This document shows, piece by piece, positions 1-64,000 of a stretch of 64,000 nucleotides of DNA (position 1 is its first letter; every line of letters begins with the position of its first letter). The notes beneath the pieces are model-generated. The model had not been told where the DNA came from and made no database searches. It saw only the letters and a program-made list of their open reading frames with translations. Source of the stretch: an uncultured Thermoplasmatales archaeon (GTDB lineage Archaea > Thermoplasmatota > E2 > DHVEG-1); NCBI GenBank assembly GCA_964615235.1, contig CAZTMK010000010.1, positions 2,118-66,117 of the forward strand. Reading direction: 5' to 3'. The position numbers and the translations under genes are program-made.

Positions 1-299
1 AGTAAACCAAACTTATCAAGCTCAACAATACAATCATTAAAAATTGAAATTCTTTCCAAATTAGATGTTGCATTATTCAATTCATTTCTGACTTCATCAA
101 ATAGTACATCTAACTTATCTGCATCTTCTCTTGTAACCGTTACTTCATGGCTATTGTATTTATCCAATCCGTAGAATTCAACTGCTAATTCAACCAGTTC
201 ATTCTGTTCGTAAATTGTCTCTACATCTGCATATAATGATGGTGCAAAAGCTAATGATACAAAAAGAGTAACAACCACAGTTGCCAAGATTTTCTTCAT
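1..299 (-). CDS. Secreted/membrane protein, N-terminal part only (runs off the window); paralog of 317..1189
   Basis: My reverse translation from the ATG at 299 gives MKKILATVVVTLFVSLAFAPSLYADVETIYEQNELVELAVEFYGLDKYNSHEVTVTREDADKLDVLF... This is collinear with the N-terminus of the next ORF (AFAPSFYADVETINEQNELIELTVEFYGLDKTDSHQVTVTREDSDKLDSLF). Confidence 0.55.
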   Translation of the reverse strand, partial: MKKILATVVVTLFVSLAFAPSLYADVETIYEQNELVELAVEFYGLDKYNSHEVTVTREDADKLDVLFDEVRNELNNATSNLERISIFNDCIVELDKFGL

Positions 300-316
300 T
301 ACAAATCCCCCAATTG

Positions 317-1189
317 CTAATTAATTTGTTTTAAATTTACAGCATTAGCAAATCCAAAATATTTTGCTACACCAGACACATCACAAATGTGTATACCAGT
401 AAAACCAATAACACCACTGTAACGAGTAGACAATAATGTAGATATCGGAATGAAATAACCTATTATTTTACCCTGCCATTCTTTATATCCTAATAATCCC
501 AATGTCTTTACCCATCCACTTGAATAATAATCCATTCTAGTTAATCCTACTGTCTGTCCATATGTTATTGTATTATAAATTGAAAATGGATATTTGAAAT
601 GTATTATACTCTGAATTATTATAGGAAACGTCATTAGAAAGATTATAGGTATTACGTCAAATATATCTTTTATAAAAACTAAGAAATATAAGGTCCTAGC
701 TATGAGACTATTGATAGGTCCTGTAAAGTCATTTTCAGTTGTTTCACCTGATATAAGGCACAAAAAATTTAGATTTTCCAGTTCAATTTCAGTATTACGG
801 TAAGTGTTAAAAAGTTCATTGAATTCTTTATAATAGAAACCACCAGTAACCAGTTTTTTTGCTTCATCAACACTTAAATCACCAAGCAAACCGAGTTTAT
901 TCAATTCATCAATTGCCCATTCATAAATAATAATCGTTTCTTCAATGGAATTGGTTTCATTTAGTTTATTTTTAAATTCATTAAATAAAGAATCTAATTT
1001 ATCTGAATCTTCTCTTGTTACTGTTACTTGATGACTATCTGTTTTATCCAAACCATAGAATTCAACAGTTAATTCAATCAATTCATTTTGTTCGTTAATT
1101 GTTTCCACATCTGCATAAAAAGATGGTGCAAATGCAACTCCGATGAATAGAAGGACAATTCCAAAGGTTAATGTTTTCCTCATAATCAT
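317..1189 (-). CDS. Hypothetical membrane protein with N-terminal signal/anchor and hydrophobic C-terminal half
   Basis: 290-aa ORF with a hydrophobic N-terminus (LTFGIVLLFIGVAFAP) and C-terminal hydrophobic stretches. A tandem paralog lies at 1..299. Confidence 0.55.
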   Translation of the reverse strand: MIMRKTLTFGIVLLFIGVAFAPSFYADVETINEQNELIELTVEFYGLDKTDSHQVTVTREDSDKLDSLFNEFKNKLNETNSIEETIIIYEWAIDELNKLGLLGDLSVDEAKKLVTGGFYYKEFNELFNTYRNTEIELENLNFLCLISGETTENDFTGPINSLIARTLYFLVFIKDIFDVIPIIFLMTFPIIIQSIIHFKYPFSIYNTITYGQTVGLTRMDYYSSGWVKTLGLLGYKEWQGKIIGYFIPISTLLSTRYSGVIGFTGIHICDVSGVAKYFGFANAVNLKQIN

Positions 1190-2172
1190 ACCTCTGGAAC
1201 AGGAATGTCATATGGTTCTTGCGCTGGATGCCAGTCGAAAGTTAAGCAATGAATTATTCTATTATTATAACCCCATATCGGTCTTGGTAAAAAATTTGGC
1301 CAATTAGACCAATAATTTTTATTCCAATTGGTATAATATGAGTCCCTAAAACAATAGGATTTAACGGATACATACATATTATTATATATAATTTCAGTGT
1401 GATTACTAAAATAAGTAAGTAAAAGATATCCATTGATATAATTGCTGTAAAAAATATTATCACACGAATATAGCAACTGTGTACCACCATGGATGTAATT
1501 ATTGATGATACTATTATTTTCTGAGTACCATAATTCCAAAGCATCAATAGAATTGGAGGTTAGTACGTTACTTATAACATAACTCTGTGAACAATTATTA
1601 AAACTGACACCCACCCCATTTCTTTCTGCAATATTATTATAAATATTATTATTTTGACCTGATATAATAGACATACCCTCCCATGTGTTATTAGTGAGAT
1701 AATTACCTGCAATTATATTGTTTGAAGAACGATACAGATCAATACCAATTTGATTATCTTTAATAATATTATTTTCAACAAAACAGTTCTGAACATTTCT
1801 AAGTTCTATACCTATCTTTAAACCTCCACCAGCATTTCTAATGGTAAATCTATTGATTTCAACATTATCAGCATATACAGTAATTACATCCACAGACCCA
1901 CGACCATCAATGATAGTATTATTTTTATTTTCACCAATTAAATTTATAGATTTTTTTATTTTAACATTTCCATAATATATACCATTATAAACAAAGATTG
2001 TATCTCCATCGTTTGCATTATTAATTGCTTCTTGAATACTTTTATAGTTGGCCGACCAACCATCATCGTCCACTGTAATGAGCTTAGACCCCATTTCTTG
2101 TTTACCTGCTATATTGAATGATAGACTTAACAGTAGCAGAATAAAAACACCAGTTGCTAAGATTTTCTTCAT
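1186..2172 (-). CDS. Secreted right-handed parallel beta-helix repeat protein (NosD/PbH1-like)
   Basis: Signal peptide MKKILATGVFILLLLSL. Start module YKSIQEAINNANDGDTIFVYNGIYYGNVKIKKSINLIGE, followed by repeated N-x-I/V-x-x-N turns typical of PbH1 repeats. 4-nt overlap with the downstream ORF. Confidence 0.7.
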   Translation of the reverse strand: MKKILATGVFILLLLSLSFNIAGKQEMGSKLITVDDDGWSANYKSIQEAINNANDGDTIFVYNGIYYGNVKIKKSINLIGENKNNTIIDGRGSVDVITVYADNVEINRFTIRNAGGGLKIGIELRNVQNCFVENNIIKDNQIGIDLYRSSNNIIAGNYLTNNTWEGMSIISGQNNNIYNNIAERNGVGVSFNNCSQSYVISNVLTSNSIDALELWYSENNSIINNYIHGGTQLLYSCDNIFYSNYINGYLLLTYFSNHTEIIYNNMYVSVKSYCFRDSYYTNWNKNYWSNWPNFLPRPIWGYNNRIIHCLTFDWHPAQEPYDIPVPEV

Positions 2173-2299
2173 ATTTTCCTCCTATAATAGTAATAAAATT
2201 GACCTATATTAATATTATTGTAGAAATAGATTTAGTTTTAATTTTTATTTTTTACAACCATCAGAATCCCCTACCTAACCTAATTCAAATCAATATCAA

Positions 2300-2421
2300 A
2301 AGTGGCAAATAGGAGAGATTATCGGCTTCCTTCGGAAGTGAGCGGTCTTAGATTCGTTGATACGGATTTTCGACCTTCATTGTCGGCTACCGCCGAGCCT
2401 CACTTACTCCTCTTGCCACTT
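2300..2421. ncRNA. Candidate structured RNA or DNA element of unknown class (GC-rich, multi-helix); strand undetermined
   Basis: Closing helix AAGTGGCAA (2300-2308) / TTGCCACTT (2413-2421), then AGGAG (2311-2315) / CTCCT (2407-2411). Internal hairpins: CTTCC-TTC-GGAAG (2326-2338), GATTCG/CGGATT (2351-2368, with G-U pairs) and CGGC-TACC-GCCG (2384-2395). It stands out as a GC-rich patch in an AT-rich spacer. Confidence 0.35.
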
Positions 2422-2591
2422 ATTTAATATTCTCAGAATTTTTCTTCCAATCCAACTAAAATACACTTACCAGTTTAATATCTAAGTAATAGAACAACCA
2501 ATTCAACTAACATAAAGTAATAAACATCTCATTTATTTTATCTATCAAAAGATATTAAACCAATAAATACAATCAATTTTAGGGAAAAATA

Positions 2592-2617
2592 ATGGGATAA
2601 GTATTTTACTATCCCAT
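2592..2617. repeat. Perfect 8-bp inverted repeat (ATGGGATA ... TATCCCAT) with a 10-nt loop, just downstream of the Rep-like ORF stop
   Basis: Read directly from the sequence. It could be a terminator-like hairpin or an origin/nick-site hairpin. Confidence 0.6.
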
Positions 2618-2655
2618 ATCCACAATACAATAGACTATGGACTCTAAAAAATAAG

Positions 2656-3411
2656 TTAATCCATCCATACAAAATCACTTCCATCATAAACTCTTGAAAT
2701 TGCTTCACCTAACGTAAGTTGCTCATAAAAATTATCATACTCAGTATTATGCCAAAAATGTATAAATGCAAAGTCAAACAGACCAATTTCAATATGCCAT
2801 CTCCAAACTCTCTTTGCTTCTTTATACTTCCCTAAATAACCTCTAAAACACCAATTGGCACTATTATTAAACTTGATATATTCAGACTGACCAGCAACAT
2901 ACTGATTAACACAATATTTGCCTAGACCCTTTTTATCGTAAATATTTCTTTTACATTGTTTAATCCAAACAGACCTCTCAAACAAATTCTTATCACCAAT
3001 AATATCAGTCCATCTTTCATACAGCCAGTTCTGAGGAATGTACCTTCCAAAAAACAAAACATGGAGAACTCCTTTAGCACCTTCAGAAGTAAAAACCTTC
3101 AGATATTCAAAAGGAAAACGCTTATTCCAGTCGATACCATCTCCATAATAATATAGAGCTTGTTTTTTTGTAATATATCCCTTTTCTATAAGATAATTTA
3201 CACTCAAATTCTCAACAATCGATTTTCTCAACTTAATAAAACACTTGTTTATATCATCCTGTTTGCTATTTGGAGACATTCCCAAAGTCAAAAATCTAAG
3301 CCTTCTACGACCATGTCTGTCCAATCCAGACATTATCCTTTGGTAGCACCTTCTCTGCTTCTGAGACCATGGTACAAACTTGTTTTTAGCCAGAATACAT
3401 CCCTCCTTCAC
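2656..3411 (-). CDS. Hypothetical protein with weak resemblance to rolling-circle (HUH-type) replication initiators
   Basis: 251-aa ORF. RFLTLGM resembles Rep motif 1 (FLTLT). GVLHVLFFG only partly resembles motif 2, having a single His. GKYCVNQYVAGQSEY supplies candidate catalytic Tyr residues. The functional call is tentative. Confidence 0.35.
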   Translation of the reverse strand: MKEGCILAKNKFVPWSQKQRRCYQRIMSGLDRHGRRRLRFLTLGMSPNSKQDDINKCFIKLRKSIVENLSVNYLIEKGYITKKQALYYYGDGIDWNKRFPFEYLKVFTSEGAKGVLHVLFFGRYIPQNWLYERWTDIIGDKNLFERSVWIKQCKRNIYDKKGLGKYCVNQYVAGQSEYIKFNNSANWCFRGYLGKYKEAKRVWRWHIEIGLFDFAFIHFWHNTEYDNFYEQLTLGEAISRVYDGSDFVWMD

Positions 3412-3701
3412 AACGACACTTGTACGGGATATAAACTAGCATAAGGGAAATAGGGGCAAATTTAGTCAAACACTTTAAGTCTTTTTTAATCACATTGAAA
3501 TCAATCTTTTCTTCTGCTATAATGCCTCTAAAAATAAAACTTCAAAATGCAAAATCATTAATTATAAATAGTAAAAAATTATTCTTAGATAAAAACAATA
3601 TTTGGGTATAGTTTTTTTGGTTAATAACTCTTATGAAAAGTAAAAGTTAACTTAGGCGAAATACATTTAAAAGTAATATATATAGTGGGGAATGGTGGGC
3701 A

Positions 3702-4922
3702 ATGGTTAATCTTGAACGTCTTTACTCAGATAGAGCAGGAAAAATGAAGAAGTCCGTAATCAGGGAACTGCTCAAAGTAACCCAGGACCCCGAAATCATT
3801 TCTTTTGCTGGAGGACTTCCAAATCCTGATTCATTTCCAATAAATGACCTTGGGGGAATAATATCTCAAGTTATGAGCAAATATGGCAAGAAAGCTCTTC
3901 AATACGGTACAACCAAAGGGTTAAAAGAATTAAGAGATACTCTTGCTGAACGATCATACAAAGATGGGATAAAAAATGTAACCGGTGAAAATATAATTAT
4001 TACGAGTGGGTCTCAACAAGCCCTAGACTCGATTGGTAAGTTATTTTTAAATCCAGGCGACACAGCACTGGTTGGTTTACCAACCTACTTGGGTGGAATT
4101 AATGCTTTTAGAAGTTATGAATGCAATCTGGAGGGTGTTCAGTTAGACAAAGATGGTATGAGAATAGATATCCTAGAAGAAAGGATAAAAGAATTACTTA
4201 AGGAGAATTACATTCCTAAGTTCATCTATACCGTACCAACATTTCAAAATCCAGCCGGTGTAATAATGCCTGAGTCAAGTCGTAAAAAAATTGTAGATAT
4301 CGCAAATGAGTACGACTTGCTAATTATTGAGGATGACCCTTATGGAAAATTGAATTATGATGCTTCACATGTCAAGCCTATAAAGGCATTTGACGATGAA
4401 GGTCGTGTTATATATTTGTCAACATTTTCAAAGATACTATCACCAGGTTTTCGGCTTGCCTGGACAATAGCATCCGAAGAACTTGCAAGGAAAATCGAGA
4501 TTTGCAAACAAGCACTTGATTTATGCACAAATACCTTTACACAATACATTGCGTGTGAGTTTATGAGGCAAGGTTCCCTTGATTTGCACATAATGAAAAT
4601 CAACGAGATGTATAAGCCAAAAAGAGATTTAATGATGGAAAAAATGGAGCAATATTTCCCTGAGGGATATGTTTGCAATAAACCAAAAGGTGGTATGTTT
4701 GCATGGGTAACTCTACCCAAGGGAATAGACACAGAAATTATGTTTCTTGAGGCAATTAAACACAAGGTGGCATATGTTCACGGGAAAGCTTTTCATGTCG
4801 ATGGTGGCGGTGAGCGCTCGATGCGGTTAAATTTCTCTTATTCCACAAACCAGCAGATAGAAGAAGGTATGAAAAGACTGGGGAAAGTTATTGAAAAAAA
4901 ACTTAGAACCATAGTTGCATAA
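3702..4922 (+). CDS. PLP-dependent aminotransferase, class I/II (2-aminoadipate / aromatic aminotransferase-like)
   Basis: 406 aa. SFAGGLPNP, LQYGTTKG and the PLP-lysine motif STFSKILSPGFRLAW. A paralog lies at 33645..34925. Confidence 0.85.
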   Translation: MVNLERLYSDRAGKMKKSVIRELLKVTQDPEIISFAGGLPNPDSFPINDLGGIISQVMSKYGKKALQYGTTKGLKELRDTLAERSYKDGIKNVTGENIIITSGSQQALDSIGKLFLNPGDTALVGLPTYLGGINAFRSYECNLEGVQLDKDGMRIDILEERIKELLKENYIPKFIYTVPTFQNPAGVIMPESSRKKIVDIANEYDLLIIEDDPYGKLNYDASHVKPIKAFDDEGRVIYLSTFSKILSPGFRLAWTIASEELARKIEICKQALDLCTNTFTQYIACEFMRQGSLDLHIMKINEMYKPKRDLMMEKMEQYFPEGYVCNKPKGGMFAWVTLPKGIDTEIMFLEAIKHKVAYVHGKAFHVDGGGERSMRLNFSYSTNQQIEEGMKRLGKVIEKKLRTIVA

Positions 4923-4937
4923 TTTTTACCAAATAAA

Positions 4938-6542
4938 ATGCAAAAAAAACCCATTTTTATTGCTTATGCGATTTGTGTGGTTTTTGTAATAAATATATTC
5001 TCTGGTTGTATAATGGAAGATTTGATTTTTGGAACTAGCTTTACACTGGATTCCTGGGAAATAATTGACTGCGAGGGTTTTCCAGCAATAAATTTGTCCT
5101 TTACTGCTTCCAACACCGTTTATATCAAAAGCTACGATACTTATGGACAAATTATAGATGAAGATATTGTATTTCTTGGCCGCAATACAACATTTCTAAA
5201 TTTGGCATCATATCGGGAGACCATTTATTCCGGACCTTATACTTTAAAGGCTTTAGATAGAGATGAAAAAATAATTTTTGAAAAAGGTTTCACCTTTGAA
5301 GGCCCTAAACTTTCATTAATTAACTATAATCAATATTGGTGGCAACCTGACATATGGAAAGAAGATTTTGTCCTTGCGGCAATAACATTTGATGTAATAA
5401 ATAATGGCGATACGCCAGCTTATCCTTTTACAATTGAATTTCCTGAGATAGTTAATGCAAAAGATGGAATTGTTATTCCAACCGTAATTTTACCCGGCCA
5501 AATAAAACAGATATCATGTTACACTTATCAGGAAAATGTAGTTGATAATTCATCAATAAAAATTACGCTTAAGGATAGATCTGGAAACATTTTGTGTAAC
5601 GATTCAATTATAAACAGTCAGGAAAATAAGGTTTCTTCTAGGCAATTTCAATGGTTTTTTAATGGGCGTCAAAATAGACTTAGTATCCCATATATTGATT
5701 TACTACATGATTATTATTATGGACTTGAACGTACTCTTTTAGAAGATTACGCTCTTTATGTATTTGATAACTTAGACGATGAATTTATTGATCTTATGGT
5801 AGATAGATTACTTTATGGAAAATCGTTTGATGAAGATATTGACAAGATAAACTTCGTTGCATCTTTTGTTCAGAATTTAGATTATATATCTGATGCAGAG
5901 ATAGGGGAAGAAGTTGAATATCCACGTTATCCTGTCGAGACCTTATATGAAGGGGAAGTTGGGGGAGGGGATTGCGAGGACAAAGCAATTCTTACTGCAA
6001 ACATTCTTTACAATATGGGTTATGATGTAGCACTATTACGTTTAACTAACCATATGGCTGTGGGAGTAAATATCGAAAAAAATTTGTCTGCTTACCATAG
6101 ATATGTAGACAATTATTATTTTTTGGAGACTACAACCAAATATAAACAACTTGGTTATATTCCTCCAGAATATAAAAATGATAAAAATTTGACAGTCTTT
6201 CCATTAAATTTTAGATCTTTAATTTATCATCAATGGGAAAATGGAACCATTTCGATTTTTAGAAATACATTTCTTGGTGATTTTGTAAGAGTAAAGATTT
6301 ATGTAAAAAATATCGGTATTGCCTCTGCTGAAAATGTTATTGTTACGGCTGGATTTTTTTCTGAATCCGGTACGGAATTCAATGCAAAAAGTAAGATAAT
6401 TAATATCCTAGATCCTCAAAAAGTAGAAAAAATCATGCTTATTTGTACTATGCCAGACGATGTTACTACAGTTTTCAAGTCTAGGGTTATTATTGATGGA
6501 GAAATTGTTGACGAACAACAATCTTCATCTACTTTTTCCTAA
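4938..6542 (+). CDS. Secreted/lipoprotein with a transglutaminase-like cysteine protease core
   Basis: N-terminal hydrophobic segment ending in SGC (lipobox-like). GGGDCEDKAILTANILYNMGYDVALLRLTNHMAVGV fits the Cys...His core of the transglutaminase-like fold. Confidence 0.55.
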   Translation: MQKKPIFIAYAICVVFVINIFSGCIMEDLIFGTSFTLDSWEIIDCEGFPAINLSFTASNTVYIKSYDTYGQIIDEDIVFLGRNTTFLNLASYRETIYSGPYTLKALDRDEKIIFEKGFTFEGPKLSLINYNQYWWQPDIWKEDFVLAAITFDVINNGDTPAYPFTIEFPEIVNAKDGIVIPTVILPGQIKQISCYTYQENVVDNSSIKITLKDRSGNILCNDSIINSQENKVSSRQFQWFFNGRQNRLSIPYIDLLHDYYYGLERTLLEDYALYVFDNLDDEFIDLMVDRLLYGKSFDEDIDKINFVASFVQNLDYISDAEIGEEVEYPRYPVETLYEGEVGGGDCEDKAILTANILYNMGYDVALLRLTNHMAVGVNIEKNLSAYHRYVDNYYFLETTTKYKQLGYIPPEYKNDKNLTVFPLNFRSLIYHQWENGTISIFRNTFLGDFVRVKIYVKNIGIASAENVIVTAGFFSESGTEFNAKSKIINILDPQKVEKIMLICTMPDDVTTVFKSRVIIDGEIVDEQQSSSTFS

Positions 6543-6729
6543 GTTGGAGATAGACTCATCTTTTTAAAATCCGAATTATTTCCGATTTTTGAATCATATT
6601 TTTTGTTTTATATGTTGATACTTTATATTCTAAATGATATCCTCCAGCAAAACAAATAGATAAAAAAGTCGTTGCTTTAATTTATGCCATCGCGGAAATT
6701 GCAGTGTTAACTATCTACTGGTCCAATCT

Positions 6730-6924
6730 CTATTTGCTTTTCCTGTAATTATTAAAAAATCCAATTGCTGCTATCGCAAAGAAAACAGTAGTTGCAGAAT
6801 AAATGACAATTCCAATATAATCGTCAGATAATCTTCCGATATATCTTATCGTTCCATAAAGTTGAAATATAAAACCTATAGCAAAGCAAATAGCTCCAAC
6901 CAACCAGCTTTTTGATCTTTCCAT
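6730..6924 (-). CDS. Small two-TM membrane protein (hypothetical)
   Basis: 64-aa ORF with two hydrophobic helices. There is no other support. Confidence 0.3.
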   Translation of the reverse strand: MERSKSWLVGAICFAIGFIFQLYGTIRYIGRLSDDYIGIVIYSATTVFFAIAAIGFFNNYRKSK

Positions 6925-7172
6925 GACACCAGTATTACTTCTTTGGATTTAAAGTATCCCAGATCAATCAGAGTAAATCGTAAAGTATGAATTTTGATGT
7001 TTAAAACGGTTCTCAAAAGTTAATATAATAATACCATGATATTTAAAAAAAGGTTTAATGAGAGATTTTTCAAAGAAATTTAAGTTAACAAAATGTTAAA
7101 AAACGTTTTCAATTCTTTTACAATTTAAACAAAAAGGCGGGAGTTAATTGACAATTTTGAAAACACATGTCG

Positions 7173-8906
7173 TCAACCTCCTGGGTCAATTTTCAATATC
7201 AGTTTACGGAAATATTTGGATTTCACCAGATGAGTGTCGCCAACTTTATTGTGGAGTTCGACCTGTACAATTATGTCGATTAGTATCCACAAATCGTACA
7301 AAATAACAGAGAAAAAGAAATAGAACAGCCTTATCCGGAAATCCCGTGAAGTGGTGCGAAGACCAAAAGTACGCTTAACAATTCTGTAGGACGTTTCGAT
7401 TCCCCATCGCTTCCTGTAGAGGGAACTAATCATTTTGACGGATCCCTTCATGTCATCATTGTTTTGGGGAAGATTAGTAGCAAAGCAGAATGTCATTTCC
7501 TCACCGTGACGGTTGATTCCCTCGTCGATAACGAGATTGTGTGTAATGCCTTTCATTTTATAATTGTCAACATAATAGGGAGCTGGTGTTTCTTCAATCA
7601 TTTTTTTGATGCGACTGTTCTTAGGACATCCTATTATGTAATTGAGTTTGAACTGATCGGCTATTATCTGAATAGTTTTTTCTGAGTAGAATCCCTTGTC
7701 GAGGAGTACAAGCCCGATCCTGACCCGTTGTCTGGCATAAGACAGCAGTTGTGTAAGTAACTTGTTTTGACTATCCAGTCTGGTAAATGGAATTGCCATA
7801 AGGGTAAAACGACGTCCGTTGTCGACTAAGTTGATTGTTATGTAACGATAGCAGGTCATAGGGCCATCACTGGTTTTGGTGGAGTGGGTACCCAGGGTGC
7901 TTCGCCTTCCGTAGAAGATTATATTGGTGCAATCGACCGCGGCGGTTACCCGTGTTTGTTTGAACAAGTCGAGCCTTCTTGCATGTTCCCAAATAACTTC
8001 CAGCAGCCTCAGAAAAAATTGTTGTATTTCTTCCAAGGATAATTTTTTCAGATGATGGAACATGGATTGCGCGTTCGGAGAGAGCCTTATAGGTTTGCTG
8101 CATCGAGGACAAATCACTTCGTTTTCAGGATTTTCTTCGCTGAATTGCAGGGCAAATGACGGTATGTATTTTTTGCATCTTGGGCATCTCACACCGATGT
8201 CTCGGATGTGTTCGCGGAGGGTTTCGGAACTATTTTCGGCGAAATTGTTTTCCTTTGCCATCTGTAACAGGAGATTCATATAGTGTCCTGTGTCGTAGAC
8301 ACAGTTCTGTCCGATTTTCAGGGTGATGAACGGCTGTATTCTTTTCCTGTAGAGTTTGATTATGTTTCTGGTCAACTCCTTTTTTCTGTGGGATTGGTTA
8401 CGTTTTTTTGAAATAGTTTTTCGTTTCTTTATCTTGGTATCTATAGTGTCCAGATGGATGTTTTTTTCGGCGGCAATTTTTTCGATTTTGCTGACGACAA
8501 TGTCAATCTTTTCCCTATCGGTTTGACTTAGCTTTTTTTTATAAAAGTAGGATATTGTTGTCTGATCTGGCGTCCTTGGAAGACCTAGTTTCTTACGTTC
8601 ATTCTTATGACTTCTCAAATATGTCTCAAGTTCTGACTGGTTTAATCCTTTGAGTTTCATAAACAAAATGCATTTGATCAGCGACTCTGATGTGAAATCT
8701 ACATTTCTATAGGTTACATGTAAAAATGGTTTAATTTTAAGTTTGCCAAGTATTTCGGCAATTATTTTTTTCTTGTTTGTGTTTGTTAGAAGAAAAGATT
8801 TTATAATCTCCTTTTCTATAGTAAATAAGGAGATATTTCGTTTGCTGCCCTGCATTCGATTTTCTCCAGCCAGGGTAGGAGGTCTACTCCTACCCCTGGC
8901 TAACAT
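7173..8906 (-). CDS. DDE transposase, IS4 family-like (YREK signature)
   Basis: Candidate catalytic triad contexts AAVDCTNIIFYG, VLLDKGFYSEK and LYRKRWGIETSYRIVK (Y-x2-R-x3-E-x6-K). CxxC...CxxC zinc-finger-like insert (CPRCKKY...CPRCSKP). An alternative start at 8855 (MQGSKRN) lies downstream of a strong hairpin. Confidence 0.85.
   Translation of the reverse strand: MLARGRSRPPTLAGENRMQGSKRNISLFTIEKEIIKSFLLTNTNKKKIIAEILGKLKIKPFLHVTYRNVDFTSESLIKCILFMKLKGLNQSELETYLRSHKNERKKLGLPRTPDQTTISYFYKKKLSQTDREKIDIVVSKIEKIAAEKNIHLDTIDTKIKKRKTISKKRNQSHRKKELTRNIIKLYRKRIQPFITLKIGQNCVYDTGHYMNLLLQMAKENNFAENSSETLREHIRDIGVRCPRCKKYIPSFALQFSEENPENEVICPRCSKPIRLSPNAQSMFHHLKKLSLEEIQQFFLRLLEVIWEHARRLDLFKQTRVTAAVDCTNIIFYGRRSTLGTHSTKTSDGPMTCYRYITINLVDNGRRFTLMAIPFTRLDSQNKLLTQLLSYARQRVRIGLVLLDKGFYSEKTIQIIADQFKLNYIIGCPKNSRIKKMIEETPAPYYVDNYKMKGITHNLVIDEGINRHGEEMTFCFATNLPQNNDDMKGSVKMISSLYRKRWGIETSYRIVKRTFGLRTTSRDFRIRLFYFFFSVILYDLWILIDIIVQVELHNKVGDTHLVKSKYFRKLILKIDPGG
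8869..8900. repeat. GC-rich inverted repeat (13-bp stem, one bulge, 5-nt loop) at the 5' end of the transposase transcript
   Basis: GCCAGGGTAGGAG-GTCTA-CTCCTACCCCTGGC, read directly. It lies between the two candidate start codons at 8906 and 8855. Confidence 0.6.
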
Positions 8907-9032
8907 TGTGCACTAAATTCTACCCATTATTAGGTATTATTCAAAGTTATTTAAAGTTTTGGGGTAGAAATTTGTAAATAATTTGAGGCAGAAAATATTA
9001 TATAATTCAATACCTATTTATCTTTAGTTAGT

Positions 9033-9224
9033 ATGGCTGATAAATCAACATTAACTAAGGCATCTACAAAAAGTGAGTCGCTTAGAACGACTGTTCCAAA
9101 AGCGATAGTTAGTTTCCTGAAGGTGGATATTGGTGAAGTACTTGAATGGGAAATGGAAATAAAAAATAATGAGCGCATTGCTATTGTAAAGCCAGTTCAA
9201 AAAAGACTTAAAGAGGAATACTAG
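9033..9224 (+). CDS. AbrB/MazE/SpoVT-type swapped-hairpin DNA-binding protein
   Basis: 63 aa. RTTVPKAIVSFLKVDIGEVLEWEM matches the V/T-I-P-K-x-I-R...G-D-x-L pattern of AbrB-like domains. Confidence 0.5.
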   Translation: MADKSTLTKASTKSESLRTTVPKAIVSFLKVDIGEVLEWEMEIKNNERIAIVKPVQKRLKEEY

Positions 9225-9357
9225 TTGGATTGTTTCTCTGTAAAAGCTAGTTGGTAAATTTAAAATTGGGATAATGTTGGTTTTCTGAGCGGCACAAAAA
9301 TTATCCATTCTACAGACGGTTTTATTTATATTTCCAAAATTTTGCTCACACAATGCA

Positions 9358-10134
9358 ATGTTTTTTAAATACTGGCATATATTCGATTTGGGGAGTAAAA
9401 CGTCAAATAATGATAATTATTTAATGGCATGTATCGAAGAATATAAAACGCTTAGGGAGGAAAGCAGACAAGCCAGCGTTAATATGATTACTTCCATGTC
9501 GATCGGCATTGGTGTTGCAGCACTTGCAATGGTCACAGGTATTACATCCACATCATCTGCAAGCGAATCTGCAATTCCAATAGTGATTTTATGTGGAATA
9601 ATTCCTTTTTTATTAGCCTTAATCACCTCTTTTTGGCTAGGGGAAGCTGCACGTTTTAAGAGGGCGGGCGACTACATCTGTTTCATAGAATTTAAAATTT
9701 CTATTATACTGGATGAATTCTATGCAAATAATATTGAGAAGAAATGGAAGGAAAACCAAGAGAAATTTGAGACAGAATTGAAAATTCCGCACACAAAATT
9801 ACCTTTGGGGAGGCCAATGCAATGGGAACATTGGCTTAGAGATGTTGGACATATGAAGAGTCTATATGCGTTTAGATTAGGTTTATTGATAATTGCTTTC
9901 TTGGCTCCTCTTGCAATAGGAATAGGGTACGCCATTAGGTCATACAGTATAGACTGCGTTGATATAAACTGCATAGCAAATTTGTTCAACAGAAATCCAA
10001 TTATTGTTCTGTGGGTCTTATTTATAACAGTTGCCTATTTTGTTTTTGTGTTTTCATATACAGCTAAATTGAAGGTTAAACCTAACCCTATTTCCTTTGA
10101 TGAAATACTTTCCCACACAAAGAGTGGCGAATAG
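9358..10134 (+). CDS. Hypothetical multi-pass membrane protein
   Basis: 258-aa ORF (alternative start 9424, MACIEEYKTLREE). At least four hydrophobic helices. No family recognised. Confidence 0.5.
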   Translation: MFFKYWHIFDLGSKTSNNDNYLMACIEEYKTLREESRQASVNMITSMSIGIGVAALAMVTGITSTSSASESAIPIVILCGIIPFLLALITSFWLGEAARFKRAGDYICFIEFKISIILDEFYANNIEKKWKENQEKFETELKIPHTKLPLGRPMQWEHWLRDVGHMKSLYAFRLGLLIIAFLAPLAIGIGYAIRSYSIDCVDINCIANLFNRNPIIVLWVLFITVAYFVFVFSYTAKLKVKPNPISFDEILSHTKSGE

Positions 10135-10277
10135 AAATCGCCTCTCCTGCAATCAATTTGTTCGATATCAAATCTAGGATAGTAGAATGGTAAAAATACA
10201 TTTAAGACAAAACCTAGGAATACTTTAATTAACCTAAAAAAAACTTATTAAATATTACTAAATAAAGGTATTAACTG

Positions 10278-11447
10278 GTGATTGTTATAATGAGTATAAG
10301 AGAATCAAAAGGGGAAGAAATTCTTGACTTATTTATCAAATCAGTTGTAGATTCTGAAGATATTTTCGATTTTGAGGAGGAATTGGAGGAACAAGTATAC
10401 AGGCCAAAATTAAAGATTTATTATGTAGAAAGTTTTGTCACACCAAACAAGATAAATAAGATATTAGACGAAAGCATAAATTTTTCAAAGAAAATAAGGA
10501 ACCTTTTAACCGACTATAAAGTGGAAATTATCGAAAAAGAAAAACCATATTGGTTAATTGTATTCACAGATAAAAAATATCAAGACGAACATTTTTTCTT
10601 ATTAAGAATTGTTAACTCGTATTGGGAAATATTTACTATTGTCCATCATAAAATTGTTACAAAAACGATTCAAAAATTATTTGATATTAGCGATAAAATT
10701 GATCCTGTTTGGATATCTAGAAATCGATTAATAGAAATCGTTTCGGATTTAGTTACCGAATCAGGTATTAGAGGATTTACTGCTAAACGCAGGACTCTAA
10801 ATTTTAAAAAGGACGTAACTATCCGAGTATATGGAGGAGATCTAGAAGATATTGAAAAAGCAAGAAAAGATTTTTATTGCGAGCCTATCAATATCTTTTT
10901 TAAACGCAAGAACAGTCCTATCGATGCAATTGTTGGTGCAATTGGTATCGATGGATATTTAAGAATCGATCGTATAAGATCCGATTCAATCGATTTTTTT
11001 AAAGAAACAAAAAATCAGTTATGGAATAAATACAAGGAAAGTTATGATTCTATTGTAACATCGATTGATAAATTAGGAAAAGAAATAATAAAAGATAATA
11101 AAAAACCAATAGCAACCAGATATAATTCATTTTTTTCCCTGACTTTTAGCATTGATAACGAGGAATATTGGGAGGATAACAGAATATTCAAGGCCATAAA
11201 CAAACAATTTCTCGAGGATGGCAACCAATACATTGGATATACCTTGGGTGACGATGATGTCATGTATATTTTTGATCTCCAATTCAGGGGTTGTTTTCGT
11301 CTCAGAATAGATCGTAAAAACAGAAAAGTAATAATTTGCCCAGAAGAAAATACTACAAAAAAAAGTATTAGTAAATTTTCAAACTTATTTATTGAAAATA
11401 TCGAACATAGTGCCAAACCCGAACATTACTTAGAGGTGTTCGCCTGA
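10278..11447 (+). CDS. Hypothetical protein, no recognisable motif; possibly the N-terminal part of a frameshift-split gene
   Basis: 389-aa ORF (GTG start; ATG at 10290). The reading frame of the next ORF is already open from 11411, overlapping the end of this ORF. Confidence 0.55.
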   Translation: MIVIMSIRESKGEEILDLFIKSVVDSEDIFDFEEELEEQVYRPKLKIYYVESFVTPNKINKILDESINFSKKIRNLLTDYKVEIIEKEKPYWLIVFTDKKYQDEHFFLLRIVNSYWEIFTIVHHKIVTKTIQKLFDISDKIDPVWISRNRLIEIVSDLVTESGIRGFTAKRRTLNFKKDVTIRVYGGDLEDIEKARKDFYCEPINIFFKRKNSPIDAIVGAIGIDGYLRIDRIRSDSIDFFKETKNQLWNKYKESYDSIVTSIDKLGKEIIKDNKKPIATRYNSFFSLTFSIDNEEYWEDNRIFKAINKQFLEDGNQYIGYTLGDDDVMYIFDLQFRGCFRLRIDRKNRKVIICPEENTTKKSISKFSNLFIENIEHSAKPEHYLEVFA

Positions 11448-11569
11448 GTTTACGACAACAAATAAACGAATTACAGGCGTGCAATTTTTTTAATGCAGCA
11501 TTTGCTTGTGAGATAACAGATACATCAAATTTTTCAAAATTAGGATATTCTGCTCCTTTTCATGAACCT

Positions 11570-12355
11570 TTGATTCTTAATAATGATCCAGATTTTTTAA
11601 TCATAAAGGGCAATTATTGTCTAATTATAGAATGTAAATCTGGACATTTTCAGAATGAGGAACATCCTATTAACGCCGAGAAATATTCAAAATTTTCATT
11701 GAGGGAAATTGAAAAAGAATGTAGAAAAATTATGCATAATCCTAAACTGTCAATAGATTATTATGATGTTGCATTTCAATATTATCACGATATGATTTCT
11801 GAGGCAGAATCAAAATGGAAAAATGAATTTTCAAAATTAAAACAAAAAGTCCATGTATTCTCATGTGAAAAAGGAAATTTATATTCATTATACACTAATC
11901 GAGATCTTTTTGACAGACAAACAACTATCGAATTGAGGAAAGGATTTAAAATACCAGAAAAACCAGATCCCCGTTATAATTTAACCAGAAAAGCGGATGA
12001 CGATTTAATAGCTCATGCAATTATAAATTTCGGGTTAAAAAATATAAGTTGGATGGCTGACCCAATCAAATTTGATATTAATGATGAAAATTTATTTGGT
12101 CATTATAATATTAAGATAAATAAAATTAAAAAAGTTTGTTCTATTTTAGAAAAATTAAAAATTATTAAAAAAATTGAGGGAAAAACCGATGATCGTAAGT
12201 ATGTAATCAATAGGTATCAAACAACTAGAAAGCAATTATTTACAATTGGGATTCCATTGCTCCAAGAACTTTTTAAAAATAAAAGATTAAGAGATATAAT
12301 TGCGGATGATCTTGAACCTTTAGAAAGTTATGATAAAAATATTGATGTCGTATAA
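11570..12355 (+). CDS. PD-(D/E)xK nuclease-like protein; true N-terminus probably lies upstream of the listed TTG
   Basis: DPDFLIIKGNYCLIIECKSGHF fits D...E-x-K. 53 further in-frame codons (11411-11569) are stop-free, contain no ATG/GTG/TTG and read like protein (ELQACNFFNAAFACEITDTSNFSKLGYSAPFHEP). Confidence 0.45.
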   Translation: MILNNDPDFLIIKGNYCLIIECKSGHFQNEEHPINAEKYSKFSLREIEKECRKIMHNPKLSIDYYDVAFQYYHDMISEAESKWKNEFSKLKQKVHVFSCEKGNLYSLYTNRDLFDRQTTIELRKGFKIPEKPDPRYNLTRKADDDLIAHAIINFGLKNISWMADPIKFDINDENLFGHYNIKINKIKKVCSILEKLKIIKKIEGKTDDRKYVINRYQTTRKQLFTIGIPLLQELFKNKRLRDIIADDLEPLESYDKNIDVV

Positions 12356-12440
12356 TAATTATTATCCATTCAAGGCTTTGCCCATAAAGTTAGTAATTTA
12401 CCTGTTAGTCATTGACAAAAGATGTTTTTTGTAAAATAAT

Positions 12441-13073
12441 TTAAACATCCTCTTTCAATAGTTTCCCATCCGCTTCTAGCTTTTTTATATATTTTGAACA
12501 AATTAAATTTGTAAGATTTCTTGTTGCATAAACATCACTTAATGCATCATGAGCATTAAGAGGTATATCGAAATGTTTGCAAACAGTCTCTAACTTATAA
12601 TTAACAAGTGAAAAAGTTCCAATTCCATCAAGTAGATGTAGTATGGGTAGAGGATCGATTCCTTTATAATTGAACCAAGAACCAAAAAAATTATCTCCGT
12701 TTTTAATAAAAAAATGTCTCAGAAAATCCATATCAAATCTTGTGTTATAACCTGCATGATAAAACTTATCTGTTCTATCATAACGATCAACGTATTTTTC
12801 AAGTATTGCAATTAGTTTACAATATGCTTCATTAGGAGCAGGATATTTTTTAATTTCATTAATGGTCCTATTATGGATTTCAATAGCTTCTTGATCTATT
12901 GTACTGTAATTAAATGGCTGCATTAACAAGTTATGACTTTCAATAACCTTGCCTTTAATTTCTATCAAAAAAGCAAGCTGAATAATATCCTGTTTTAATG
13001 GATCTAAACCTGTTGTTTCGACGTCAAACCAAAACACTTTTTTTTCCAGGATAACACCCCCCATCTTTTTCAT
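12441..13073 (-). CDS. DEDDh 3'-5' exonuclease (DnaQ/epsilon-like)
   Basis: Exo I VFWFDVETTGLDP, Exo II GYNTRFDMDFL, Exo III HDALSDVYATRNL. It lies 57 nt downstream of the helicase gene on the same strand. Confidence 0.8.
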   Translation of the reverse strand: MKKMGGVILEKKVFWFDVETTGLDPLKQDIIQLAFLIEIKGKVIESHNLLMQPFNYSTIDQEAIEIHNRTINEIKKYPAPNEAYCKLIAILEKYVDRYDRTDKFYHAGYNTRFDMDFLRHFFIKNGDNFFGSWFNYKGIDPLPILHLLDGIGTFSLVNYKLETVCKHFDIPLNAHDALSDVYATRNLTNLICSKYIKKLEADGKLLKEDV

Positions 13074-13130
13074 AAATATCCATTTGATCGGTATAAATTT
13101 ATTGTAGTTTGATCTTGAGCAAAAATTATA

Positions 13131-14924
13131 TCACGTTACTGAAATTACTTTTTGTAGATGTTGGCATAGAATTTTTTTAACCTCTTCTTCTTCAAATCCA
13201 TATTCATTATCTTTTGAATCAATAAAACTTATTAAATCAAGGATGTCAGAGTAAACACAACTAATTTTTCTATTAGTTTGGGCTAGATTCTGCTCATCTT
13301 GTTTACTGAATAGAAAAATCACATTTTTAATCGCCCTACTTACCCCCACATAAAACAAATCTTTAGCTTCTGTAATATCTACTTTATCCTCATTTTTAAA
13401 ATCAGAACAAGGCCAACACAAATTGTGATGAGGTAATCGGTAATTTACAACTCCCATTATTAATACATATTTAAACTCTAAACCCTTTGAACCATGAATT
13501 GATGATAAAAATATTTTATCCTTTATGTTCGACCGAATTAGTTCTGTCCAATCTATTTCCATTTGTAAACAATTATAAAATTCCTGAAGACGTTTCCATA
13601 TTTCCTTTGACGAATAATCGCCTCTGTCAAAAACTCTAGAAAATTTTTCAATGGTAATTAATATTAAATCATTTTTAAATTGACTCTTATAATGTATATT
13701 TATTAATTCCCTAACGATTCGATTTACAGATTCATTGTTGTATTGATTATCTATGTGTGTTTTAATTTCAGTAAAAATTTTTGAGTACTTACAAGCAATA
13801 GATGTAAACTTATAATCATTAATAAAAATATAATCAATTGATCTTTGATCAAACTCCTTCTTAATGGGATTCGATGTTCTAAACTGGGGAAATAAGATAC
13901 AAATATCATGTAGTTTTACATTTTTCCCAATTAGACCAGTAATAATTTTAATGATTTTGGAATTTTCGTCTGCTACAGTATCGTTAATGTACATCTTATA
14001 ATTAATTCCTTTATCAACATTAAATTCGGGATTCCTTAACCTTTTTGTAATCGCTAATATTTTCTGAGAATTTGTTCTATGGTTCTCATGAAGCTCCAAT
14101 TCGGTACACTCAAAATCTTTAATTAATAAATCAATATTTTCTGGATTTGCACCTTGGAATTTCATAATAGCTTGTTTTTTATCCCCAACCACAAAAACAT
14201 TTCTTTTCAGTCCATCTGAATTTGTTGCAATTTCTTTGAATAATAAATATTGTACGTGATTGGTGTCCTGAAATTCGTCAGCTAATATCATAACATATTT
14301 ATTAAAAAAATAATTTTTTATTACAGGAAATTTTTTCAATAAATCTATCGTATGAAATAATAAATGATCAAAATCAAGCTTATCTTTAGTAATCAATTTA
14401 CTGCATATTCTTCTTCTCAATTCAATAAATATTTTTTCATTTTCGATCTCGTTTTCTTTATGCTGTAAAAATTTTTTATTATACCAACTGTTATAGTCTG
14501 AAATTAGCTTATAAAGTTCATTTTCATTCTCGTTATTTGCATCAGCTAGAATTTCTTTAAAATAATTCTTTTTAAACTCAAATATTTCATCTTCATTGAG
14601 TATTGTAAAGTATCTATTTATTCCAATATAATTACCATATGTCCGTAAAATATAATATGCCAATGTATGAAAATTCATAATATCTAGATAAGTTCCACTG
14701 TTTGGAATATTTATGCCGATCCTATCTTTCATCTCATTTGCTGCGGCATTTGAAAATGTTAACGCTAGTAACTTTTTAGGAGGATTGATCAATTTGCTTG
14801 ATATTAAATAACGTATTCTTTCCGTCATTACATGTGTTTTTCCGTAACCTGGAGGAGCTGTAACAAATATCGAAGATTCAATTGGTTGAAAAATTGCCCC
14901 CTCTTGGGATGTGTCAATTTCCAA
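13131..14924 (-). CDS. UvrD/PcrA/Rep-like SF1 helicase (GajB-like)
   Basis: Walker A APPGYGKTHV; motif II ILADEFQDTN; motif III VVGDKKQAIMKFQGA; HENHRTN; SIHGSKGLEFKYVLIMG; LFYVGVSRAIKNV. The TTG start lies 1 nt after the upstream stop. Confidence 0.8.
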   Translation of the reverse strand: MEIDTSQEGAIFQPIESSIFVTAPPGYGKTHVMTERIRYLISSKLINPPKKLLALTFSNAAANEMKDRIGINIPNSGTYLDIMNFHTLAYYILRTYGNYIGINRYFTILNEDEIFEFKKNYFKEILADANNENENELYKLISDYNSWYNKKFLQHKENEIENEKIFIELRRRICSKLITKDKLDFDHLLFHTIDLLKKFPVIKNYFFNKYVMILADEFQDTNHVQYLLFKEIATNSDGLKRNVFVVGDKKQAIMKFQGANPENIDLLIKDFECTELELHENHRTNSQKILAITKRLRNPEFNVDKGINYKMYINDTVADENSKIIKIITGLIGKNVKLHDICILFPQFRTSNPIKKEFDQRSIDYIFINDYKFTSIACKYSKIFTEIKTHIDNQYNNESVNRIVRELINIHYKSQFKNDLILITIEKFSRVFDRGDYSSKEIWKRLQEFYNCLQMEIDWTELIRSNIKDKIFLSSIHGSKGLEFKYVLIMGVVNYRLPHHNLCWPCSDFKNEDKVDITEAKDLFYVGVSRAIKNVIFLFSKQDEQNLAQTNRKISCVYSDILDLISFIDSKDNEYGFEEEEVKKILCQHLQKVISVT

Positions 14925-14925
14925 G

Positions 14926-16923
14926 CTATGTCACCATTTCCTTGGCTTTTATTATTAATTTTTTATAACATTCTGGAATATCATCTACAATCATTTCAGA
15001 GGCGAACATTGACCAGAATAACGACGATTTACATTTTTTTTCCAGAATATCTACAATAACTTCACTACTAATTTTTATCTTCGTATGATCTAAGCTATCA
15101 TAATTACTTAAAATATCTGATACACTCATTGGTTTAGTTTCATCAATATCTCTTTTTATGATGCCTACAAACTGACTTCCAACTCCTTCAGGATCGATCT
15201 TTATTAAGATCTTCATTATCTTGGCTTTGTCCATAGAGTTGACAATTTCATTCTCGATATTTTTATGATTAGTTTTAAAATATAATTCGTTATCATCAGT
15301 AATTAATTCTTCATCAGTACAATGGCCCTCATTATCCCTTATTGCAATACAATTTGTGAATTTTTTAAGAATAAGATAAATTGGTTTAATTGTATCTTTG
15401 CTTTCAGCATTAATCACTGTTAATCCTAACTGATCCAAATCTACATCTGTGATTTTTTTAGCAAATTCTGGAATTGCCCCAAACTCTGAACGTCCTTCAA
15501 TTATAATAACTCCTCTTGATAAAAAAATCTCAGGGTAAAGCCTAAAAATATAATCAAAATGTTTTATTTTTTCTGGCGATAATTCTTTTTTCAGTCGATC
15601 AATAAAAGTGTCATTAAACTTATTTATCTGGATTTTTTTATCCATGTCTTTATTAAAAAGACAAATATCAGATTTCTCAACCTGTGATAAAACAAATGGA
15701 GAATGAGTGGTAATGATAAGTTGAACATTCAAACCTAGATCAAGCAATTCCCCTTGTTTGATTTTTAATTTTTTAATAAGACTTCGCTGTAAATGTGGAT
15801 GCATATGAGCCTCTGGTTCTTCTACTGCAATTATTAAATTTGTAATATTTTCATCAGAGAAATCTACCTGGGTTAATAATCTACTTAATTTCAATGCTAT
15901 AACGAAAGAACTTTGCAGTCCACTTCCCTGATTTAAAATAGGGACGTTACTTAAACAAATATTTGTTTCATCGAATAGATTGGACTCGTCTATTTTTGCT
16001 AATTCAATTCCAAGTTGTCCTTCAGGAACAAATAATGAGAGATTGTCTTTTAACAAACCTTTTATTTTTTCAATACCATCTAAACCGTTTATCAATAATT
16101 GGAGTTCGCCTATTTTTTTTAATATTTTATTCTTATTCATTATATTATTGATGCTGCTTAGTATCTTCTTCATAAGTTCCGCGTCTTTTGCTTGAACTTC
16201 TGATAAAAAATCTTTTAATACATCTGTTATATTTTTAAAATGATCGAAATTTTCTTCTGATAAATTTTTTTTGATTTCAGATAAAATGATAATTAATCTC
16301 TCATCTTCATCCTTTTTATTTTCTGAAAGATATGATTCGATATTGTAGATACATGCATCAATTTGGACATTCAATGGTTTGAGAAAATATTTATTATAAT
16401 ATTTGAAAATCTGTTTTAAGTCACCTTTTGAGTATTGTGTTTCCTTCCATACATCTCTATATGCATCTATGAAATAGAATGGGATATATTTTTTATCATT
16501 TAATTTAAAAGCATCGCCTTTAGGATTATCCTTATCCTCCTTCCTATGAAAGAAAACCTCGACATTAGCATCATTATTTTCCTCTTCCCATTTTGCCTCC
16601 AGTCTAACACTTAACTCGTTTTTAGTAAAATCAATACCGTGCCATACAAAAGCGCTTTCATCATTTTCATTTATATTATCAAACGTTAATTCAATGATAA
16701 TTTCATCACTTCTCATTTTAGTTGAATCATCTAAATAGAAATCTTCTTCAGAAAAGTGTATTCTATGAGGACTTTCATCCATTCTTAATATTTTATATAT
16801 TGCCATCAGAATATTTGTTTTTCCAATGTTATTTTCACCAACTAATATAGTAAAAGGAGAAAAATCTATTGATAGCTCTGGTATATTTCTAAAATTTTTT
16901 ACATACAGCGTTTTTAGTCTCAA
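14926..16923 (-). CDS. OLD-family ATPase + TOPRIM nuclease (GajA-like, class 2 OLD)
   Basis: N-terminal KNFRNI...FTILVGENNIGKTNIL (P-loop), IIAVEEPEAHMHPHLQRSLI, LIITTHSPFV, and C-terminal TOPRIM-like GVIIIEGRSEFGAIPEF. A UvrD-like gene follows immediately. Confidence 0.8.
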   Translation of the reverse strand: MRLKTLYVKNFRNIPELSIDFSPFTILVGENNIGKTNILMAIYKILRMDESPHRIHFSEEDFYLDDSTKMRSDEIIIELTFDNINENDESAFVWHGIDFTKNELSVRLEAKWEEENNDANVEVFFHRKEDKDNPKGDAFKLNDKKYIPFYFIDAYRDVWKETQYSKGDLKQIFKYYNKYFLKPLNVQIDACIYNIESYLSENKKDEDERLIIILSEIKKNLSEENFDHFKNITDVLKDFLSEVQAKDAELMKKILSSINNIMNKNKILKKIGELQLLINGLDGIEKIKGLLKDNLSLFVPEGQLGIELAKIDESNLFDETNICLSNVPILNQGSGLQSSFVIALKLSRLLTQVDFSDENITNLIIAVEEPEAHMHPHLQRSLIKKLKIKQGELLDLGLNVQLIITTHSPFVLSQVEKSDICLFNKDMDKKIQINKFNDTFIDRLKKELSPEKIKHFDYIFRLYPEIFLSRGVIIIEGRSEFGAIPEFAKKITDVDLDQLGLTVINAESKDTIKPIYLILKKFTNCIAIRDNEGHCTDEELITDDNELYFKTNHKNIENEIVNSMDKAKIMKILIKIDPEGVGSQFVGIIKRDIDETKPMSVSDILSNYDSLDHTKIKISSEVIVDILEKKCKSSLFWSMFASEMIVDDIPECYKKLIIKAKEMVT

Positions 16924-16931
16924 TACGGACG

Positions 16932-16937
16932 CCTCCC
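16932..16937 (-). promoter_or_regulatory. Shine-Dalgarno-like GGGAGG 8 nt upstream of the TTG start of the OLD-family gene
   Basis: The plus strand reads CCTCCC at 16932-16937; the start codon is at 16923-16921. Confidence 0.5.
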
Positions 16938-17139
16938 GTCTGAAATTATGTATACATATCTAATTAATGAATATTTTTGTTGTTTAGCTATTTTTTAAAT
17001 TAAAATTTTTTATTTAACAGAAATTTTATAATTCTTTTGGAAATTATTACTACTAAAATTTGATTTTAAAATCAGGAGGAAAATAATATGATATAAAGAT
17101 TTCTCAGATGATTATTATACAAAGAAAGAAAATGGTACT

Positions 17140-17262
17140 TTATTTTTCCTCTTGTTTGATCCAATACGTGATTTGCCCACTGATGGTTCTACAGTTCTTT
17201 TCTGCTATTTTTCTTAATTTTTCTTCGTCTTGCTTGGATAGAGAGATACTTAGTTTACCCAT
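17140..17262 (-). CDS. Ribbon-helix-helix (CopG/Arc-like) mini-protein, 40 aa; not in the ORF track
   Basis: My translation: MGKLSISLSKQDEEKLRKIAEKNCRTISGQITYWIKQEEK. The beta-strand/helix/helix layout is typical of RHH proteins. It lies 216 nt upstream of, and co-directional with, the OLD-family gene. Confidence 0.5.
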   Translation of the reverse strand: MGKLSISLSKQDEEKLRKIAEKNCRTISGQITYWIKQEEK

Positions 17263-17411
17263 ATTTACATCGTTTTTCTTATAATGGTGTTCTTCTTATA
17301 TAATAGCCCCATATTTTGATATAATCTTATATAAAAAAGAATATGTTTATATACAAGAGACTCTATTTTGTAAGCCGTTATTATTTATCAATAACGTGAA
17401 GGGAGATAAAA

Positions 17412-18320
17412 ATGAAAAATATAATTATATTATTTGCAATAGTATTAGTAGGAGCAGGTGTAACCGCAGGAGCTTTAACTTCAGCATCTCTTGGGTGGAG
17501 ATTAAAATCGGTCGATGAAATTATAGTTTTTGAACCGGATGAAGAACAGCAATACGGAAACATCACATTGAAGTTACCAGACGGACCCTTGATATCGATT
17601 GATTCAGACGAAACAACAACCGATTTTGGGAATATTACAGTTGAATTGGCAAAACCCGTTACGGGAGATATCTGTCTTTCTGTCGATGCAGGTCTATATC
17701 CAGTAAGTGTAAATGTAACCATCATCCTAGAAAACAAGGGAAATAAAACAGCATATTTCTACGGACCGCCCTACCACTGGATAATTGACAAATACACTGA
17801 TGGAATATGGAAAAAGATCTATCCAAACGGAATTGAACTTCTGGGAATTTTTATAACTCGGATTGATCCTGGAGAAAAGGAAATTGATTCCTGGGACCAG
17901 AAAATATTTGATGATACAATGTCGGAGAAGGTACAGGTAGATCCAGGTGACTACCGCGTGGTTGTCAATTATTGTAATGGAGAAAAAAAGTATGAGTTTA
18001 CTGAATACGTGTATTTTTCGATAAGCAACTATGCGGGAACAATTTGTAGTGATCCTGTAGGGAGTATCGCGCTTGAACTGCCTGATTATCCTGATGTTTG
18101 GGATGATCGGGAAGATATACTTATTCCATTGCCACCGATGCAGACAATGCCTTTGGACGATATTCTGCCCCAAATACTAATTGCAAAGGTTCCGTTGGGA
18201 AAATACTGCAATGTGATCGATTCCATAACACTATGCAACATTACTGATTCATCAAAAATTTACGACCCCGATGATGGATACTGGCGTTTTCCCGTATTTC
18301 CTTTTCTTATAAAACAATAG
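17412..18320 (+). CDS. Secreted hypothetical protein (Ig-like beta-sandwich suspected)
   Basis: 302 aa with signal/anchor MKNIIILFAIVLVGAGV. The central region (VNVTIILENKGNKTAYFYG...IDPGEKEIDSWDQ...VDPGDYRVVVNY) is loosely reminiscent of BsuPI-type inhibitor folds. Weak. Confidence 0.5.
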   Translation: MKNIIILFAIVLVGAGVTAGALTSASLGWRLKSVDEIIVFEPDEEQQYGNITLKLPDGPLISIDSDETTTDFGNITVELAKPVTGDICLSVDAGLYPVSVNVTIILENKGNKTAYFYGPPYHWIIDKYTDGIWKKIYPNGIELLGIFITRIDPGEKEIDSWDQKIFDDTMSEKVQVDPGDYRVVVNYCNGEKKYEFTEYVYFSISNYAGTICSDPVGSIALELPDYPDVWDDREDILIPLPPMQTMPLDDILPQILIAKVPLGKYCNVIDSITLCNITDSSKIYDPDDGYWRFPVFPFLIKQ

Positions 18321-18602
18321 GATTTTCTTATTCATTTCTCTAGAAAGATTTAAAATAAACGCCCAATGCTGGGCCAATCATCATTAAATTGAAAGTCGAA
18401 TAAGTATAGTGAATTTGTAATTCAAGTGAAACCATCTTTTTCAAAAGTTTATAAGAACTCCTGTTGTTAAGGTTACCCCAGAACCTTGTTCGGCGAAAAA
18501 TCAATATAAGAAACCGATCAATGTTTATGTAATTGTGAAACTAAAATACACAAATATTTTAAACAATTATAATATTCACAATCCAAAAAGGGAGGTAACA
18601 TT

Positions 18603-18722
18603 ATGAGTGGCGTATGGCAATGTGAAGAATGTGGCGCATATTTTTCAGAACCAAAACAAGATAAAAATACAGTATTTAGATGTCCAGAATGCGATTCGAT
18701 AAAAATTAATATTACCAGTTAA
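18603..18722 (+). CDS. Mini zinc-ribbon protein, 39 aa; not in the ORF track
   Basis: MSGVWQCEECGAYFSEPKQDKNTVFRCPECDSIKINITS has two CxxC pairs. GGGAGG-like RBS (AAAGGGAGGTAACATT) directly upstream. Confidence 0.4.
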   Translation: MSGVWQCEECGAYFSEPKQDKNTVFRCPECDSIKINITS

Positions 18723-18803
18723 ATAAAATTCTCATTCATATTATCAACCTAAATTTCTAAAACGTAACAAACTCAAATTAAACGAACCCGAAATTTAAGA
18801 TAA

Positions 18804-19388
18804 TTAATCTATAACTCCGATATTTTTCAATTGGAAGAAACAATCTGCACAAGCTTCTGCATCAATCAAAGCATCATGAGCTTCTTGAATTTTTTTACCA
18901 AATAATTTGAAATATAACTCGGGGAGTTTTGGCCATTTGTATCTATCTGGAAAATTAGGATTTTTTAATTTGCAGTGATTGATCACCAAAGGTTCTTTCA
19001 TAGTGCAGAACCTAGGTATACCATTCAATAAATGCGGGATCTCTTTTCTTCGAAATTCGGCATCTACAACTCCTAAATCAAAATCAACGTTATGACCGAT
19101 GGCAACATTTGTTTTATCAAATGTTGAGGAAAATGCTTTCAAGGCTGCTTCCAACGGGACCCCTTTTTCAAAAGCTCTCTCCGTTGTTATACCATGTATA
19201 TCGACAACACTATCAGGAATCGTAAATCCTTCAGGTTTCACGATATGGCCGTCACGTAATATTTCTTTTCCTGAATCGTCATATAGCAACCACCCAATCT
19301 GAACCATCCTCGGCCAGTGTCTTAGGTCATACCTCGGAAAATTTAGATTCTCTATACCAGTTGTTTCAGTATCAAAAAATAAATACAT
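18804..19388 (-). CDS. DEDDh 3'-5' exonuclease (DnaQ-like), second copy in the island
   Basis: LFFDTETTGIEN, IGHNVDFDLGVV, HDALIDAEACADCF. Confidence 0.8.
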   Translation of the reverse strand: MYLFFDTETTGIENLNFPRYDLRHWPRMVQIGWLLYDDSGKEILRDGHIVKPEGFTIPDSVVDIHGITTERAFEKGVPLEAALKAFSSTFDKTNVAIGHNVDFDLGVVDAEFRRKEIPHLLNGIPRFCTMKEPLVINHCKLKNPNFPDRYKWPKLPELYFKLFGKKIQEAHDALIDAEACADCFFQLKNIGVID

Positions 19389-19810
19389 ACAAATGGTAAT
19401 AACTCTGCATATTTATGTTTTTCATTGTCTTTATATACAATCAATTTTGATTGTTTAAATAATGAAAATACAAAGGGCATTGGATCGATTTTTTATGCAA
19501 CAAAAATAACAAAAAATATGTTGATTTTATTTCAGCAATATTAAACGAGATAAGAGGGCAATTCATCTCTTTTTGCCAATTATTCAACGATTCTGATTAA
19601 TTTCTCGATCCATTGTAAAATAAACAGGTTTTTCAGTAATGAAAATAATATATTCCCAAGTAATGGTAGTTTGATGTCGAAAATGTATTAAATTCTCGAA
19701 TATTTAGACAAGTGTTAAAATAGGACATAAGAAGATTTACTGCGAGGTGATTTGTCCTGACAGGGGGAAGATAAACGAATAAATTTGATAAAAAATCATT
19801 AAATTGGATA

Positions 19811-21163
19811 TTGGAGCTTCAAAGAGGTACTAAAAAAACATTATTAAGAAGGGAAAGTAGTCAAATAGAATTTAAAAAAAATTTTAATTCAAACTCGTTA
19901 TGTGAATATGGTAAAATTTTATCCTCGATGGCCAATAACAAAGGTGGCTACATAGTTTTTGGAATAACCGAAAATAGACCACACGAGATTTGTGGCATGT
20001 CAAGTGATCAATTTGTAAAAATTGACCCAAGTAGAATTTCTAATTTGTTCGATGAACACTTTTCACCAAGATTGCGGTGGGATCAACATACCGAATTAAG
20101 AAATAGAGTGAAAATTGGTTTGATGCATGTAGAGCAATCTGTAACAAAACCCGTCATTTGTGTTAAAAGTGGAAACAGAGGTGAATATAAGCCAGGTGAA
20201 ATATACTATAGATACCCGGGTAAAACCACATTAATCAAACCATCAGAATTACAAACAATAATAGAGGAAAGAATAGAATCCATTAATCTAAAATGGAGAA
20301 ATCTTCTGGGAAACATTGCTAAAACTACACCGACAAAAACAGCTTTATTAAACACTGAATCTGGAAAGCTAATAGGGGATAAAAATATAATAGTTATTGA
20401 TAAAAACTTACTCTCTGAAATGAGATTCATTAAAGAAGGAGATTTTAAACAGGAAAATGGAAAGCCAGTTTATAAAATAGTTGGGGAAATTAAGGAAATT
20501 GGTGGCGCAACATTTATCGAAAAGGAAAAGAAAGTCCCTCATTTGATACACAAGACTGATATAATTGACTCCTTTTTAAACGAAAATTGTGATCATCCGA
20601 TAGTATATCTAAAACAGTTTCCTTATGAAAGTACAATTTATTTGCCAATATGGTACTTTATAAAAAAATCCGAACTTTCAATAGCTGAAGTGGAAAATAA
20701 ATGGAGCGAATTGGATGATGTAAATAATTTTGTTAGAAAACGATTAGTAAATAGATTAAAAAATGAGGATTTTGAAAAATTGAAGGTTGGTCGAATTGCG
20801 GAATTGGAGGGCGACATTTTTATAAAAGATTTAACCGAATATGACAATAAATATAAAGAGTGTAAGGATAAAAATTGGAATAAAGTTAAAAGTGATTTGG
20901 CGTTAGAAAGAAGCTTTCTTTTTGAGCTAATTAATAATAATTGTAGTAAGTATTTTGACAATAATTTAATAAAGAAAAAATATCGGTTGATTTTTGAAGC
21001 GATATCCCATCTCCAAATGGATAAAATTCAAACACAAAAAGAAGAATTAATAAGAATAATTAAACAGATGAGAGAAATTAAGATGTCTTCTCCTTATCTC
21101 TCAAATTTCAGAAAATCTATATGTTATGTTGATTGCATGTTGCATAGAAACGATGTTTGTTGA
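19811..21163 (+). CDS. AlbA_2 / Schlafen-like DNA-binding domain protein with a large uncharacterised C-terminal region
   Basis: N-terminus ESSQIEFKKNFNSNSL...ILSSMANNKGGYIVFGITEN matches the E-x-x-x-E-F-K ... AFAN-x-x-GG-x-hhhG pattern of AlbA_2 domains. TTG start. Confidence 0.5.
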   Translation: MELQRGTKKTLLRRESSQIEFKKNFNSNSLCEYGKILSSMANNKGGYIVFGITENRPHEICGMSSDQFVKIDPSRISNLFDEHFSPRLRWDQHTELRNRVKIGLMHVEQSVTKPVICVKSGNRGEYKPGEIYYRYPGKTTLIKPSELQTIIEERIESINLKWRNLLGNIAKTTPTKTALLNTESGKLIGDKNIIVIDKNLLSEMRFIKEGDFKQENGKPVYKIVGEIKEIGGATFIEKEKKVPHLIHKTDIIDSFLNENCDHPIVYLKQFPYESTIYLPIWYFIKKSELSIAEVENKWSELDDVNNFVRKRLVNRLKNEDFEKLKVGRIAELEGDIFIKDLTEYDNKYKECKDKNWNKVKSDLALERSFLFELINNNCSKYFDNNLIKKKYRLIFEAISHLQMDKIQTQKEELIRIIKQMREIKMSSPYLSNFRKSICYVDCMLHRNDVC

Positions 21164-21229
21164 TTAGATCGACCTACCAGCAATTACATATATGCCTTTT
21201 CAGATATAGTTTCAAGGAGGAAAATTAAA

Positions 21230-21787
21230 ATGGTCAATATTTGGAAAATTGGTGCATGGCCTGGAATTTTGGGTGAAAAATCTTCAAAGAACAAAGAAAA
21301 ATATATTCAGTATGCTTTAGATTTGAATTCTGTGGCGTTTGGATTCGGATACACCCCTGATTTCCGATCTCTTGACCGAGAAGAAATCTCCAACTATTTA
21401 AGAAGAAATCGTGAACCAGGAAACGAACCCGTGATAAGTAGAAAGACGAATGAGATATGGAATTTTTCTCGGATTGTCAAGGAAAATGATGTTTTTCTTC
21501 TTTATCATAGGTACAAGGCTTATGTAGGAATAGCAAAAAAGAACGACAACGGTGAATTGTATTATTACGTAGATAAAAACTCAAAACTTAATGTTATTGA
21601 TCCTACAAGTGAAAATAATGCCCCTCACAGAATCAATGTTGCCTGGGAAAATGGAAAGGAACCATTTGACAATGTTAACTTCAGTATGTGGAGAGATACG
21701 CTTCATCAAGTAACAAAGGATGATATGACCAAAATTAAAAATGATAAATTAAAAAAATATTTGTTGGAAAAATTAAAAGAAGATTAA
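21230..21787 (+). CDS. Hypothetical protein (185 aa)
   Basis: ORF with GGAGG-type RBS (CAAGGAGGAAAATTAAA ATG). The N-terminus MVNIWKIGAWPG...VAFGFGY is faintly reminiscent of PUA/EVE-like or Mrr-N-like modules. Not supported beyond that. Confidence 0.45.
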   Translation: MVNIWKIGAWPGILGEKSSKNKEKYIQYALDLNSVAFGFGYTPDFRSLDREEISNYLRRNREPGNEPVISRKTNEIWNFSRIVKENDVFLLYHRYKAYVGIAKKNDNGELYYYVDKNSKLNVIDPTSENNAPHRINVAWENGKEPFDNVNFSMWRDTLHQVTKDDMTKIKNDKLKKYLLEKLKED

Positions 21788-21928
21788 ACACCACTCACCA
21801 CTTCGAAATTCCTTGAATTTGATTTTTAAGTCAAAATGTAATTTTTGGGCAAGCTTATAATATAGCGGTAGTAACATATTAAATGCATCATGCTATGATA
21901 AACCAGAGCCGATTTCTCCTTAAACTAA

Positions 21929-22384
21929 TCATTTATTTCTGCTAGAAATATCTTCAATATCCTCCCACTTTATGATTGTTACTTCACCATCTTGAAATAT
22001 GATGAAAGTGTAGATTTCATCATTGATTTCAGCAGTTACTTTGCAATAATTACTTTGTTTTTGCAAAAACTTATCAAAATCCTCGAAACGAATATCTGTT
22101 ATTCGATCTGATCCAAGATATTCGGCTGCTTTTGATCTTACTAATGTTTTGATTTTATTAAGGTTCCATTTACGGATTTCTGATCGGCGTTCTAAAGATA
22201 TAATGAGACTTACTATTCCGACAATGAATGATCCTATGGTAGCAAAATCAACAACCTCGAGATGCTGATCTACATTATCTTCAAATGATGAAAATAAAAC
22301 ATTAACGTCTAATTCAGAAGAAATATCAGAAATGTGCTTTCGAGTTAGAGTACCAAGTGGTACTTCAATACTAATTGTTTTCAT
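21929..22384 (-). CDS. Small protein with one central transmembrane helix (hypothetical)
   Basis: 151 aa; hydrophobic IGSFIVGIVSLIISL flanked by charged residues. 35 nt downstream of the 508-aa ORF on the same strand. Confidence 0.5.
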   Translation of the reverse strand: MKTISIEVPLGTLTRKHISDISSELDVNVLFSSFEDNVDQHLEVVDFATIGSFIVGIVSLIISLERRSEIRKWNLNKIKTLVRSKAAEYLGSDRITDIRFEDFDKFLQKQSNYCKVTAEINDEIYTFIIFQDGEVTIIKWEDIEDISSRNK

Positions 22385-22419
22385 GTTTTACCTCTTTTAT
22401 ATTTTATCAATTTAATTAA

Positions 22420-23946
22420 TTAAAATGCTTCGGAGGTTATTAATCCAAAGACTCCTAATAACATTGAAGAATCGAAAGATAATCCATTGAGATTAAATTC
22501 CTTTATTAACTGGTGTATTGAATCCTTCGTATCCCATGAGATAGGATAAATATCAATATGATCTCGTTTTTTAAATTTGATAATTAAGAATACGGAATTG
22601 GATACCATCATTTCAACTAATTTTACCCCTTTAATCTCTTCATGATTTGATATTATTTGTTTTACTAAAAAGCTAATCGGTTGTCCCCAGTGAATGTTCC
22701 AAATGTTAATTGGGATGATCGATTTTTGATTTACTATATGTTTTAGAATACATTCTGAACTCTCTGATTGCGTAATAATTAATCTGGGATGATTCAGGTT
22801 TGATAACCAAAAATCATTTTGTTCTGGGCTAAATATTGTAAATAATCGATTCTCGAATATATCGTATCTTTCAGCCTCTAAATTTGGCTTAACAAAGCTA
22901 AAACGAATATATGTATCTCCAGGATTTAAAATCCTGTTATACTTATGAGAAAAAACATGATTTTTCTCTTTATTACGATGTAGAATTGCCAAACAGTAGA
23001 ATTGATCATTCGAGTTAAGTATTTCCAATACCGCTTTTGGATTATTACAGTAATATAGATTTGATACATTTGGTGCTGCTGGTTGTACTATAACTTTCTG
23101 TGTAGAGTCCAAATAACCTACATTTGTTATCTTGACTCTGCAACTTTCTGGCATTCCTAATGCTAAAATTTGTTCGTTCCATGATTTAGCAAGGGAAACG
23201 CTTTGTGGAACTTTTATACGAGGAACAGATTCTAGATCAGGTACAAGTTGTTTAAAGAGTTTATCGGTGATTTCTGCCTCATCACGCTGATTTATCTCTT
23301 CATTATTACCTCTTGACCAAAGTCGTGACACATTTTCGTCCCATTCAATGATTATTGTATAATCTTTCCCATATAAAAGAGCCTTTTCTAAACGGGTGAA
23401 TCTCGACTCAATAAGTTGCTCCGTTACAATTCTTGTTTTAGTTTGTAGTTGTGATAAATCACTTATGTAGTCATAAAGTGGAAGATTTAAACAGTATATT
23501 CCTACATGTATTGCTAATGAATCTTTTGATGGATCTGGTATTGGAAGGTTATCATAGTTGTTTAACCAAAATCTGAACAAATCTAGGTAATTCTTTGTGA
23601 GATCAGATTCAAATTTCTCTCTCGTAATTTTATTGTTGCGTCTGATAGCTCGTTTATAAGATACATAACAAATGAGTCCTTCGAGTCGTTTAATTTGAGC
23701 ATCGTTCCATTCGTGTGCTAATAATCTAGCATTCCGTGCTAATTTTCCAGGACATTTCTCAGCAAGTTGTGATAAAAGTACAATACCATTCCCTATAGTT
23801 GTCAAACTGTTGAAAAGATGGTGAAGTGCTTCATGTTGCTGTGCTACAACAGAAGCAAATTTTGACAACCTGGAGGTTGGTAACCATCCAGGTCTCGTCA
23901 AACCTGATGGATGTTGTAATGGTTGGTATTTCCTTATATTATTCAT
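22420..23946 (-). CDS. Hypothetical protein, 508 aa, no recognisable motif
   Basis: Long uninterrupted ORF in AT-rich DNA. I could see no P-loop, nuclease, protease or HTH signature. Confidence 0.6.
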   Translation of the reverse strand: MNNIRKYQPLQHPSGLTRPGWLPTSRLSKFASVVAQQHEALHHLFNSLTTIGNGIVLLSQLAEKCPGKLARNARLLAHEWNDAQIKRLEGLICYVSYKRAIRRNNKITREKFESDLTKNYLDLFRFWLNNYDNLPIPDPSKDSLAIHVGIYCLNLPLYDYISDLSQLQTKTRIVTEQLIESRFTRLEKALLYGKDYTIIIEWDENVSRLWSRGNNEEINQRDEAEITDKLFKQLVPDLESVPRIKVPQSVSLAKSWNEQILALGMPESCRVKITNVGYLDSTQKVIVQPAAPNVSNLYYCNNPKAVLEILNSNDQFYCLAILHRNKEKNHVFSHKYNRILNPGDTYIRFSFVKPNLEAERYDIFENRLFTIFSPEQNDFWLSNLNHPRLIITQSESSECILKHIVNQKSIIPINIWNIHWGQPISFLVKQIISNHEEIKGVKLVEMMVSNSVFLIIKFKKRDHIDIYPISWDTKDSIHQLIKEFNLNGLSFDSSMLLGVFGLITSEAF

Positions 23947-24071
23947 TTAATTCATCTTAACCATAATTCCTTCTAATGATATAAGCCAAAACCGATTTCC
24001 AATCATTATTAAAATGAGTGGAAAGGATTTGACTCAAAAGTTTTAATCCTAAATGTGATATCTTATTGTGT

Positions 24072-24611
24072 CTAATCTCCATAATAGTGGGATCTAACTT
24101 TTCTTTGCCAATTTAAAATCGCTTCTCTTAATGCTTTTTTATCGGACTCAGAAAATTCACCGATGGGGATTTTATGAATAAAAACATCAGTAATTCCCTT
24201 GTCAAATACACCTCCCGTTATTTTTTCTTCCTTGAAAATCATTATTGGTATTCCTAATGAGAATAATATACCAGTTTCAATATTATTCCATGGAGTTGGA
24301 AAAGAAATATCTCCATTTTGCATATATTCCTCCTTAGAACCTCTTTTCCATATACCATTATTTGTAAAAAATTGCTCAAATCCTAAAATTACTCCGCCTG
24401 AGCAATGTTTTGCTATTACAAGCACCTCTTTTAAAGGAAAGTCTGATGGATAATCTGTTTTTCCTAGAGCTCTTGGTTCGAATCCTAAATCATCAAGTTC
24501 ATTAATAATTATTTTTTTCGCTTTCTCTTGTTCCTTATTAAGTATTGATGGACAAGATACAAAAACTGGAATTTTCATATTTTTCTCCATTTTAATAATT
24601 AATATATGCAA
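24072..24611 (-). CDS. TIR-like / nucleoside 2-deoxyribosyltransferase-like Rossmannoid domain protein
   Basis: Likely start at 24578 (MKIPVFVSCPS) or 24590. Contains GGVILGFEQFF and the C-terminal PTPWNNIETGILFSLGIPIMIF (E-x-G...G-x-P, as in NDT-like folds). Size is similar to stand-alone TIR proteins. Confidence 0.4.
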   Translation of the reverse strand: MHILIIKMEKNMKIPVFVSCPSILNKEQEKAKKIIINELDDLGFEPRALGKTDYPSDFPLKEVLVIAKHCSGGVILGFEQFFTNNGIWKRGSKEEYMQNGDISFPTPWNNIETGILFSLGIPIMIFKEEKITGGVFDKGITDVFIHKIPIGEFSESDKKALREAILNWQRKVRSHYYGD

Positions 24612-24653
24612 TTTTTTTATTAGATCATCACATTTTTTATTAATTATATAATT

Positions 24654-25382
24654 TTATATCGCCTTATTAGTATGCATTAATGCATTCTCTAATGAATTAT
24701 ATATTTCATCATAAGTTCGTACTGTTATTCTATTAATAAATGATGTAAAAATTTTAATCTTTTTTTTCTCATTATTATTTAACTTATTATCGATCAGAAG
24801 AATTCCATTTGTTTTGTTCATATCTATATTATGCGCTGATAAAATGTAGTCATAATGCTTATCACAATAATCAATATAGTCAATCAATTGAAATAATCCA
24901 TTAATAAAAAATTGATTAAATTGAAGATTCTTTGTTTTCTTATTGAACATATGGTCATGAGGTCCTTTTATTTCTAAAATATCATATCCACCATTTACTT
25001 TTTCTAATAAATAATCTAAGATTCTTTGTTCGCCAATTCTTTTTTGTGTTTCAATTTTCCTGTATGAATAACTGATAGACCAAGGATATTTTTGAAAATA
25101 TTCCTTCATATCGTTTTCATTGGTGTCTTTGTTCTCAATTAGATTTTTTAAAGAATTTAACGCTGATACATCTCGAGTTGGTGTTTTGTTAGATATTTTA
25201 GTAAATTCTTTCGAATATATTGAATTTAAAAAATCTAATCTAGTATTTTCATTAGAAAAAATTCTTTCGGTAGTTTTAACTAAATCCAAATCTTCATTCT
25301 CTACTAAATATCTAATGATTATTTCTTTTGATTTTGGATCATTTAAATTACTTTTAAATTGCTTAAGGAGGTTATCTTCCAA
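24654..25382 (-). CDS. DUF4263 (Shedu SduA-like) PD-(D/E)xK nuclease domain protein, short form
   Basis: EQRILDYLLEKVNGGYDILEIKGPHDHMF (D...E-x-K), then GILLIDNKLNNNEKKKIKIFTSFINRITVRTYDEIY, resembling the DUF4263 C-terminal block (hIhGr...n-h-x-h-x-TYD). TTG start. Confidence 0.5.
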   Translation of the reverse strand: MEDNLLKQFKSNLNDPKSKEIIIRYLVENEDLDLVKTTERIFSNENTRLDFLNSIYSKEFTKISNKTPTRDVSALNSLKNLIENKDTNENDMKEYFQKYPWSISYSYRKIETQKRIGEQRILDYLLEKVNGGYDILEIKGPHDHMFNKKTKNLQFNQFFINGLFQLIDYIDYCDKHYDYILSAHNIDMNKTNGILLIDNKLNNNEKKKIKIFTSFINRITVRTYDEIYNSLENALMHTNKAI

Positions 25383-25515
25383 ATCTTTTCCTCCTTTCCT
25401 CTTCCTCTTTTGCTTTTTTTAAAGCTTTTATAAGAGCAGCAAGACCTAATCCAGCTGCTGCTCCTAAAGCTGCTGCTCCAAGAAGTTCTAATAAGTCATC
25501 TATTTCATCACTCAT
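25372..25515 (-). CDS. Possible 47-aa Gly/Ala-rich single-helix peptide; not in the ORF track
   Basis: MSDEIDDLLELLGAAALGAAAGLGLAALIKALKKAKEEEERRKRFGR. Its end overlaps the TTG start of the DUF4263-like ORF by 11 nt, in another frame. Confidence 0.25.
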   Translation of the reverse strand: MSDEIDDLLELLGAAALGAAAGLGLAALIKALKKAKEEEERRKRFGR

Positions 25516-25640
25516 GATTTCCTCTTTTGTTTAATTATGTCTATTTTTCATTAAATCATCAATAATTCTTATTACTTTAGGATTTGTGGTACTGTAAAGC
25601 ATGGCGTTGTCAAATTAGGGTTGTAACTTCTGGGTTGGTA

Positions 25641-26072
25641 TCAGAAAGTTATTGAATATTTTCTAACTCGTTCTTTTGTTATATGTACCTGTTTATATTT
25701 ATTAGGAGTCAAATCACTTGATGGAATTTTAAGTAATTTTTTAATCTCCCAGTTATCATCAAACTCAATATAGATGATAAAATCAGAGGTTTCTAACTGT
25801 TTCTTTGTAACACGAAATAGATTTGGAGTATGCCAACTTGTTTCTTTTCTTGCTTTTATTTCATATTTTACTCCATCAGAATCAATAGCATCAAATCCTT
25901 TTTGGACTTTGCTATCTGAACGGTTGAGATTCAATAACTTACAAACTACATATTCGCCATAATCGGAAACTACTTTACTTGTTCGTATTACACCAGTTTT
26001 ATGTAAATCATTTAAAAGATTTCTGTATCGTATTAGTAATTCTTTTACCTTTAATTCATCAATTTCAGACAC
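25641..26072 (-). CDS. Small PD-(D/E)xK restriction-endonuclease-like protein
   Basis: 143 aa; GEYVVCKLLNL...KGFDAIDSDGVKYEIKARK fits D...E-x-K with the preceding helix. Confidence 0.4.
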   Translation of the reverse strand: MSEIDELKVKELLIRYRNLLNDLHKTGVIRTSKVVSDYGEYVVCKLLNLNRSDSKVQKGFDAIDSDGVKYEIKARKETSWHTPNLFRVTKKQLETSDFIIYIEFDDNWEIKKLLKIPSSDLTPNKYKQVHITKERVRKYSITF

Positions 26073-26267
26073 ATTTGGTTAATAAAAGCATACAATATAT
26101 AATTTGTCAATTTAGAGAGTTTTATCATAAAATTTTTTTACTTTGATGTCAGTCAACCCATATCTTAATCGTAGGCATTCTCTTACCCATGGATTTGCCT
26201 CAGGATCATTAATTATATCTATTGATTCTGTTGCGTATATGGTTGTTAAAGTTGGTTGGCACTTTCA

Positions 26268-26774
26268 CTATGGATGAGTTTTTATTATATCCCTTTTCAA
26301 ATTATCATATTCCTCTTTTGAAATTGCACCGCTATCCAATAAAGATTTTAATTTTGAGATTTCGTCTGCTTTTGAAACGTTATTTTTTTGTGAACTTTCA
26401 TTTCCTTGTTTTTTAATTTCATCAATTTTGTTTTCAATAAATGCCTTAACCTTTAACACCTCTTTGTTTAGTTTTCTTGCAGCGCCTATTGTGGGTTTAC
26501 CAAATGTGAACCTGTTCTCATTAGTTACGCCGCTGATCGGTCCCCCGCCTCTATCATTAGAACCTGGAAATGTGAATTCCATATAACCGGCAGTCCATCC
26601 CGCCTCCTTAAATTGTATTGAAGTAATATCTCTAAAATAGATTGTCTTATATCCAGCCAAACCTCTTGATAATATCCCAATGACCCCTTCTTGCGTCAAG
26701 ACCACTCTATCATCATAAACTTTCAGTACTCTTCCATCTGCACTTTTAATCTTATACAAAGCTTCAGTATTCAT
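26268..26774 (-). CDS. Bacterial-PH-like (DUF4429/YokE-like) domain protein with C-terminal SHOCT motif
   Basis: The C-terminus ADEISKLKSLLDSGAISKEEYDNLKRDII is a typical SHOCT sequence. The N-terminal pattern LKVYDDRVVLTQEG...IYFRDITSIQFKEAG...GYMEFTF is PH-like. Confidence 0.55.
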   Translation of the reverse strand: MNTEALYKIKSADGRVLKVYDDRVVLTQEGVIGILSRGLAGYKTIYFRDITSIQFKEAGWTAGYMEFTFPGSNDRGGGPISGVTNENRFTFGKPTIGAARKLNKEVLKVKAFIENKIDEIKKQGNESSQKNNVSKADEISKLKSLLDSGAISKEEYDNLKRDIIKTHP

Positions 26775-27308
26775 CTTAGATCATCCTCACCAAGTGACTG
26801 TTTATAGCCCAATATAATTCAATATTTCCAATATTTAAAGGCATATTTTTCCTCCTTCATATTAAAAGTTTTAACATATAATAGGATTCCATTCATATTT
26901 TTTATTCTTATCATTATTGTAATTATTTGTGTACGCTCTAGTAGCCGCTTTTGATATAACTATTATATCATCGCTTTAGTCATAGTAACTTTTTCGTTTT
27001 CTATATTAGCTAAAATACCCGACGTATATAAGAAATATAAGCGAAAATAAGCAATTAAAATAATTTACATAAGATAAAACAATTTTTTTTATAAATTCTT
27101 TTTTTAATGTAAAGTTGTTATTTTCTTTTTGATATGCGAGTGATAATAAAAATAAAAAATCTTAGAAACTCAGCTTTTTTCCCATTGGAAACCCCAATCA
27201 TATGCTCACTATAAAAAATTCAACATCTACCGCCTCCTTCATAAAAAAGCATGGCAAAATCAGCCTCTTTTAGTTGCCTATTTATATCACATCTTTTAAT
27301 TTTTTTAA

Positions 27309-28271
27309 TTGATGCCTCAAACAACCTTGCCGGAAATCCTTTCTAAAATCGTAAGAGATATGGTTATGAACGGGAAAAGCAAGATAGAAACGGCAAACGA
27401 GCTTGGCATCAGCTATTACCAAGTGAAAAAGTACACCAAGGACATCACCGTTATTCAAAGGATCCCTTTGGAAGTTGAACAAAAGATAAGAGCAGACATA
27501 AGGAAAGGCCAATCAATAAGAAATGTTGCCAAGAAGCTAAAAGTCTCAAGGGATTCGGTGATCAAATACGCAAGGGACATTCCCAAAAAACAGAAATTTA
27601 TGAATAAAAGATCGCCCGAATTCATACAGGAAATAAGAGATAATTTAAGGAAATACGGCTCAAAGATGAAAACGGCTAGTAAGATGGGGCTTTCCTATGG
27701 AACGGTATGTTATTACACCAGAGATATCATAAAACAAAAAATAATTTCAAAAAAGGAAATAAAAGAAATAAGCGAAATGTTAATGAATGGGACACCAAAG
27801 GGTGAAATTGCCAAAAAACTTAACATTTCTAAAAATACGGTAACCAAATATACATCAGGCAGGGGAGGAGGTCCCCATCTAAAGGGCAGAACCGTGGAAA
27901 TCCTGCAGCAACTGTTGGGAGACGGTTATTATTTTCCCAAAAGAGGTGAAAACTCATACTGTTATACGTTAAGAATACATTTACCAATGATTTGCAAGGT
28001 GACAATGAGGAGCAGGACGATACTTTTTCTGGAAGATAAATCGGACGTCGCTATAAGGGCATATCTTTCATCACTGGATAAGAGGATATCAAATTATCAT
28101 AAACTCAAGCAGGTAATTAAAGTATTCAAAACCAGCATAGCCAACGAGGAAAAAAAGAAATATGTCAAAAAGAAAAGATCAAAGAAAGTTGGACATCGCG
28201 AGGATTTTTCAGGTGCACCCCCTCAAGAAAATGACGATTCCTTCGTAAAAAATGTAATTTCGATCTACTGA
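27309..28271 (+). CDS. DNA-binding protein with four tandem helix-turn-helix modules
   Basis: Four repeats with a period of about 50 aa: ANELGISYYQVKKYTKDI / VAKKLKVSRDSVIKYARDI / ASKMGLSYGTVCYYTRDI / IAKKLNISKNTVTKYTSG. Confidence 0.6.
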   Translation: MMPQTTLPEILSKIVRDMVMNGKSKIETANELGISYYQVKKYTKDITVIQRIPLEVEQKIRADIRKGQSIRNVAKKLKVSRDSVIKYARDIPKKQKFMNKRSPEFIQEIRDNLRKYGSKMKTASKMGLSYGTVCYYTRDIIKQKIISKKEIKEISEMLMNGTPKGEIAKKLNISKNTVTKYTSGRGGGPHLKGRTVEILQQLLGDGYYFPKRGENSYCYTLRIHLPMICKVTMRSRTILFLEDKSDVAIRAYLSSLDKRISNYHKLKQVIKVFKTSIANEEKKKYVKKKRSKKVGHREDFSGAPPQENDDSFVKNVISIY

Positions 28272-28315
28272 ATCAATCCTAAAATTTTTAAGTGGAATAA
28301 AATATATTAAAAATT

Positions 28316-28622
28316 GCTGGGAGTAGGTGGACGGTCGACGGTGAACCATTTTGGTTTGCTGAGGAAAGTCCTCCCTCGCTCTGAATTGGGAAACCACGCA
28401 AGTGGTAGGGGTGAGAATCTCTACAGAGGCGCAGAAACGACACAGCTCAAGAATAATGCAATGATTCAGCTGCTGATGAGGTCTTCTTGAGATTTGATGA
28501 AACGGCCAATCTGTCCCTGGAGCAAGCCCAAATCTTGGGATCAGTTATTCAGACTGCTCAAAGGTAGGGCGCATAGTAGAATACCGTTTAAAACAGAAGG
28601 AGGCTTACGGCCTACACCCAGC
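28316..28622 (+). ncRNA. rnpB: RNase P RNA (archaeal)
   Basis: P1 pairing GCTGGGAGTAGG (5') with CCTACACCCAGC (3'). CR-I GAGGAAAGTCC at 28361-28371. CR-V ACAGAAGGAGGCTTAC near 28592-28607. About 307 nt, a GC-rich island in AT-rich DNA. Confidence 0.9.
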
Positions 28623-28729
28623 TACTTTTTATCTTAATAAATTCTTTTTGAGGTTTTCTAATAAAAATTTAATTTTTTCCGGAAAAAAGTTCATATCTTA
28701 ATTCAAGATATATATTTCCTCTATTTCAG

Positions 28730-30454
28730 TTGAATCATTTTAAGATTTATAAAAAAGGTGGAGAAATGAATTTTCAAAACAAAAAGAAATTGAGTTATAT
28801 GCACATGGGTTCTAAAAAACAATTACTATGGACAACTATTGGAGATAGATTAAAATATGCAGCAGAAAAATTTCCAAAAAATGATGCTTTAGTAGCAGTT
28901 TGGAAAAAGGAGAGATATTCTTATGAGCATTTTTATAAAATATGCAGAAGAGCTGCTAAAGGTTTAATTGATATGGGGGTGAAAAAAGGAGACTGTGTTG
29001 GTATATGGGCAACAAATTATACAGAATGGGTAATAACTCAATTTTCAACCGCAATGATCGGTGCGGTACTTGTAACAATAAATCCTGCTCTTCGTGAACA
29101 TGAACTTGAATATATTTTAAGGGATTCAGAATGTCAAACATTGATTTTAATAGAGAAATTTAAATCTTCAAAATATCTTGATATGTTTTACAATATTTTT
29201 CCTGAAGCAAAAACTCAAATGCCTGGGAAATTATATTCATACAAATTTCCAAATTTAAAAAATGTTATTATTTTAAGTAAGGAAGGCAGACCTGGGATGT
29301 ACACCGCAAATGATGTTTTAATTCATGGAAAACAGGTTTCAAATGATAAGTTAGAAAAAATACAGGATAATCTTGATCCTGATGATATAATAAATATCCA
29401 ATATACATCAGGAACTACCGGTTTTCCAAAAGGAGTTAGTTTAACTCATCATAATATCATAAATAACGCTTATCTAGTCGGAGAAAACCTAAATTTCACA
29501 AACAAGGATAGATTGTGTATTCCTGTTCCTTTTTACCATTGTTTTGGAATGGTATTATCAAATATGCTCTGTGTAAATTATGGAGCAACAATGGTTATTC
29601 CAAATGAATTTTTTGATCCATTCTTAACCCTTAAAGCAGTCGAAGATGAGAAATGTACTGCAATGCATGGGGTTCCAACTATGTTTATAACACAGATAGA
29701 ACGCCTTAAGTTTGATACAGTAAATCTTTCAAGCCTGAGAACTGGGATTATGGCTGGTGCGCCTTGTCCAATTGAACTCATGAAAAAAGTAAGAAACAAG
29801 ATGGGAATAAAAGACATAACAATATGTTACGGGCTTACTGAAGCATCACCTGTCACAAATCAAACCCGGTTTGACGATCCAGTTGAAATACGTGTTGAAA
29901 CCGTCGGTAAACCACTTCAACACACAGAAATTAAGATAATCAATCCAGATACTGGAAAAGTGGTGCCTATAGGGATTCAAGGTGAAATATGCGTAAGAGG
30001 ATTCCAGATAATGAAAGGATACCATAAAAAACCAATTGAAACCAAAATAACAGTTGATGAAAATGGTTGGTTACATACTGGAGATATTGGCACTCTAGAT
30101 CAAAATGGATACTGTAAAATTACAGGTAGACTTAAAAATATGATAATACGGGGAGGAGAAAACATCTATCCACGTGAAATAGAAGAATATCTTCACACAC
30201 ATCCAGATGTAATAGATGTTAATGTGTTTGGAGTTCCTGATGAAAAATATGGCGAGGAAATCGCAGCTTGGATTAAAATCAGAGAAAAATCAAAAATAAA
30301 AGAAGAAGATATTAAAAATTATTGCAAGGGAAAAATATCACATCAGAAGATACCAAAATATATCAAATTTGTTGACGAATTCCCAATGACTGTTACAGGA
30401 AAGATACAGAAATTCAGAATGAAGGAAATTTACACACAAGAGCTAGGTTTATAA
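28730..30454 (+). CDS. AMP-forming acyl-CoA synthetase / fatty-acid-CoA ligase
   Basis: IQYTSGTTGFPKGVSLTHHN (AMP-binding motif), GYGLTE-like CYGLTEASP, GWLHTGDIG...ITGRLKNMIIRGGENIYPREIE. Probable start at ATG 28766. Confidence 0.85.
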   Translation: MNHFKIYKKGGEMNFQNKKKLSYMHMGSKKQLLWTTIGDRLKYAAEKFPKNDALVAVWKKERYSYEHFYKICRRAAKGLIDMGVKKGDCVGIWATNYTEWVITQFSTAMIGAVLVTINPALREHELEYILRDSECQTLILIEKFKSSKYLDMFYNIFPEAKTQMPGKLYSYKFPNLKNVIILSKEGRPGMYTANDVLIHGKQVSNDKLEKIQDNLDPDDIINIQYTSGTTGFPKGVSLTHHNIINNAYLVGENLNFTNKDRLCIPVPFYHCFGMVLSNMLCVNYGATMVIPNEFFDPFLTLKAVEDEKCTAMHGVPTMFITQIERLKFDTVNLSSLRTGIMAGAPCPIELMKKVRNKMGIKDITICYGLTEASPVTNQTRFDDPVEIRVETVGKPLQHTEIKIINPDTGKVVPIGIQGEICVRGFQIMKGYHKKPIETKITVDENGWLHTGDIGTLDQNGYCKITGRLKNMIIRGGENIYPREIEEYLHTHPDVIDVNVFGVPDEKYGEEIAAWIKIREKSKIKEEDIKNYCKGKISHQKIPKYIKFVDEFPMTVTGKIQKFRMKEIYTQELGL

Positions 30455-30474
30455 TTTTTTAATAAAAACACCAA

Positions 30475-33390
30475 TTATTTAAAAAATAAATGGTAAATCC
30501 AGGGAAAACACCTTAGAAATTGTTCAAGGATCTGTTGAATGCTGAAAAACTTATTTTTTGGTGTCGAAAGAGTTATCCTAACAGAACAAGTATCATCTTC
30601 ATTGTGCCTATTTTGTATAATAATCTTTCCAGAAAATGATGTTTCTTTTTGATCTGGTGCAGTGACGACCACAGTCACCGTTTGCAATCCATCTGCAGGT
30701 GCCAGATCCTCTCCGTGATCTGGATTAAAGGTCCAGTTACCCCAGTCAGGCCATTCAATTATATACCAATCTAGCAAAGATCCCTCTGCGCCTACATTTT
30801 CTATATGAAAACTTCCTTGGTTAACACTTCCCGGTTTCACATTTGACCAGGAAAGACTACTAACAGAACGTAGATCTGATACGTAGGTCCATCCATCCTC
30901 TCTTATGAATGGATACAAATCCTGACTGCTTCCACCAGAGATATTGTAGGGTGTATCTCCAATGTCATCACCATCCGCATCTTTACCCTTGTAATCATCC
31001 CAAAAATTACCCTTAAGCAGTGTTGGATTGTACCACGAATTATCACCTTCATCATACGCATTAACCGTATTGCCAACGTAACTATTATGATAAATAACGT
31101 TATCTTCACTGAGGGAAGTTAGCTTAATGCCATATTCATTATCACTTATCTTATTTCCTTGGATAATCGTATCTAACGAATCATCCAGTCTGATACCATA
31201 TTCATTCCCATCGATGTTATTATCCTTGATAATAGCATCAGAAGAACCATCTACTTTGATACCAACACTTCCATTTTGAATAGTAAAACTCGTAATACTG
31301 CAACCATTCGAACTAACCAATATAACGGCATCGCTTCCACTACCATCAATAACCGGTTGGTTATTTTCCTCACCAATTAAACAAATGCCCTTATGCACAA
31401 CAACATTCTCATAATACGTTCCACCGTCAACCTTAATCGTATGACCATCCATAGTATCGGAATCATCTATTGCCACTTGAATAGAATTAAATGCTTCACC
31501 CGTATCAACATTGTGAACCAGAACATTTTGACATCCATCAATTCGAAGACTCGGATCGCCATAAAGATTAAATCCATATATGTTTACATCACCTATTCCA
31601 CCTCCGTACTCGTCAGTATACAACTTCGATTGGAACAGAGATTCAGCTACTGTTTGAGATTCATTTAGAAGATAATGATGAAAATGATAATTAAGGGCTA
31701 AATTACCATGAAATTCATCACTATCTATTGACCAACCGGCAATTGAGATTCTTGTCGCACCAATAAACGCAACCGCTCCATTGTTTACAAGAGCTGTTCC
31801 GAGGTTATCGTCATCATCAGGGTTGGCATTATTGCAACTAATTGAAAAAACAATAGAGGGTTTTTTATCATTTAACATAGATACATAGCTACTTTGAAGA
31901 AAGGGATACCATTCTTCCTTCCACCATCGCCACACTAATCGGTAGGCTCTGTTTGCACTACCATGAGCATGCCATGATACCAGCCCATAGCCATTAGGCC
32001 AAATATTTAGAACATTTGATTTAGTGATAGGATAATCGCAGGGAATCTTAGACGGGTGCCATCCTTCTTTTTCATACATAGTCGTAATATCATATTCCCT
32101 CGGTTGCAAAATATCTCTTTTCAGTTTTTCCATAAATCGATCGCTACAATCGTCAAAAGGAACCGTTTTCGCACCGAGTAATAATGCTTTTTGTTTCCAT
32201 CCACTATCGTCCTGTTCAAACAACATAGTTTTTGTACAAAAGTTTTGGATACCTACTCGATCATCCAAAGGGATTCTCCCAACATATAATTCTGGATAGT
32301 AATCAGAATCATCATCCCTTCTTTCACCATAAAAACCATCACCATCGGTATCCCAGTCTCCGGTAAGATCTGCATAATAGTGATCAGTTGGAATTTTCCA
32401 ATCATAGCTATCATGGTTCTCAGGATCGGGATAGCAATACCGCATAGGAATAGAATGATGGCTGCCAACCAGCAGTACATATTTTATGCCCCATTCAGCA
32501 TACTTATCAATCAGGAAATTTCTAATTTGCTCTGGTTTGTCCTTACCTTCATAATTTGTGTAAATATAAGAGGTATTAACAATTTTAACATTATATCCAA
32601 CAGTTTCTTTCCATTGTTTGAAATCCATAAGTGCTGATATTAAAGATTCATTAGCGATAATGATATAATCATAATGTTCTGAATTTGACAAAGCACAAGG
32701 ATAGAATAATTTTATTTCATCGTAGTTGTAAATCTTTTTTGAAACAAAATCATCTAGAACTGTATCTGATAATAACTCCTCAGATGGTTCAGTTGTTGTT
32801 TCATACTCAATTTTTAAAGTAATAGTTGTATACAGTGTTAATTCCCCAGTTAAGGGAATACATTGAAAGGGATTAAACTGAATTTGAGCAAAGCTAAACT
32901 TTCTAATCTGTCCCATCCCATTAAAATTGTAAATATTTGGGGGATAAGGGTTTATCGAGTTGTAGACATCATTGTTTATAACGGATTTAAAAGATGTCGA
33001 ACCATTCAATATATTTGGTAAGAATGCTGCAATATCAAATGTTTCATTGAGATGAATATGACTTTCATCTATAAGTTCAATTTGGGTTACATGGGCAGAT
33101 GGAGGAAGACCAATAAGATATGTTTTAGAGAGAAGATGTGGACAACCAGGTTCATAAATATTGCTGAAACCTTGCATGTTGATTTCTGTTTTTCCTTCAT
33201 TATTTTGTTCAAACTCATAGGGTGCAGAATTTAGTGTAATAACCATTGAATCCTCTTCAAATAACTGAGATTCATCTGCAGCGATAACAAAATATGAATT
33301 CTGATCAATTGAAAAACCCAAAAAAAGATTACTTCCAAAAAACAACCCAATCAATAAAACACTACATATTTTGGTTCTATTCAAGTACAT
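30475..33390 (-). CDS. Secreted peptidase C25 (gingipain-like) domain protein fused to beta-helix (PbH1) repeats
   Basis: Signal peptide. YVLLVGSHHSIPMRY, YYADLTGDWDTDGDGFYGE...YVGRIP, His/Cys dyad contexts VSWHAHGS and IVFSISCNNANP. C-terminal FNSIQVAIDDSDTMDGHTIKVDGGTYYENV plus N-x-I repeats. Confidence 0.6.
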   Translation of the reverse strand: MYLNRTKICSVLLIGLFFGSNLFLGFSIDQNSYFVIAADESQLFEEDSMVITLNSAPYEFEQNNEGKTEINMQGFSNIYEPGCPHLLSKTYLIGLPPSAHVTQIELIDESHIHLNETFDIAAFLPNILNGSTSFKSVINNDVYNSINPYPPNIYNFNGMGQIRKFSFAQIQFNPFQCIPLTGELTLYTTITLKIEYETTTEPSEELLSDTVLDDFVSKKIYNYDEIKLFYPCALSNSEHYDYIIIANESLISALMDFKQWKETVGYNVKIVNTSYIYTNYEGKDKPEQIRNFLIDKYAEWGIKYVLLVGSHHSIPMRYCYPDPENHDSYDWKIPTDHYYADLTGDWDTDGDGFYGERRDDDSDYYPELYVGRIPLDDRVGIQNFCTKTMLFEQDDSGWKQKALLLGAKTVPFDDCSDRFMEKLKRDILQPREYDITTMYEKEGWHPSKIPCDYPITKSNVLNIWPNGYGLVSWHAHGSANRAYRLVWRWWKEEWYPFLQSSYVSMLNDKKPSIVFSISCNNANPDDDDNLGTALVNNGAVAFIGATRISIAGWSIDSDEFHGNLALNYHFHHYLLNESQTVAESLFQSKLYTDEYGGGIGDVNIYGFNLYGDPSLRIDGCQNVLVHNVDTGEAFNSIQVAIDDSDTMDGHTIKVDGGTYYENVVVHKGICLIGEENNQPVIDGSGSDAVILVSSNGCSITSFTIQNGSVGIKVDGSSDAIIKDNNIDGNEYGIRLDDSLDTIIQGNKISDNEYGIKLTSLSEDNVIYHNSYVGNTVNAYDEGDNSWYNPTLLKGNFWDDYKGKDADGDDIGDTPYNISGGSSQDLYPFIREDGWTYVSDLRSVSSLSWSNVKPGSVNQGSFHIENVGAEGSLLDWYIIEWPDWGNWTFNPDHGEDLAPADGLQTVTVVVTAPDQKETSFSGKIIIQNRHNEDDTCSVRITLSTPKNKFFSIQQILEQFLRCFPWIYHLFFK

Positions 33391-33644
33391 TTTTTTCCTC
33401 CAATCGAATTAAATATTTAGCCTAACCTAAAATGAAAATCAGGTCAAATATACAATAATACAATATTTACATAGATACACCAATATAAAAATTATTTGAC
33501 CAGCCTATAAATAAGATTTAAGTGTATTTTTATGTCTATAATTAAATTAATCAGCATAAAAAAATATCTGTCATCAGAAAAATAACAAGAAAGTTATATC
33601 GATGAAATCTGTAGGGAAATAAGGTATTTAAAAAAGATAGGTGT

Positions 33645-34925
33645 TTAAACGCCCTCAGGAGGAAATGCATCCTGCTGGAATTTAGTAGATAACTCTTGCT
33701 TAATTACTTCTGCTAAGCGCTTTATACCTTCGCGGATACTATCATCATCAGAATAGGAAAAGTTTAATCTCATTGAGTTGTAATTTCCCCCTTCTGGGTA
33801 GAATGCCTCACCCAGCACGTATGCAACTTTTTTTGCAAGTGCCTTCTGAAACATTAACCTAGTATCTATGTTTTTTGGTAAAGTGATCCAGATAAACATT
33901 CCGCCTTTCGGTATGGTCCACTTTATTCCAGGTGGAAAATATTCTTTTATAGAATCCAACATTATATCTCGTTTTCTTTTGTACAATTTCTTGATATTTT
34001 CTACTTGTTTGTCTAAGTAACCACCGTTAATATATTCATAGGCAACATATTGAGAAAAAACATTTGTACATAGATCCATTGCCTGTTTTGCTAATATAAA
34101 CTTATCAATTATTTCTTTTGATGCAATAACCCATCCAAGTCTAAATCCCGGTGCAAGAATTTTTGAAAATGTACTTATATAAATTACACGACCCTTCTTA
34201 TCAAGTGATTTGATAGAAGGAATTTCTTCTCCTTCGAAGACGAGTTCACTATACGGATCATCTTCAATTATCAGGAAATCATATTCTGAGGCAATATTTA
34301 ACAATTCTTTCCTGTGACCAAGGGACATTGTTTCCCCAGAAGGGTTCTGAAAAGTCGGAACAGTGTAGAGAAATTTTGGATAAACTCCTGTTCTACGAAG
34401 TCTTTCGAGATTTCTTCTAAGTGAATCTATGTCTATTCCCTCTTCATTCATTGGTATAGATTCACATTTTGCCTCCAAAGCATGAAATGCCTGGATAGCA
34501 CCAAGATAAGCAGGAACACTGGTGAGATAGGTATCTCCCGGATCCAAAAAACATAGTGCTGCAAACGAAAGAGACTGTTGTGCACCGCTTGTAATTATAA
34601 TGTTATGCATTTCACAATCGATGTGTTTTTTCTTTTTCATCCGTTCTGCTAGCACTCCTCTAAGTTGCGTTAATCCTTCTGTGGTACCATATTGTAAAGC
34701 ATCTCTGATGTGGTCTTTTTTAAAGATTTTTTCAATACATTCATGTATGACATCTACAGGAAAAGCAAGTGGGTTTGGCAAACCTCCTGCAAATGAAATC
34801 ATTCCTGGTATCTGAGTTACTTTGAGCAGTTCCCTGATTTCGGATGAACGAAGACGATTGGCTCTTTTTGAAAATAGACGTTCAATATTTACTACCACAA
34901 TAAAACCCAAGAATGCGGAACGCAA
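33645..34925 (-). CDS. PLP-dependent aminotransferase, class I/II (paralog of 3702..4922)
   Basis: ISTFSKILAPGFRLGWVIAS, SFAGGLPNP, LQYGTTEG. By alignment with the paralog (MVNLERLYS / VVNIERLFS), the true start is probably GTG near 34898. Confidence 0.85.
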   Translation of the reverse strand: MRSAFLGFIVVVNIERLFSKRANRLRSSEIRELLKVTQIPGMISFAGGLPNPLAFPVDVIHECIEKIFKKDHIRDALQYGTTEGLTQLRGVLAERMKKKKHIDCEMHNIIITSGAQQSLSFAALCFLDPGDTYLTSVPAYLGAIQAFHALEAKCESIPMNEEGIDIDSLRRNLERLRRTGVYPKFLYTVPTFQNPSGETMSLGHRKELLNIASEYDFLIIEDDPYSELVFEGEEIPSIKSLDKKGRVIYISTFSKILAPGFRLGWVIASKEIIDKFILAKQAMDLCTNVFSQYVAYEYINGGYLDKQVENIKKLYKRKRDIMLDSIKEYFPPGIKWTIPKGGMFIWITLPKNIDTRLMFQKALAKKVAYVLGEAFYPEGGNYNSMRLNFSYSDDDSIREGIKRLAEVIKQELSTKFQQDAFPPEGV

Positions 34926-35004
34926 ATGCTTATATAAAAGTTAGTATGAAATTCTTCTAAAAACATGCCAAACCCATTCAAAAACAAAATTGATAAAAAT
35001 ATTT

Positions 35005-35136
35005 TTACAAGATTCTTTTATGCCCACAAACCAAACACTTTGTATATCCTTTCCTCTTTTTAGCTGTACCAAAATAATTATGCCATGTCATTTTTTTGCA
35101 GCTATCGCAGTAATTTTTTTCTTTTATACCATTCAT
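35005..35136 (-). CDS. Mini zinc-ribbon protein, 43 aa; not in the ORF track
   Basis: MNGIKEKNYCDSCKKMTWHNYFGTAKKRKGYTKCLVCGHKRIL has two CxxC pairs. Confidence 0.35.
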   Translation of the reverse strand: MNGIKEKNYCDSCKKMTWHNYFGTAKKRKGYTKCLVCGHKRIL

Positions 35137-35320
35137 CTTCTATCCTTTTTTTCAAGAACGGGTAAAAATTTTCTAAACTATAATTTTTTTAATAAATTTC
35201 CGTGAAATTTATCTAACTACTCCAGTAAATATTTGCTTGCTAAATCTGAAAGCTATGCTGCAAAGGAAAAATTTCCTCGTTTATAATTCTAAGTATTTTT
35301 ATTACTTTTTATTTGCGTGC

Positions 35321-35476
35321 TCATGATTGAAGTTTACCTCTGATTTCCTCCAATTTTTCCCTCATATCTAGTATGAGATCTATAATTAGTTTCTGCATTC
35401 TAATACTTGGGTTATTGGCCAAATCAACGTCTTTGAACAATTCAAAATATTCCTCAATTTCCTCTTTTGTCACCAT
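35321..35476 (-). CDS. Possible small helical protein, 51 aa; not in the ORF track
   Basis: MVTKEEIEEYFELFKDVDLANNPSIRMQKLIIDLILDMREKLEEIRGKLQS reads as protein-like amphipathic helices. The opposing listed + ORF reads as low-complexity hydrophobic sequence. Confidence 0.25.
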   Translation of the reverse strand: MVTKEEIEEYFELFKDVDLANNPSIRMQKLIIDLILDMREKLEEIRGKLQS

Positions 35477-35573
35477 AATTATCAAAATACTTATCGCTAG
35501 TTTATTTAAAATCTTTAATATTTTAATGTCAAATCTATTTCAGATATTTTTAAAAAAACAGGTTTTGTGTTAT

Positions 35574-35798
35574 TTAGTCTATTGTGGTAAATTTCAAAAT
35601 TACTCCTGATCCTTTAAGTCTTGATTGGACTCTATCTATAAATCTTAGAACTTCACTAAAAGTGGCCTTATACTTCCACCTATGAACAAAATCATGTTGA
35701 CCAAAAGAGATTTCGAGTCCCATATCTAATAGTTTTTCAGTTATAATCGATGCCTTTTCACCTTCAGAAGTTATTGATATCTCAACGTAGGTATTCAT
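35574..35798 (-). CDS. Hypothetical small protein (74 aa)
   Basis: ORF with balanced composition. No motif recognised. Confidence 0.4.
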   Translation of the reverse strand: MNTYVEISITSEGEKASIITEKLLDMGLEISFGQHDFVHRWKYKATFSEVLRFIDRVQSRLKGSGVILKFTTID

Positions 35799-36199
35799 AT
35801 TTTTAATTTTAATTTATATTTATTAAGGATTTATTGTACAAGTGTTATCACGATTGCATGTTTACAGTAAAATAGGATAAAACAGTACTTTTGATATACT
35901 TTCCATATTTATAACATAAAAAACTGATGTAGAAATTGATTTTTATCTTAGAAAAATTGCAAGATGTAGTAAAAGTATCCTTATACCTTTTGGATACAAA
36001 AAAGAATATTTTGAGAAAATGCTGTATCAATTGAAATTAGTAAAAAATTAATGTTTTTTATGTAGGAAGAAAGCAAAAACCTTCCGGCATTTGGTATTTT
36101 TTCATCTTGGTATTTTTGCGAATAATGTTTAAATACAAATATTGACAAAGCTTACCGTGTTAGATAATAACACGTATATATCTAACATGGTATGGTAGG

Positions 36200-37210
36200 A
36201 TGAGATGGAAAGTATTTAGATGGATTGTACTGTTGCTTATATGTTTACTTTTAAATCCTGTAAGTGTATCTGCTATAGAGTCAAACTCATTGAAATCAAT
36301 AATTTTTGTTTCAAAAAATGCCGAGGGGGATTACCCAACAATCAAAGAAGCAATAAAAAATGCAGATGAAGGGGCAATAATCTATATTGGCGAAGGTTAT
36401 TATGATGAATCTATTAATATAAATAAAAAAATAATTTTAATTGGTCAAGATAAGATTAAAACAATTATCAATCCCATCTCTATAGAAAATGCATACGCAA
36501 TTCGTCTTGGGGCTCCAGGGGTAGAGGTAAAAAACCTTACTATTATAAATGGGGCCCCAGGATTATACACAACTGGAATAAAAATTACGAGCATGGGAAA
36601 CATAATAGAGAACTGCGTTATTGAAGATACTCCTGTAGGCATTGCAATATGGAGTTCGGAAAACATAATAGAAAATTGTAGTTTTATAAAATGCAATGAC
36701 GAGGGAATAGCCCTGATAGGTAGCAACACGCGCAAATGTGAAAAAAACCAAATCAAAAACTGTAGCTTTTATTCAAACTGTGATGGTATTGAGTTACAGC
36801 ACTCGTCAAATAACTTAATTATAGACTGTACATTTAGGGAGAATTATCATACCGGTATAGACGCAATAAAAGAAAAAAACAACAATAATACCATTGCTTA
36901 TTGTACAATTACTAACAATGACGTCCATGGCGTATATCTCTCAGCATCATCAGAAAATAGAATTATAAAATGTGATATAACTGAAAATCGGGATGGCAAT
37001 ATCTATATAGATAAGGAATCGATTAATAACGAAATAATTCCTACAATTTCAACAAACACGGAAGAGAAAGAACAAAATTTTATTACTTCAAACACTCCAC
37101 AATATTACAGTAGTACAAGGGAAAATGATGCCAGTAAACCTTCGACTCTTAACAATATTTTTGAGATTTTCAATTCGTTTATTGAATCGATTTTAAAAAT
37201 TTTTAATTAA
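36200..37210 (+). CDS. Secreted right-handed beta-helix repeat protein (NosD/PbH1-like)
   Basis: Signal peptide. YPTIKEAIKNADEGAIIYIGEGYYDESININKKIILIGQ, then repeated N-x-I-x-x-C/N turns. Confidence 0.7.
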   Translation: MRWKVFRWIVLLLICLLLNPVSVSAIESNSLKSIIFVSKNAEGDYPTIKEAIKNADEGAIIYIGEGYYDESININKKIILIGQDKIKTIINPISIENAYAIRLGAPGVEVKNLTIINGAPGLYTTGIKITSMGNIIENCVIEDTPVGIAIWSSENIIENCSFIKCNDEGIALIGSNTRKCEKNQIKNCSFYSNCDGIELQHSSNNLIIDCTFRENYHTGIDAIKEKNNNNTIAYCTITNNDVHGVYLSASSENRIIKCDITENRDGNIYIDKESINNEIIPTISTNTEEKEQNFITSNTPQYYSSTRENDASKPSTLNNIFEIFNSFIESILKIFN

Positions 37211-37242
37211 TCGGTTTCAATAAAAAAAATAAGAATTAGTAT

Positions 37243-37404
37243 TTAAGTATCCTTTTGCCCCGTAACAGCAATAGTAAAAAGTCCAGATATTGCGGTAAGA
37301 ACAAAAAATAAAATCTCAACTATTGCAGATGAAAGAAGAATGCCAGTAATACCTATCGCTGAAATAATAGGCCCTACGAAAGACATAATTTTTTTCTTCA
37401 CCAT
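37243..37404 (-). CDS. Possible small two-TM membrane protein, 53 aa; not in the ORF track
   Basis: MVKKKIMSFVGPIISAIGITGILLSSAIVEILFFVLTAISGLFTIAVTGQKDT. Confidence 0.3.
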   Translation of the reverse strand: MVKKKIMSFVGPIISAIGITGILLSSAIVEILFFVLTAISGLFTIAVTGQKDT

Positions 37405-37556
37405 ACAGTCGTAGAATCAAACCAAATAATACTATTTTAATATTTAGGTCGCATTTTCGTCTTTAAACGAAATAATAATATTAGCATCATGCTAATCAAA
37501 ACTTCATTTTTACAATTTGAAAAGTAAAGCTTAAGTCTTATGACAATATTCAGTCT

Positions 37557-38030
37557 TTGGAAGAGGGATCTATGACCGACAATTCAAATATAGCAATAAA
37601 GCTTGAATTATGTAAAGATAAATTTACTAATAATTTGTCTATTGTGACCCATTTTGACCCAAACGCACCCAATTTTTACAATGAAAATGGAAAGTTTTTT
37701 TGGGTTCCAACGCCAGATGAGGTAGCATTTCTTAAGGAGGCTACCGATCTGCTAGATTCGTGGAGGCGTAGGCAACCGCTTGAACAACCTATGAATCGTT
37801 ATAACCAACCTCAACAGCCTGAAAAGACCCCTTTCCAACCGAGACCGCCAGACAATTTCAGACCAGTACCGCCGCCAACAAACCAAATGGATGCTCAAAA
37901 TATAAGTCAAGCAGACCCAAATACGTCTTCAATCGATAACACATTTGAAAAACACTTGGAACGGGAAAGATCATATGCAGATGATAACGAGCAGAGGGTC
38001 CAAAGAATAGTAGAAAAGAAATTACATTAA
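37557..38030 (+). CDS. Hypothetical protein with a Pro/Gln-rich linker
   Basis: 157-aa ORF (probable ATG at 37572). QPQQPEKTPFQPRPPDNFRPVPPPTNQ. Confidence 0.45.
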   Translation: MEEGSMTDNSNIAIKLELCKDKFTNNLSIVTHFDPNAPNFYNENGKFFWVPTPDEVAFLKEATDLLDSWRRRQPLEQPMNRYNQPQQPEKTPFQPRPPDNFRPVPPPTNQMDAQNISQADPNTSSIDNTFEKHLERERSYADDNEQRVQRIVEKKLH

Positions 38031-38055
38031 GCCTATTGAATTTATTTATTGTTGA

Positions 38056-38457
38056 TTATTTTTTTTCTTTTATTTCGAATAAATTACCAGAAAAATCTTT
38101 AACAAAAACAAGTGATTTTTCCCCTTTCGGAACAATAATTGGCTCAATTCCATTATTTTTACAACGTGAAATAAACCCTTCCATTTCATCAACTTCGATG
38201 CAAACATGATCGTAATTTTTGGAATGTGGTCTTTTTGTAATAAATACTTCAAAACATGCATTTCCGTCATCAAAAGTAATTATTTCACAAGCATCACCTA
38301 CTCCAAAAATTGATTTTGAAAGTTCACTAGAAATTTCAAATTCCCTTGTTAATGGCATGCCCAAAATTTCTGTAAAAAAATTTTCTGCCTTTTCTCTATC
38401 TTCACACTCAAGAGCTATATGTTTTATCATCATAGCAAACACCAATTTAGTATCCAA
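38056..38457 (-). CDS. VOC family protein (glyoxalase / bleomycin-resistance / dioxygenase fold)
   Basis: IKHIALECEDREKAENFFTEILGM ... DHVCIEVDEMEGFISRCKNNGIE ... VKDFSGNLFEI. Confidence 0.7.
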   Translation of the reverse strand: MDTKLVFAMMIKHIALECEDREKAENFFTEILGMPLTREFEISSELSKSIFGVGDACEIITFDDGNACFEVFITKRPHSKNYDHVCIEVDEMEGFISRCKNNGIEPIIVPKGEKSLVFVKDFSGNLFEIKEKK

Positions 38458-38502
38458 TACTCTTAATTTTGGAAATTAAAATAAATGGGTAGATTAGATT
38501 TT

Positions 38503-39741
38503 TTATATTATATCGAGTTTTTTACCTAAAGTTTCAAACTTGTCGATAGCAAAATCCAAATCTTTCTTTTTAAGTCCAGCATTCATCATTGTTCTAATAC
38601 GTGCCTTATCTCTAGCAACCATTGGAAATACTATTGGAAGTGCAAAAACACCTTCTTCATACAGCTTGCTACTTAGTTCCTTTGCCTTGCTTGATTCTCC
38701 AACAATTACTGGTGTAATTGGTGTTTCGCTATGGCCAGTATCAAATCCCATCGAGTTAAGTTGCTTTTTGAAATATTTCGTATTATCCCAAAGATTTTTG
38801 ACATGTTCTGGTTCATTTTCAAGAACATCAATAGCTGCAAGTTGTGCTCCTGCAACTGCTGGAGGGTGTGAACCGCTAAGCAACCAAGTACGTGATTTAT
38901 TATAAGCAAAATTTACCAAATCCCTACTTCCCGCAATAAGTCCTCCAACAACCCCGTAGGCTTTACTAAATGTTCCCATTTCGACGTCAATTTTTCCTTC
39001 GATTCCAAAGTGGGCACCAATTCCTCGACCATCGGGCCCTATAACACCTTCACCATGAGCGTCATCAACATAAGTCATTGCTCCAAATCCTTGTGCAATG
39101 TCGACGATTTTATCCATTGGTGCTATGTCACCGTCCATACTAAAGACACCGTCGGTTATGATAAGAATTCGTCTGTATTTCTTGTCTGCATCTTTAAGGA
39201 CTTTCTCCAGATCACCAAGATCACGGTGTTTATATACAGCACGATCTGCCTTTGTAAGTCTGACTCCATCTATTATGCTTCCATGATTTAACTCATCACT
39301 AATAATTATGTCACCTTTACCAGCTAGCTGAGGGATAAGTCCAGAATTTGCTGCAAACCCTGTCTGATATATCAAAGAAGCTTCGGTGCCCTTGAACTTT
39401 GCAAGTCTCTTTTCTACCTCCATGTGAAGTTTCATAGTTCCCGCAATAGCCCTAACAGAACCAGACCCTGCCCCAAATTTTTTCGCAGCTTCTATTGCTC
39501 CTTTTATAAGTTTTGGATGATTGCTTAAATTAAGATAATTGTTTGAACACAGCATTAAGACCTCTTTTCCATCAACAACTGAATGTGGTTGGGATCCGGT
39601 TTCAAGAATACGCAATTTCCAGTCAAAATTGTTCTTTACAAGTTCATCATATTCATCCTTGAGAAATGAAGTTGGATTTCTTTTCATAATTTTTTTTCTC
39701 CCCTGTTTAATTATGTTATTTAGCGGGATTCTGGGAAACAT
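38503..39741 (-). CDS. Alpha-oxoamine synthase family: 2-amino-3-ketobutyrate CoA ligase (Kbl) / 8-amino-7-oxononanoate synthase (BioF)
   Basis: NNYLNLSNHP, DELNHGSIIDGVRL, DDAHGEGVIG, PLP-lysine GTFSKAYGVVGG. Probable start at 39687 (MKRNPTS). Confidence 0.85.
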   Translation of the reverse strand: MFPRIPLNNIIKQGRKKIMKRNPTSFLKDEYDELVKNNFDWKLRILETGSQPHSVVDGKEVLMLCSNNYLNLSNHPKLIKGAIEAAKKFGAGSGSVRAIAGTMKLHMEVEKRLAKFKGTEASLIYQTGFAANSGLIPQLAGKGDIIISDELNHGSIIDGVRLTKADRAVYKHRDLGDLEKVLKDADKKYRRILIITDGVFSMDGDIAPMDKIVDIAQGFGAMTYVDDAHGEGVIGPDGRGIGAHFGIEGKIDVEMGTFSKAYGVVGGLIAGSRDLVNFAYNKSRTWLLSGSHPPAVAGAQLAAIDVLENEPEHVKNLWDNTKYFKKQLNSMGFDTGHSETPITPVIVGESSKAKELSSKLYEEGVFALPIVFPMVARDKARIRTMMNAGLKKKDLDFAIDKFETLGKKLDII

Positions 39742-39809
39742 TAATCCATATTAAAAGTTGTTGGTTACCGTTATCTTAAAAGGAAAAAAATTCAAATTTT
39801 TAAAAATAT

Positions 39810-40943
39810 TTAACCGTCTTGAATTTTAACTACTCTACTCAATCTGTATCCGATAACAACCATCATGTATTCTTTTTTTACAAAAAGCTGATCTAATTCT
39901 TTATCTCCAGTATCCACTCTAATAATCGGAGTTGATAACAGTTTAGATGGAGTTGAAATAACTATAATATTTTCAATTCCAATTTTTTTAATCACTTCAG
40001 GACTCAATTGAAGATTTCCTCTTCCAAGAATAAAACCCTGTGCACCAATTGGACTTAAAACAAGTTTTACTTTTTTATAATCTTTTAATAAATCTAAGAT
40101 GCCATGTTCATTTAGATCTGCTGCAATAGTTTTTTTATTAAAAACAGCATCGATTCCAAGAAGGCTATTTTTAATATTTATTTTATCGGCAATATACTCA
40201 ATTGTTCCGCCTGATCCTAACAAAAAAAGATAATCTTTTAATCTTTCCATTTCATCGGAAATATACTCCGAAAGTTCGTCTTTTATTTCATTGTCTGAAA
40301 TTGATTCAAAAGTTTCCTTTCCTACCTGAACGTAGGTTGGTTCTACAATACCCTTGGCAATTCCAAAAAGTTTAATATTCCATTCTCCACGCCGATAACG
40401 ATCCTCGTCAAGATCCATTATTTCGGCATCACCAATTGTCAATCTATCATTTACAAACTCATGAAGCATTTTTGCAGTAGCACTGGCATTGATTCCAAAA
40501 ACTCCAGAGTGCATTTTTACGCCAGCGGGTATCCCAAGTATTGGAACTGAGTTACCGATAACTTCGAAAATATTTCTTGCAGTACCATCACCACCGCAAA
40601 AAAGTATCAAATCTGCCTTTTTTTCTGATATGATCTTACAAGCTTTTTTTGTATCTTCAAAAGTGGTATTTTTTTCTGATGATTCATAGATAACTTCAAT
40701 ATCTTTTCCACCAGCCTTATTGAGTTCATTAAAACCCATCTCTCCAGAGCAGGTAAACCATTTGATATCGTTTGCTGAATGTTTAGAAAAAAATTCTTTT
40801 AAAGATTCCTCAGCTTTTTTTGGTGCTTCTGGAGTTGCGCCAAGTTTTATAGCTTGAGTAACTACCCCGTCTGTTCCTTTCAATCCTACCTTTCCACCCA
40901 TACCTGCAATAGGATTTACCAAAAACCCAATTTTTTTAACCAT
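39810..40943 (-). CDS. ATP-NAD kinase-like family protein (AcoX-like)
   Basis: IGFLVNPIAGMGGKVGLKGTDG, LILFCGGDGTARN, IPAGVKMHSGVFG. Confidence 0.65.
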   Translation of the reverse strand: MVKKIGFLVNPIAGMGGKVGLKGTDGVVTQAIKLGATPEAPKKAEESLKEFFSKHSANDIKWFTCSGEMGFNELNKAGGKDIEVIYESSEKNTTFEDTKKACKIISEKKADLILFCGGDGTARNIFEVIGNSVPILGIPAGVKMHSGVFGINASATAKMLHEFVNDRLTIGDAEIMDLDEDRYRRGEWNIKLFGIAKGIVEPTYVQVGKETFESISDNEIKDELSEYISDEMERLKDYLFLLGSGGTIEYIADKINIKNSLLGIDAVFNKKTIAADLNEHGILDLLKDYKKVKLVLSPIGAQGFILGRGNLQLSPEVIKKIGIENIIVISTPSKLLSTPIIRVDTGDKELDQLFVKKEYMMVVIGYRLSRVVKIQDG

Positions 40944-41055
40944 ATTTAGGAAGCAGAAATGAAATTTTTAGTATTTAAATAGAAGGATTTCTCTAAATTT
41001 AAAATTAAAAAATGAAGAAGATTTGTTTAATTTGAGCTGAAAAGTTTGAAATTAA

Positions 41056-41241
41056 TCAGGCTTTTTTAAGATAAGGTAGTCCTGTTCTCTTATTGACTCC
41101 AACTTTATATCCAGCTGGTTTATCACAGGGTTTACCACTCTTTGGTTTTCTCTTACTAAAGAAGTATATTGTTTGTTTCCTTCCACCTTTAAGCTCTACT
41201 TCTCTTGAATAAAGGGTCCATCCTTCATGTGTATATGCCAT
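41056..41241 (-). CDS. Small basic conserved-looking protein (61 aa), function unknown
   Basis: MAYTHEGWTLYSREVELKGGRKQTIYFFSKRKP...GYKVGVNKRTGLPYLKKA. Confidence 0.45.
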   Translation of the reverse strand: MAYTHEGWTLYSREVELKGGRKQTIYFFSKRKPKSGKPCDKPAGYKVGVNKRTGLPYLKKA

Positions 41242-41350
41242 AACACCTTCACCTGTAGAAGAGATAATTGTTATGACATTTAAGTTTTTCCTTATTTTAA
41301 GTTAAATATTATCTATAAAAGTAACATCTTCACACAAAATATGTAAAAAT

Positions 41351-42301
41351 CTAGTCGCGTATTCCTCTTTCAGAAACCGTAAAAACCGCTTCGCCCTCAG
41401 GTAAATGAGGTGAATCGATTAAGCGGGCAATACGTTTTGGGCCTTTGCTTTTTCTAAGATAAATCCTAAAAGTAGCCGTATGGCCAACAATGTGTCCTCC
41501 AATAGGTCTCGTGGGATCTCCAAAAAAGGCATCAGGTTTAGCTGCAACCTGATTTGTTACACATACCACGCCATTAAATAAGTCGCTCCAACGTAATAGG
41601 TCATGCATATGTTTGTTTAGTTTTTGTTGTCTATCCGCAAGTGCCCCACGTCCTACATATTCTGCACGAAAATGTGCCGTTAGCGAATCAACTATCAATA
41701 GTTGAGCTGGAATTTCCTGGGACAATTCTTTCACCTTTTCTACCAAAAGCATCTGGTGACTTGAATTATAAGCTCTAGCAACGTGGATTTTTTCCAATGT
41801 TTCGTCAGGATCCAACTCATACGCCTCAGCCATCTGAATTATGCGTTCAGGTCTGAAAGTGTTTTCAGTATCAATAAAAAATGCATGGCTGTTTAGTCCA
41901 CCTTGATCAATAGGTAATTGTATTGATACACACAATTGATGAGCAATTTGGGTTTTCGCTGATCCAAATTCACCAAAGAGTTCTGTAATAGATTGGGTTT
42001 CAAATCCTCCGCCTAAAAGTTCATCAAGCGTTTTTGAACCCGATGTCAAATGACCAACCTTCGATCTTTTTTCCATCAGAGTGGCACCGGTTTCAAATTG
42101 ACCTACATCGGCCATTTTCCGGGCATTCTGAATAATCTTTGATGCAGTAGATTCTCCAATTTCTGCTGCTTCTGACAACTCTTTTGGGGATGCAACAGCA
42201 ATACTCATTACATCTGTATATCCTGATTCCTTAAGTTTATCAGCAGTTGCAGGTCCTACGCCTGGCAATGCACTAATGTCTTCATTTTTGTCATCAGCCA
42301 T
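41351..42301 (-). CDS. radA: DNA repair and recombination protein RadA
   Basis: N-terminal Hh[18 protein letters not shown], Walker [15 protein letters not shown], Walker [13 protein letters not shown]; 316 aa. Confidence 0.95.
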
Positions 42302-42385
42302 TTAAAATCACAACAAAGTCAGTAACAAATCCTCATTATAAAAGAATGTGGGAGAGTAAGCTTAAACTATTAAAAATATGATGGG

Positions 42386-42967
42386 ATGTACCTATGCAAA
42401 ATGAATCAAGACTATTACCCGTGGGGTGGTGAATTCACAGTTTGTTCTAATCAAGGATGTATCGCAGTAGTCCTTCTTAACATCGATTATTCGCCACCCA
42501 GTTCAGTTGCAATTTACGGAAAACTAAAAACAGAAAATATTGGAATCGAAAAAATCGTTGCTAACACAATTTCAAATCCTAACATTAGATACATTATTGT
42601 CTGTGGTGATGACATTAGAGGCCACAGGTCCGGCTCATCACTTATTGCATTACATAGAAATGGAATTGATGACCAACATCGAATAATTGATGCACCTGGG
42701 GCCATTCCATATATAGAAAATCTTGATCAAACTGCTATTAATAGATTTCAAAACCAAATTGAAACAATCGATTTAATCGGGATAAATGAAAAAGAAGATA
42801 TTGATAAAAAAATAAATGAGTTAAATGCTCTTAGCCCTCCATCTTTTGGAGAACCATATATTGCCATAAAAATAGCCCCTCAGGCAACAGTCAATATTGA
42901 GGATAAGCGTGCATTACACTCTAAAATAGTATTAAGTTATCTTGGAAAGGTTGAGAAAAGAAGGTAG
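42386..42967 (+). CDS. MtrA-like corrinoid-binding protein, soluble form (no C-terminal TM helix)
   Basis: YPWGGEF..., NIRYIIVCGDDIRGHRSGSSLIALHRNGID resembles the MtrA core, including the GH segment. The ORF ends at 193 aa with no hydrophobic tail. Probable start at 42401. Confidence 0.65.
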   Translation: MYLCKMNQDYYPWGGEFTVCSNQGCIAVVLLNIDYSPPSSVAIYGKLKTENIGIEKIVANTISNPNIRYIIVCGDDIRGHRSGSSLIALHRNGIDDQHRIIDAPGAIPYIENLDQTAINRFQNQIETIDLIGINEKEDIDKKINELNALSPPSFGEPYIAIKIAPQATVNIEDKRALHSKIVLSYLGKVEKRR

Positions 42968-43097
42968 AGTAAGTATTTATATGAAAAAAACTCGATCAAA
43001 ACATTATATTTTTTTAATTATTTTAGAATGATTTGGGAATTTGGGAGCTAACATCTACTGCATGTGGTTCTTTGAATCTACCAAAGTTTATGCTTGA

Positions 43098-45179
43098 TTA
43101 GGGGGGAGTTTCCCATTCCCATTCGATGACAAGTCTGGGTGAGAACTCATAAATATCATTATTCAAAGAAGTTGTTACCAATCCTATACCAAAGAAATCA
43201 GGATCATTATCATCAAATGCATCTTGAAAGTCGGATACTGCATCTGGTCCAAGATCCCATTCAATTTCTGAACGTTCTCCTGATAGAATAGAGAGAGGAC
43301 CCGTGTATAAAGTGCCATCACCACAGTCATTGAAAATTTCTTCATCTGTTGCAGTAAGTACGTTGTTATCCATTTTATAAATATAGATATCAGTAGAGGT
43401 CCCAGTATAATGATTTAATCTTAGACTGACTTTTGTAATTTCAATATTATCAAAATTATTTTGACCAAAGGCCTGTGCAATATCCAAAATTCCCCATTGA
43501 GCATAGCCCCGATATTCATAACTACTTGATTTCTTACAATATAAATAACCATATGGGCGGTTTGAAGGAGTTGTATATCTGTAAACATGCCCTGACCAGT
43601 CATCTCCAAATGCAATACCTTCTCCAGGAGTTGTTGGAGTTAGCTCTTCATTATATTCAACTGTAACCTCAAGTCTTATATCTGTCCATCTTAGATAACC
43701 ATATGAGTATCCATCTACAATACTATCAACATACATACCAACTCCAAAAATGTAATAATCAGCAGGCGTGCCAATTAATGCATTATTGATAGCATCAATT
43801 CCTGCATCGTTTAATGGAATCTCGATGGTATGATATGAAGTATCAACTGCATCTGCTGCAGAAAATTCTCCGATTTGTGTACCAGTTGGACCTGATTCGT
43901 CATAAACAGCCATAGATGTTGGACTCGGAGCATTATGATATGGTGTAGTATAAAGAGCAGTGAATTTTACAGTATCTATATAGTAACGATAATAATTATG
44001 AATAACAAGTTTTGCATTAGTTACAACTGCTCCATCCCATTTTACAATATCTTCAAGGTCAAACACAGCATATCCGTGATAATCAGAAGAACCAGATTTA
44101 TATAAATATGAATAGTAATATGAGTAACAGTAATAATTCGAAGCTGATTCCCGGGTGTATCCAAGGGCTTGCCCATCATATTCAGGATTATCTGCACCTA
44201 TCTTTAAACTATGACTCTGGGGATGGTTTATGAAAACACTAGCAGTAGAAGTTCCCCCTTTTCCATCGCTAATTGTATAATCAAACTCATCTTCTCCTCC
44301 GTAACCATCTTCAGGAGTGTAATAAACATAGTCTCCATCAGTTGAGGCATATCCATGATCTGGTCCTGTAACAGTATCAATTGTCAATGTATCCCCATCA
44401 GGATCAAAATCATTATCTAATACATCAATAAGGTTATTAGAAGAACCCGATTCAATAGAAACATAATCGTCATTTGCAATGGGGGGATTATTAGATGGCC
44501 CTTCTTCACATTCCTCATTCCACTGAATGACATCTATATCAAAACTGAATCTACCATTTTTTTCCTGTAATGTGTTTTGTTGTGGTAGATTTATAGTTAC
44601 CTCAAAACCAACATAGTAACAGTTATGAACCTGGTACGGCCAATCGGTTATCTCTTCACCTTTATCCCATTCATCATTAACGATAGAATATTTGTATGCC
44701 TTGATAGTAGTATAGTCTAAGAAATATTCGTCACCTTCAAGCCAAACAATTTCAGGCCAATACATTTTTGCAGGAATGCTACCTTCATAGTGAACTATTA
44801 TGTCCGCAATGAAATTAATACACGGAAAAATATTGAACCATTCCATATCAACATCAAAAGTATCTCCTTCTGAAGCCCAAGCGGATGCAATAAATTCAAC
44901 ATTACAACCAGGATAATCTGCCTCGATATCGGCTTGGTTTGGACGGTCATCTTCGAAACCACGCCAAATATAAATTTCACCATCTGGGGTTTCATCTGGA
45001 CATCCCCATATTTTCCACACATCAGTACCCGAATAGTCTTCAACGTCAATTTCCACATACGCAGTAGATACATTACCATGAACTTGTATTAAATCTACAA
45101 AACCGGCGTAGCTTATCCCAATACCTGCAAGAGCAAGTATTGAAACTAAAAATATAATTGTGATTTTATTTGTATTCAA
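43098..45179 (-). CDS. Secreted protein with a cadherin-like/VCBS-type domain and a TasA/SipW-type N-terminal signal
   Basis: N-terminus ...LALAGIGISYAGFVDLIQVHGNVS (Y-A-x-F-x-D pattern). NPPIANDDYVSIESGSSNNLIDVLDNDFDPDGDTLTIDTV...YTISDGKGGTSTASVFI. Confidence 0.55.
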   Translation of the reverse strand: MNTNKITIIFLVSILALAGIGISYAGFVDLIQVHGNVSTAYVEIDVEDYSGTDVWKIWGCPDETPDGEIYIWRGFEDDRPNQADIEADYPGCNVEFIASAWASEGDTFDVDMEWFNIFPCINFIADIIVHYEGSIPAKMYWPEIVWLEGDEYFLDYTTIKAYKYSIVNDEWDKGEEITDWPYQVHNCYYVGFEVTINLPQQNTLQEKNGRFSFDIDVIQWNEECEEGPSNNPPIANDDYVSIESGSSNNLIDVLDNDFDPDGDTLTIDTVTGPDHGYASTDGDYVYYTPEDGYGGEDEFDYTISDGKGGTSTASVFINHPQSHSLKIGADNPEYDGQALGYTRESASNYYCYSYYYSYLYKSGSSDYHGYAVFDLEDIVKWDGAVVTNAKLVIHNYYRYYIDTVKFTALYTTPYHNAPSPTSMAVYDESGPTGTQIGEFSAADAVDTSYHTIEIPLNDAGIDAINNALIGTPADYYIFGVGMYVDSIVDGYSYGYLRWTDIRLEVTVEYNEELTPTTPGEGIAFGDDWSGHVYRYTTPSNRPYGYLYCKKSSSYEYRGYAQWGILDIAQAFGQNNFDNIEITKVSLRLNHYTGTSTDIYIYKMDNNVLTATDEEIFNDCGDGTLYTGPLSILSGERSEIEWDLGPDAVSDFQDAFDDNDPDFFGIGLVTTSLNNDIYEFSPRLVIEWEWETPP

Positions 45180-45388
45180 CTAGTTCTCCCCCTTATTAAA
45201 ATGTTTCAGGTTAGGTATAAGATAAGCTTATATAAAATTTGCTAAATATAATTTAAAAAAATAATTTTAAAAGTTAATAGTCAAAATCATGAATTAATTA
45301 AATAATCAATGTTAATTTTTGGAATAACTACATTAAAATATTTACAAACTTATTAGCTTGCTAAAAATAAAAAAACATAAGTGAAAAA

Positions 45389-46291
45389 ATGTTTTCATTT
45401 ACACAAAAACAAGAAGTTTTCAACATTTCTGGGGTAAATATTGGAGGACAACCAGGCGAAAATCCTACAGTTCTTTTCGGAGGATTATTTTTCAAGGGCG
45501 AACCGGATTTTTCAAAAGCCGAAAAAGATTTAAAAATAATGTTTGAACAAAGCCAAAAAACCGGAAATCCAGGTATTCCAGATTTTTTTATAAGAAAGGA
45601 AGAGTATGCTGAAAATATAATAAATTTTATTGAAACCTCACTTCCAAAAAATTATCCTTTTTCCGTTGATGTCCAAGACCCAGAGATAAAGCTAAAAGTC
45701 ATTTCCCTTCTAGGAAATAGAAATCTGCTTCCCCGGGTTATTTATAATTCAATTCATATAGGTATAACTGAGCAGGAAAGAGAAGCTCTAAAGAGTCACA
45801 CACCAGAAATGGCAATTTTAGTTGCATTCAATCCAAAGGATAAATCTCCAGATGGTAAAATTGAAGTGCTTGAAAATGGAGCAAATCTTCTAGATGTGGG
45901 GTTACTTCAACTTGCTAAAGAAATGGGTATAAAAAAAATCTTAGTTGATACAGCAGCACTTGCACCTGGCGACAATAGTGGTGCTGCCATTGCTTCAATA
46001 CCAGTAGTAAAGGAAGAGTATGGATTTCCATCGGGATGCGCGATACACAATGTTGTAGAAAAATCAAAATGGCTTGATTCTTTTAATAATTCCAGAAAAA
46101 TTGTTGATGCCTCCTCAAATATTAACATCTCTTTATTTGGTGGGGATTTCGCAATATTTGGACCAATTGAACAAGCAAAAGAGGTTTTCCCAATAATGGC
46201 ATGGCAGGACATTCTTATTTCAGAGTATACCGAAAACTATTTTGGAATATCGCCAACAGAATCCCATCCGAGGAGGAAATTATTAGGATGA
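45389..46291 (+). CDS. MtrH-like methyl-tetrahydromethanopterin:corrinoid methyltransferase (pterin-binding)
   Basis: FTQKQEVFNISGVNIGGQPGENPTVLFGGLFFKGE matches the MtrH N-terminus. Its stop overlaps the next start (ATGA at 46288-46291). Confidence 0.75.
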   Translation: MFSFTQKQEVFNISGVNIGGQPGENPTVLFGGLFFKGEPDFSKAEKDLKIMFEQSQKTGNPGIPDFFIRKEEYAENIINFIETSLPKNYPFSVDVQDPEIKLKVISLLGNRNLLPRVIYNSIHIGITEQEREALKSHTPEMAILVAFNPKDKSPDGKIEVLENGANLLDVGLLQLAKEMGIKKILVDTAALAPGDNSGAAIASIPVVKEEYGFPSGCAIHNVVEKSKWLDSFNNSRKIVDASSNINISLFGGDFAIFGPIEQAKEVFPIMAWQDILISEYTENYFGISPTESHPRRKLLG

Positions 46292-47184
46292 ATCATAAAA
46301 TAGAAACAAGTGTAATTGGTTCTTACCCAATCAAAATCGATACCTCTAATTTTATGAACAATTATTTTTCAAATAAAGAAATTTTATGGAATTCCTACAT
46401 AAATGAAGCAGTATCGGACATGAATAAAGCAGGGATTTCAATGGTATCAGACGGGCAAACAAGAGATCCATTTGTTCAAATCTTTACCCGTAAACTAAAA
46501 GGATGTCGAATAAGGGCAAGAACTGAGGTTGTAAATAAAATCGAATATGAAAAACCCATAACTGCTGATGATCAAAAATACGTAAAAAGTATTCTTCCAG
46601 ATAACGTTGGTCTGATCGGAGTAATTACTGGCCCGTTTACTCTTGCCAAATCATGTATCGATTTGTTTTACGGAAATGAAAAAGATATGGCATTTGATTT
46701 TGCAAAAGCTCTCAGCTGCGAAGCTGAAAATCTACAACGTTATGTGGATATAATTAGCATAGACGAACCTTTTTTTTCGAATGAAATGCCTGAATATGGA
46801 AAAGATTTGATTGAGATAATCACAAAAAAATTGACCTGTAAAACAAGATTACATGCTTGTGGTGATGTATCTAAAATAATTCCAGAGTTACTTGAATTGC
46901 CAGTAGATATTTTGTCTCACGAATTCAAGGCATCAGCTAATTTATTCGACGATTTTTCAAAATATAACATTACTAAAAATATTTGTCTAGGTTCGGTTAG
47001 ATCAGATGATTCCAGAATAGAGACAGTTGACGAAATAATTGCCCATGTAAAAAGAGGCTTTGAAGTATTTGGAGATAAAATCGTTCAAATAGCTCCGGAT
47101 TGCGGTCAGCGAATGCTGCCCAGATCAGTTGCATTTCAAAAATTAAAAAATCTAGCAATTGCAGGTGAGAAAATAGATGGCTGA
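46288..47184 (+). CDS. Short (core) MetE-like methyltransferase: cobalamin-independent methionine synthase C-terminal-domain family
   Basis: TSVIGSYPIK, zinc-ligand contexts RLHACGDV and IAPDCGQRMLP. RBS GAGGAGG at 46270-46276. The listed ORF start 46201 is an in-frame extension overlapping the mtrH-like gene. Confidence 0.7.
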   Translation: MNHKIETSVIGSYPIKIDTSNFMNNYFSNKEILWNSYINEAVSDMNKAGISMVSDGQTRDPFVQIFTRKLKGCRIRARTEVVNKIEYEKPITADDQKYVKSILPDNVGLIGVITGPFTLAKSCIDLFYGNEKDMAFDFAKALSCEAENLQRYVDIISIDEPFFSNEMPEYGKDLIEIITKKLTCKTRLHACGDVSKIIPELLELPVDILSHEFKASANLFDDFSKYNITKNICLGSVRSDDSRIETVDEIIAHVKRGFEVFGDKIVQIAPDCGQRMLPRSVAFQKLKNLAIAGEKIDG

Positions 47185-47503
47185 TAAAGAAGTTCCTCTT
47201 ATAAAGGCTGTAAAAAAGCCACAAAAAGATGTAGAATTAGACCCCAGGGGTTTTTTGGTAATAGAAATCAGACAAGGAGAAATCTTTGTGGAATACTATG
47301 AGAATGTTTACAAAAATGGAAAAATCGTTTCGGGTACAATTCAAAAGGTATTTTCTGGAAACAAAGCCGATGCTTTGTCTGATACAATTGCTGCACATAT
47401 CACAGATCTTCTTCCCGAGCATTATCTGTATCTTGGAAGAGAGTTGCAAAAAGCACAAGAATGTTTAGAAAAAAATACAAAGTATGTTCAAGGTGGATGT
47501 TGA
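47177..47503 (+). CDS. Small protein resembling DUF4346
   Basis: DPRGFLVIEI...IFVEYYEN...GNKADALSDTIAAH...EHYLYLGRELQKAQECL fits my recollection of the DUF4346 pattern (D-x-x-G-F...H-A-x-Y-L-G-x-E-L). 8-nt overlap with the metE-like stop. Confidence 0.4.
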   Translation: MADKEVPLIKAVKKPQKDVELDPRGFLVIEIRQGEIFVEYYENVYKNGKIVSGTIQKVFSGNKADALSDTIAAHITDLLPEHYLYLGRELQKAQECLEKNTKYVQGGC

Positions 47504-48267
47504 AGTTTTTTAATTAAACTCTTGCCATTGACGTGAATTTCCTCGCTTCCATTTTTAATCCTTTTATTAATTGATGAAATAGAGAGATAATCACCTTTTT
47601 TAAAAGACCTGATTTCTTTTATTTTTTCATCCCATACAACTAGGGAATTTGTTTGGTTTTGATTTTTTACAATTACATTGGTAACAAATCCAAAGTCGCC
47701 ATTATCTTTAAAAAATGATCTAGTTGGTTCAACTTCGATCAATTCACCTTCAATGTTTTGTGTTTCAGAATTGAAATTTTTGACAAGTTTGGGCATATCA
47801 TCTGGTTCAATTTCCAATAGTCCCCATCGCCCAATATTTATTTCAAGACTGCCCAAACCTTGCTTGACATATCCGTTAATAATTTTTAGATTGGAACCTA
47901 TTTGAATTTTTGATTTTACTAGTTCTACATCTTTATCCCACAAAACAAGGCCACATGTTCCAGTATTGTCAGATATTTGCAGGTTTACCACTTTTCCTGA
48001 ATAACCATTTTTTTTTGAAAATGATCTTTCTTCTGCAATGCCCATAACCTTAGCAAAAACAGTGCCTTCTTTTCCAGCAACAAGATCTGAGATTGATTGG
48101 ATGTTTTTAGTATTTCTTCCAAGTTCATCAACAATTAGCAATGCAATGGTATCTTTATCCAGAAGTCCGTCTCTTTCCCCGCATTCCTTCTGAATTTTTT
48201 CCTCAAATTCGGTTCTTGTAAGTAAATCTTTAACTGATTCGTAAAGATCATCCGATGTTTTATGCAT
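47488..48267 (-). CDS. RPA-like single-stranded DNA-binding protein (two OB folds)
   Basis: N-terminal helical LTRTEFEEKIQKE...DKDTIALLIVDELG, then OB-fold patterns VVNLQISDNTGTCGLVLWDKDVELV and VTNVIVKNQNQTNSLVVWDEKIKEI. Confidence 0.6.
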   Translation of the reverse strand: MHKTSDDLYESVKDLLTRTEFEEKIQKECGERDGLLDKDTIALLIVDELGRNTKNIQSISDLVAGKEGTVFAKVMGIAEERSFSKKNGYSGKVVNLQISDNTGTCGLVLWDKDVELVKSKIQIGSNLKIINGYVKQGLGSLEINIGRWGLLEIEPDDMPKLVKNFNSETQNIEGELIEVEPTRSFFKDNGDFGFVTNVIVKNQNQTNSLVVWDEKIKEIRSFKKGDYLSISSINKRIKNGSEEIHVNGKSLIKKLQHPP

Positions 48268-48462
48268 CCTTAAACTGACATACGGTTTTATTCTATAAAA
48301 GTATTGGATAAAATAAGTATTAACAATAATTCTAAATTTATAGTTTATAGAAAATTTTAAGCCTTAATACTACATTAGATGTTACCATAAATTCTTTAGG
48401 GAGGTATAAAAACGAAAAAGAAAGGAATAATTGTAATTATAATTGCAATTTTTTTAGCTTTA

Positions 48463-48738
48463 ATGGGTGGGGTAAATTATTGGAGTGTATTGGGACTGGC
48501 TCTTGTTTATATCCTATGGATTTATTTTGGAAATATATTTCCAATAGGTTATTCTGTTTCACTTTCCTATTCTAATCAAAAAAATTATGGATGGGTCTAT
48601 GCAGTAGGGTTAAAAGGTATTCAGGTTCTAGAAGGGGAATATCAAGGAGCATTGGCAGGTTTTACAGGTTTGAGAATTTTTAAAGATAGCGACTTTTTTA
48701 TGTTTGGTTTTTCTCTTGCATCTGTTCTTGGAAAATAA
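48463..48738 (+). CDS. Small membrane protein; real N-terminus may lie upstream at a non-canonical start
   Basis: 91-aa ORF. In-frame upstream codons 48400-48462 encode GGIKTKKKGIIVIIIAIFLAL, preceded by GGGAGG at 48399-48404, with no ATG/GTG/TTG. Confidence 0.35.
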   Translation: MGGVNYWSVLGLALVYILWIYFGNIFPIGYSVSLSYSNQKNYGWVYAVGLKGIQVLEGEYQGALAGFTGLRIFKDSDFFMFGFSLASVLGK

Positions 48739-48794
48739 AAGAATTATTGAATTTCAGCTAGTGCAATACTTCAAATATTGCTTTAAAATCTAAT

Positions 48795-49583
48795 CTATAA
48801 AAACATTTTTCCAATTATGATAATTCCAAGAAAAGTAATTAGAATTCCATAAATTCTACCAAGCTTATTTTCATCAACTTTATTTGCAAACAAAGAACCA
48901 GTAGACGCGCCAATTGCAGCAGAAATACCAACAAAAAGTGCCACTGACAAAATAACTTCATTATTTAAATAATGTCCAAAAGCACCAGATCCTGCAATAA
49001 ATGGCATCATTACTAGTGAGGTACCAATTGCAGTATGAAGATCATAACCAAGAATAAAAAGCAAAATTATTGTAACAGTTCCACTGCTACCCATTCCCAT
49101 ATAACCACTTACAAGACCAACAATAATTCCAAGTACAATAAACAGAGGAGTCTTTCTTTCTTTAAACCTATTTAGACGAAGTGTTCTCTGGAAAAAATCA
49201 ATATTTTTTTGAATTCCATTTATTACAAAGTTAATTCCAAAACCCAAAAGAAACAATCCAATTATCAAATTAAGAGCTGCCTCAGGTGTTCCTGAAGTAA
49301 ATTGACTACCGATAAATGCACCGATAATACCAGTAACAACAAGAAGAATAGTTGGTTTAATTTTTACATTACCGTGTTTTAAAAAAATTATTCCTGCAAC
49401 TGCTCCAATAATGCAATCGACTATCAGGCTAGTACCAATAACCTTATGAATTGAGTAACTGAGAAATATCGTAAGCGTAGGAATTAAGATAAAACCTGCA
49501 GTTCCCGATGCAATACCAACATAAAGTCCACTACTGAAACCAGAAATAATTAGTATGATATTTGCAACTGTTTCATCTATCAA
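48795..49583 (-). CDS. TauE/SafE (TSUP, DUF81) family anion exporter
   Basis: 262 aa with about 8 TM helices and internal duplication. Gly-rich helices are typical of TSUP proteins (GSGAFG..., GMGSSGT). Confidence 0.75.
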   Translation of the reverse strand: MIDETVANIILIISGFSSGLYVGIASGTAGFILIPTLTIFLSYSIHKVIGTSLIVDCIIGAVAGIIFLKHGNVKIKPTILLVVTGIIGAFIGSQFTSGTPEAALNLIIGLFLLGFGINFVINGIQKNIDFFQRTLRLNRFKERKTPLFIVLGIIVGLVSGYMGMGSSGTVTIILLFILGYDLHTAIGTSLVMMPFIAGSGAFGHYLNNEVILSVALFVGISAAIGASTGSLFANKVDENKLGRIYGILITFLGIIIIGKMFL

Positions 49584-49637
49584 GTAAAAAAAGAATAACG
49601 TCTGTTTTTATATAAGCTGCCGTTTTTTCTTTTTAAA

Positions 49638-50177
49638 TCAGTCTTGCTCTTCCTTGTCAAAAACGACTCCAACTACTTTTTTTGCTAAAAAATCCCTAAT
49701 TTCTTCTGGTTTTGTTGAATCAATCCCAAAATACTCGGGAAATAATTTTGTTGTGGTCAGCATCTCCGTTGCACCGTGTTTTTTTGAATTTACAAGTTTC
49801 ATAGAAACAAGTTCGTCAACATGATCGTAAATTTTTGGCCCTGCAAGTCTTCTTAAATTTGACTGTTTTACGGGTTGATGGAAAGCAATAAGGGCCAAGG
49901 TCTTTAACATATTTTGTTTTATATCAGGTTTTGCTACAAGCATGGAGGATTCAATATATCGCTTTTTAAGTTGCATTGTATATTTGTTCCCAGCTTTGAT
50001 AACTTCCATAGATGTATCGTTTTTCCTGTCCACATTGTAATCCTGAATAAGTGCTTCTAAATTTTCTTTTACTTTTTTTGAGGGTAGTTGCGTTGCTTCT
50101 GCAATCTCGCCAATACCAACCGGTTTTCCGGCAGAAAACAAAACAGATTCGACCAAACGCTTTTCTCTTGCTCCCAT
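49638..50177 (-). CDS. scpB: Segregation and condensation protein B
   Basis: LVESVLFSAGKPVGIGEIAEAT...LEALIQDYN, with a second winged helix. It sits downstream of scpA and smc. Confidence 0.8.
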   Translation of the reverse strand: MGAREKRLVESVLFSAGKPVGIGEIAEATQLPSKKVKENLEALIQDYNVDRKNDTSMEVIKAGNKYTMQLKKRYIESSMLVAKPDIKQNMLKTLALIAFHQPVKQSNLRRLAGPKIYDHVDELVSMKLVNSKKHGATEMLTTTKLFPEYFGIDSTKPEEIRDFLAKKVVGVVFDKEEQD

Positions 50178-50201
50178 GTCTCTTATCCCATTTTATCCAT
50201 A

Positions 50202-51062
50202 TTAAGGATTTTTAATATATATCTTTCCGTATGGAAATTGTTTTTGAAAAACGGTTATTTTGTTATCAGATGCAAGAAATAAAACCGACATAAACACTTT
50301 GATAATTTCATCCTTATCCATTGTTTTGCAAATATCTAGAAGTGACATTGTTTTCTGAGGATATTTCTTTATTCGATCCCAAATCGACTGAATGTCTTCT
50401 TCAAGATGATCCTCATGTGCAGTTCCTTGCATTCTTTTACGTGATTTTTCAGCAAGTCTTATTCTTTCCTCGCGTCTTTGAATTTCAATTAATTGATACT
50501 CATCAGATTCCTTTTTTGCCTTTCCAAATGCGTCCAGAAGCTCGATTAGTGTTACCTTCCTTTTGGAATCTCTTCTTACAGGTTCTTCTAAAGGTGGTCT
50601 TGGTGTGTTCATTACCAAATTCGTGTAAGAATAACCATCATCTGACTCAAGCCAGTAGCCTTTAGGAATGTCCCCCCAACCAAAAACTTCGGGCTCCTCT
50701 TCAATTTTTTTCATATTTGTAACTAAATCATTACTCTGTAATTTCAGTACTTTCCATGCCATGTAGATGATTCTACCGGCCGTGATTAAATCAATTTTTG
50801 CCTCTTTAGCTCGTTTAAGATACATCGAAGAAAAATTAACTAAATCTAAGTCCCAGGGATCAAGGTGATTGTTAATTACAAGTTCAAAAGCAATTGATAT
50901 TGATCTATCAAAAGGATCATCAATTGAAATATAATCTCCTTCATTTGTTTTCTGAAGCATGTTTACATAGTAATTTATGTCTATTGTATCCTCTTGTTCG
51001 TCTATTAAGGATTTATGAAACAATAAATGATTTATCACATCGTCATCAATTTTAAGTTGCAC
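50202..51062 (-). CDS. scpA: Segregation and condensation protein A (kleisin)
   Basis: LDPWDLDLVNFSSMYLKRAKE...AGRIIYMAWKVLKLQS. 11-nt overlap with the end of smc. Confidence 0.8.
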   Translation of the reverse strand: MQLKIDDDVINHLLFHKSLIDEQEDTIDINYYVNMLQKTNEGDYISIDDPFDRSISIAFELVINNHLDPWDLDLVNFSSMYLKRAKEAKIDLITAGRIIYMAWKVLKLQSNDLVTNMKKIEEEPEVFGWGDIPKGYWLESDDGYSYTNLVMNTPRPPLEEPVRRDSKRKVTLIELLDAFGKAKKESDEYQLIEIQRREERIRLAEKSRKRMQGTAHEDHLEEDIQSIWDRIKKYPQKTMSLLDICKTMDKDEIIKVFMSVLFLASDNKITVFQKQFPYGKIYIKNP

Positions 51063-54000
51063 TAACCATCCTCCCGCCTGAGATGTCTATTTCTCCTTTG
51101 GGCCCAACGGTGTTTGGATCAATATTTCCAATCATTTCTGAAATTCCATTTTCTCTCATTGTAACTCCATAAACATGGTTTGCTTCCTTTAAAGCCACCT
51201 TTCTAAGTGACACCATTATGAATTGAGAGTCTATTGCATTGTTTTTTACCATTCTTGAAACATTTTCAGCATTTATTCCATCCAAAAACATATCAACTTC
51301 ATCAAGTACATAGAAGGGGCTTGGATCATATTGCTGAATAGCAAAAATAAATGCAAGGGAGGCAATGCTTTTTTCTCCACCAGATAGTGCAGAAAGCAAA
51401 AGTATCTTTTTTCCACGTGGTCTTGCTTTTATCGTTAGACCGCTTTCGAAAAGTTTCTCTGGATCCTCAATTTGTAGAGAAGCTTCTCCGCCTTCAGAAA
51501 GTCTAGCATAGATTGTTTTAAAGTTTCGATCTACTTCCTCATATACCTCGTAGAACTTTTCTTTTTTCTTCTCAGTTATTTCATCAGCAAGCTTTACCAA
51601 GTTTTTACGCTGATCTTTTAGATGTTTTACATCATCATCAAGCTTGTTTTTACGATCGCATTGATGTTCATATTCTTCCAATGCACGCATATTTACCGGC
51701 TCAAGTTCTCTCATAGACTCTTCGGTAACCCTGATAGAATCCTTTAAGGATTCCACATTTGGTATGTTTGTATCCGTTATTTCTATGTTGTATAACTTAA
51801 GTTCCTCTTCAAGTTCCTTTATTGCACTTTCCAATGTGGGTAACCTATACTTAGCCCTAGAAATCAAGTCATAATAAGATTCAATACGGGTATTTGCTTT
51901 GTCAAGATCGTTTTCAACTGTGACCGACTTTTTATAGATTTCATCCCGTTTTATGGTTAAACCTTTCATTTTACCTGTCATTTGCTCTTCTACAGTCATC
52001 AAAGCTTTCATTTCGTCGTGATAGCTCGATCTTGATTCCTTTAATTGTTTGATGGACTCCTTGAAATTCTCAATGTCCTTTTCTTTTGATTTTATTCCAG
52101 AGCAAATCTCTTCCTTTCTTTCGTTTAAAATCTCAAGTTTCTTTTCTAACGCCTCTCTCTCAGAAGATAGTTTTAAAATTGACTCTTGAAGTGTTTTTAC
52201 TTCCCCCTCAAGCATTCTTGCATTTTGAGCAGTTTCCTTCTTTGTTCCCTTTAGTAGGATTTTTCCTTTTTCTTCTTTGAGATTGTCTAGTTCATCAAGC
52301 CTCGAACTAATAATATTGATTTGTTCAATTAGTTCGTTTTTCTTTTCTAAAAGTTCCTCTTTTTCCTTACATTTAGATTCGATATCTCGAGTTACAACAT
52401 CAATTTTTACAGTAAACTCTTTTTTTCTAACGTCAATATCTTTGACCTGTATCTCTTGTACAGTATTGGTTCTAATTTCACCAAGATTTCTTTCCAATTC
52501 TCCAATTTCTTTTCTTAGGTTCTTTAATTCCTCTGAAAGTGTATCCTGACTTGAAACCGCGCTATTCAACTCCCTGGTTATTTCATCAAGTTTACTTCTA
52601 TCAACTCCTGAAAAAGAAAGACTTGTTTTTGGCCTACTTCCCCCAATCATCGCACCAGATGCTTCAATTAAAGATCCCTTTAAATCAACTAATCGAACAC
52701 CGCCCATCAATCTGCGAGCATCACTTAAGGAATCAACCACAACTGTATCGCCAAAGACAAACCAAAAAGCACTGCGGTATTCATCGTTAAATTTAACCAA
52801 ATCTATTGCAAAGCCATGAGCTTTTGGATCATCAACTGCAATTAATGCATTTGCACGCGGTTTACCGGAAACCATCTTGTTTAACGGGAGAAATGTAGCA
52901 CGTCCCATATTTTGTTTCTGTAGTAACTTTATTGCATGTGAAGCATCCTCATCACTATCAACAACAATTGATTGCAATCTATTGCCTGCAGCAATTTCCA
53001 CCGCCAATTTATATTTTTCATCAACTTGAGCGAGATCTGCAATGGTGCCGTGTATACCGTGAAGTTTTCCTTCATCCCGTGCTTTTATTATTTCACATAC
53101 AGCACTATTATATTTACTATTAACAGATTGAATGGCATCATACTCTGCCTGCAATTTTGATTGTTCACGTTGTAATCTTCTTATTACATTTTCTAAATCT
53201 GATAATTGTTCAGTTAGTTCCGATTCTTTTTTCTTTTTTTCAAAAAATTCTTTTTCTAGGTTTTTCAGTTTTTTATTTTTCTCTGCGTCCTCTTTTTTCC
53301 ATTCGTCAGATTGCCAATCAATATCTTTTAATTCAAATTCATAAGTTGATTTTGTTTCCTGTAATTCTGACAGCTGAATATCAATTGCTTCAATTTTTTC
53401 AACTAGTCTATCTTCTTTTAATTTAATCTCATGGAGTTCACTATTTTTAGTGTCATACTCCTGTCGCATTTTGGCAAGTTCTCTAGATACATCCATTGAC
53501 AAATCATCTGATTGTGCAATTGTTTCCTTGAGTTCTGTAAGTTTTGATTCTTTTTCCTTTAATTCGTTTTCTTTTTCCCCAATAATTCTTGCAATTTCTT
53601 CACTTTTTGTTTTATATTCGTTCAATTCATTTTCAATTGATTCTATGTCATCAATTTTATCCTTGCCTTCCTTTTGTAATTCCCTGATTTCATCGTTTGA
53701 GTAATTTATCCTTTCGTCAATCTTTATTATCTCGCTTCTATAATTGTCAATTTTTTCTTTTAGTTCTTTAACTTCCTCCCCACCTACATCTCCTATCTTT
53801 TTTTCAATTTCACCTAGTTCTTTTTGATATTCTGCATATTGTTGCTTTAATTTTGTGACTTTCTCGTCGAGTTTGTCTCTTTCATTTTCATATGATTCAA
53901 TCTGCCTGTTAATTTCACTTACCTGAGTTTCTACATCTTGCTTTTTTTTAAGAGCTATCTTTGCTTTAAGTTCGTATAATTTATCCTTAAGTTCCTTGTA

Positions 54001-54669
54001 TCTGTAGGCTGAATCTCGATCATTTTTAAGTTGTCTAATTTGTGTTGAAATTTCATTTAAAATAATTTTTATCCTCTCTAAATTTTCATCCACTTCTACT
54101 TTTTCCTTCTCCGCTTTTTCAATATCTTTGTCAAAAGTACTGATGCCAGCGATATCGTCGATTACCCTTCTTCTATCCATTGAACCCATTTCAATCAGAT
54201 TTGTGACATCGCCCTGTTTTACAATGTTGTAGCCATCACCAGATATTCTCCCATGATTGAGAATATTTAGAAAATCAGAATATGATGCTGCTCTTTCATT
54301 AACATAAAAATAGCTGTAATAGTTGTCAGGATTATTTTTGATGGGGGCTCGCTTAATCATTCTGGTTAGCATCACTTGATCTGAATCAATTGGCATTTTC
54401 CTGCTTTTATTGTCAAAAACAAGACTTACTTTACAGTATTTCGATGGATTTTTATGTTTTTTACCGCCATTGAAAATGAGATCGGTTAATCTTCCAGCTC
54501 GCATTACCTTTGAGCTTTTTGGACCTAAAACAAATAAAATTGCATCTGCAATATTGCTCTTTCCAGATCCGTTTGGACCTGTAATTGCAGTAAAACCAGG
54601 AAAGAATGGTACAGAGATCTTTCTACCGAAAGATTTGAAATTTTCCATTCTGACTTCTTTAAGATACAA
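51052..54669 (-). CDS. smc: Chromosome segregation protein SMC
   Basis: 1205 aa. N-terminal FKSF...ITGPNGSGKSNIADAILFVLG, long coiled coils, a hinge, and C-terminal LSGGEKSIASLAFIFAIQQYDPSPFYVLDEVDMFLD. Confidence 0.95.
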   Translation of the reverse strand: MYLKEVRMENFKSFGRKISVPFFPGFTAITGPNGSGKSNIADAILFVLGPKSSKVMRAGRLTDLIFNGGKKHKNPSKYCKVSLVFDNKSRKMPIDSDQVMLTRMIKRAPIKNNPDNYYSYFYVNERAASYSDFLNILNHGRISGDGYNIVKQGDVTNLIEMGSMDRRRVIDDIAGISTFDKDIEKAEKEKVEVDENLERIKIILNEISTQIRQLKNDRDSAYRYKELKDKLYELKAKIALKKKQDVETQVSEINRQIESYENERDKLDEKVTKLKQQYAEYQKELGEIEKKIGDVGGEEVKELKEKIDNYRSEIIKIDERINYSNDEIRELQKEGKDKIDDIESIENELNEYKTKSEEIARIIGEKENELKEKESKLTELKETIAQSDDLSMDVSRELAKMRQEYDTKNSELHEIKLKEDRLVEKIEAIDIQLSELQETKSTYEFELKDIDWQSDEWKKEDAEKNKKLKNLEKEFFEKKKKESELTEQLSDLENVIRRLQREQSKLQAEYDAIQSVNSKYNSAVCEIIKARDEGKLHGIHGTIADLAQVDEKYKLAVEIAAGNRLQSIVVDSDEDASHAIKLLQKQNMGRATFLPLNKMVSGKPRANALIAVDDPKAHGFAIDLVKFNDEYRSAFWFVFGDTVVVDSLSDARRLMGGVRLVDLKGSLIEASGAMIGGSRPKTSLSFSGVDRSKLDEITRELNSAVSSQDTLSEELKNLRKEIGELERNLGEIRTNTVQEIQVKDIDVRKKEFTVKIDVVTRDIESKCKEKEELLEKKNELIEQINIISSRLDELDNLKEEKGKILLKGTKKETAQNARMLEGEVKTLQESILKLSSEREALEKKLEILNERKEEICSGIKSKEKDIENFKESIKQLKESRSSYHDEMKALMTVEEQMTGKMKGLTIKRDEIYKKSVTVENDLDKANTRIESYYDLISRAKYRLPTLESAIKELEEELKLYNIEITDTNIPNVESLKDSIRVTEESMRELEPVNMRALEEYEHQCDRKNKLDDDVKHLKDQRKNLVKLADEITEKKKEKFYEVYEEVDRNFKTIYARLSEGGEASLQIEDPEKLFESGLTIKARPRGKKILLLSALSGGEKSIASLAFIFAIQQYDPSPFYVLDEVDMFLDGINAENVSRMVKNNAIDSQFIMVSLRKVALKEANHVYGVTMRENGISEMIGNIDPNTVGPKGEIDISGGRMVSAT

Positions 54670-54831
54670 TTTCCATCCCTTCCGAATCTACAATAAGGAC
54701 ATCCACTGTGCCAATTCTAATACCTGCATCCCGAGAATCTAAATCAGAAAAGTATATATAAAATTATGGAAAATTATCTTAAAAAATTAGACTAAATTAA
54801 TATCTACATTATAATTTACTTCATATTACAT

Positions 54832-55323
54832 ATGCTAGAAATAAGACGGAAAGAAAAAACCATCACAGATCATGTTGAGATGAAAAAGATACTTACACAG
54901 ACAAAATACATTACTATCGCTATGTGTATTAACAACGAACCCTACTTGATAACTCTTAGTCATGGATATGAACAAGAACATGATATCATCTATTTTCACT
55001 GTGCTTCTGAAGGGAAAAAGATTGATATTTTAAAACAGAACAATATCGTTTGGGGTCAAGCATTACAAGACAAAGGATACGTTGAAGGGAAATGCGACCA
55101 TCTCTGGGCGACTGTCATGTTCCGAGGTACTGTATCATTTATAGATGATGCAGATGATAAGCTCCATGCACTTGAAGTGATGATTAAACAATTAGAGCAA
55201 AATCCAGAACAGGTGACGAAAAAACAAATTACAGAAAAATCATTGAAACGAGTCAACATAGGTAGAATTGATATTGATTACATGAGTGGTAAAAAATCAG
55301 ACAAAGTCGTAGTATCACTTTAG
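54832..55323 (+). CDS. Pyridoxamine 5'-phosphate oxidase-like FMN-binding split-barrel protein
   Basis: 163 aa. IRRKEKTITDHVEMKKIL...YITIAMCINNEPYLITLSHGY...IYFHCASEGKKIDIL is typical of the Pyridox_ox_2/NimA-like family. Confidence 0.65.
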   Translation: MLEIRRKEKTITDHVEMKKILTQTKYITIAMCINNEPYLITLSHGYEQEHDIIYFHCASEGKKIDILKQNNIVWGQALQDKGYVEGKCDHLWATVMFRGTVSFIDDADDKLHALEVMIKQLEQNPEQVTKKQITEKSLKRVNIGRIDIDYMSGKKSDKVVVSL

Positions 55324-55433
55324 ATTTTGATTTTTATTCTATTTATTAGAATTTCAATAAAGCGGCATCTAGATAAACTGGGGTTCAAAAATCTCTTTCC
55401 CCCATATCTTCTTAGGTGAAAAAAAATAGAATT

Positions 55434-55859
55434 TTATAGCTTTTCAGCAAACTCATCAAGCTTTGATTCCCAACCTTCTGGAAGTCCGTTCCCTGTTTGA
55501 GCATTCTTTCCAACTTGAAAATCGACACCAGCCACCTTTACCATATTCTTTTTTGACAGAAGCTTTTCCATTTTGTTTAGCCAATTCTTATTCATAGAAT
55601 GAGTGTTGATTATGCCATATCTCTTTTCTTCCAATCCCTGTATATTCTTCATAAAACTCCTCATATTTTTTTGGATGTTGAATGCCTCAGTTGGGGCCGA
55701 GAAAACATACAAGTCTGCCTCTGGCATAGATTTAGGATCGGCTTCGTCTGTTTTAAAGACCTTAACTTCTTCTACCTTATTTTTTAATTTTCCAGTTAAG
55801 TTTTCAACAATTTTCTTTCCATTACCATATCTTGACCAGTAAACAATAACATACCTCAT
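55434..55859 (-). CDS. Flavodoxin-like protein
   Basis: MRYVIVYWSRYGNGKKIVENL (FMN phosphate-loop-like), 141 aa, alternating beta/alpha pattern. Confidence 0.6.
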   Translation of the reverse strand: MRYVIVYWSRYGNGKKIVENLTGKLKNKVEEVKVFKTDEADPKSMPEADLYVFSAPTEAFNIQKNMRSFMKNIQGLEEKRYGIINTHSMNKNWLNKMEKLLSKKNMVKVAGVDFQVGKNAQTGNGLPEGWESKLDEFAEKL

Positions 55860-56015
55860 AAATTCACCAAGGGAAAAACCAGTTTATAGTATAAAAATAT
55901 ATAAGGATGATTTAACACTAAACTAAAAGAATTTAAAAATTGTGTTATGGACATATAGTAAAATGCTTACAAGCTTACAAAAAGTATATATCGTCAAAAA
56001 CATAACCGATATTTA

Positions 56016-56207
56016 ATGTTTGAAAATCGTACAAAAAAAGAAAAAATTGTAATTTACGTTTTCATTTCTCTATTGTTTACATTGATACTAGGGGCATTTC
56101 ATTTGTTCTTTCAAGGCTGGAGTATATACATTGTAATAATTGTTGCTAATATTGAGTTTTTCTGTCTGTTTTACATCCTCTATTTACCCGTAAAATATAA
56201 GGGTTAA
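56016..56207 (+). CDS. Possible small membrane protein
   Basis: 63-aa ORF with two hydrophobic helices. No other support. Confidence 0.25.
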   Translation: MFENRTKKEKIVIYVFISLLFTLILGAFHLFFQGWSIYIVIIVANIEFFCLFYILYLPVKYKG

Positions 56208-56766
56208 TATTAATATTGTACAAAAATTATTTAAATTCATAAATTATACTATATATGGGGATAGCAATAACTGAAATTTTCGAAAGTGAGAAAGAATTAA
56301 GAAAGGCATATCTACACCTAATATTTCCAAATAAAAAAGAACCTATCATTTGGAATAATAAATAATTAATAATAAAAGTTTTATTTGGAAAAAAACGTAA
56401 GAATTTTTTAGAAAACTTGTTATTTAGATAATATTTACTATCCCATTAATTACCAGGATTAATAGTAACAGAGCCTGCATAATTATCTGCTAATATTGAT
56501 TTATTAACTTATTTTAGATGGTATTTTGTGGGATGATGAAAAATAAAAAAGAAATTGTTTATACAAAACCAATGCAGATAACTTTATTTGAAGAAGATGT
56601 CGATGGGAATTTGGTAGTAAACATTTTTACATAGATGCTGTTTGAAAAATAAATGGTCATAATTTTGCCGCTTAATTTATAAGACTAAATTGATTCTTTT
56701 TTGTAATTAGGTATTTAAAAAAAATGTGTTTAGTATTTTAAAATCAAATACCAGGTGGTCTGAAGC

Positions 56767-57000
56767 ATGGTTAAAATAAACATTAGTATAGAAGGAGAAG
56801 ATGTCCAAGACATTATTTCAGAATTATTTTCACTAGGCAAGGAATATATTCAGTCCCACAAAAACGAAATTAGAGAAATACTGGATTTGTTGGCAGATGA
56901 GTCAATTGATATTCTCATGGACCGGAAAACAATTGAGAAGGGTGCAAAATTATATAGAAAACTAAACACGGAGATTAACTATCAATATAAGAACAAATAA
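56767..57000 (+). CDS. Hypothetical small protein (77 aa)
   Basis: ORF with a helical, charged composition. RBS-like CCAGGTGG upstream. Confidence 0.35.
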   Translation: MVKINISIEGEDVQDIISELFSLGKEYIQSHKNEIREILDLLADESIDILMDRKTIEKGAKLYRKLNTEINYQYKNK

Positions 57001-57062
57001 AATACTTGTGTCAACATACTTTCTACTAAATAGACTCGTGAATTACCGATTTAATATTTAAC

Positions 57063-57209
57063 TTATAATTTTTTAAAATCCACAAATCTAAAACTTGAAT
57101 TTTCACAATAAGGACAATATTCTTCCATTATTATGAAAGGATCAATTTTCCGAAACGGAACTTGCTTAATCTGTTTACCACATACTCTACATACTGTAAA
57201 GTAATTCAA
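57063..57209 (-). CDS. Mini zinc-ribbon protein, 48 aa (TTG start); not in the ORF track
   Basis: (M)NYFTVCRVCGKQIKQVPFRKIDPFIIMEEYCPYCENSSFRFVDFKKL has two CxxC pairs. Confidence 0.3.
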   Translation of the reverse strand: MNYFTVCRVCGKQIKQVPFRKIDPFIIMEEYCPYCENSSFRFVDFKKL

Positions 57210-57402
57210 AAAAATGCCCCCATAATTATTAATGGGGATTTAATATAAATATTTTACTATAAAACTATAACCTTATTTTAGGTCTGACTCTTTAGTCATA
57301 ACCTGGTCGGTAGAATATATAAAATTAGTAATTTTATATTTATGAACTTTTTTTACCTTTAGTCAATAAATATATTACAAATATTTATAAATTAAAAATC
57401 AT

Positions 57403-58281
57403 ATGTATAATGAAAGGGGGAAACAAATGAAAGATATTTTTTTCCGTAAAGGAATCACATTTACTGTAATAGTTTTCTTAATTTTAACATGCTTTGTATC
57501 AAATATCAGTGGGAATATTGGAGAACAAAGAAGCATATCAGGTATTGAAGATGTTAACAACGCTGAACCACCGGTAAATCCCTTAGATGAACTCCCTGTG
57601 GAAGAATGGAATAAAACTTTTGGAGGACCATATTGGGATGAAGGTCACTCGGTGCAGCAGACCACGGATGGTGGCTACATCATAACAGGAGCTACACTGT
57701 CTTATGGAGAGGACTGGTGTGATGTTTGTCTGATAAAGACGGATTCAGACGGTAACGAGCAATGGAGCAGAACATTCGGAGGAACAAATCATGAATGGGG
57801 CTACTCGGTGCAACAGACCACTGATGGCGGCTACATAATAGCAGGATATACACGTTCTTATGGAGCTGGCGGTTATGATGTTTGGTTAATAAAAGTAAAA
57901 GAAAGATATGAAAATCAACCACCATCAGTAGAATTTGTGAACCCGAAAGAGGGATATTTCCATTTTTCTGGGATACCATTACTACCAACACCCCTTGGTC
58001 TTATCGCTGATACCATTTTACTAGGAGGATTCAGGTTGAGACCAATACTGGTAAATGCCACAGATGACATGGATGAGCCAGGGGAACTAATCGTAGAGCT
58101 GTTTATTGACAATGAAGAGAAAGGATATGGTACATGGAATACAGAAACAGGATATTACGAATGGAAGTGGACTGGATGGGCGCTTGGTACATACAGACTA
58201 ATGGCAAAGGCGAAGGATACTAAAGGGGCTGAAAGTGATTGGGCATCTATGGACGTCTGGAATTTCTGTTTTATACCATAA
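57403..58281 (+). CDS. Secreted repeat protein (W-x-x-TFGG...[14 protein letters not shown]-type repeats) with an Ig-like C-terminal domain
   Basis: Signal/anchor. Two near-identical repeats: [28 protein letters not shown]...[15 protein letters not shown] and [28 protein letters not shown]...DVWLIKV. Confidence 0.6.
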
Positions 58282-58393
58282 TTGAAAAAATAAATTTGAT
58301 TGATCAATTAGTCTGACCAGTTTGAAATGCCATACTATTTATACTATGAGTATTCATATATATAAGGTGGAAGAAAGTAAAGGTGGAGATGAA

Positions 58394-58534
58394 ATGGAAA
58401 AACTGAAAGAGTTGTCATTTCAAGAAATTATGCAATTAAATAAAGACATAGAAGAATTTGAAAATGATTTTGGCATGATTTTTAAAATGATGGATATTGA
58501 GGAAATAAAAACAATACTAAAACAAAAATCTTAG
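58394..58534 (+). CDS. Possible small acidic protein (46 aa)
   Basis: ATG at 58394 preceded by AAGGTGGAG. MEKLKELSFQEIMQLNKDIEEFENDFG... Confidence 0.25.
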   Translation: MEKLKELSFQEIMQLNKDIEEFENDFGMIFKMMDIEEIKTILKQKS

Positions 58535-58681
58535 TATTGATAACTTTATAAAATTAATCTGTTCTTATATTGTCTTTAAAAGTCAACCTCAAACAAAACC
58601 TAACAACCAATTCTTTAACTTTAAACGATACATATAAAAGTAAAATTAAGTTTTTTACAAAATTGTGAGGAAGTAATTATT

Positions 58682-59086
58682 ATGGCAAAAGCAAGTTATA
58701 CAAAATTAGGAAGTTGGGTTTTTCTTATTGGTATTTTGATTGCTTTTATTGTCGGAATTTATCAAGCTTATACTCTAGAGTCAGGAGAAAATTTCTTTGA
58801 ATCAACCATTGGTGGTTGGAGTGCTTGGGTGCTTGCAGCAATAGGAATTGTTGTAGGGATATTGGCGTTTTTTGGTGAGGGAACAATTACAAAAATGGAA
58901 GCGCCAAATTTTCTAATGGCAGGAATAGCACTTGTAGTCATGTACGGAGTTTTTAGGGGAATTGAGATGAATCCATTCATTGGGTCTTTGCTGCATGGTA
59001 TTTCTATGAGTCTATCTATATTTGTTGCCCCCGCTGTAGGTTTGATTGCAATTAAAACTATATGGGATATTGGAAAAGATCGTTAA
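58682..59086 (+). CDS. Hypothetical four-TM membrane protein
   Basis: 134 aa with four hydrophobic helices. RBS-like GTGAGGAAG upstream. Confidence 0.5.
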   Translation: MAKASYTKLGSWVFLIGILIAFIVGIYQAYTLESGENFFESTIGGWSAWVLAAIGIVVGILAFFGEGTITKMEAPNFLMAGIALVVMYGVFRGIEMNPFIGSLLHGISMSLSIFVAPAVGLIAIKTIWDIGKDR

Positions 59087-59178
59087 TTTTTCAAGAGTAA
59101 TAAACACCAATAAATTTTAAAAATATACAAAAATCTTTAATTGGTAAAATATTTGTTAAAATTGTAGGTTGATAGAAA

Positions 59179-59751
59179 TTGAAATCATTTGGTTTTTTAA
59201 ATTTATCAGGTATTTGCGGCATGTCATTAATATTTATTATCAGCTCTGTACTGATAATATCAATACAGAATGCACAGTGGTTTAGTTGGACGGACAATGC
59301 AATTAGTGATTTGGGAAGACCCGAACATGGCATGCCTTTTTTCAATTTAGCATTGGGCTTTATTGGAATTTTATTACTAGTATTCTCAATTGGTTTGGTA
59401 ACTTCTTTGAAAAAAGAACGTATAGGACCAACGATATTAGCATTAAGCTCAATTTATTTTATTGGAATTGGAATCTTTCCACTTCCTGACCCAAACCATA
59501 TTGACGTTTCGGGATTATTTTTTATTGCTTTTCCCCTTAGTTTTTTAATTTTGGGATTGCAATTGTACAAAAGAAATAATGTTTTCTTAAGGAAAATGGG
59601 CAGATTTGCCATAGTTATTGGAATTATTTCGGCTTTGTCACCAATCATTCTTTTGTTTTACGAAGGAATTGCAATTCCTGAAGTAATAATTATTATTCCA
59701 GGTTTTACATGGTGTTTTCTATATGGTTTAAATTTATTTTTAAAAAAATAA
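59179..59751 (+). CDS. DUF998-like multi-pass membrane protein
   Basis: 190 aa with about 6 TM helices. WTDNAISDLG resembles the ISxLG motif that I associate with DUF998. Confidence 0.45.
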   Translation: MKSFGFLNLSGICGMSLIFIISSVLIISIQNAQWFSWTDNAISDLGRPEHGMPFFNLALGFIGILLLVFSIGLVTSLKKERIGPTILALSSIYFIGIGIFPLPDPNHIDVSGLFFIAFPLSFLILGLQLYKRNNVFLRKMGRFAIVIGIISALSPIILLFYEGIAIPEVIIIIPGFTWCFLYGLNLFLKK

Positions 59752-59881
59752 TTCTTGATAATTTTTTGTAATTAAAGTAACTTATTTTCCATTGGTATAA
59801 TTTAATTATATAACATCATAAGAAAAGATTTATATTTATTAATTATATTTTCAATATTTAGAAATTGTAGAAGGGGGAATA

Positions 59882-62143
59882 ATGAAGCCAAGATTTTATG
59901 CAATTTTAGTTTGTATGTTATTGATTGCAACTTGTATTTCTGTATCTGGAGATTTTAAAAAAGAAGAAAAAAATTGTAAGTTTGAAATTTTAACGAATCC
60001 AATAGAGCAAAATCCAAATGCCGATAATAACAATTACAAAGAAGAGGGATTAAATAATTTAAATATTGCAATTACCAAACCAAAAAATTCCATATATTTC
60101 AATGATTTTGAATTGATTCCATTTATAATGCCTCTCTGTATCGGACCAATCACAATTACTGCGCAAGTAACTGCAGACAATGCCGGGAGTAGAGTGGAAT
60201 TTTATGTAGATGATGAATTAAAACATATTGACTATTCCTCACCTTATACATGGTTTTGGGATGAAACCACGTTTTTTACCCGAAAGGTAACTGTTGAATT
60301 ATTTGATGAGTCATTGGGATCTTTAGCATCTGACTCAATAAATATTTATACTTTTAATTATCAACCCGAACCAAAAATGTTGTCAAAACAAGAAGCCATA
60401 AAACTATTAGTTGATGAAATAATTAAACCTTCAACATTAAATCACACTTTATATGCATTTACTCTTGATGCCCCCCTCAAGAGAGGCAATAAAGTAGCTC
60501 CCTGGTTACCAGACCCGGTACCAGCAAAAGTTGAAACTTTTCCTTATCTAATTTATCGTCAAATTGAAAAAGCAGAATGGTTTTTCTGGATTGATGATAT
60601 ACCTAGAGCATTATATACACATGATACCAGGTTTGTATTCATAGATGCAAAAACATCTGCAATCCATGTAAAAGAGGAAAAATGGTGGCCAGTACTTAAC
60701 GACATATCATTGTGGACTTCGCCCTTAGAATATTGGAATCCTTCTAATTGGGCTTATACAAATGATCAAAATCCTTCTTATCTTGGATCATTTAACGATA
60801 ATAAAGAAAATGAATTTAGTCCGATTCAATCTCTCGATATAACCCTAGAAAGTGAAGGGGCAGTTGTTATTAACGGTTGGTCTAAAGGTCAATCATGTGG
60901 CCCAGATATAAATGATACAGCAGAAAAGATTGGAAGATTTTTCAGAACCTATCCTGGTTTTGACACAAAAACAGTTGAACCTCCAAATAATAATCAGTCA
61001 AATATAAATGATGCTTTTAATGATACTTCTGATAATGATGACGTTGTAGTATACATAGTTGGCCATGGAGGAATAGATGCAGCAGGTGAACCGTATGCAT
61101 CATGCGGAGGAGACAAGGTAACAGAAGATGAATTATGTAAAATGGCGCAGGGAAATCCCAATACAACATACAAATGGGTAATAGAGTGTTGTCATAGCGG
61201 CTCATTTATTGAATCCTTATCAAAATTAAATAATTCAGCAAAAATCATTACTGCCAGCGATAAATGCGAAACTGCCTACGCCGATATCGACCCTGCAAAT
61301 GATCCAAACAAAGATGATACAGGCACTGAATTCGGTAGCGGTTTTTACGAAGACTTATGGGAGGAGTGGTTTAAAAATCCATCAATTGATATAATCGATC
61401 TACTGGATTTAGCTTATAAAAGCGCAGTTGCTAAAGACGCAGGAGCAATAAATGGATGGACTCATCCTCAGGTTTGGGAGAGAAAAGACAAAGATGCGCC
61501 AATAGTAATAATTACTGAACCTGAAAACAATACAACAATTTATACTCCAATTGCCAAGGTTAAAGGCTGGGCAATAGACACGGTTTCTGACGTTGTTTTC
61601 TTAGATTACATTTGGGAATCAGCCGAAGGAACTGCTTATGGTTACACTATTATTGATCCACCTTTACCTTATGTAAATTTCAAACTTACATTGTATGAAT
61701 TCGTAGAAGGATGGAATAAAGTAACCATTGGTGCAAAAGATTCAGTAGGTAATTATGGCACCGACTATGTTATATTTTATTGGCAACTCCATGAAGACAA
61801 TATACCGCCTGTAACAGTAAAAGAAGTTGGAGAACCAAAGGGAGATATAACAGGTTTCCTTTTAGAGCCTTTTACTCCAATTTGGTTGAACGCAACTGAT
61901 CCCGAACCAGGATCGGGTGTTGCTTACATAAATTTTGAAATATGGTGGGACAGTAATAGTGATGGAGTTATTGATACACTAATGGCAGAAGAAACAGTAT
62001 ACGATGACACCGTTGAACTTTATTTTGGCCAATATGGAATAACATCTGGTCAAGTAGAATTGCGATGGCACGCTACAGATAACGCAGAAAATACAGAAGA
62101 AATGCATTACCAAAAACATTTTGTTGTCCCAGAATTGTCTTAA
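59882..62143 (+). CDS. Secreted peptidase C13 (legumain/caspase-fold)-like protein with Ig-like domains
   Basis: Signal peptide. His/Cys dyad contexts VVVYIVGHGG and WVIECCHSGSFIESL (compare legumain GHG ... E-A-C-E-S-G-S). Ig-like segments at the N- and C-termini. Confidence 0.55.
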   Translation: MKPRFYAILVCMLLIATCISVSGDFKKEEKNCKFEILTNPIEQNPNADNNNYKEEGLNNLNIAITKPKNSIYFNDFELIPFIMPLCIGPITITAQVTADNAGSRVEFYVDDELKHIDYSSPYTWFWDETTFFTRKVTVELFDESLGSLASDSINIYTFNYQPEPKMLSKQEAIKLLVDEIIKPSTLNHTLYAFTLDAPLKRGNKVAPWLPDPVPAKVETFPYLIYRQIEKAEWFFWIDDIPRALYTHDTRFVFIDAKTSAIHVKEEKWWPVLNDISLWTSPLEYWNPSNWAYTNDQNPSYLGSFNDNKENEFSPIQSLDITLESEGAVVINGWSKGQSCGPDINDTAEKIGRFFRTYPGFDTKTVEPPNNNQSNINDAFNDTSDNDDVVVYIVGHGGIDAAGEPYASCGGDKVTEDELCKMAQGNPNTTYKWVIECCHSGSFIESLSKLNNSAKIITASDKCETAYADIDPANDPNKDDTGTEFGSGFYEDLWEEWFKNPSIDIIDLLDLAYKSAVAKDAGAINGWTHPQVWERKDKDAPIVIITEPENNTTIYTPIAKVKGWAIDTVSDVVFLDYIWESAEGTAYGYTIIDPPLPYVNFKLTLYEFVEGWNKVTIGAKDSVGNYGTDYVIFYWQLHEDNIPPVTVKEVGEPKGDITGFLLEPFTPIWLNATDPEPGSGVAYINFEIWWDSNSDGVIDTLMAEETVYDDTVELYFGQYGITSGQVELRWHATDNAENTEEMHYQKHFVVPELS

Positions 62144-62699
62144 TTAAATAACACACTTTCTTTTTTCTTTTTAAGTCCCTGTTAACTAATCGTTTAGAGA
62201 GTTTAAATAAATTAATAATATTATTTATTAAACCAATTGTAACTTTACAATAAATATTAAATGGAAATTGTAATTAAATTAAATAATTGTAAATTCATTT
62301 ATCTTTTATAAAAATTATTTTTGTTTTTTAATTAAAAAGTGCTAAATTTGAAATATGTGCAAAATACCTAAATATTGTTAAAAAAATCCATTTTTGAACA
62401 TATTTTCAATGAAAAGTCTTATATTTAAAAATACAGGATTTGCTGGTGAATGGAAATGAAAAGGGAGGTTTTCTGGCAAACTTTTAAATTTAGAATGAAT
62501 GCATACCTGATAAGGGAGGAAATTGAACTAAAATCAACATTTCATTACTTTGCCCCCTTTTTTATTTTCTATTACTAAAAATTTTCATTTCCTCCCTTTT
62601 TTCCTCCTCTCATCAATCCCTGTTTTTAAAATTTTTTTATATTATACTTACAATCACCCTGCGTATACTGTTAAAAGAAACAAATTCATATTTTATAAT

Positions 62700-62840
62700 A
62701 TGATGTTTAAGCATAAGTGTAAAAAATGTGGTAATTTCAGACCAATTACAGATTTTTTCAAGGGTGAAACTTGTATTGATGGATATTTTAAGATATGTAA
62801 GAATTGTCGAAGAAAAGAATTAGAATCATACATTGTGTAA
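62700..62840 (+). CDS. Mini zinc-finger protein, 46 aa (trimmed from listed ORF 62550..62840)
   Basis: MMFKHKCKKCGNFRPITDFFKGETCIDGYFKICKNCRRKELESYIV. The upstream part of the listed ORF is low-complexity F/L/P sequence. Confidence 0.35.
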   Translation: MMFKHKCKKCGNFRPITDFFKGETCIDGYFKICKNCRRKELESYIV

Positions 62841-62859
62841 AATGGGGGGGCAGGCGGGG

Positions 62860-63009
62860 ATGGTAATAAAAGAGAAAAAATGCATAGACTGTAGAAAGAT
62901 AAGCAAAATTAACCACAATGCTGAAAGATGCTATTATTGCGCACAAAAAAGAAGGAAATATCTTGATACTTTAAGATATAAAAAAAGAAGGGATCAAACA
63001 AAATCTTGA
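62860..63009 (+). CDS. Mini zinc-finger protein, 49 aa (or 55 aa from ATG 62842); not in the ORF track
   Basis: MVIKEKKCIDCRKISKINHNAERCYYCAQKRRKYLDTLRYKKRRDQTKS. Confidence 0.35.
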   Translation: MVIKEKKCIDCRKISKINHNAERCYYCAQKRRKYLDTLRYKKRRDQTKS

Positions 63010-63083
63010 TTATTTTTGGCAAAAAATCAATCAAATTCCTTACTTAAGTAATATTTTTTCTTTATTGTGTCAACATTAAAAAA

Positions 63084-63156
63084 TGCCGCGGGAGGGACTT
63101 GAACCCTCGACATCACGGTCTTCAGCCGTGCACTCTCCCAACTGAGTTACCGCGGC
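63084..63156 (-). tRNA. tRNA-Phe (anticodon GAA), CCA not encoded
   Basis: Manual cloverleaf: acceptor GCCGCGG/CCGCGGC, D arm ACUC-AGUUGGGA-GAGU, anticodon arm CACGG-CUGAAGA-CCGUG, variable AUGUC, T arm GAGGG-UUCAAGU-CCCUC, discriminator A; 73 nt. Confidence 0.95.
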
Positions 63157-63180
63157 AAACTAAAATCCACAAAATTTGGT

Positions 63181-63546
63181 CTAACCAAGTGTGTCAATCA
63201 GTTTGGAGGCCATGCCAGATATTTTATTTAAGGAATTTTTCAATTCTGAAATGGTTTGGTCAACAGCATCAGTAGTTATTGCTCCCTGAGGGGATGGTTC
63301 GATTAGACCATCTTGCTCTAAAATTCTAAGTGAGTATCTTACCATATGCTGTGGATAATTTGTCAATTCTGCTAGTTTAATTATACCCATCGGCTGATTA
63401 TCTTTTAAAGTTTTTAAAACATCTATGTGTCTTTTTAGGATATCTAGCTCGGTTACAATGACGCTTGTCAATATGCATCCATCTTTTTTTGAATTTTTCA
63501 TTGCCAAATACCTTTGTGATATTTTTACTTGGTAATCTACTACCAT
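63181..63546 (-). CDS. Winged-helix DNA-binding protein
   Basis: 121 aa. MGIIKLAELTNYPQHMVRYSLRILEQDGLIEPSPQG is a typical wHTH recognition helix plus wing. Confidence 0.55.
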   Translation of the reverse strand: MVVDYQVKISQRYLAMKNSKKDGCILTSVIVTELDILKRHIDVLKTLKDNQPMGIIKLAELTNYPQHMVRYSLRILEQDGLIEPSPQGAITTDAVDQTISELKNSLNKISGMASKLIDTLG

Positions 63547-63661
63547 TATTTAAAAATCTCTATAATCTATTTAAGCAAAGAAAATAGTTGTTTAAATTAA
63601 AAATATTTATGGATTATGTCTTTTGATTATATTCAAAGCTATAGTTGACTATTACAAACAA

Positions 63662-63736
63662 GGGTCTGGTTTTTGATGGTGGTTTGAGGAAAGGATGGGA
63701 TGCAAAAAGTTTATAGATATTTTCCAAACCAGACCC
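63662..63736. repeat. 11-bp perfect inverted repeat (GGGTCTGGTTT ... AAACCAGACCC) enclosing a 53-nt G-rich loop
   Basis: Read directly. It lies in the divergent spacer between the wHTH gene and the integrase-like ORF. Confidence 0.6.
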
Positions 63737-63827
63737 AAATATATTAACGATTGTTAATTTATAAAGTTTTTCCTAGAAAAACATTTGTACACAAAACATT
63801 TTAAATTAACTATTATTATTGATTTTT

Positions 63828-64000
63828 ATGGCAAGGGGAAGGAAAGAAATTAATTTTTTATCAGATAAGAATAAAAAATTATTAGATGAATTTATGAATC
63901 ACATTGAAACGAAGTATCATTCTAAATGTACAATAAAATCATTTAAATTCAGTATTAAAAAGATACTTAGTAAAATAGACAAAGACATTGAGAAATTAAA
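63828..64000 (+). CDS. Possible tyrosine recombinase/integrase, N-terminal SAM-like domain only (runs off the window)
   Basis: MARGRKEINFLSDKNKKLLDEFMNHIETKYHSKCTIKSFKFSIKKIL fits the L-x-x-F-x-x-x-L...S-x-x-T-x-x-x-Y-x-x-x-I-x-x-F pattern of Xer/integrase N-domains. The catalytic domain is not in the window. Confidence 0.35.
   Translation, partial: MARGRKEINFLSDKNKKLLDEFMNHIETKYHSKCTIKSFKFSIKKILSKIDKDIEKL

Follow-up and report, generated by a model that had tools for sequence, protein, structure and literature searches.

Three adjacent genes in an archaeal defence island: one antiviral system, or a solo TIR/NDT-fold gene beside a rare candidate defence pair?

Three genes follow one another on the minus strand of a 64,000-nucleotide stretch of DNA from an uncultured Thermoplasmatales archaeon (the window), and the question they raise is whether they form a single undescribed system. 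A sequence-only reading of the window had proposed that they do, as an operon inside a defence island made up of a 179-aa TIR- or nucleoside deoxyribosyltransferase (NDT)-like enzyme, a 508-aa protein of no known effector family and a small protein with one transmembrane (TM) helix. All three open reading frames were found to be intact and co-directional, and the defence-island setting was borne out by genes for SduA (Shedu), a methyl-directed REase, two DEDDh exonucleases, a Schlafen/AlbA_2 protein and a Gabija-like OLD ATPase with a UvrD helicase. The reading that we tentatively favour is nevertheless a different one, namely that the locus consists of two separate units placed side by side in the island: a solo TIR/NDT-fold enzyme (unit 1) and a candidate new anti-phage pair formed by the 508-aa and 151-aa proteins (unit 2).

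The features of the locus are listed in Table 1. The three peptides quoted earlier for the first protein (KIPVFVSCPS, GGVILGFEQFF and PTPWNNIETGILFSLGIPIMIF) are present, and its length was revised, since all homologs in the alignment begin at MKIPVF and the gene therefore probably encodes 168 aa rather than 179 aa. No terminator was found between the genes in a promoter and terminator scan of the locus, in which promoter-like sites were uninformative (24 compared to 23.7 expected), and an Rfam scan of the locus, including the spacer upstream of the 508-aa gene, gave no match. The shared strand is not peculiar to the three genes: SduA and the REase, which follow upstream after 75 nt and about 260 nt, respectively, have the same orientation. 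None of the three proteins matched any family in PADLOC-DB 2.0, and no SLATT, ThsB-TIR, SIR2, Macro or other PADLOC Thoeris component was found beside the 168-aa gene of the window.

Table 1. Positions in the window of the genes, spacers and motifs discussed in the text.
Feature	Position	Strand	Remark
168-aa TIR/NDT-fold gene (unit 1)	24072..24578	-	start at MKIPVF as in homologs
Mechanical ORF of the first gene	24072-24611	-	179 aa, TTG start at 24611
WNNIE (W97-x-x-x-E101) of the 168-aa protein	24276..24290	-	candidate catalytic-Glu motif
Spacer between the 168-aa and 508-aa genes	23947..24071	-	125 nt
508-aa gene (unit 2, large subunit)	22420..23946	-	predicted cytosolic protein
HEALH (H38-E39-x-x-H42) of the 508-aa protein	23821..23835	-	residues 38-42
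E89 of the 508-aa protein	23680..23682	-	invariant; 47 residues after H42
Spacer inside the 508/151 pair	22385..22419	-	35 nt
151-aa gene (unit 2, small subunit)	21929..22384	-	single-pass membrane protein
TM helix FATIGSFIVGIVSLIISL of the 151-aa protein	22193..22246	-	residues 47-64

The unit conserved across genomes was found to be the 508-aa gene together with the 151-aa gene. In a profile search, the small gene directly followed the large one in 9/9 informative loci (the window, L004, L087, L088, L089, L090, L091, L092 and L094/95), which are the only loci from which the pair is known. Where both genes were intact the spacers measured 2-37 nt, and the genomes that carry the pair span 30-70% GC. 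The 151-aa protein shares 25-36% identity with its counterparts in six other loci, and these are homologous to one another. The large subunit is extremely rare, with 18 relatives in 1.84 billion protein representatives in an exhaustive HMMER search; a word-indexed homolog search, run both with the single 508-aa sequence and with a profile, had returned only one partial relative, and a metagenome scan with a tightened family alignment gave one weak match. The first gene does not travel with this pair. Among 84 loci with members of the 168-aa family, profiles of the 508-aa and 151-aa proteins found 0 matches, and profiles of the 168-aa protein, SLATT and ThsB-TIR found 0 matches in 12 loci of the pair. 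Such a lack of co-occurrence had been named in the sequence-only reading as a finding that would count against it, and the proposal of a single three-gene system was not upheld.

The 168-aa protein belongs to a widespread family, with more than 1,234 homologs or clusters in distant lineages, archaea included, at 53-72% identity (about 50-70% between phyla). Its alignment contains 33 invariant columns, and relatives are encoded at at least 195 places in a one-genome-per-species collection. The protein had no match in Pfam, PADLOC, NCBIfam or PHROGs. In Pfam, the protein of the window gave nothing at E ≤ 1 and 35 family members gave nothing at E ≤ 5; the TIR profiles (PF01582, PF13676 and PF08937, ThsB_TIR) were unmatched by the family, as were the NDT-type profiles (PF05014 and related) by any of the 35 members. 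Comparison of the family with neighbouring ThsB TIR proteins by hhalign showed no homology (probability 0.7%), and a sequence-profile search of the PDB with the family alignment returned only chance matches (E ~1), as did the same search with the alignments of the 508-aa and 151-aa families.

The predicted structure was more informative than the profiles. The AF2 model of the 168-aa protein (pLDDT 90.1, pTM 0.85) is a single domain with a flavodoxin-like beta-alpha-beta order and a beta-hairpin insert at residues 70-93, and its best Foldseek matches were MilB, BcmB, NDT, DNPH1, SfSTING-TIR and SARM1-TIR (E 8e-5 to 7e-4, TMq 0.45-0.57). The N-glycosidases among them were 4ohb (MilB), 4jen (BcmB), 8qc0 and 8pqt (NDT), and 9i9q and 4kxm (DNPH1), with TMt up to 0.72; the TIR matches were 7un8 (SfSTING), 9lmq (TIR-STING), 9mw2 and 7cm5-7 (SARM1), with E 2e-4 to 7e-4, probability 1.00 and TMq 0.49-0.54. 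NDT-type enzymes slightly outscored TIR domains. As modelled, the protein thus has a TIR/nucleoside-deoxyribosyltransferase-like fold, in agreement with the class first proposed for it. The glutamate then put forward as catalytic, that of GFEQF, varies among homologs (E/T/S/A/K), whereas W97, N98 and E101 are invariant (W97-N-x-[LI]-E101); in the model, strand 3 and the hairpin are followed by helix 96-107, which W97-N98-x-x-E101 opens. TIR domains carry a WxxxE motif and NDT enzymes an ExG motif, and by analogy E101 is the candidate catalytic glutamate. Through this residue, unit 1 would probably cleave an N-glycosidic bond in NAD+, in an ADP-ribose-type signal or in a nucleotide.

In other genomes the 168-aa gene is mostly solo. 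A SLATT gene adjoins it in 16/80 loci and a ThsB-TIR gene lies near it in 13/80 (identified as SLATT_1/DUF4231 and ThsB_TIR, respectively), and its remaining same-strand neighbours are unrelated housekeeping genes. The solo copies are found chiefly among housekeeping genes, outside defence islands, and a defence role of the family is therefore not established. Pairs of 168-aa and SLATT genes exist without a ThsB-TIR gene, as do cassettes with one to three TIR genes, and TIR genes flank the homologs in Halorubrum pHLAC01 and in one IMG/VR contig. Membrane partners of other kinds occur in L007, with an 8xMP protein, and in L005, where the gene of a coiled-coil TM protein overlaps the 168-aa homolog by 4 nt. 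Small membrane-protein neighbours were enriched at the family (18/44 compared to 26/207, p=4e-5), the count being 9/35 (p=0.06) when SLATT was excluded, and the single-TM gene two genes away in the window thus fits the habits of the family. Two apparent counterparts of the window's arrangement were rejected. The protein of about 508 aa that Pyrinomonadaceae encode downstream of their 168-aa homologs is an unrelated NUDIX/metallo-beta-lactamase-like housekeeping protein, and the L005 trio (490 aa, 165 aa with TM, 168 aa) is not the same system reordered, as its proteins are not homologous to the pair of the window.

These partners invite comparison with Thoeris. Type VII Thoeris is a validated TIR+SLATT system, with a ThsB TIR protein, the SLATT effector ThsH and cADPR as the signal; type VIII combines a TIR protein with the CMP-hydrolase-TPR effector ThsI, and rare operons contain both SLATT and CMP-hydrolase effectors (preprint 10.64898/2025.12.03.692087). 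The 168-aa homologs beside SLATT_1/DUF4231 genes resemble type VII in that they often lie in TIR-SLATT-168 cassettes and in that, in 168+SLATT pairs without another TIR gene, the 168-aa protein with its TIR-like fold occupies the place of ThsB. In contrast to type VII, the window contains neither SLATT nor ThsB, and the 168-aa family matches no TIR profile, is mostly solo and combines its beta-hairpin insert with an invariant His-Cys pair that, to our knowledge, is not known from ThsB. The likeness to type VIII lies in the rare SLATT and CMP-hydrolase operons, which resemble the TIR-SLATT-168 cassettes, and in the fold, MilB and BcmB being the best matches of the model, followed by NDT and DNPH1. 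The 168-aa protein differs from ThsI in being a single domain without TPR, in the lack of an NDT-type Pfam match among the 35 members and in its TM-scores of 0.45-0.57.

Some coupling between the two units is suggested by the upstream neighbours of the pair. A TIR-fold gene was located directly upstream in 2/8 loci with upstream information (the window and L087), which is more than one would expect by chance. In L087, a TIR_2 protein, unrelated in sequence to the 168-aa protein, is followed by an 88-aa ORF and then by the pair, with gaps of 2-39 nt, and this tight operon leaves room for the pair to be coupled, in some genomes, to TIR-fold genes. A wider reading, possible though rather doubtful, takes the pair as an undescribed anti-phage system of a new-fold HExxH enzyme and a single-pass partner, autonomous yet open to connection with TIR-fold genes (in the window the 168-aa gene, in L087 TIR_2) as a new effector module for TIR-type signalling, and, separately, takes the 168-aa family as a new unannotated TIR-like enzyme class that both bacteria and archaea have in type VII-like Thoeris cassettes.

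It is unlikely that the three genes form one Thoeris-like system, in which the 168-aa enzyme would sense infection and make or process a nucleotide signal, the 508-aa protein would receive it, and the 508-aa and 151-aa proteins would together execute abortive infection. The common direction of the genes across a 125-nt spacer without a terminator is consistent with such a system, and so are the L087 operon, the membrane effectors found with the 168-aa family elsewhere (SLATT in 16/80 loci, 8xMP in L007, the coiled-coil TM protein in L005) and the high variety of Thoeris effectors; however, co-occurrence was nil whether the loci of the 168-aa family or those of the pair were searched, no TIR-fold gene accompanies the pair in L089, L092/93 and L094/95, most genomes carry the 168-aa gene as a solo copy, and the two TIR-fold proteins found upstream of the pair are unrelated in sequence. 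Moreover, no signal-binding domain (SLOG, Macro, SAVED, CARF or STING) was detectable in the 508-aa protein with Pfam or Foldseek.

Under the favoured reading of two units, the 508-aa and 151-aa genes make up a rare module whose two members are obligately paired, and this module is a candidate new anti-phage system of the abortive-infection type. It usually adjoins known defence genes, and its defence and mobile neighbours include QatABCD, NsnA/GmrSD-like, a type II REase, Eco57I, SNase, TIR, integrase and IS elements. The same mobile genes could also be read to mean that the pair is a real two-gene unit without an immune function, a toxin-antitoxin or addiction, regulated-proteolysis or membrane-stress module of mobile elements that shares only its mobility with defence islands. 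Integrase, resolvase and IS elements lie beside or within several copies, the 508-aa family is extremely rare, and an HTH_31 (Xre-type) gene upstream of the pair in L092/93 is reminiscent of HTH and HExxH-peptidase pairs such as CapH/CapP (an HTH protein with an ImmA/IrrE-type peptidase; 10.1101/2022.04.27.489752). We consider this improbable, as known defence genes directly adjoin most of the loci with flanks, a protein of about 505 aa with one of about 150 aa bearing a TM helix is atypical for toxin-antitoxin pairs, and the family was not found in 72,556 plasmids, 50,697 phages or IMG/VR, an absence that is not typical of addiction modules borne by mobile elements.

The earlier view that the 508-aa protein shows no match to known effector families was supported. 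Neither the protein nor its family matched anything in Pfam, NCBIfam, PADLOC or PHROGs (0 PADLOC families for all 15 members examined), it has no TM-grade segment, and Foldseek found no structural relative of the AF2 model (pLDDT 88.9, pTM 0.87), the best E values being 0.3 in the PDB and 0.1 in BFVD, with no peptidase among the matches. In one family member the N-terminus is extended by a restriction-enzyme-like part, and a zinc ribbon occurs in another. The 508-aa protein is devoid of Walker A, GIY-YIG, PD-(D/E)xK and GxSxG patterns, in agreement with the earlier reading, which had noted neither a P-loop nor a nuclease motif; it had, however, overlooked an HExxH motif. The model consists of an all-alpha N-terminal half (residues 32-262), which contains this motif on helix 32-48, and an alpha/beta C-terminal half (residues 286-505), which may be a sensor or regulatory part. 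Since a composition-matched shuffle of the protein yields HExxH by chance in 2.5% of cases, the case for the motif rests on its conservation, and it was present in 14/14 family members covering the region. The long helix 67-103 bears the invariant residues E89, Y94, R99 and R102, of which E89 is the candidate third metal ligand of a gluzincin-type site. We infer that the HExxH...E site belongs to a metal-dependent hydrolase, most likely a peptidase. Peptidase chemistry is unproven, because the protein resembles no solved metallopeptidase or Pfam zincin and its model has no obvious zincin beta-sheet.

Gluzincins serve in immunity or in regulating it, examples being the Lit protease of e14 and CapP. 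The 508-aa family is similar to Lit and CapP in its invariant HExxH and downstream Glu, its location in defence islands and the Xre-type HTH gene upstream in one lineage; it is unlike them in that the protein is much larger, shows no sequence or structural likeness to peptidases, and has an unrelated alpha/beta half and an obligatory single-TM partner. It is quite improbable that the motif is no peptidase site and that the protein is a non-proteolytic sensor, or another metal or nucleic-acid enzyme, that gates its membrane partner much as in RexA/RexB: the missing likeness to any zincin, the all-helical domain without a clear substrate-binding sheet, the invariant Y94, R99 and R102 near E89, which could equally bind a phosphate-bearing ligand, and the members with a restriction-enzyme-like extension or zinc ribbon would suit it, but the combination of HExxH with a Glu that follows 47 residues later on an adjacent helix is the classical mark of gluzincins, and these residues are among the very few that never vary in the family.

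The 151-aa protein has, as first described, one TM helix. The helix is preceded by an acidic N-terminal stretch of some 45 aa with QHL[DE] at its end, and is followed by a conserved domain of some 85 aa at the C-terminus. The best 19-residue window (residues 44-62) has a Kyte-Doolittle value of 2.31, and all seven small partners gave values of 1.8-2.3 with the same charge asymmetry. The flank of the helix is acidic on the N-side and basic on the C-side, from which an N-out/C-in topology with a cytoplasmic conserved domain is predicted. No match to the protein was found in Pfam, PADLOC, NCBIfam or PHROGs. Identity as a SLATT protein (PF18181, PF14015) was rejected, as there was no Pfam match, a local SLATT profile found nothing in the window and the single TM helix contrasts with the two of SLATT proteins. 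On infection, the 508-aa protein may act on the cytosolic domain of the 151-aa protein or on a cellular target; the membrane protein, in turn, may tether and restrain the 508-aa protein, or may be released, oligomerise and damage the membrane. The lambda RexA/RexB module is a two-gene abortive-infection system with a cytosolic sensor and a membrane effector, RexB having four TM helices. The pair resembles it in the order of a large soluble and then a small membrane protein, in the close spacing or overlap of the genes and in its patchy distribution. In contrast to RexA/RexB, to which it is not homologous, its small partner has one TM helix and a conserved cytosolic domain, and its large protein an enzyme-like motif.

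If the pair protects against phages, it would be a defence module whose two proteins lack sequence or structural relatives, offering a possible new metal-hydrolase fold and a simple model for the coupling of a soluble enzyme to a one-helix membrane protein. The broader gain may come from the 168-aa family, which is absent from Pfam, NCBIfam and PADLOC, is currently missed by defence annotation pipelines, and could be a new component of Thoeris-type immunity that makes a signal, degrades one or depletes nucleotides.

Three co-directional minus-strand ORFs were confirmed; 125 nt separate the 179-aa ORF from the 508-aa ORF and 35 nt separate the latter from the 151-aa ORF. The peptides quoted in the sequence-only reading were found in the sequence. 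The defence setting claimed for the trio also stood, with known defence genes on both sides in an island of about 12.4 to 27 kb of the window that is bordered by housekeeping genes. On one side of the trio lie a Gabija-like set (DEDDh exonuclease, UvrD helicase, OLD-type ATPase) and then another DEDDh exonuclease and a Schlafen/AlbA_2 protein; on the other side are SduA (Shedu) in a short form, a type II REase that is methyl-directed, and a SHOCT protein. Because these last three genes share the trio's strand, co-directionality is not specific to it. Pfam, PADLOC, NCBIfam and PHROGs gave no match for any of the three proteins, and it was borne out that none of them belongs to a described system.

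Trio and surrounding island genes, with positions in the window
Feature	Position	Strand	Remark
ORF, 179 aa from TTG	24072-24611	-	ORF reading
ORF, 508 aa	22420-23946	-	ORF reading
ORF, 151 aa	21929-22384	-	ORF reading
DEDDh (RNase_T) exonuclease (210 aa), UvrD-type helicase (597 aa), OLD-family AAA_15/TOPRIM ATPase (665 aa), consecutive	12441-16923	-	Gabija-like GajA/GajB pair plus additional exonuclease
Schlafen/AlbA_2 protein (450 aa), then 185-aa protein 66 nt on	19811-21787	+	185-aa protein has weak PADLOC PDC-S02 matches; possibly a distinct two-gene defence candidate that converges on the 508-aa/151-aa pair
SduA (242 aa, Shedu nuclease domain only), type II methyl-directed REase (143 aa), SHOCT-domain protein (168 aa)	24654-26774	-	
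320-aa protein, several repeated helix-turn-helix units (HTH_7, GerE, HTH_28, others)	27309-28271	+	Island edge

The profiles of the 508-aa and 151-aa proteins gave no match in 84 loci of the small-enzyme family (the 168-aa family), and the 168-aa, SLATT and ThsB profiles gave none in 12 loci of the pair. The single three-gene system proposed from sequence, a proposal that turned on co-occurrence in other genomes, was thus not seen elsewhere, and the trio is therefore best read as a juxtaposition of separate units. The gene upstream of the pair varies between loci: the window has the 168-aa gene there, L087 a TIR_2 protein of 633 aa together with an 88-aa ORF, L092/L093 an Xre-type HTH gene, L088 and L004 small ORFs of unknown kind, and L086 a fragment of an unrelated gene, with no same-strand gene in L089 and L094 (the L loci are from other genomes). 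That the three genes are functionally coupled as one system is considered unlikely; in its favor, a TIR-fold gene lies immediately upstream in 2 of the 8 informative pair loci, and the four genes of L087 are separated by gaps of only 2-39 nt. The L087 row (123-4799) encodes the 633-aa protein, with a C-terminal TIR_2 domain and a WTKHE motif, the 88-aa HsdM_N-like ORF, a 508-family member of 665 aa whose 160-aa N-terminal extension looks restriction-enzyme-like, and a 154-aa membrane partner.

With the trio read as a juxtaposition, the small enzyme forms a unit of its own. A homolog search (E<=0.001) returned at least 1,234 homologs, and the best 120 of these were 53-72% identical to the protein. 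Nearly all of these 120 begin MKIPVF, and the real product is therefore probably 168 aa (24072-24578). In the AlphaFold2 model (pLDDT 90.1, pTM 0.85), strands and helices follow one another in a flavodoxin-like order, and a beta-hairpin is inserted. The top Foldseek matches (E 8e-5 to 7e-4, TMq 0.45-0.57) were the CMP N-glycosidases MilB and BcmB, nucleoside 2'-deoxyribosyltransferase, DNPH1, and the TIR domains of SfSTING and SARM1, with flavodoxins ranked lower. The TIR/NDT-like fold suggested earlier for this protein was thus right at the fold level. By sequence, assignment to the TIR domains (TIR profile) fails: Pfam gave no match for any of 35 members, and hhalign of the family against the neighboring ThsB TIRs gave a probability of 0.7%. 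In the alignment of these 35 members, 33 columns were invariant, including F6, S8, D42-Y43-P44, H58-C59, Q69, W97-N98, E101, D126 and D131. The Glu of GFEQF, formerly proposed as catalytic, varied (E/T/S/A/K). The invariant W97-x-x-x-E101 opens the helix following strand 3. It is a candidate active site by analogy with TIR domains, whose catalytic Glu lies in a WxxxE motif, and with NDT enzymes, which have an ExG motif. The enzyme would catalyze hydrolysis or transfer at an N-glycosidic bond via E101, with NAD+, a cADPR-type signal or a nucleotide as probable substrate.

Relatives of the 168-aa protein were encoded at no fewer than 195 places in a scan of one genome per species; the hosts spanned many phyla and included at least one archaeal MAG. 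Of these loci, 80 were retained for neighbor analysis. Clustering revealed two recurrent neighbor families, which Pfam identified as SLATT_1/DUF4231 and ThsB_TIR. When local profiles were run against all ORFs, SLATT was found immediately beside the 168-aa gene in 16/80 loci and ThsB-type TIR genes were found in 13/80. Among the arrangements were TIR-SLATT-168 (for example in L026 and L080) and TIR-168-SLATT-TIR; some cassettes contained as many as three TIR genes, and some 168-SLATT pairs had no ThsB-type TIR within the fetched locus. The remaining same-strand neighbors, among them MutS, TsaD, Lon, aconitase and urease, were housekeeping genes of unrelated kinds, and the 168-aa gene is therefore solo in about three quarters of genomes. 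Small membrane proteins were enriched beside 168-aa genes (18/44 compared to 26/207, p=4e-5); this was mostly due to SLATT, and when SLATT was excluded the count was 9/35 (p=0.06). On an IMG/VR contig, a ThsB TIR lies upstream of a 168-aa homolog.

The Halorubrum lacusprofundi megaplasmid pHLAC01 (L101, record 36692-39580) carries two annotated TIR-domain genes, a 168-aa homolog annotated as 'hypothetical' and an adenylate/guanylate-cyclase-domain gene, adjoined by an ISH3 transposase; it looks like an archaeal TIR-signalling cluster. The closest homolog with a named source (71% identity) is on a 'Thermoplasmata archaeon' chromosome (L001/L006, CP070751.1), surrounded by five or six genes without Pfam match, an RHH-PIN pair and an IS110 transposase; at 5.16 Mb this chromosome seems large for Thermoplasmata, and its taxonomic label may be doubtful. 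In a Paludibacter MAG (L005 4026-6507, the same as L008), the first gene of a row encodes a DUF8370/DUF8371 protein of 490 aa whose C-terminus is PD-(D/E)xK-like, the second a coiled-coil protein of 165 aa whose TM helix is C-terminal, and the third, which overlaps the second by 4 nt, a member of the 168-aa family; a zinc-ribbon protein, an RNase_T exonuclease and two GmrSD genes lie further on. This row resembles the window trio in composition, but the proteins have no homology, and it was rejected as an equivalent.

By fold and by its neighbors elsewhere, the 168-aa enzyme is similar to Thoeris components. Type VII (TIR+SLATT) and type VIII (TIR+CMP-hydrolase-TPR) Thoeris have been validated, both with cADPR as the signal, and a few rare operons with both SLATT and CMP-hydrolase-TPR effectors have been noted (2025 preprint, 10.64898/2025.12.03.692087). 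In this setting the 168-aa family fits one of two roles: a diverged TIR-like protein that partners SLATT, or a stand-alone accessory resembling CMP hydrolases. Its identity with ThsI was ruled out by the absence of a TPR domain. Local profiles found no SLATT or TIR gene within the window.

The second unit is the pair of the 508-aa and 151-aa genes. A word-indexed search found one partial relative of the 508-aa protein, and an exhaustive HMMER search of 1.84 billion representatives found 18, approximately 15 of them full length. An HExxH motif (H38, E39, H42) was present in 14/14 members covering the region, and E89, Y94, R99 and R102, on the next long helix, were also invariant. A second invariant set (S333, Y336, R338, Y346, W420, P468) lies in the C-terminal half. 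Because 2.5% of composition-matched shuffles contained HExxH by chance, the argument is its invariance at 24-48% identity. In the AlphaFold2 model (pLDDT 88.9, pTM 0.87), the first half (32-262) was all-helical and the second (286-505) alpha/beta. Foldseek gave no match among solved structures (best E 0.3) or viral predicted structures (best E 0.1), and profile libraries gave none for any family member. A pattern check agreed that the protein has no Walker A or common nuclease pattern. The putative peptidase assignment is weak, since neither the fold nor any profile showed similarity to zincins.

All loci that include DNA beyond the large gene showed, 2-37 nt after it, a small gene encoding 142-163 aa (L087, L089, L090, L091, L092 and L094/L095; the L088 partner is truncated at the contig end). 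In L004 (7986-13593), an insertion of approximately 3.5 kb with three transposase genes splits the large gene, and its 3' fragment (12412-13131) still precedes the membrane-partner gene (13135-13593). The partners were homologous to the window's 151-aa protein (25-36% identity), and each had one TM-grade helix with an acidic N side and a basic C side, which predicts an N-out/C-in topology and so a cytoplasmic location of the conserved C-terminal domain. The GC content of the pair loci ranged from 30 to 71%, and their neighbors included QatABCD, an NsnA/GmrSD-like gene, a type II REase, Eco57I, SNase, an integrase, a resolvase and IS elements. The 508-aa family was not found in phage, plasmid or IMG/VR collections. 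In L094 (8229-12875, the same as L095), from a genome of approximately 70% GC, the next genes downstream of the pair, encoded on the other strand, form a QatABCD-type system (QatA/KAP NTPase, a 269-aa gene without a match, QatC and QatD/TatD). In L092/L093, a divergent 508-family member with an N-terminal zinc ribbon has an Xre-type HTH_31 gene (1480-1716 and 433-708) approximately 130 nt upstream, a layout reminiscent of HTH plus HExxH-peptidase regulatory pairs.

These findings show strict pairing of a soluble large protein with a membrane-anchored partner, an invariant HExxH...E and defence-island neighbors. The large protein would be a metal-dependent hydrolase, most likely a peptidase, with its C-terminal half as a sensing or regulatory part. 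It may act on, or be restrained by, the cytosolic domain of the membrane partner, and activation on infection would lead to growth arrest or membrane damage. Sensor-plus-membrane-effector abortive-infection modules are similar to the pair in layout only. The pair is very rare and stands as a candidate module; the more broadly useful lead is the unannotated, highly conserved TIR/NDT-fold family tied to SLATT and ThsB.
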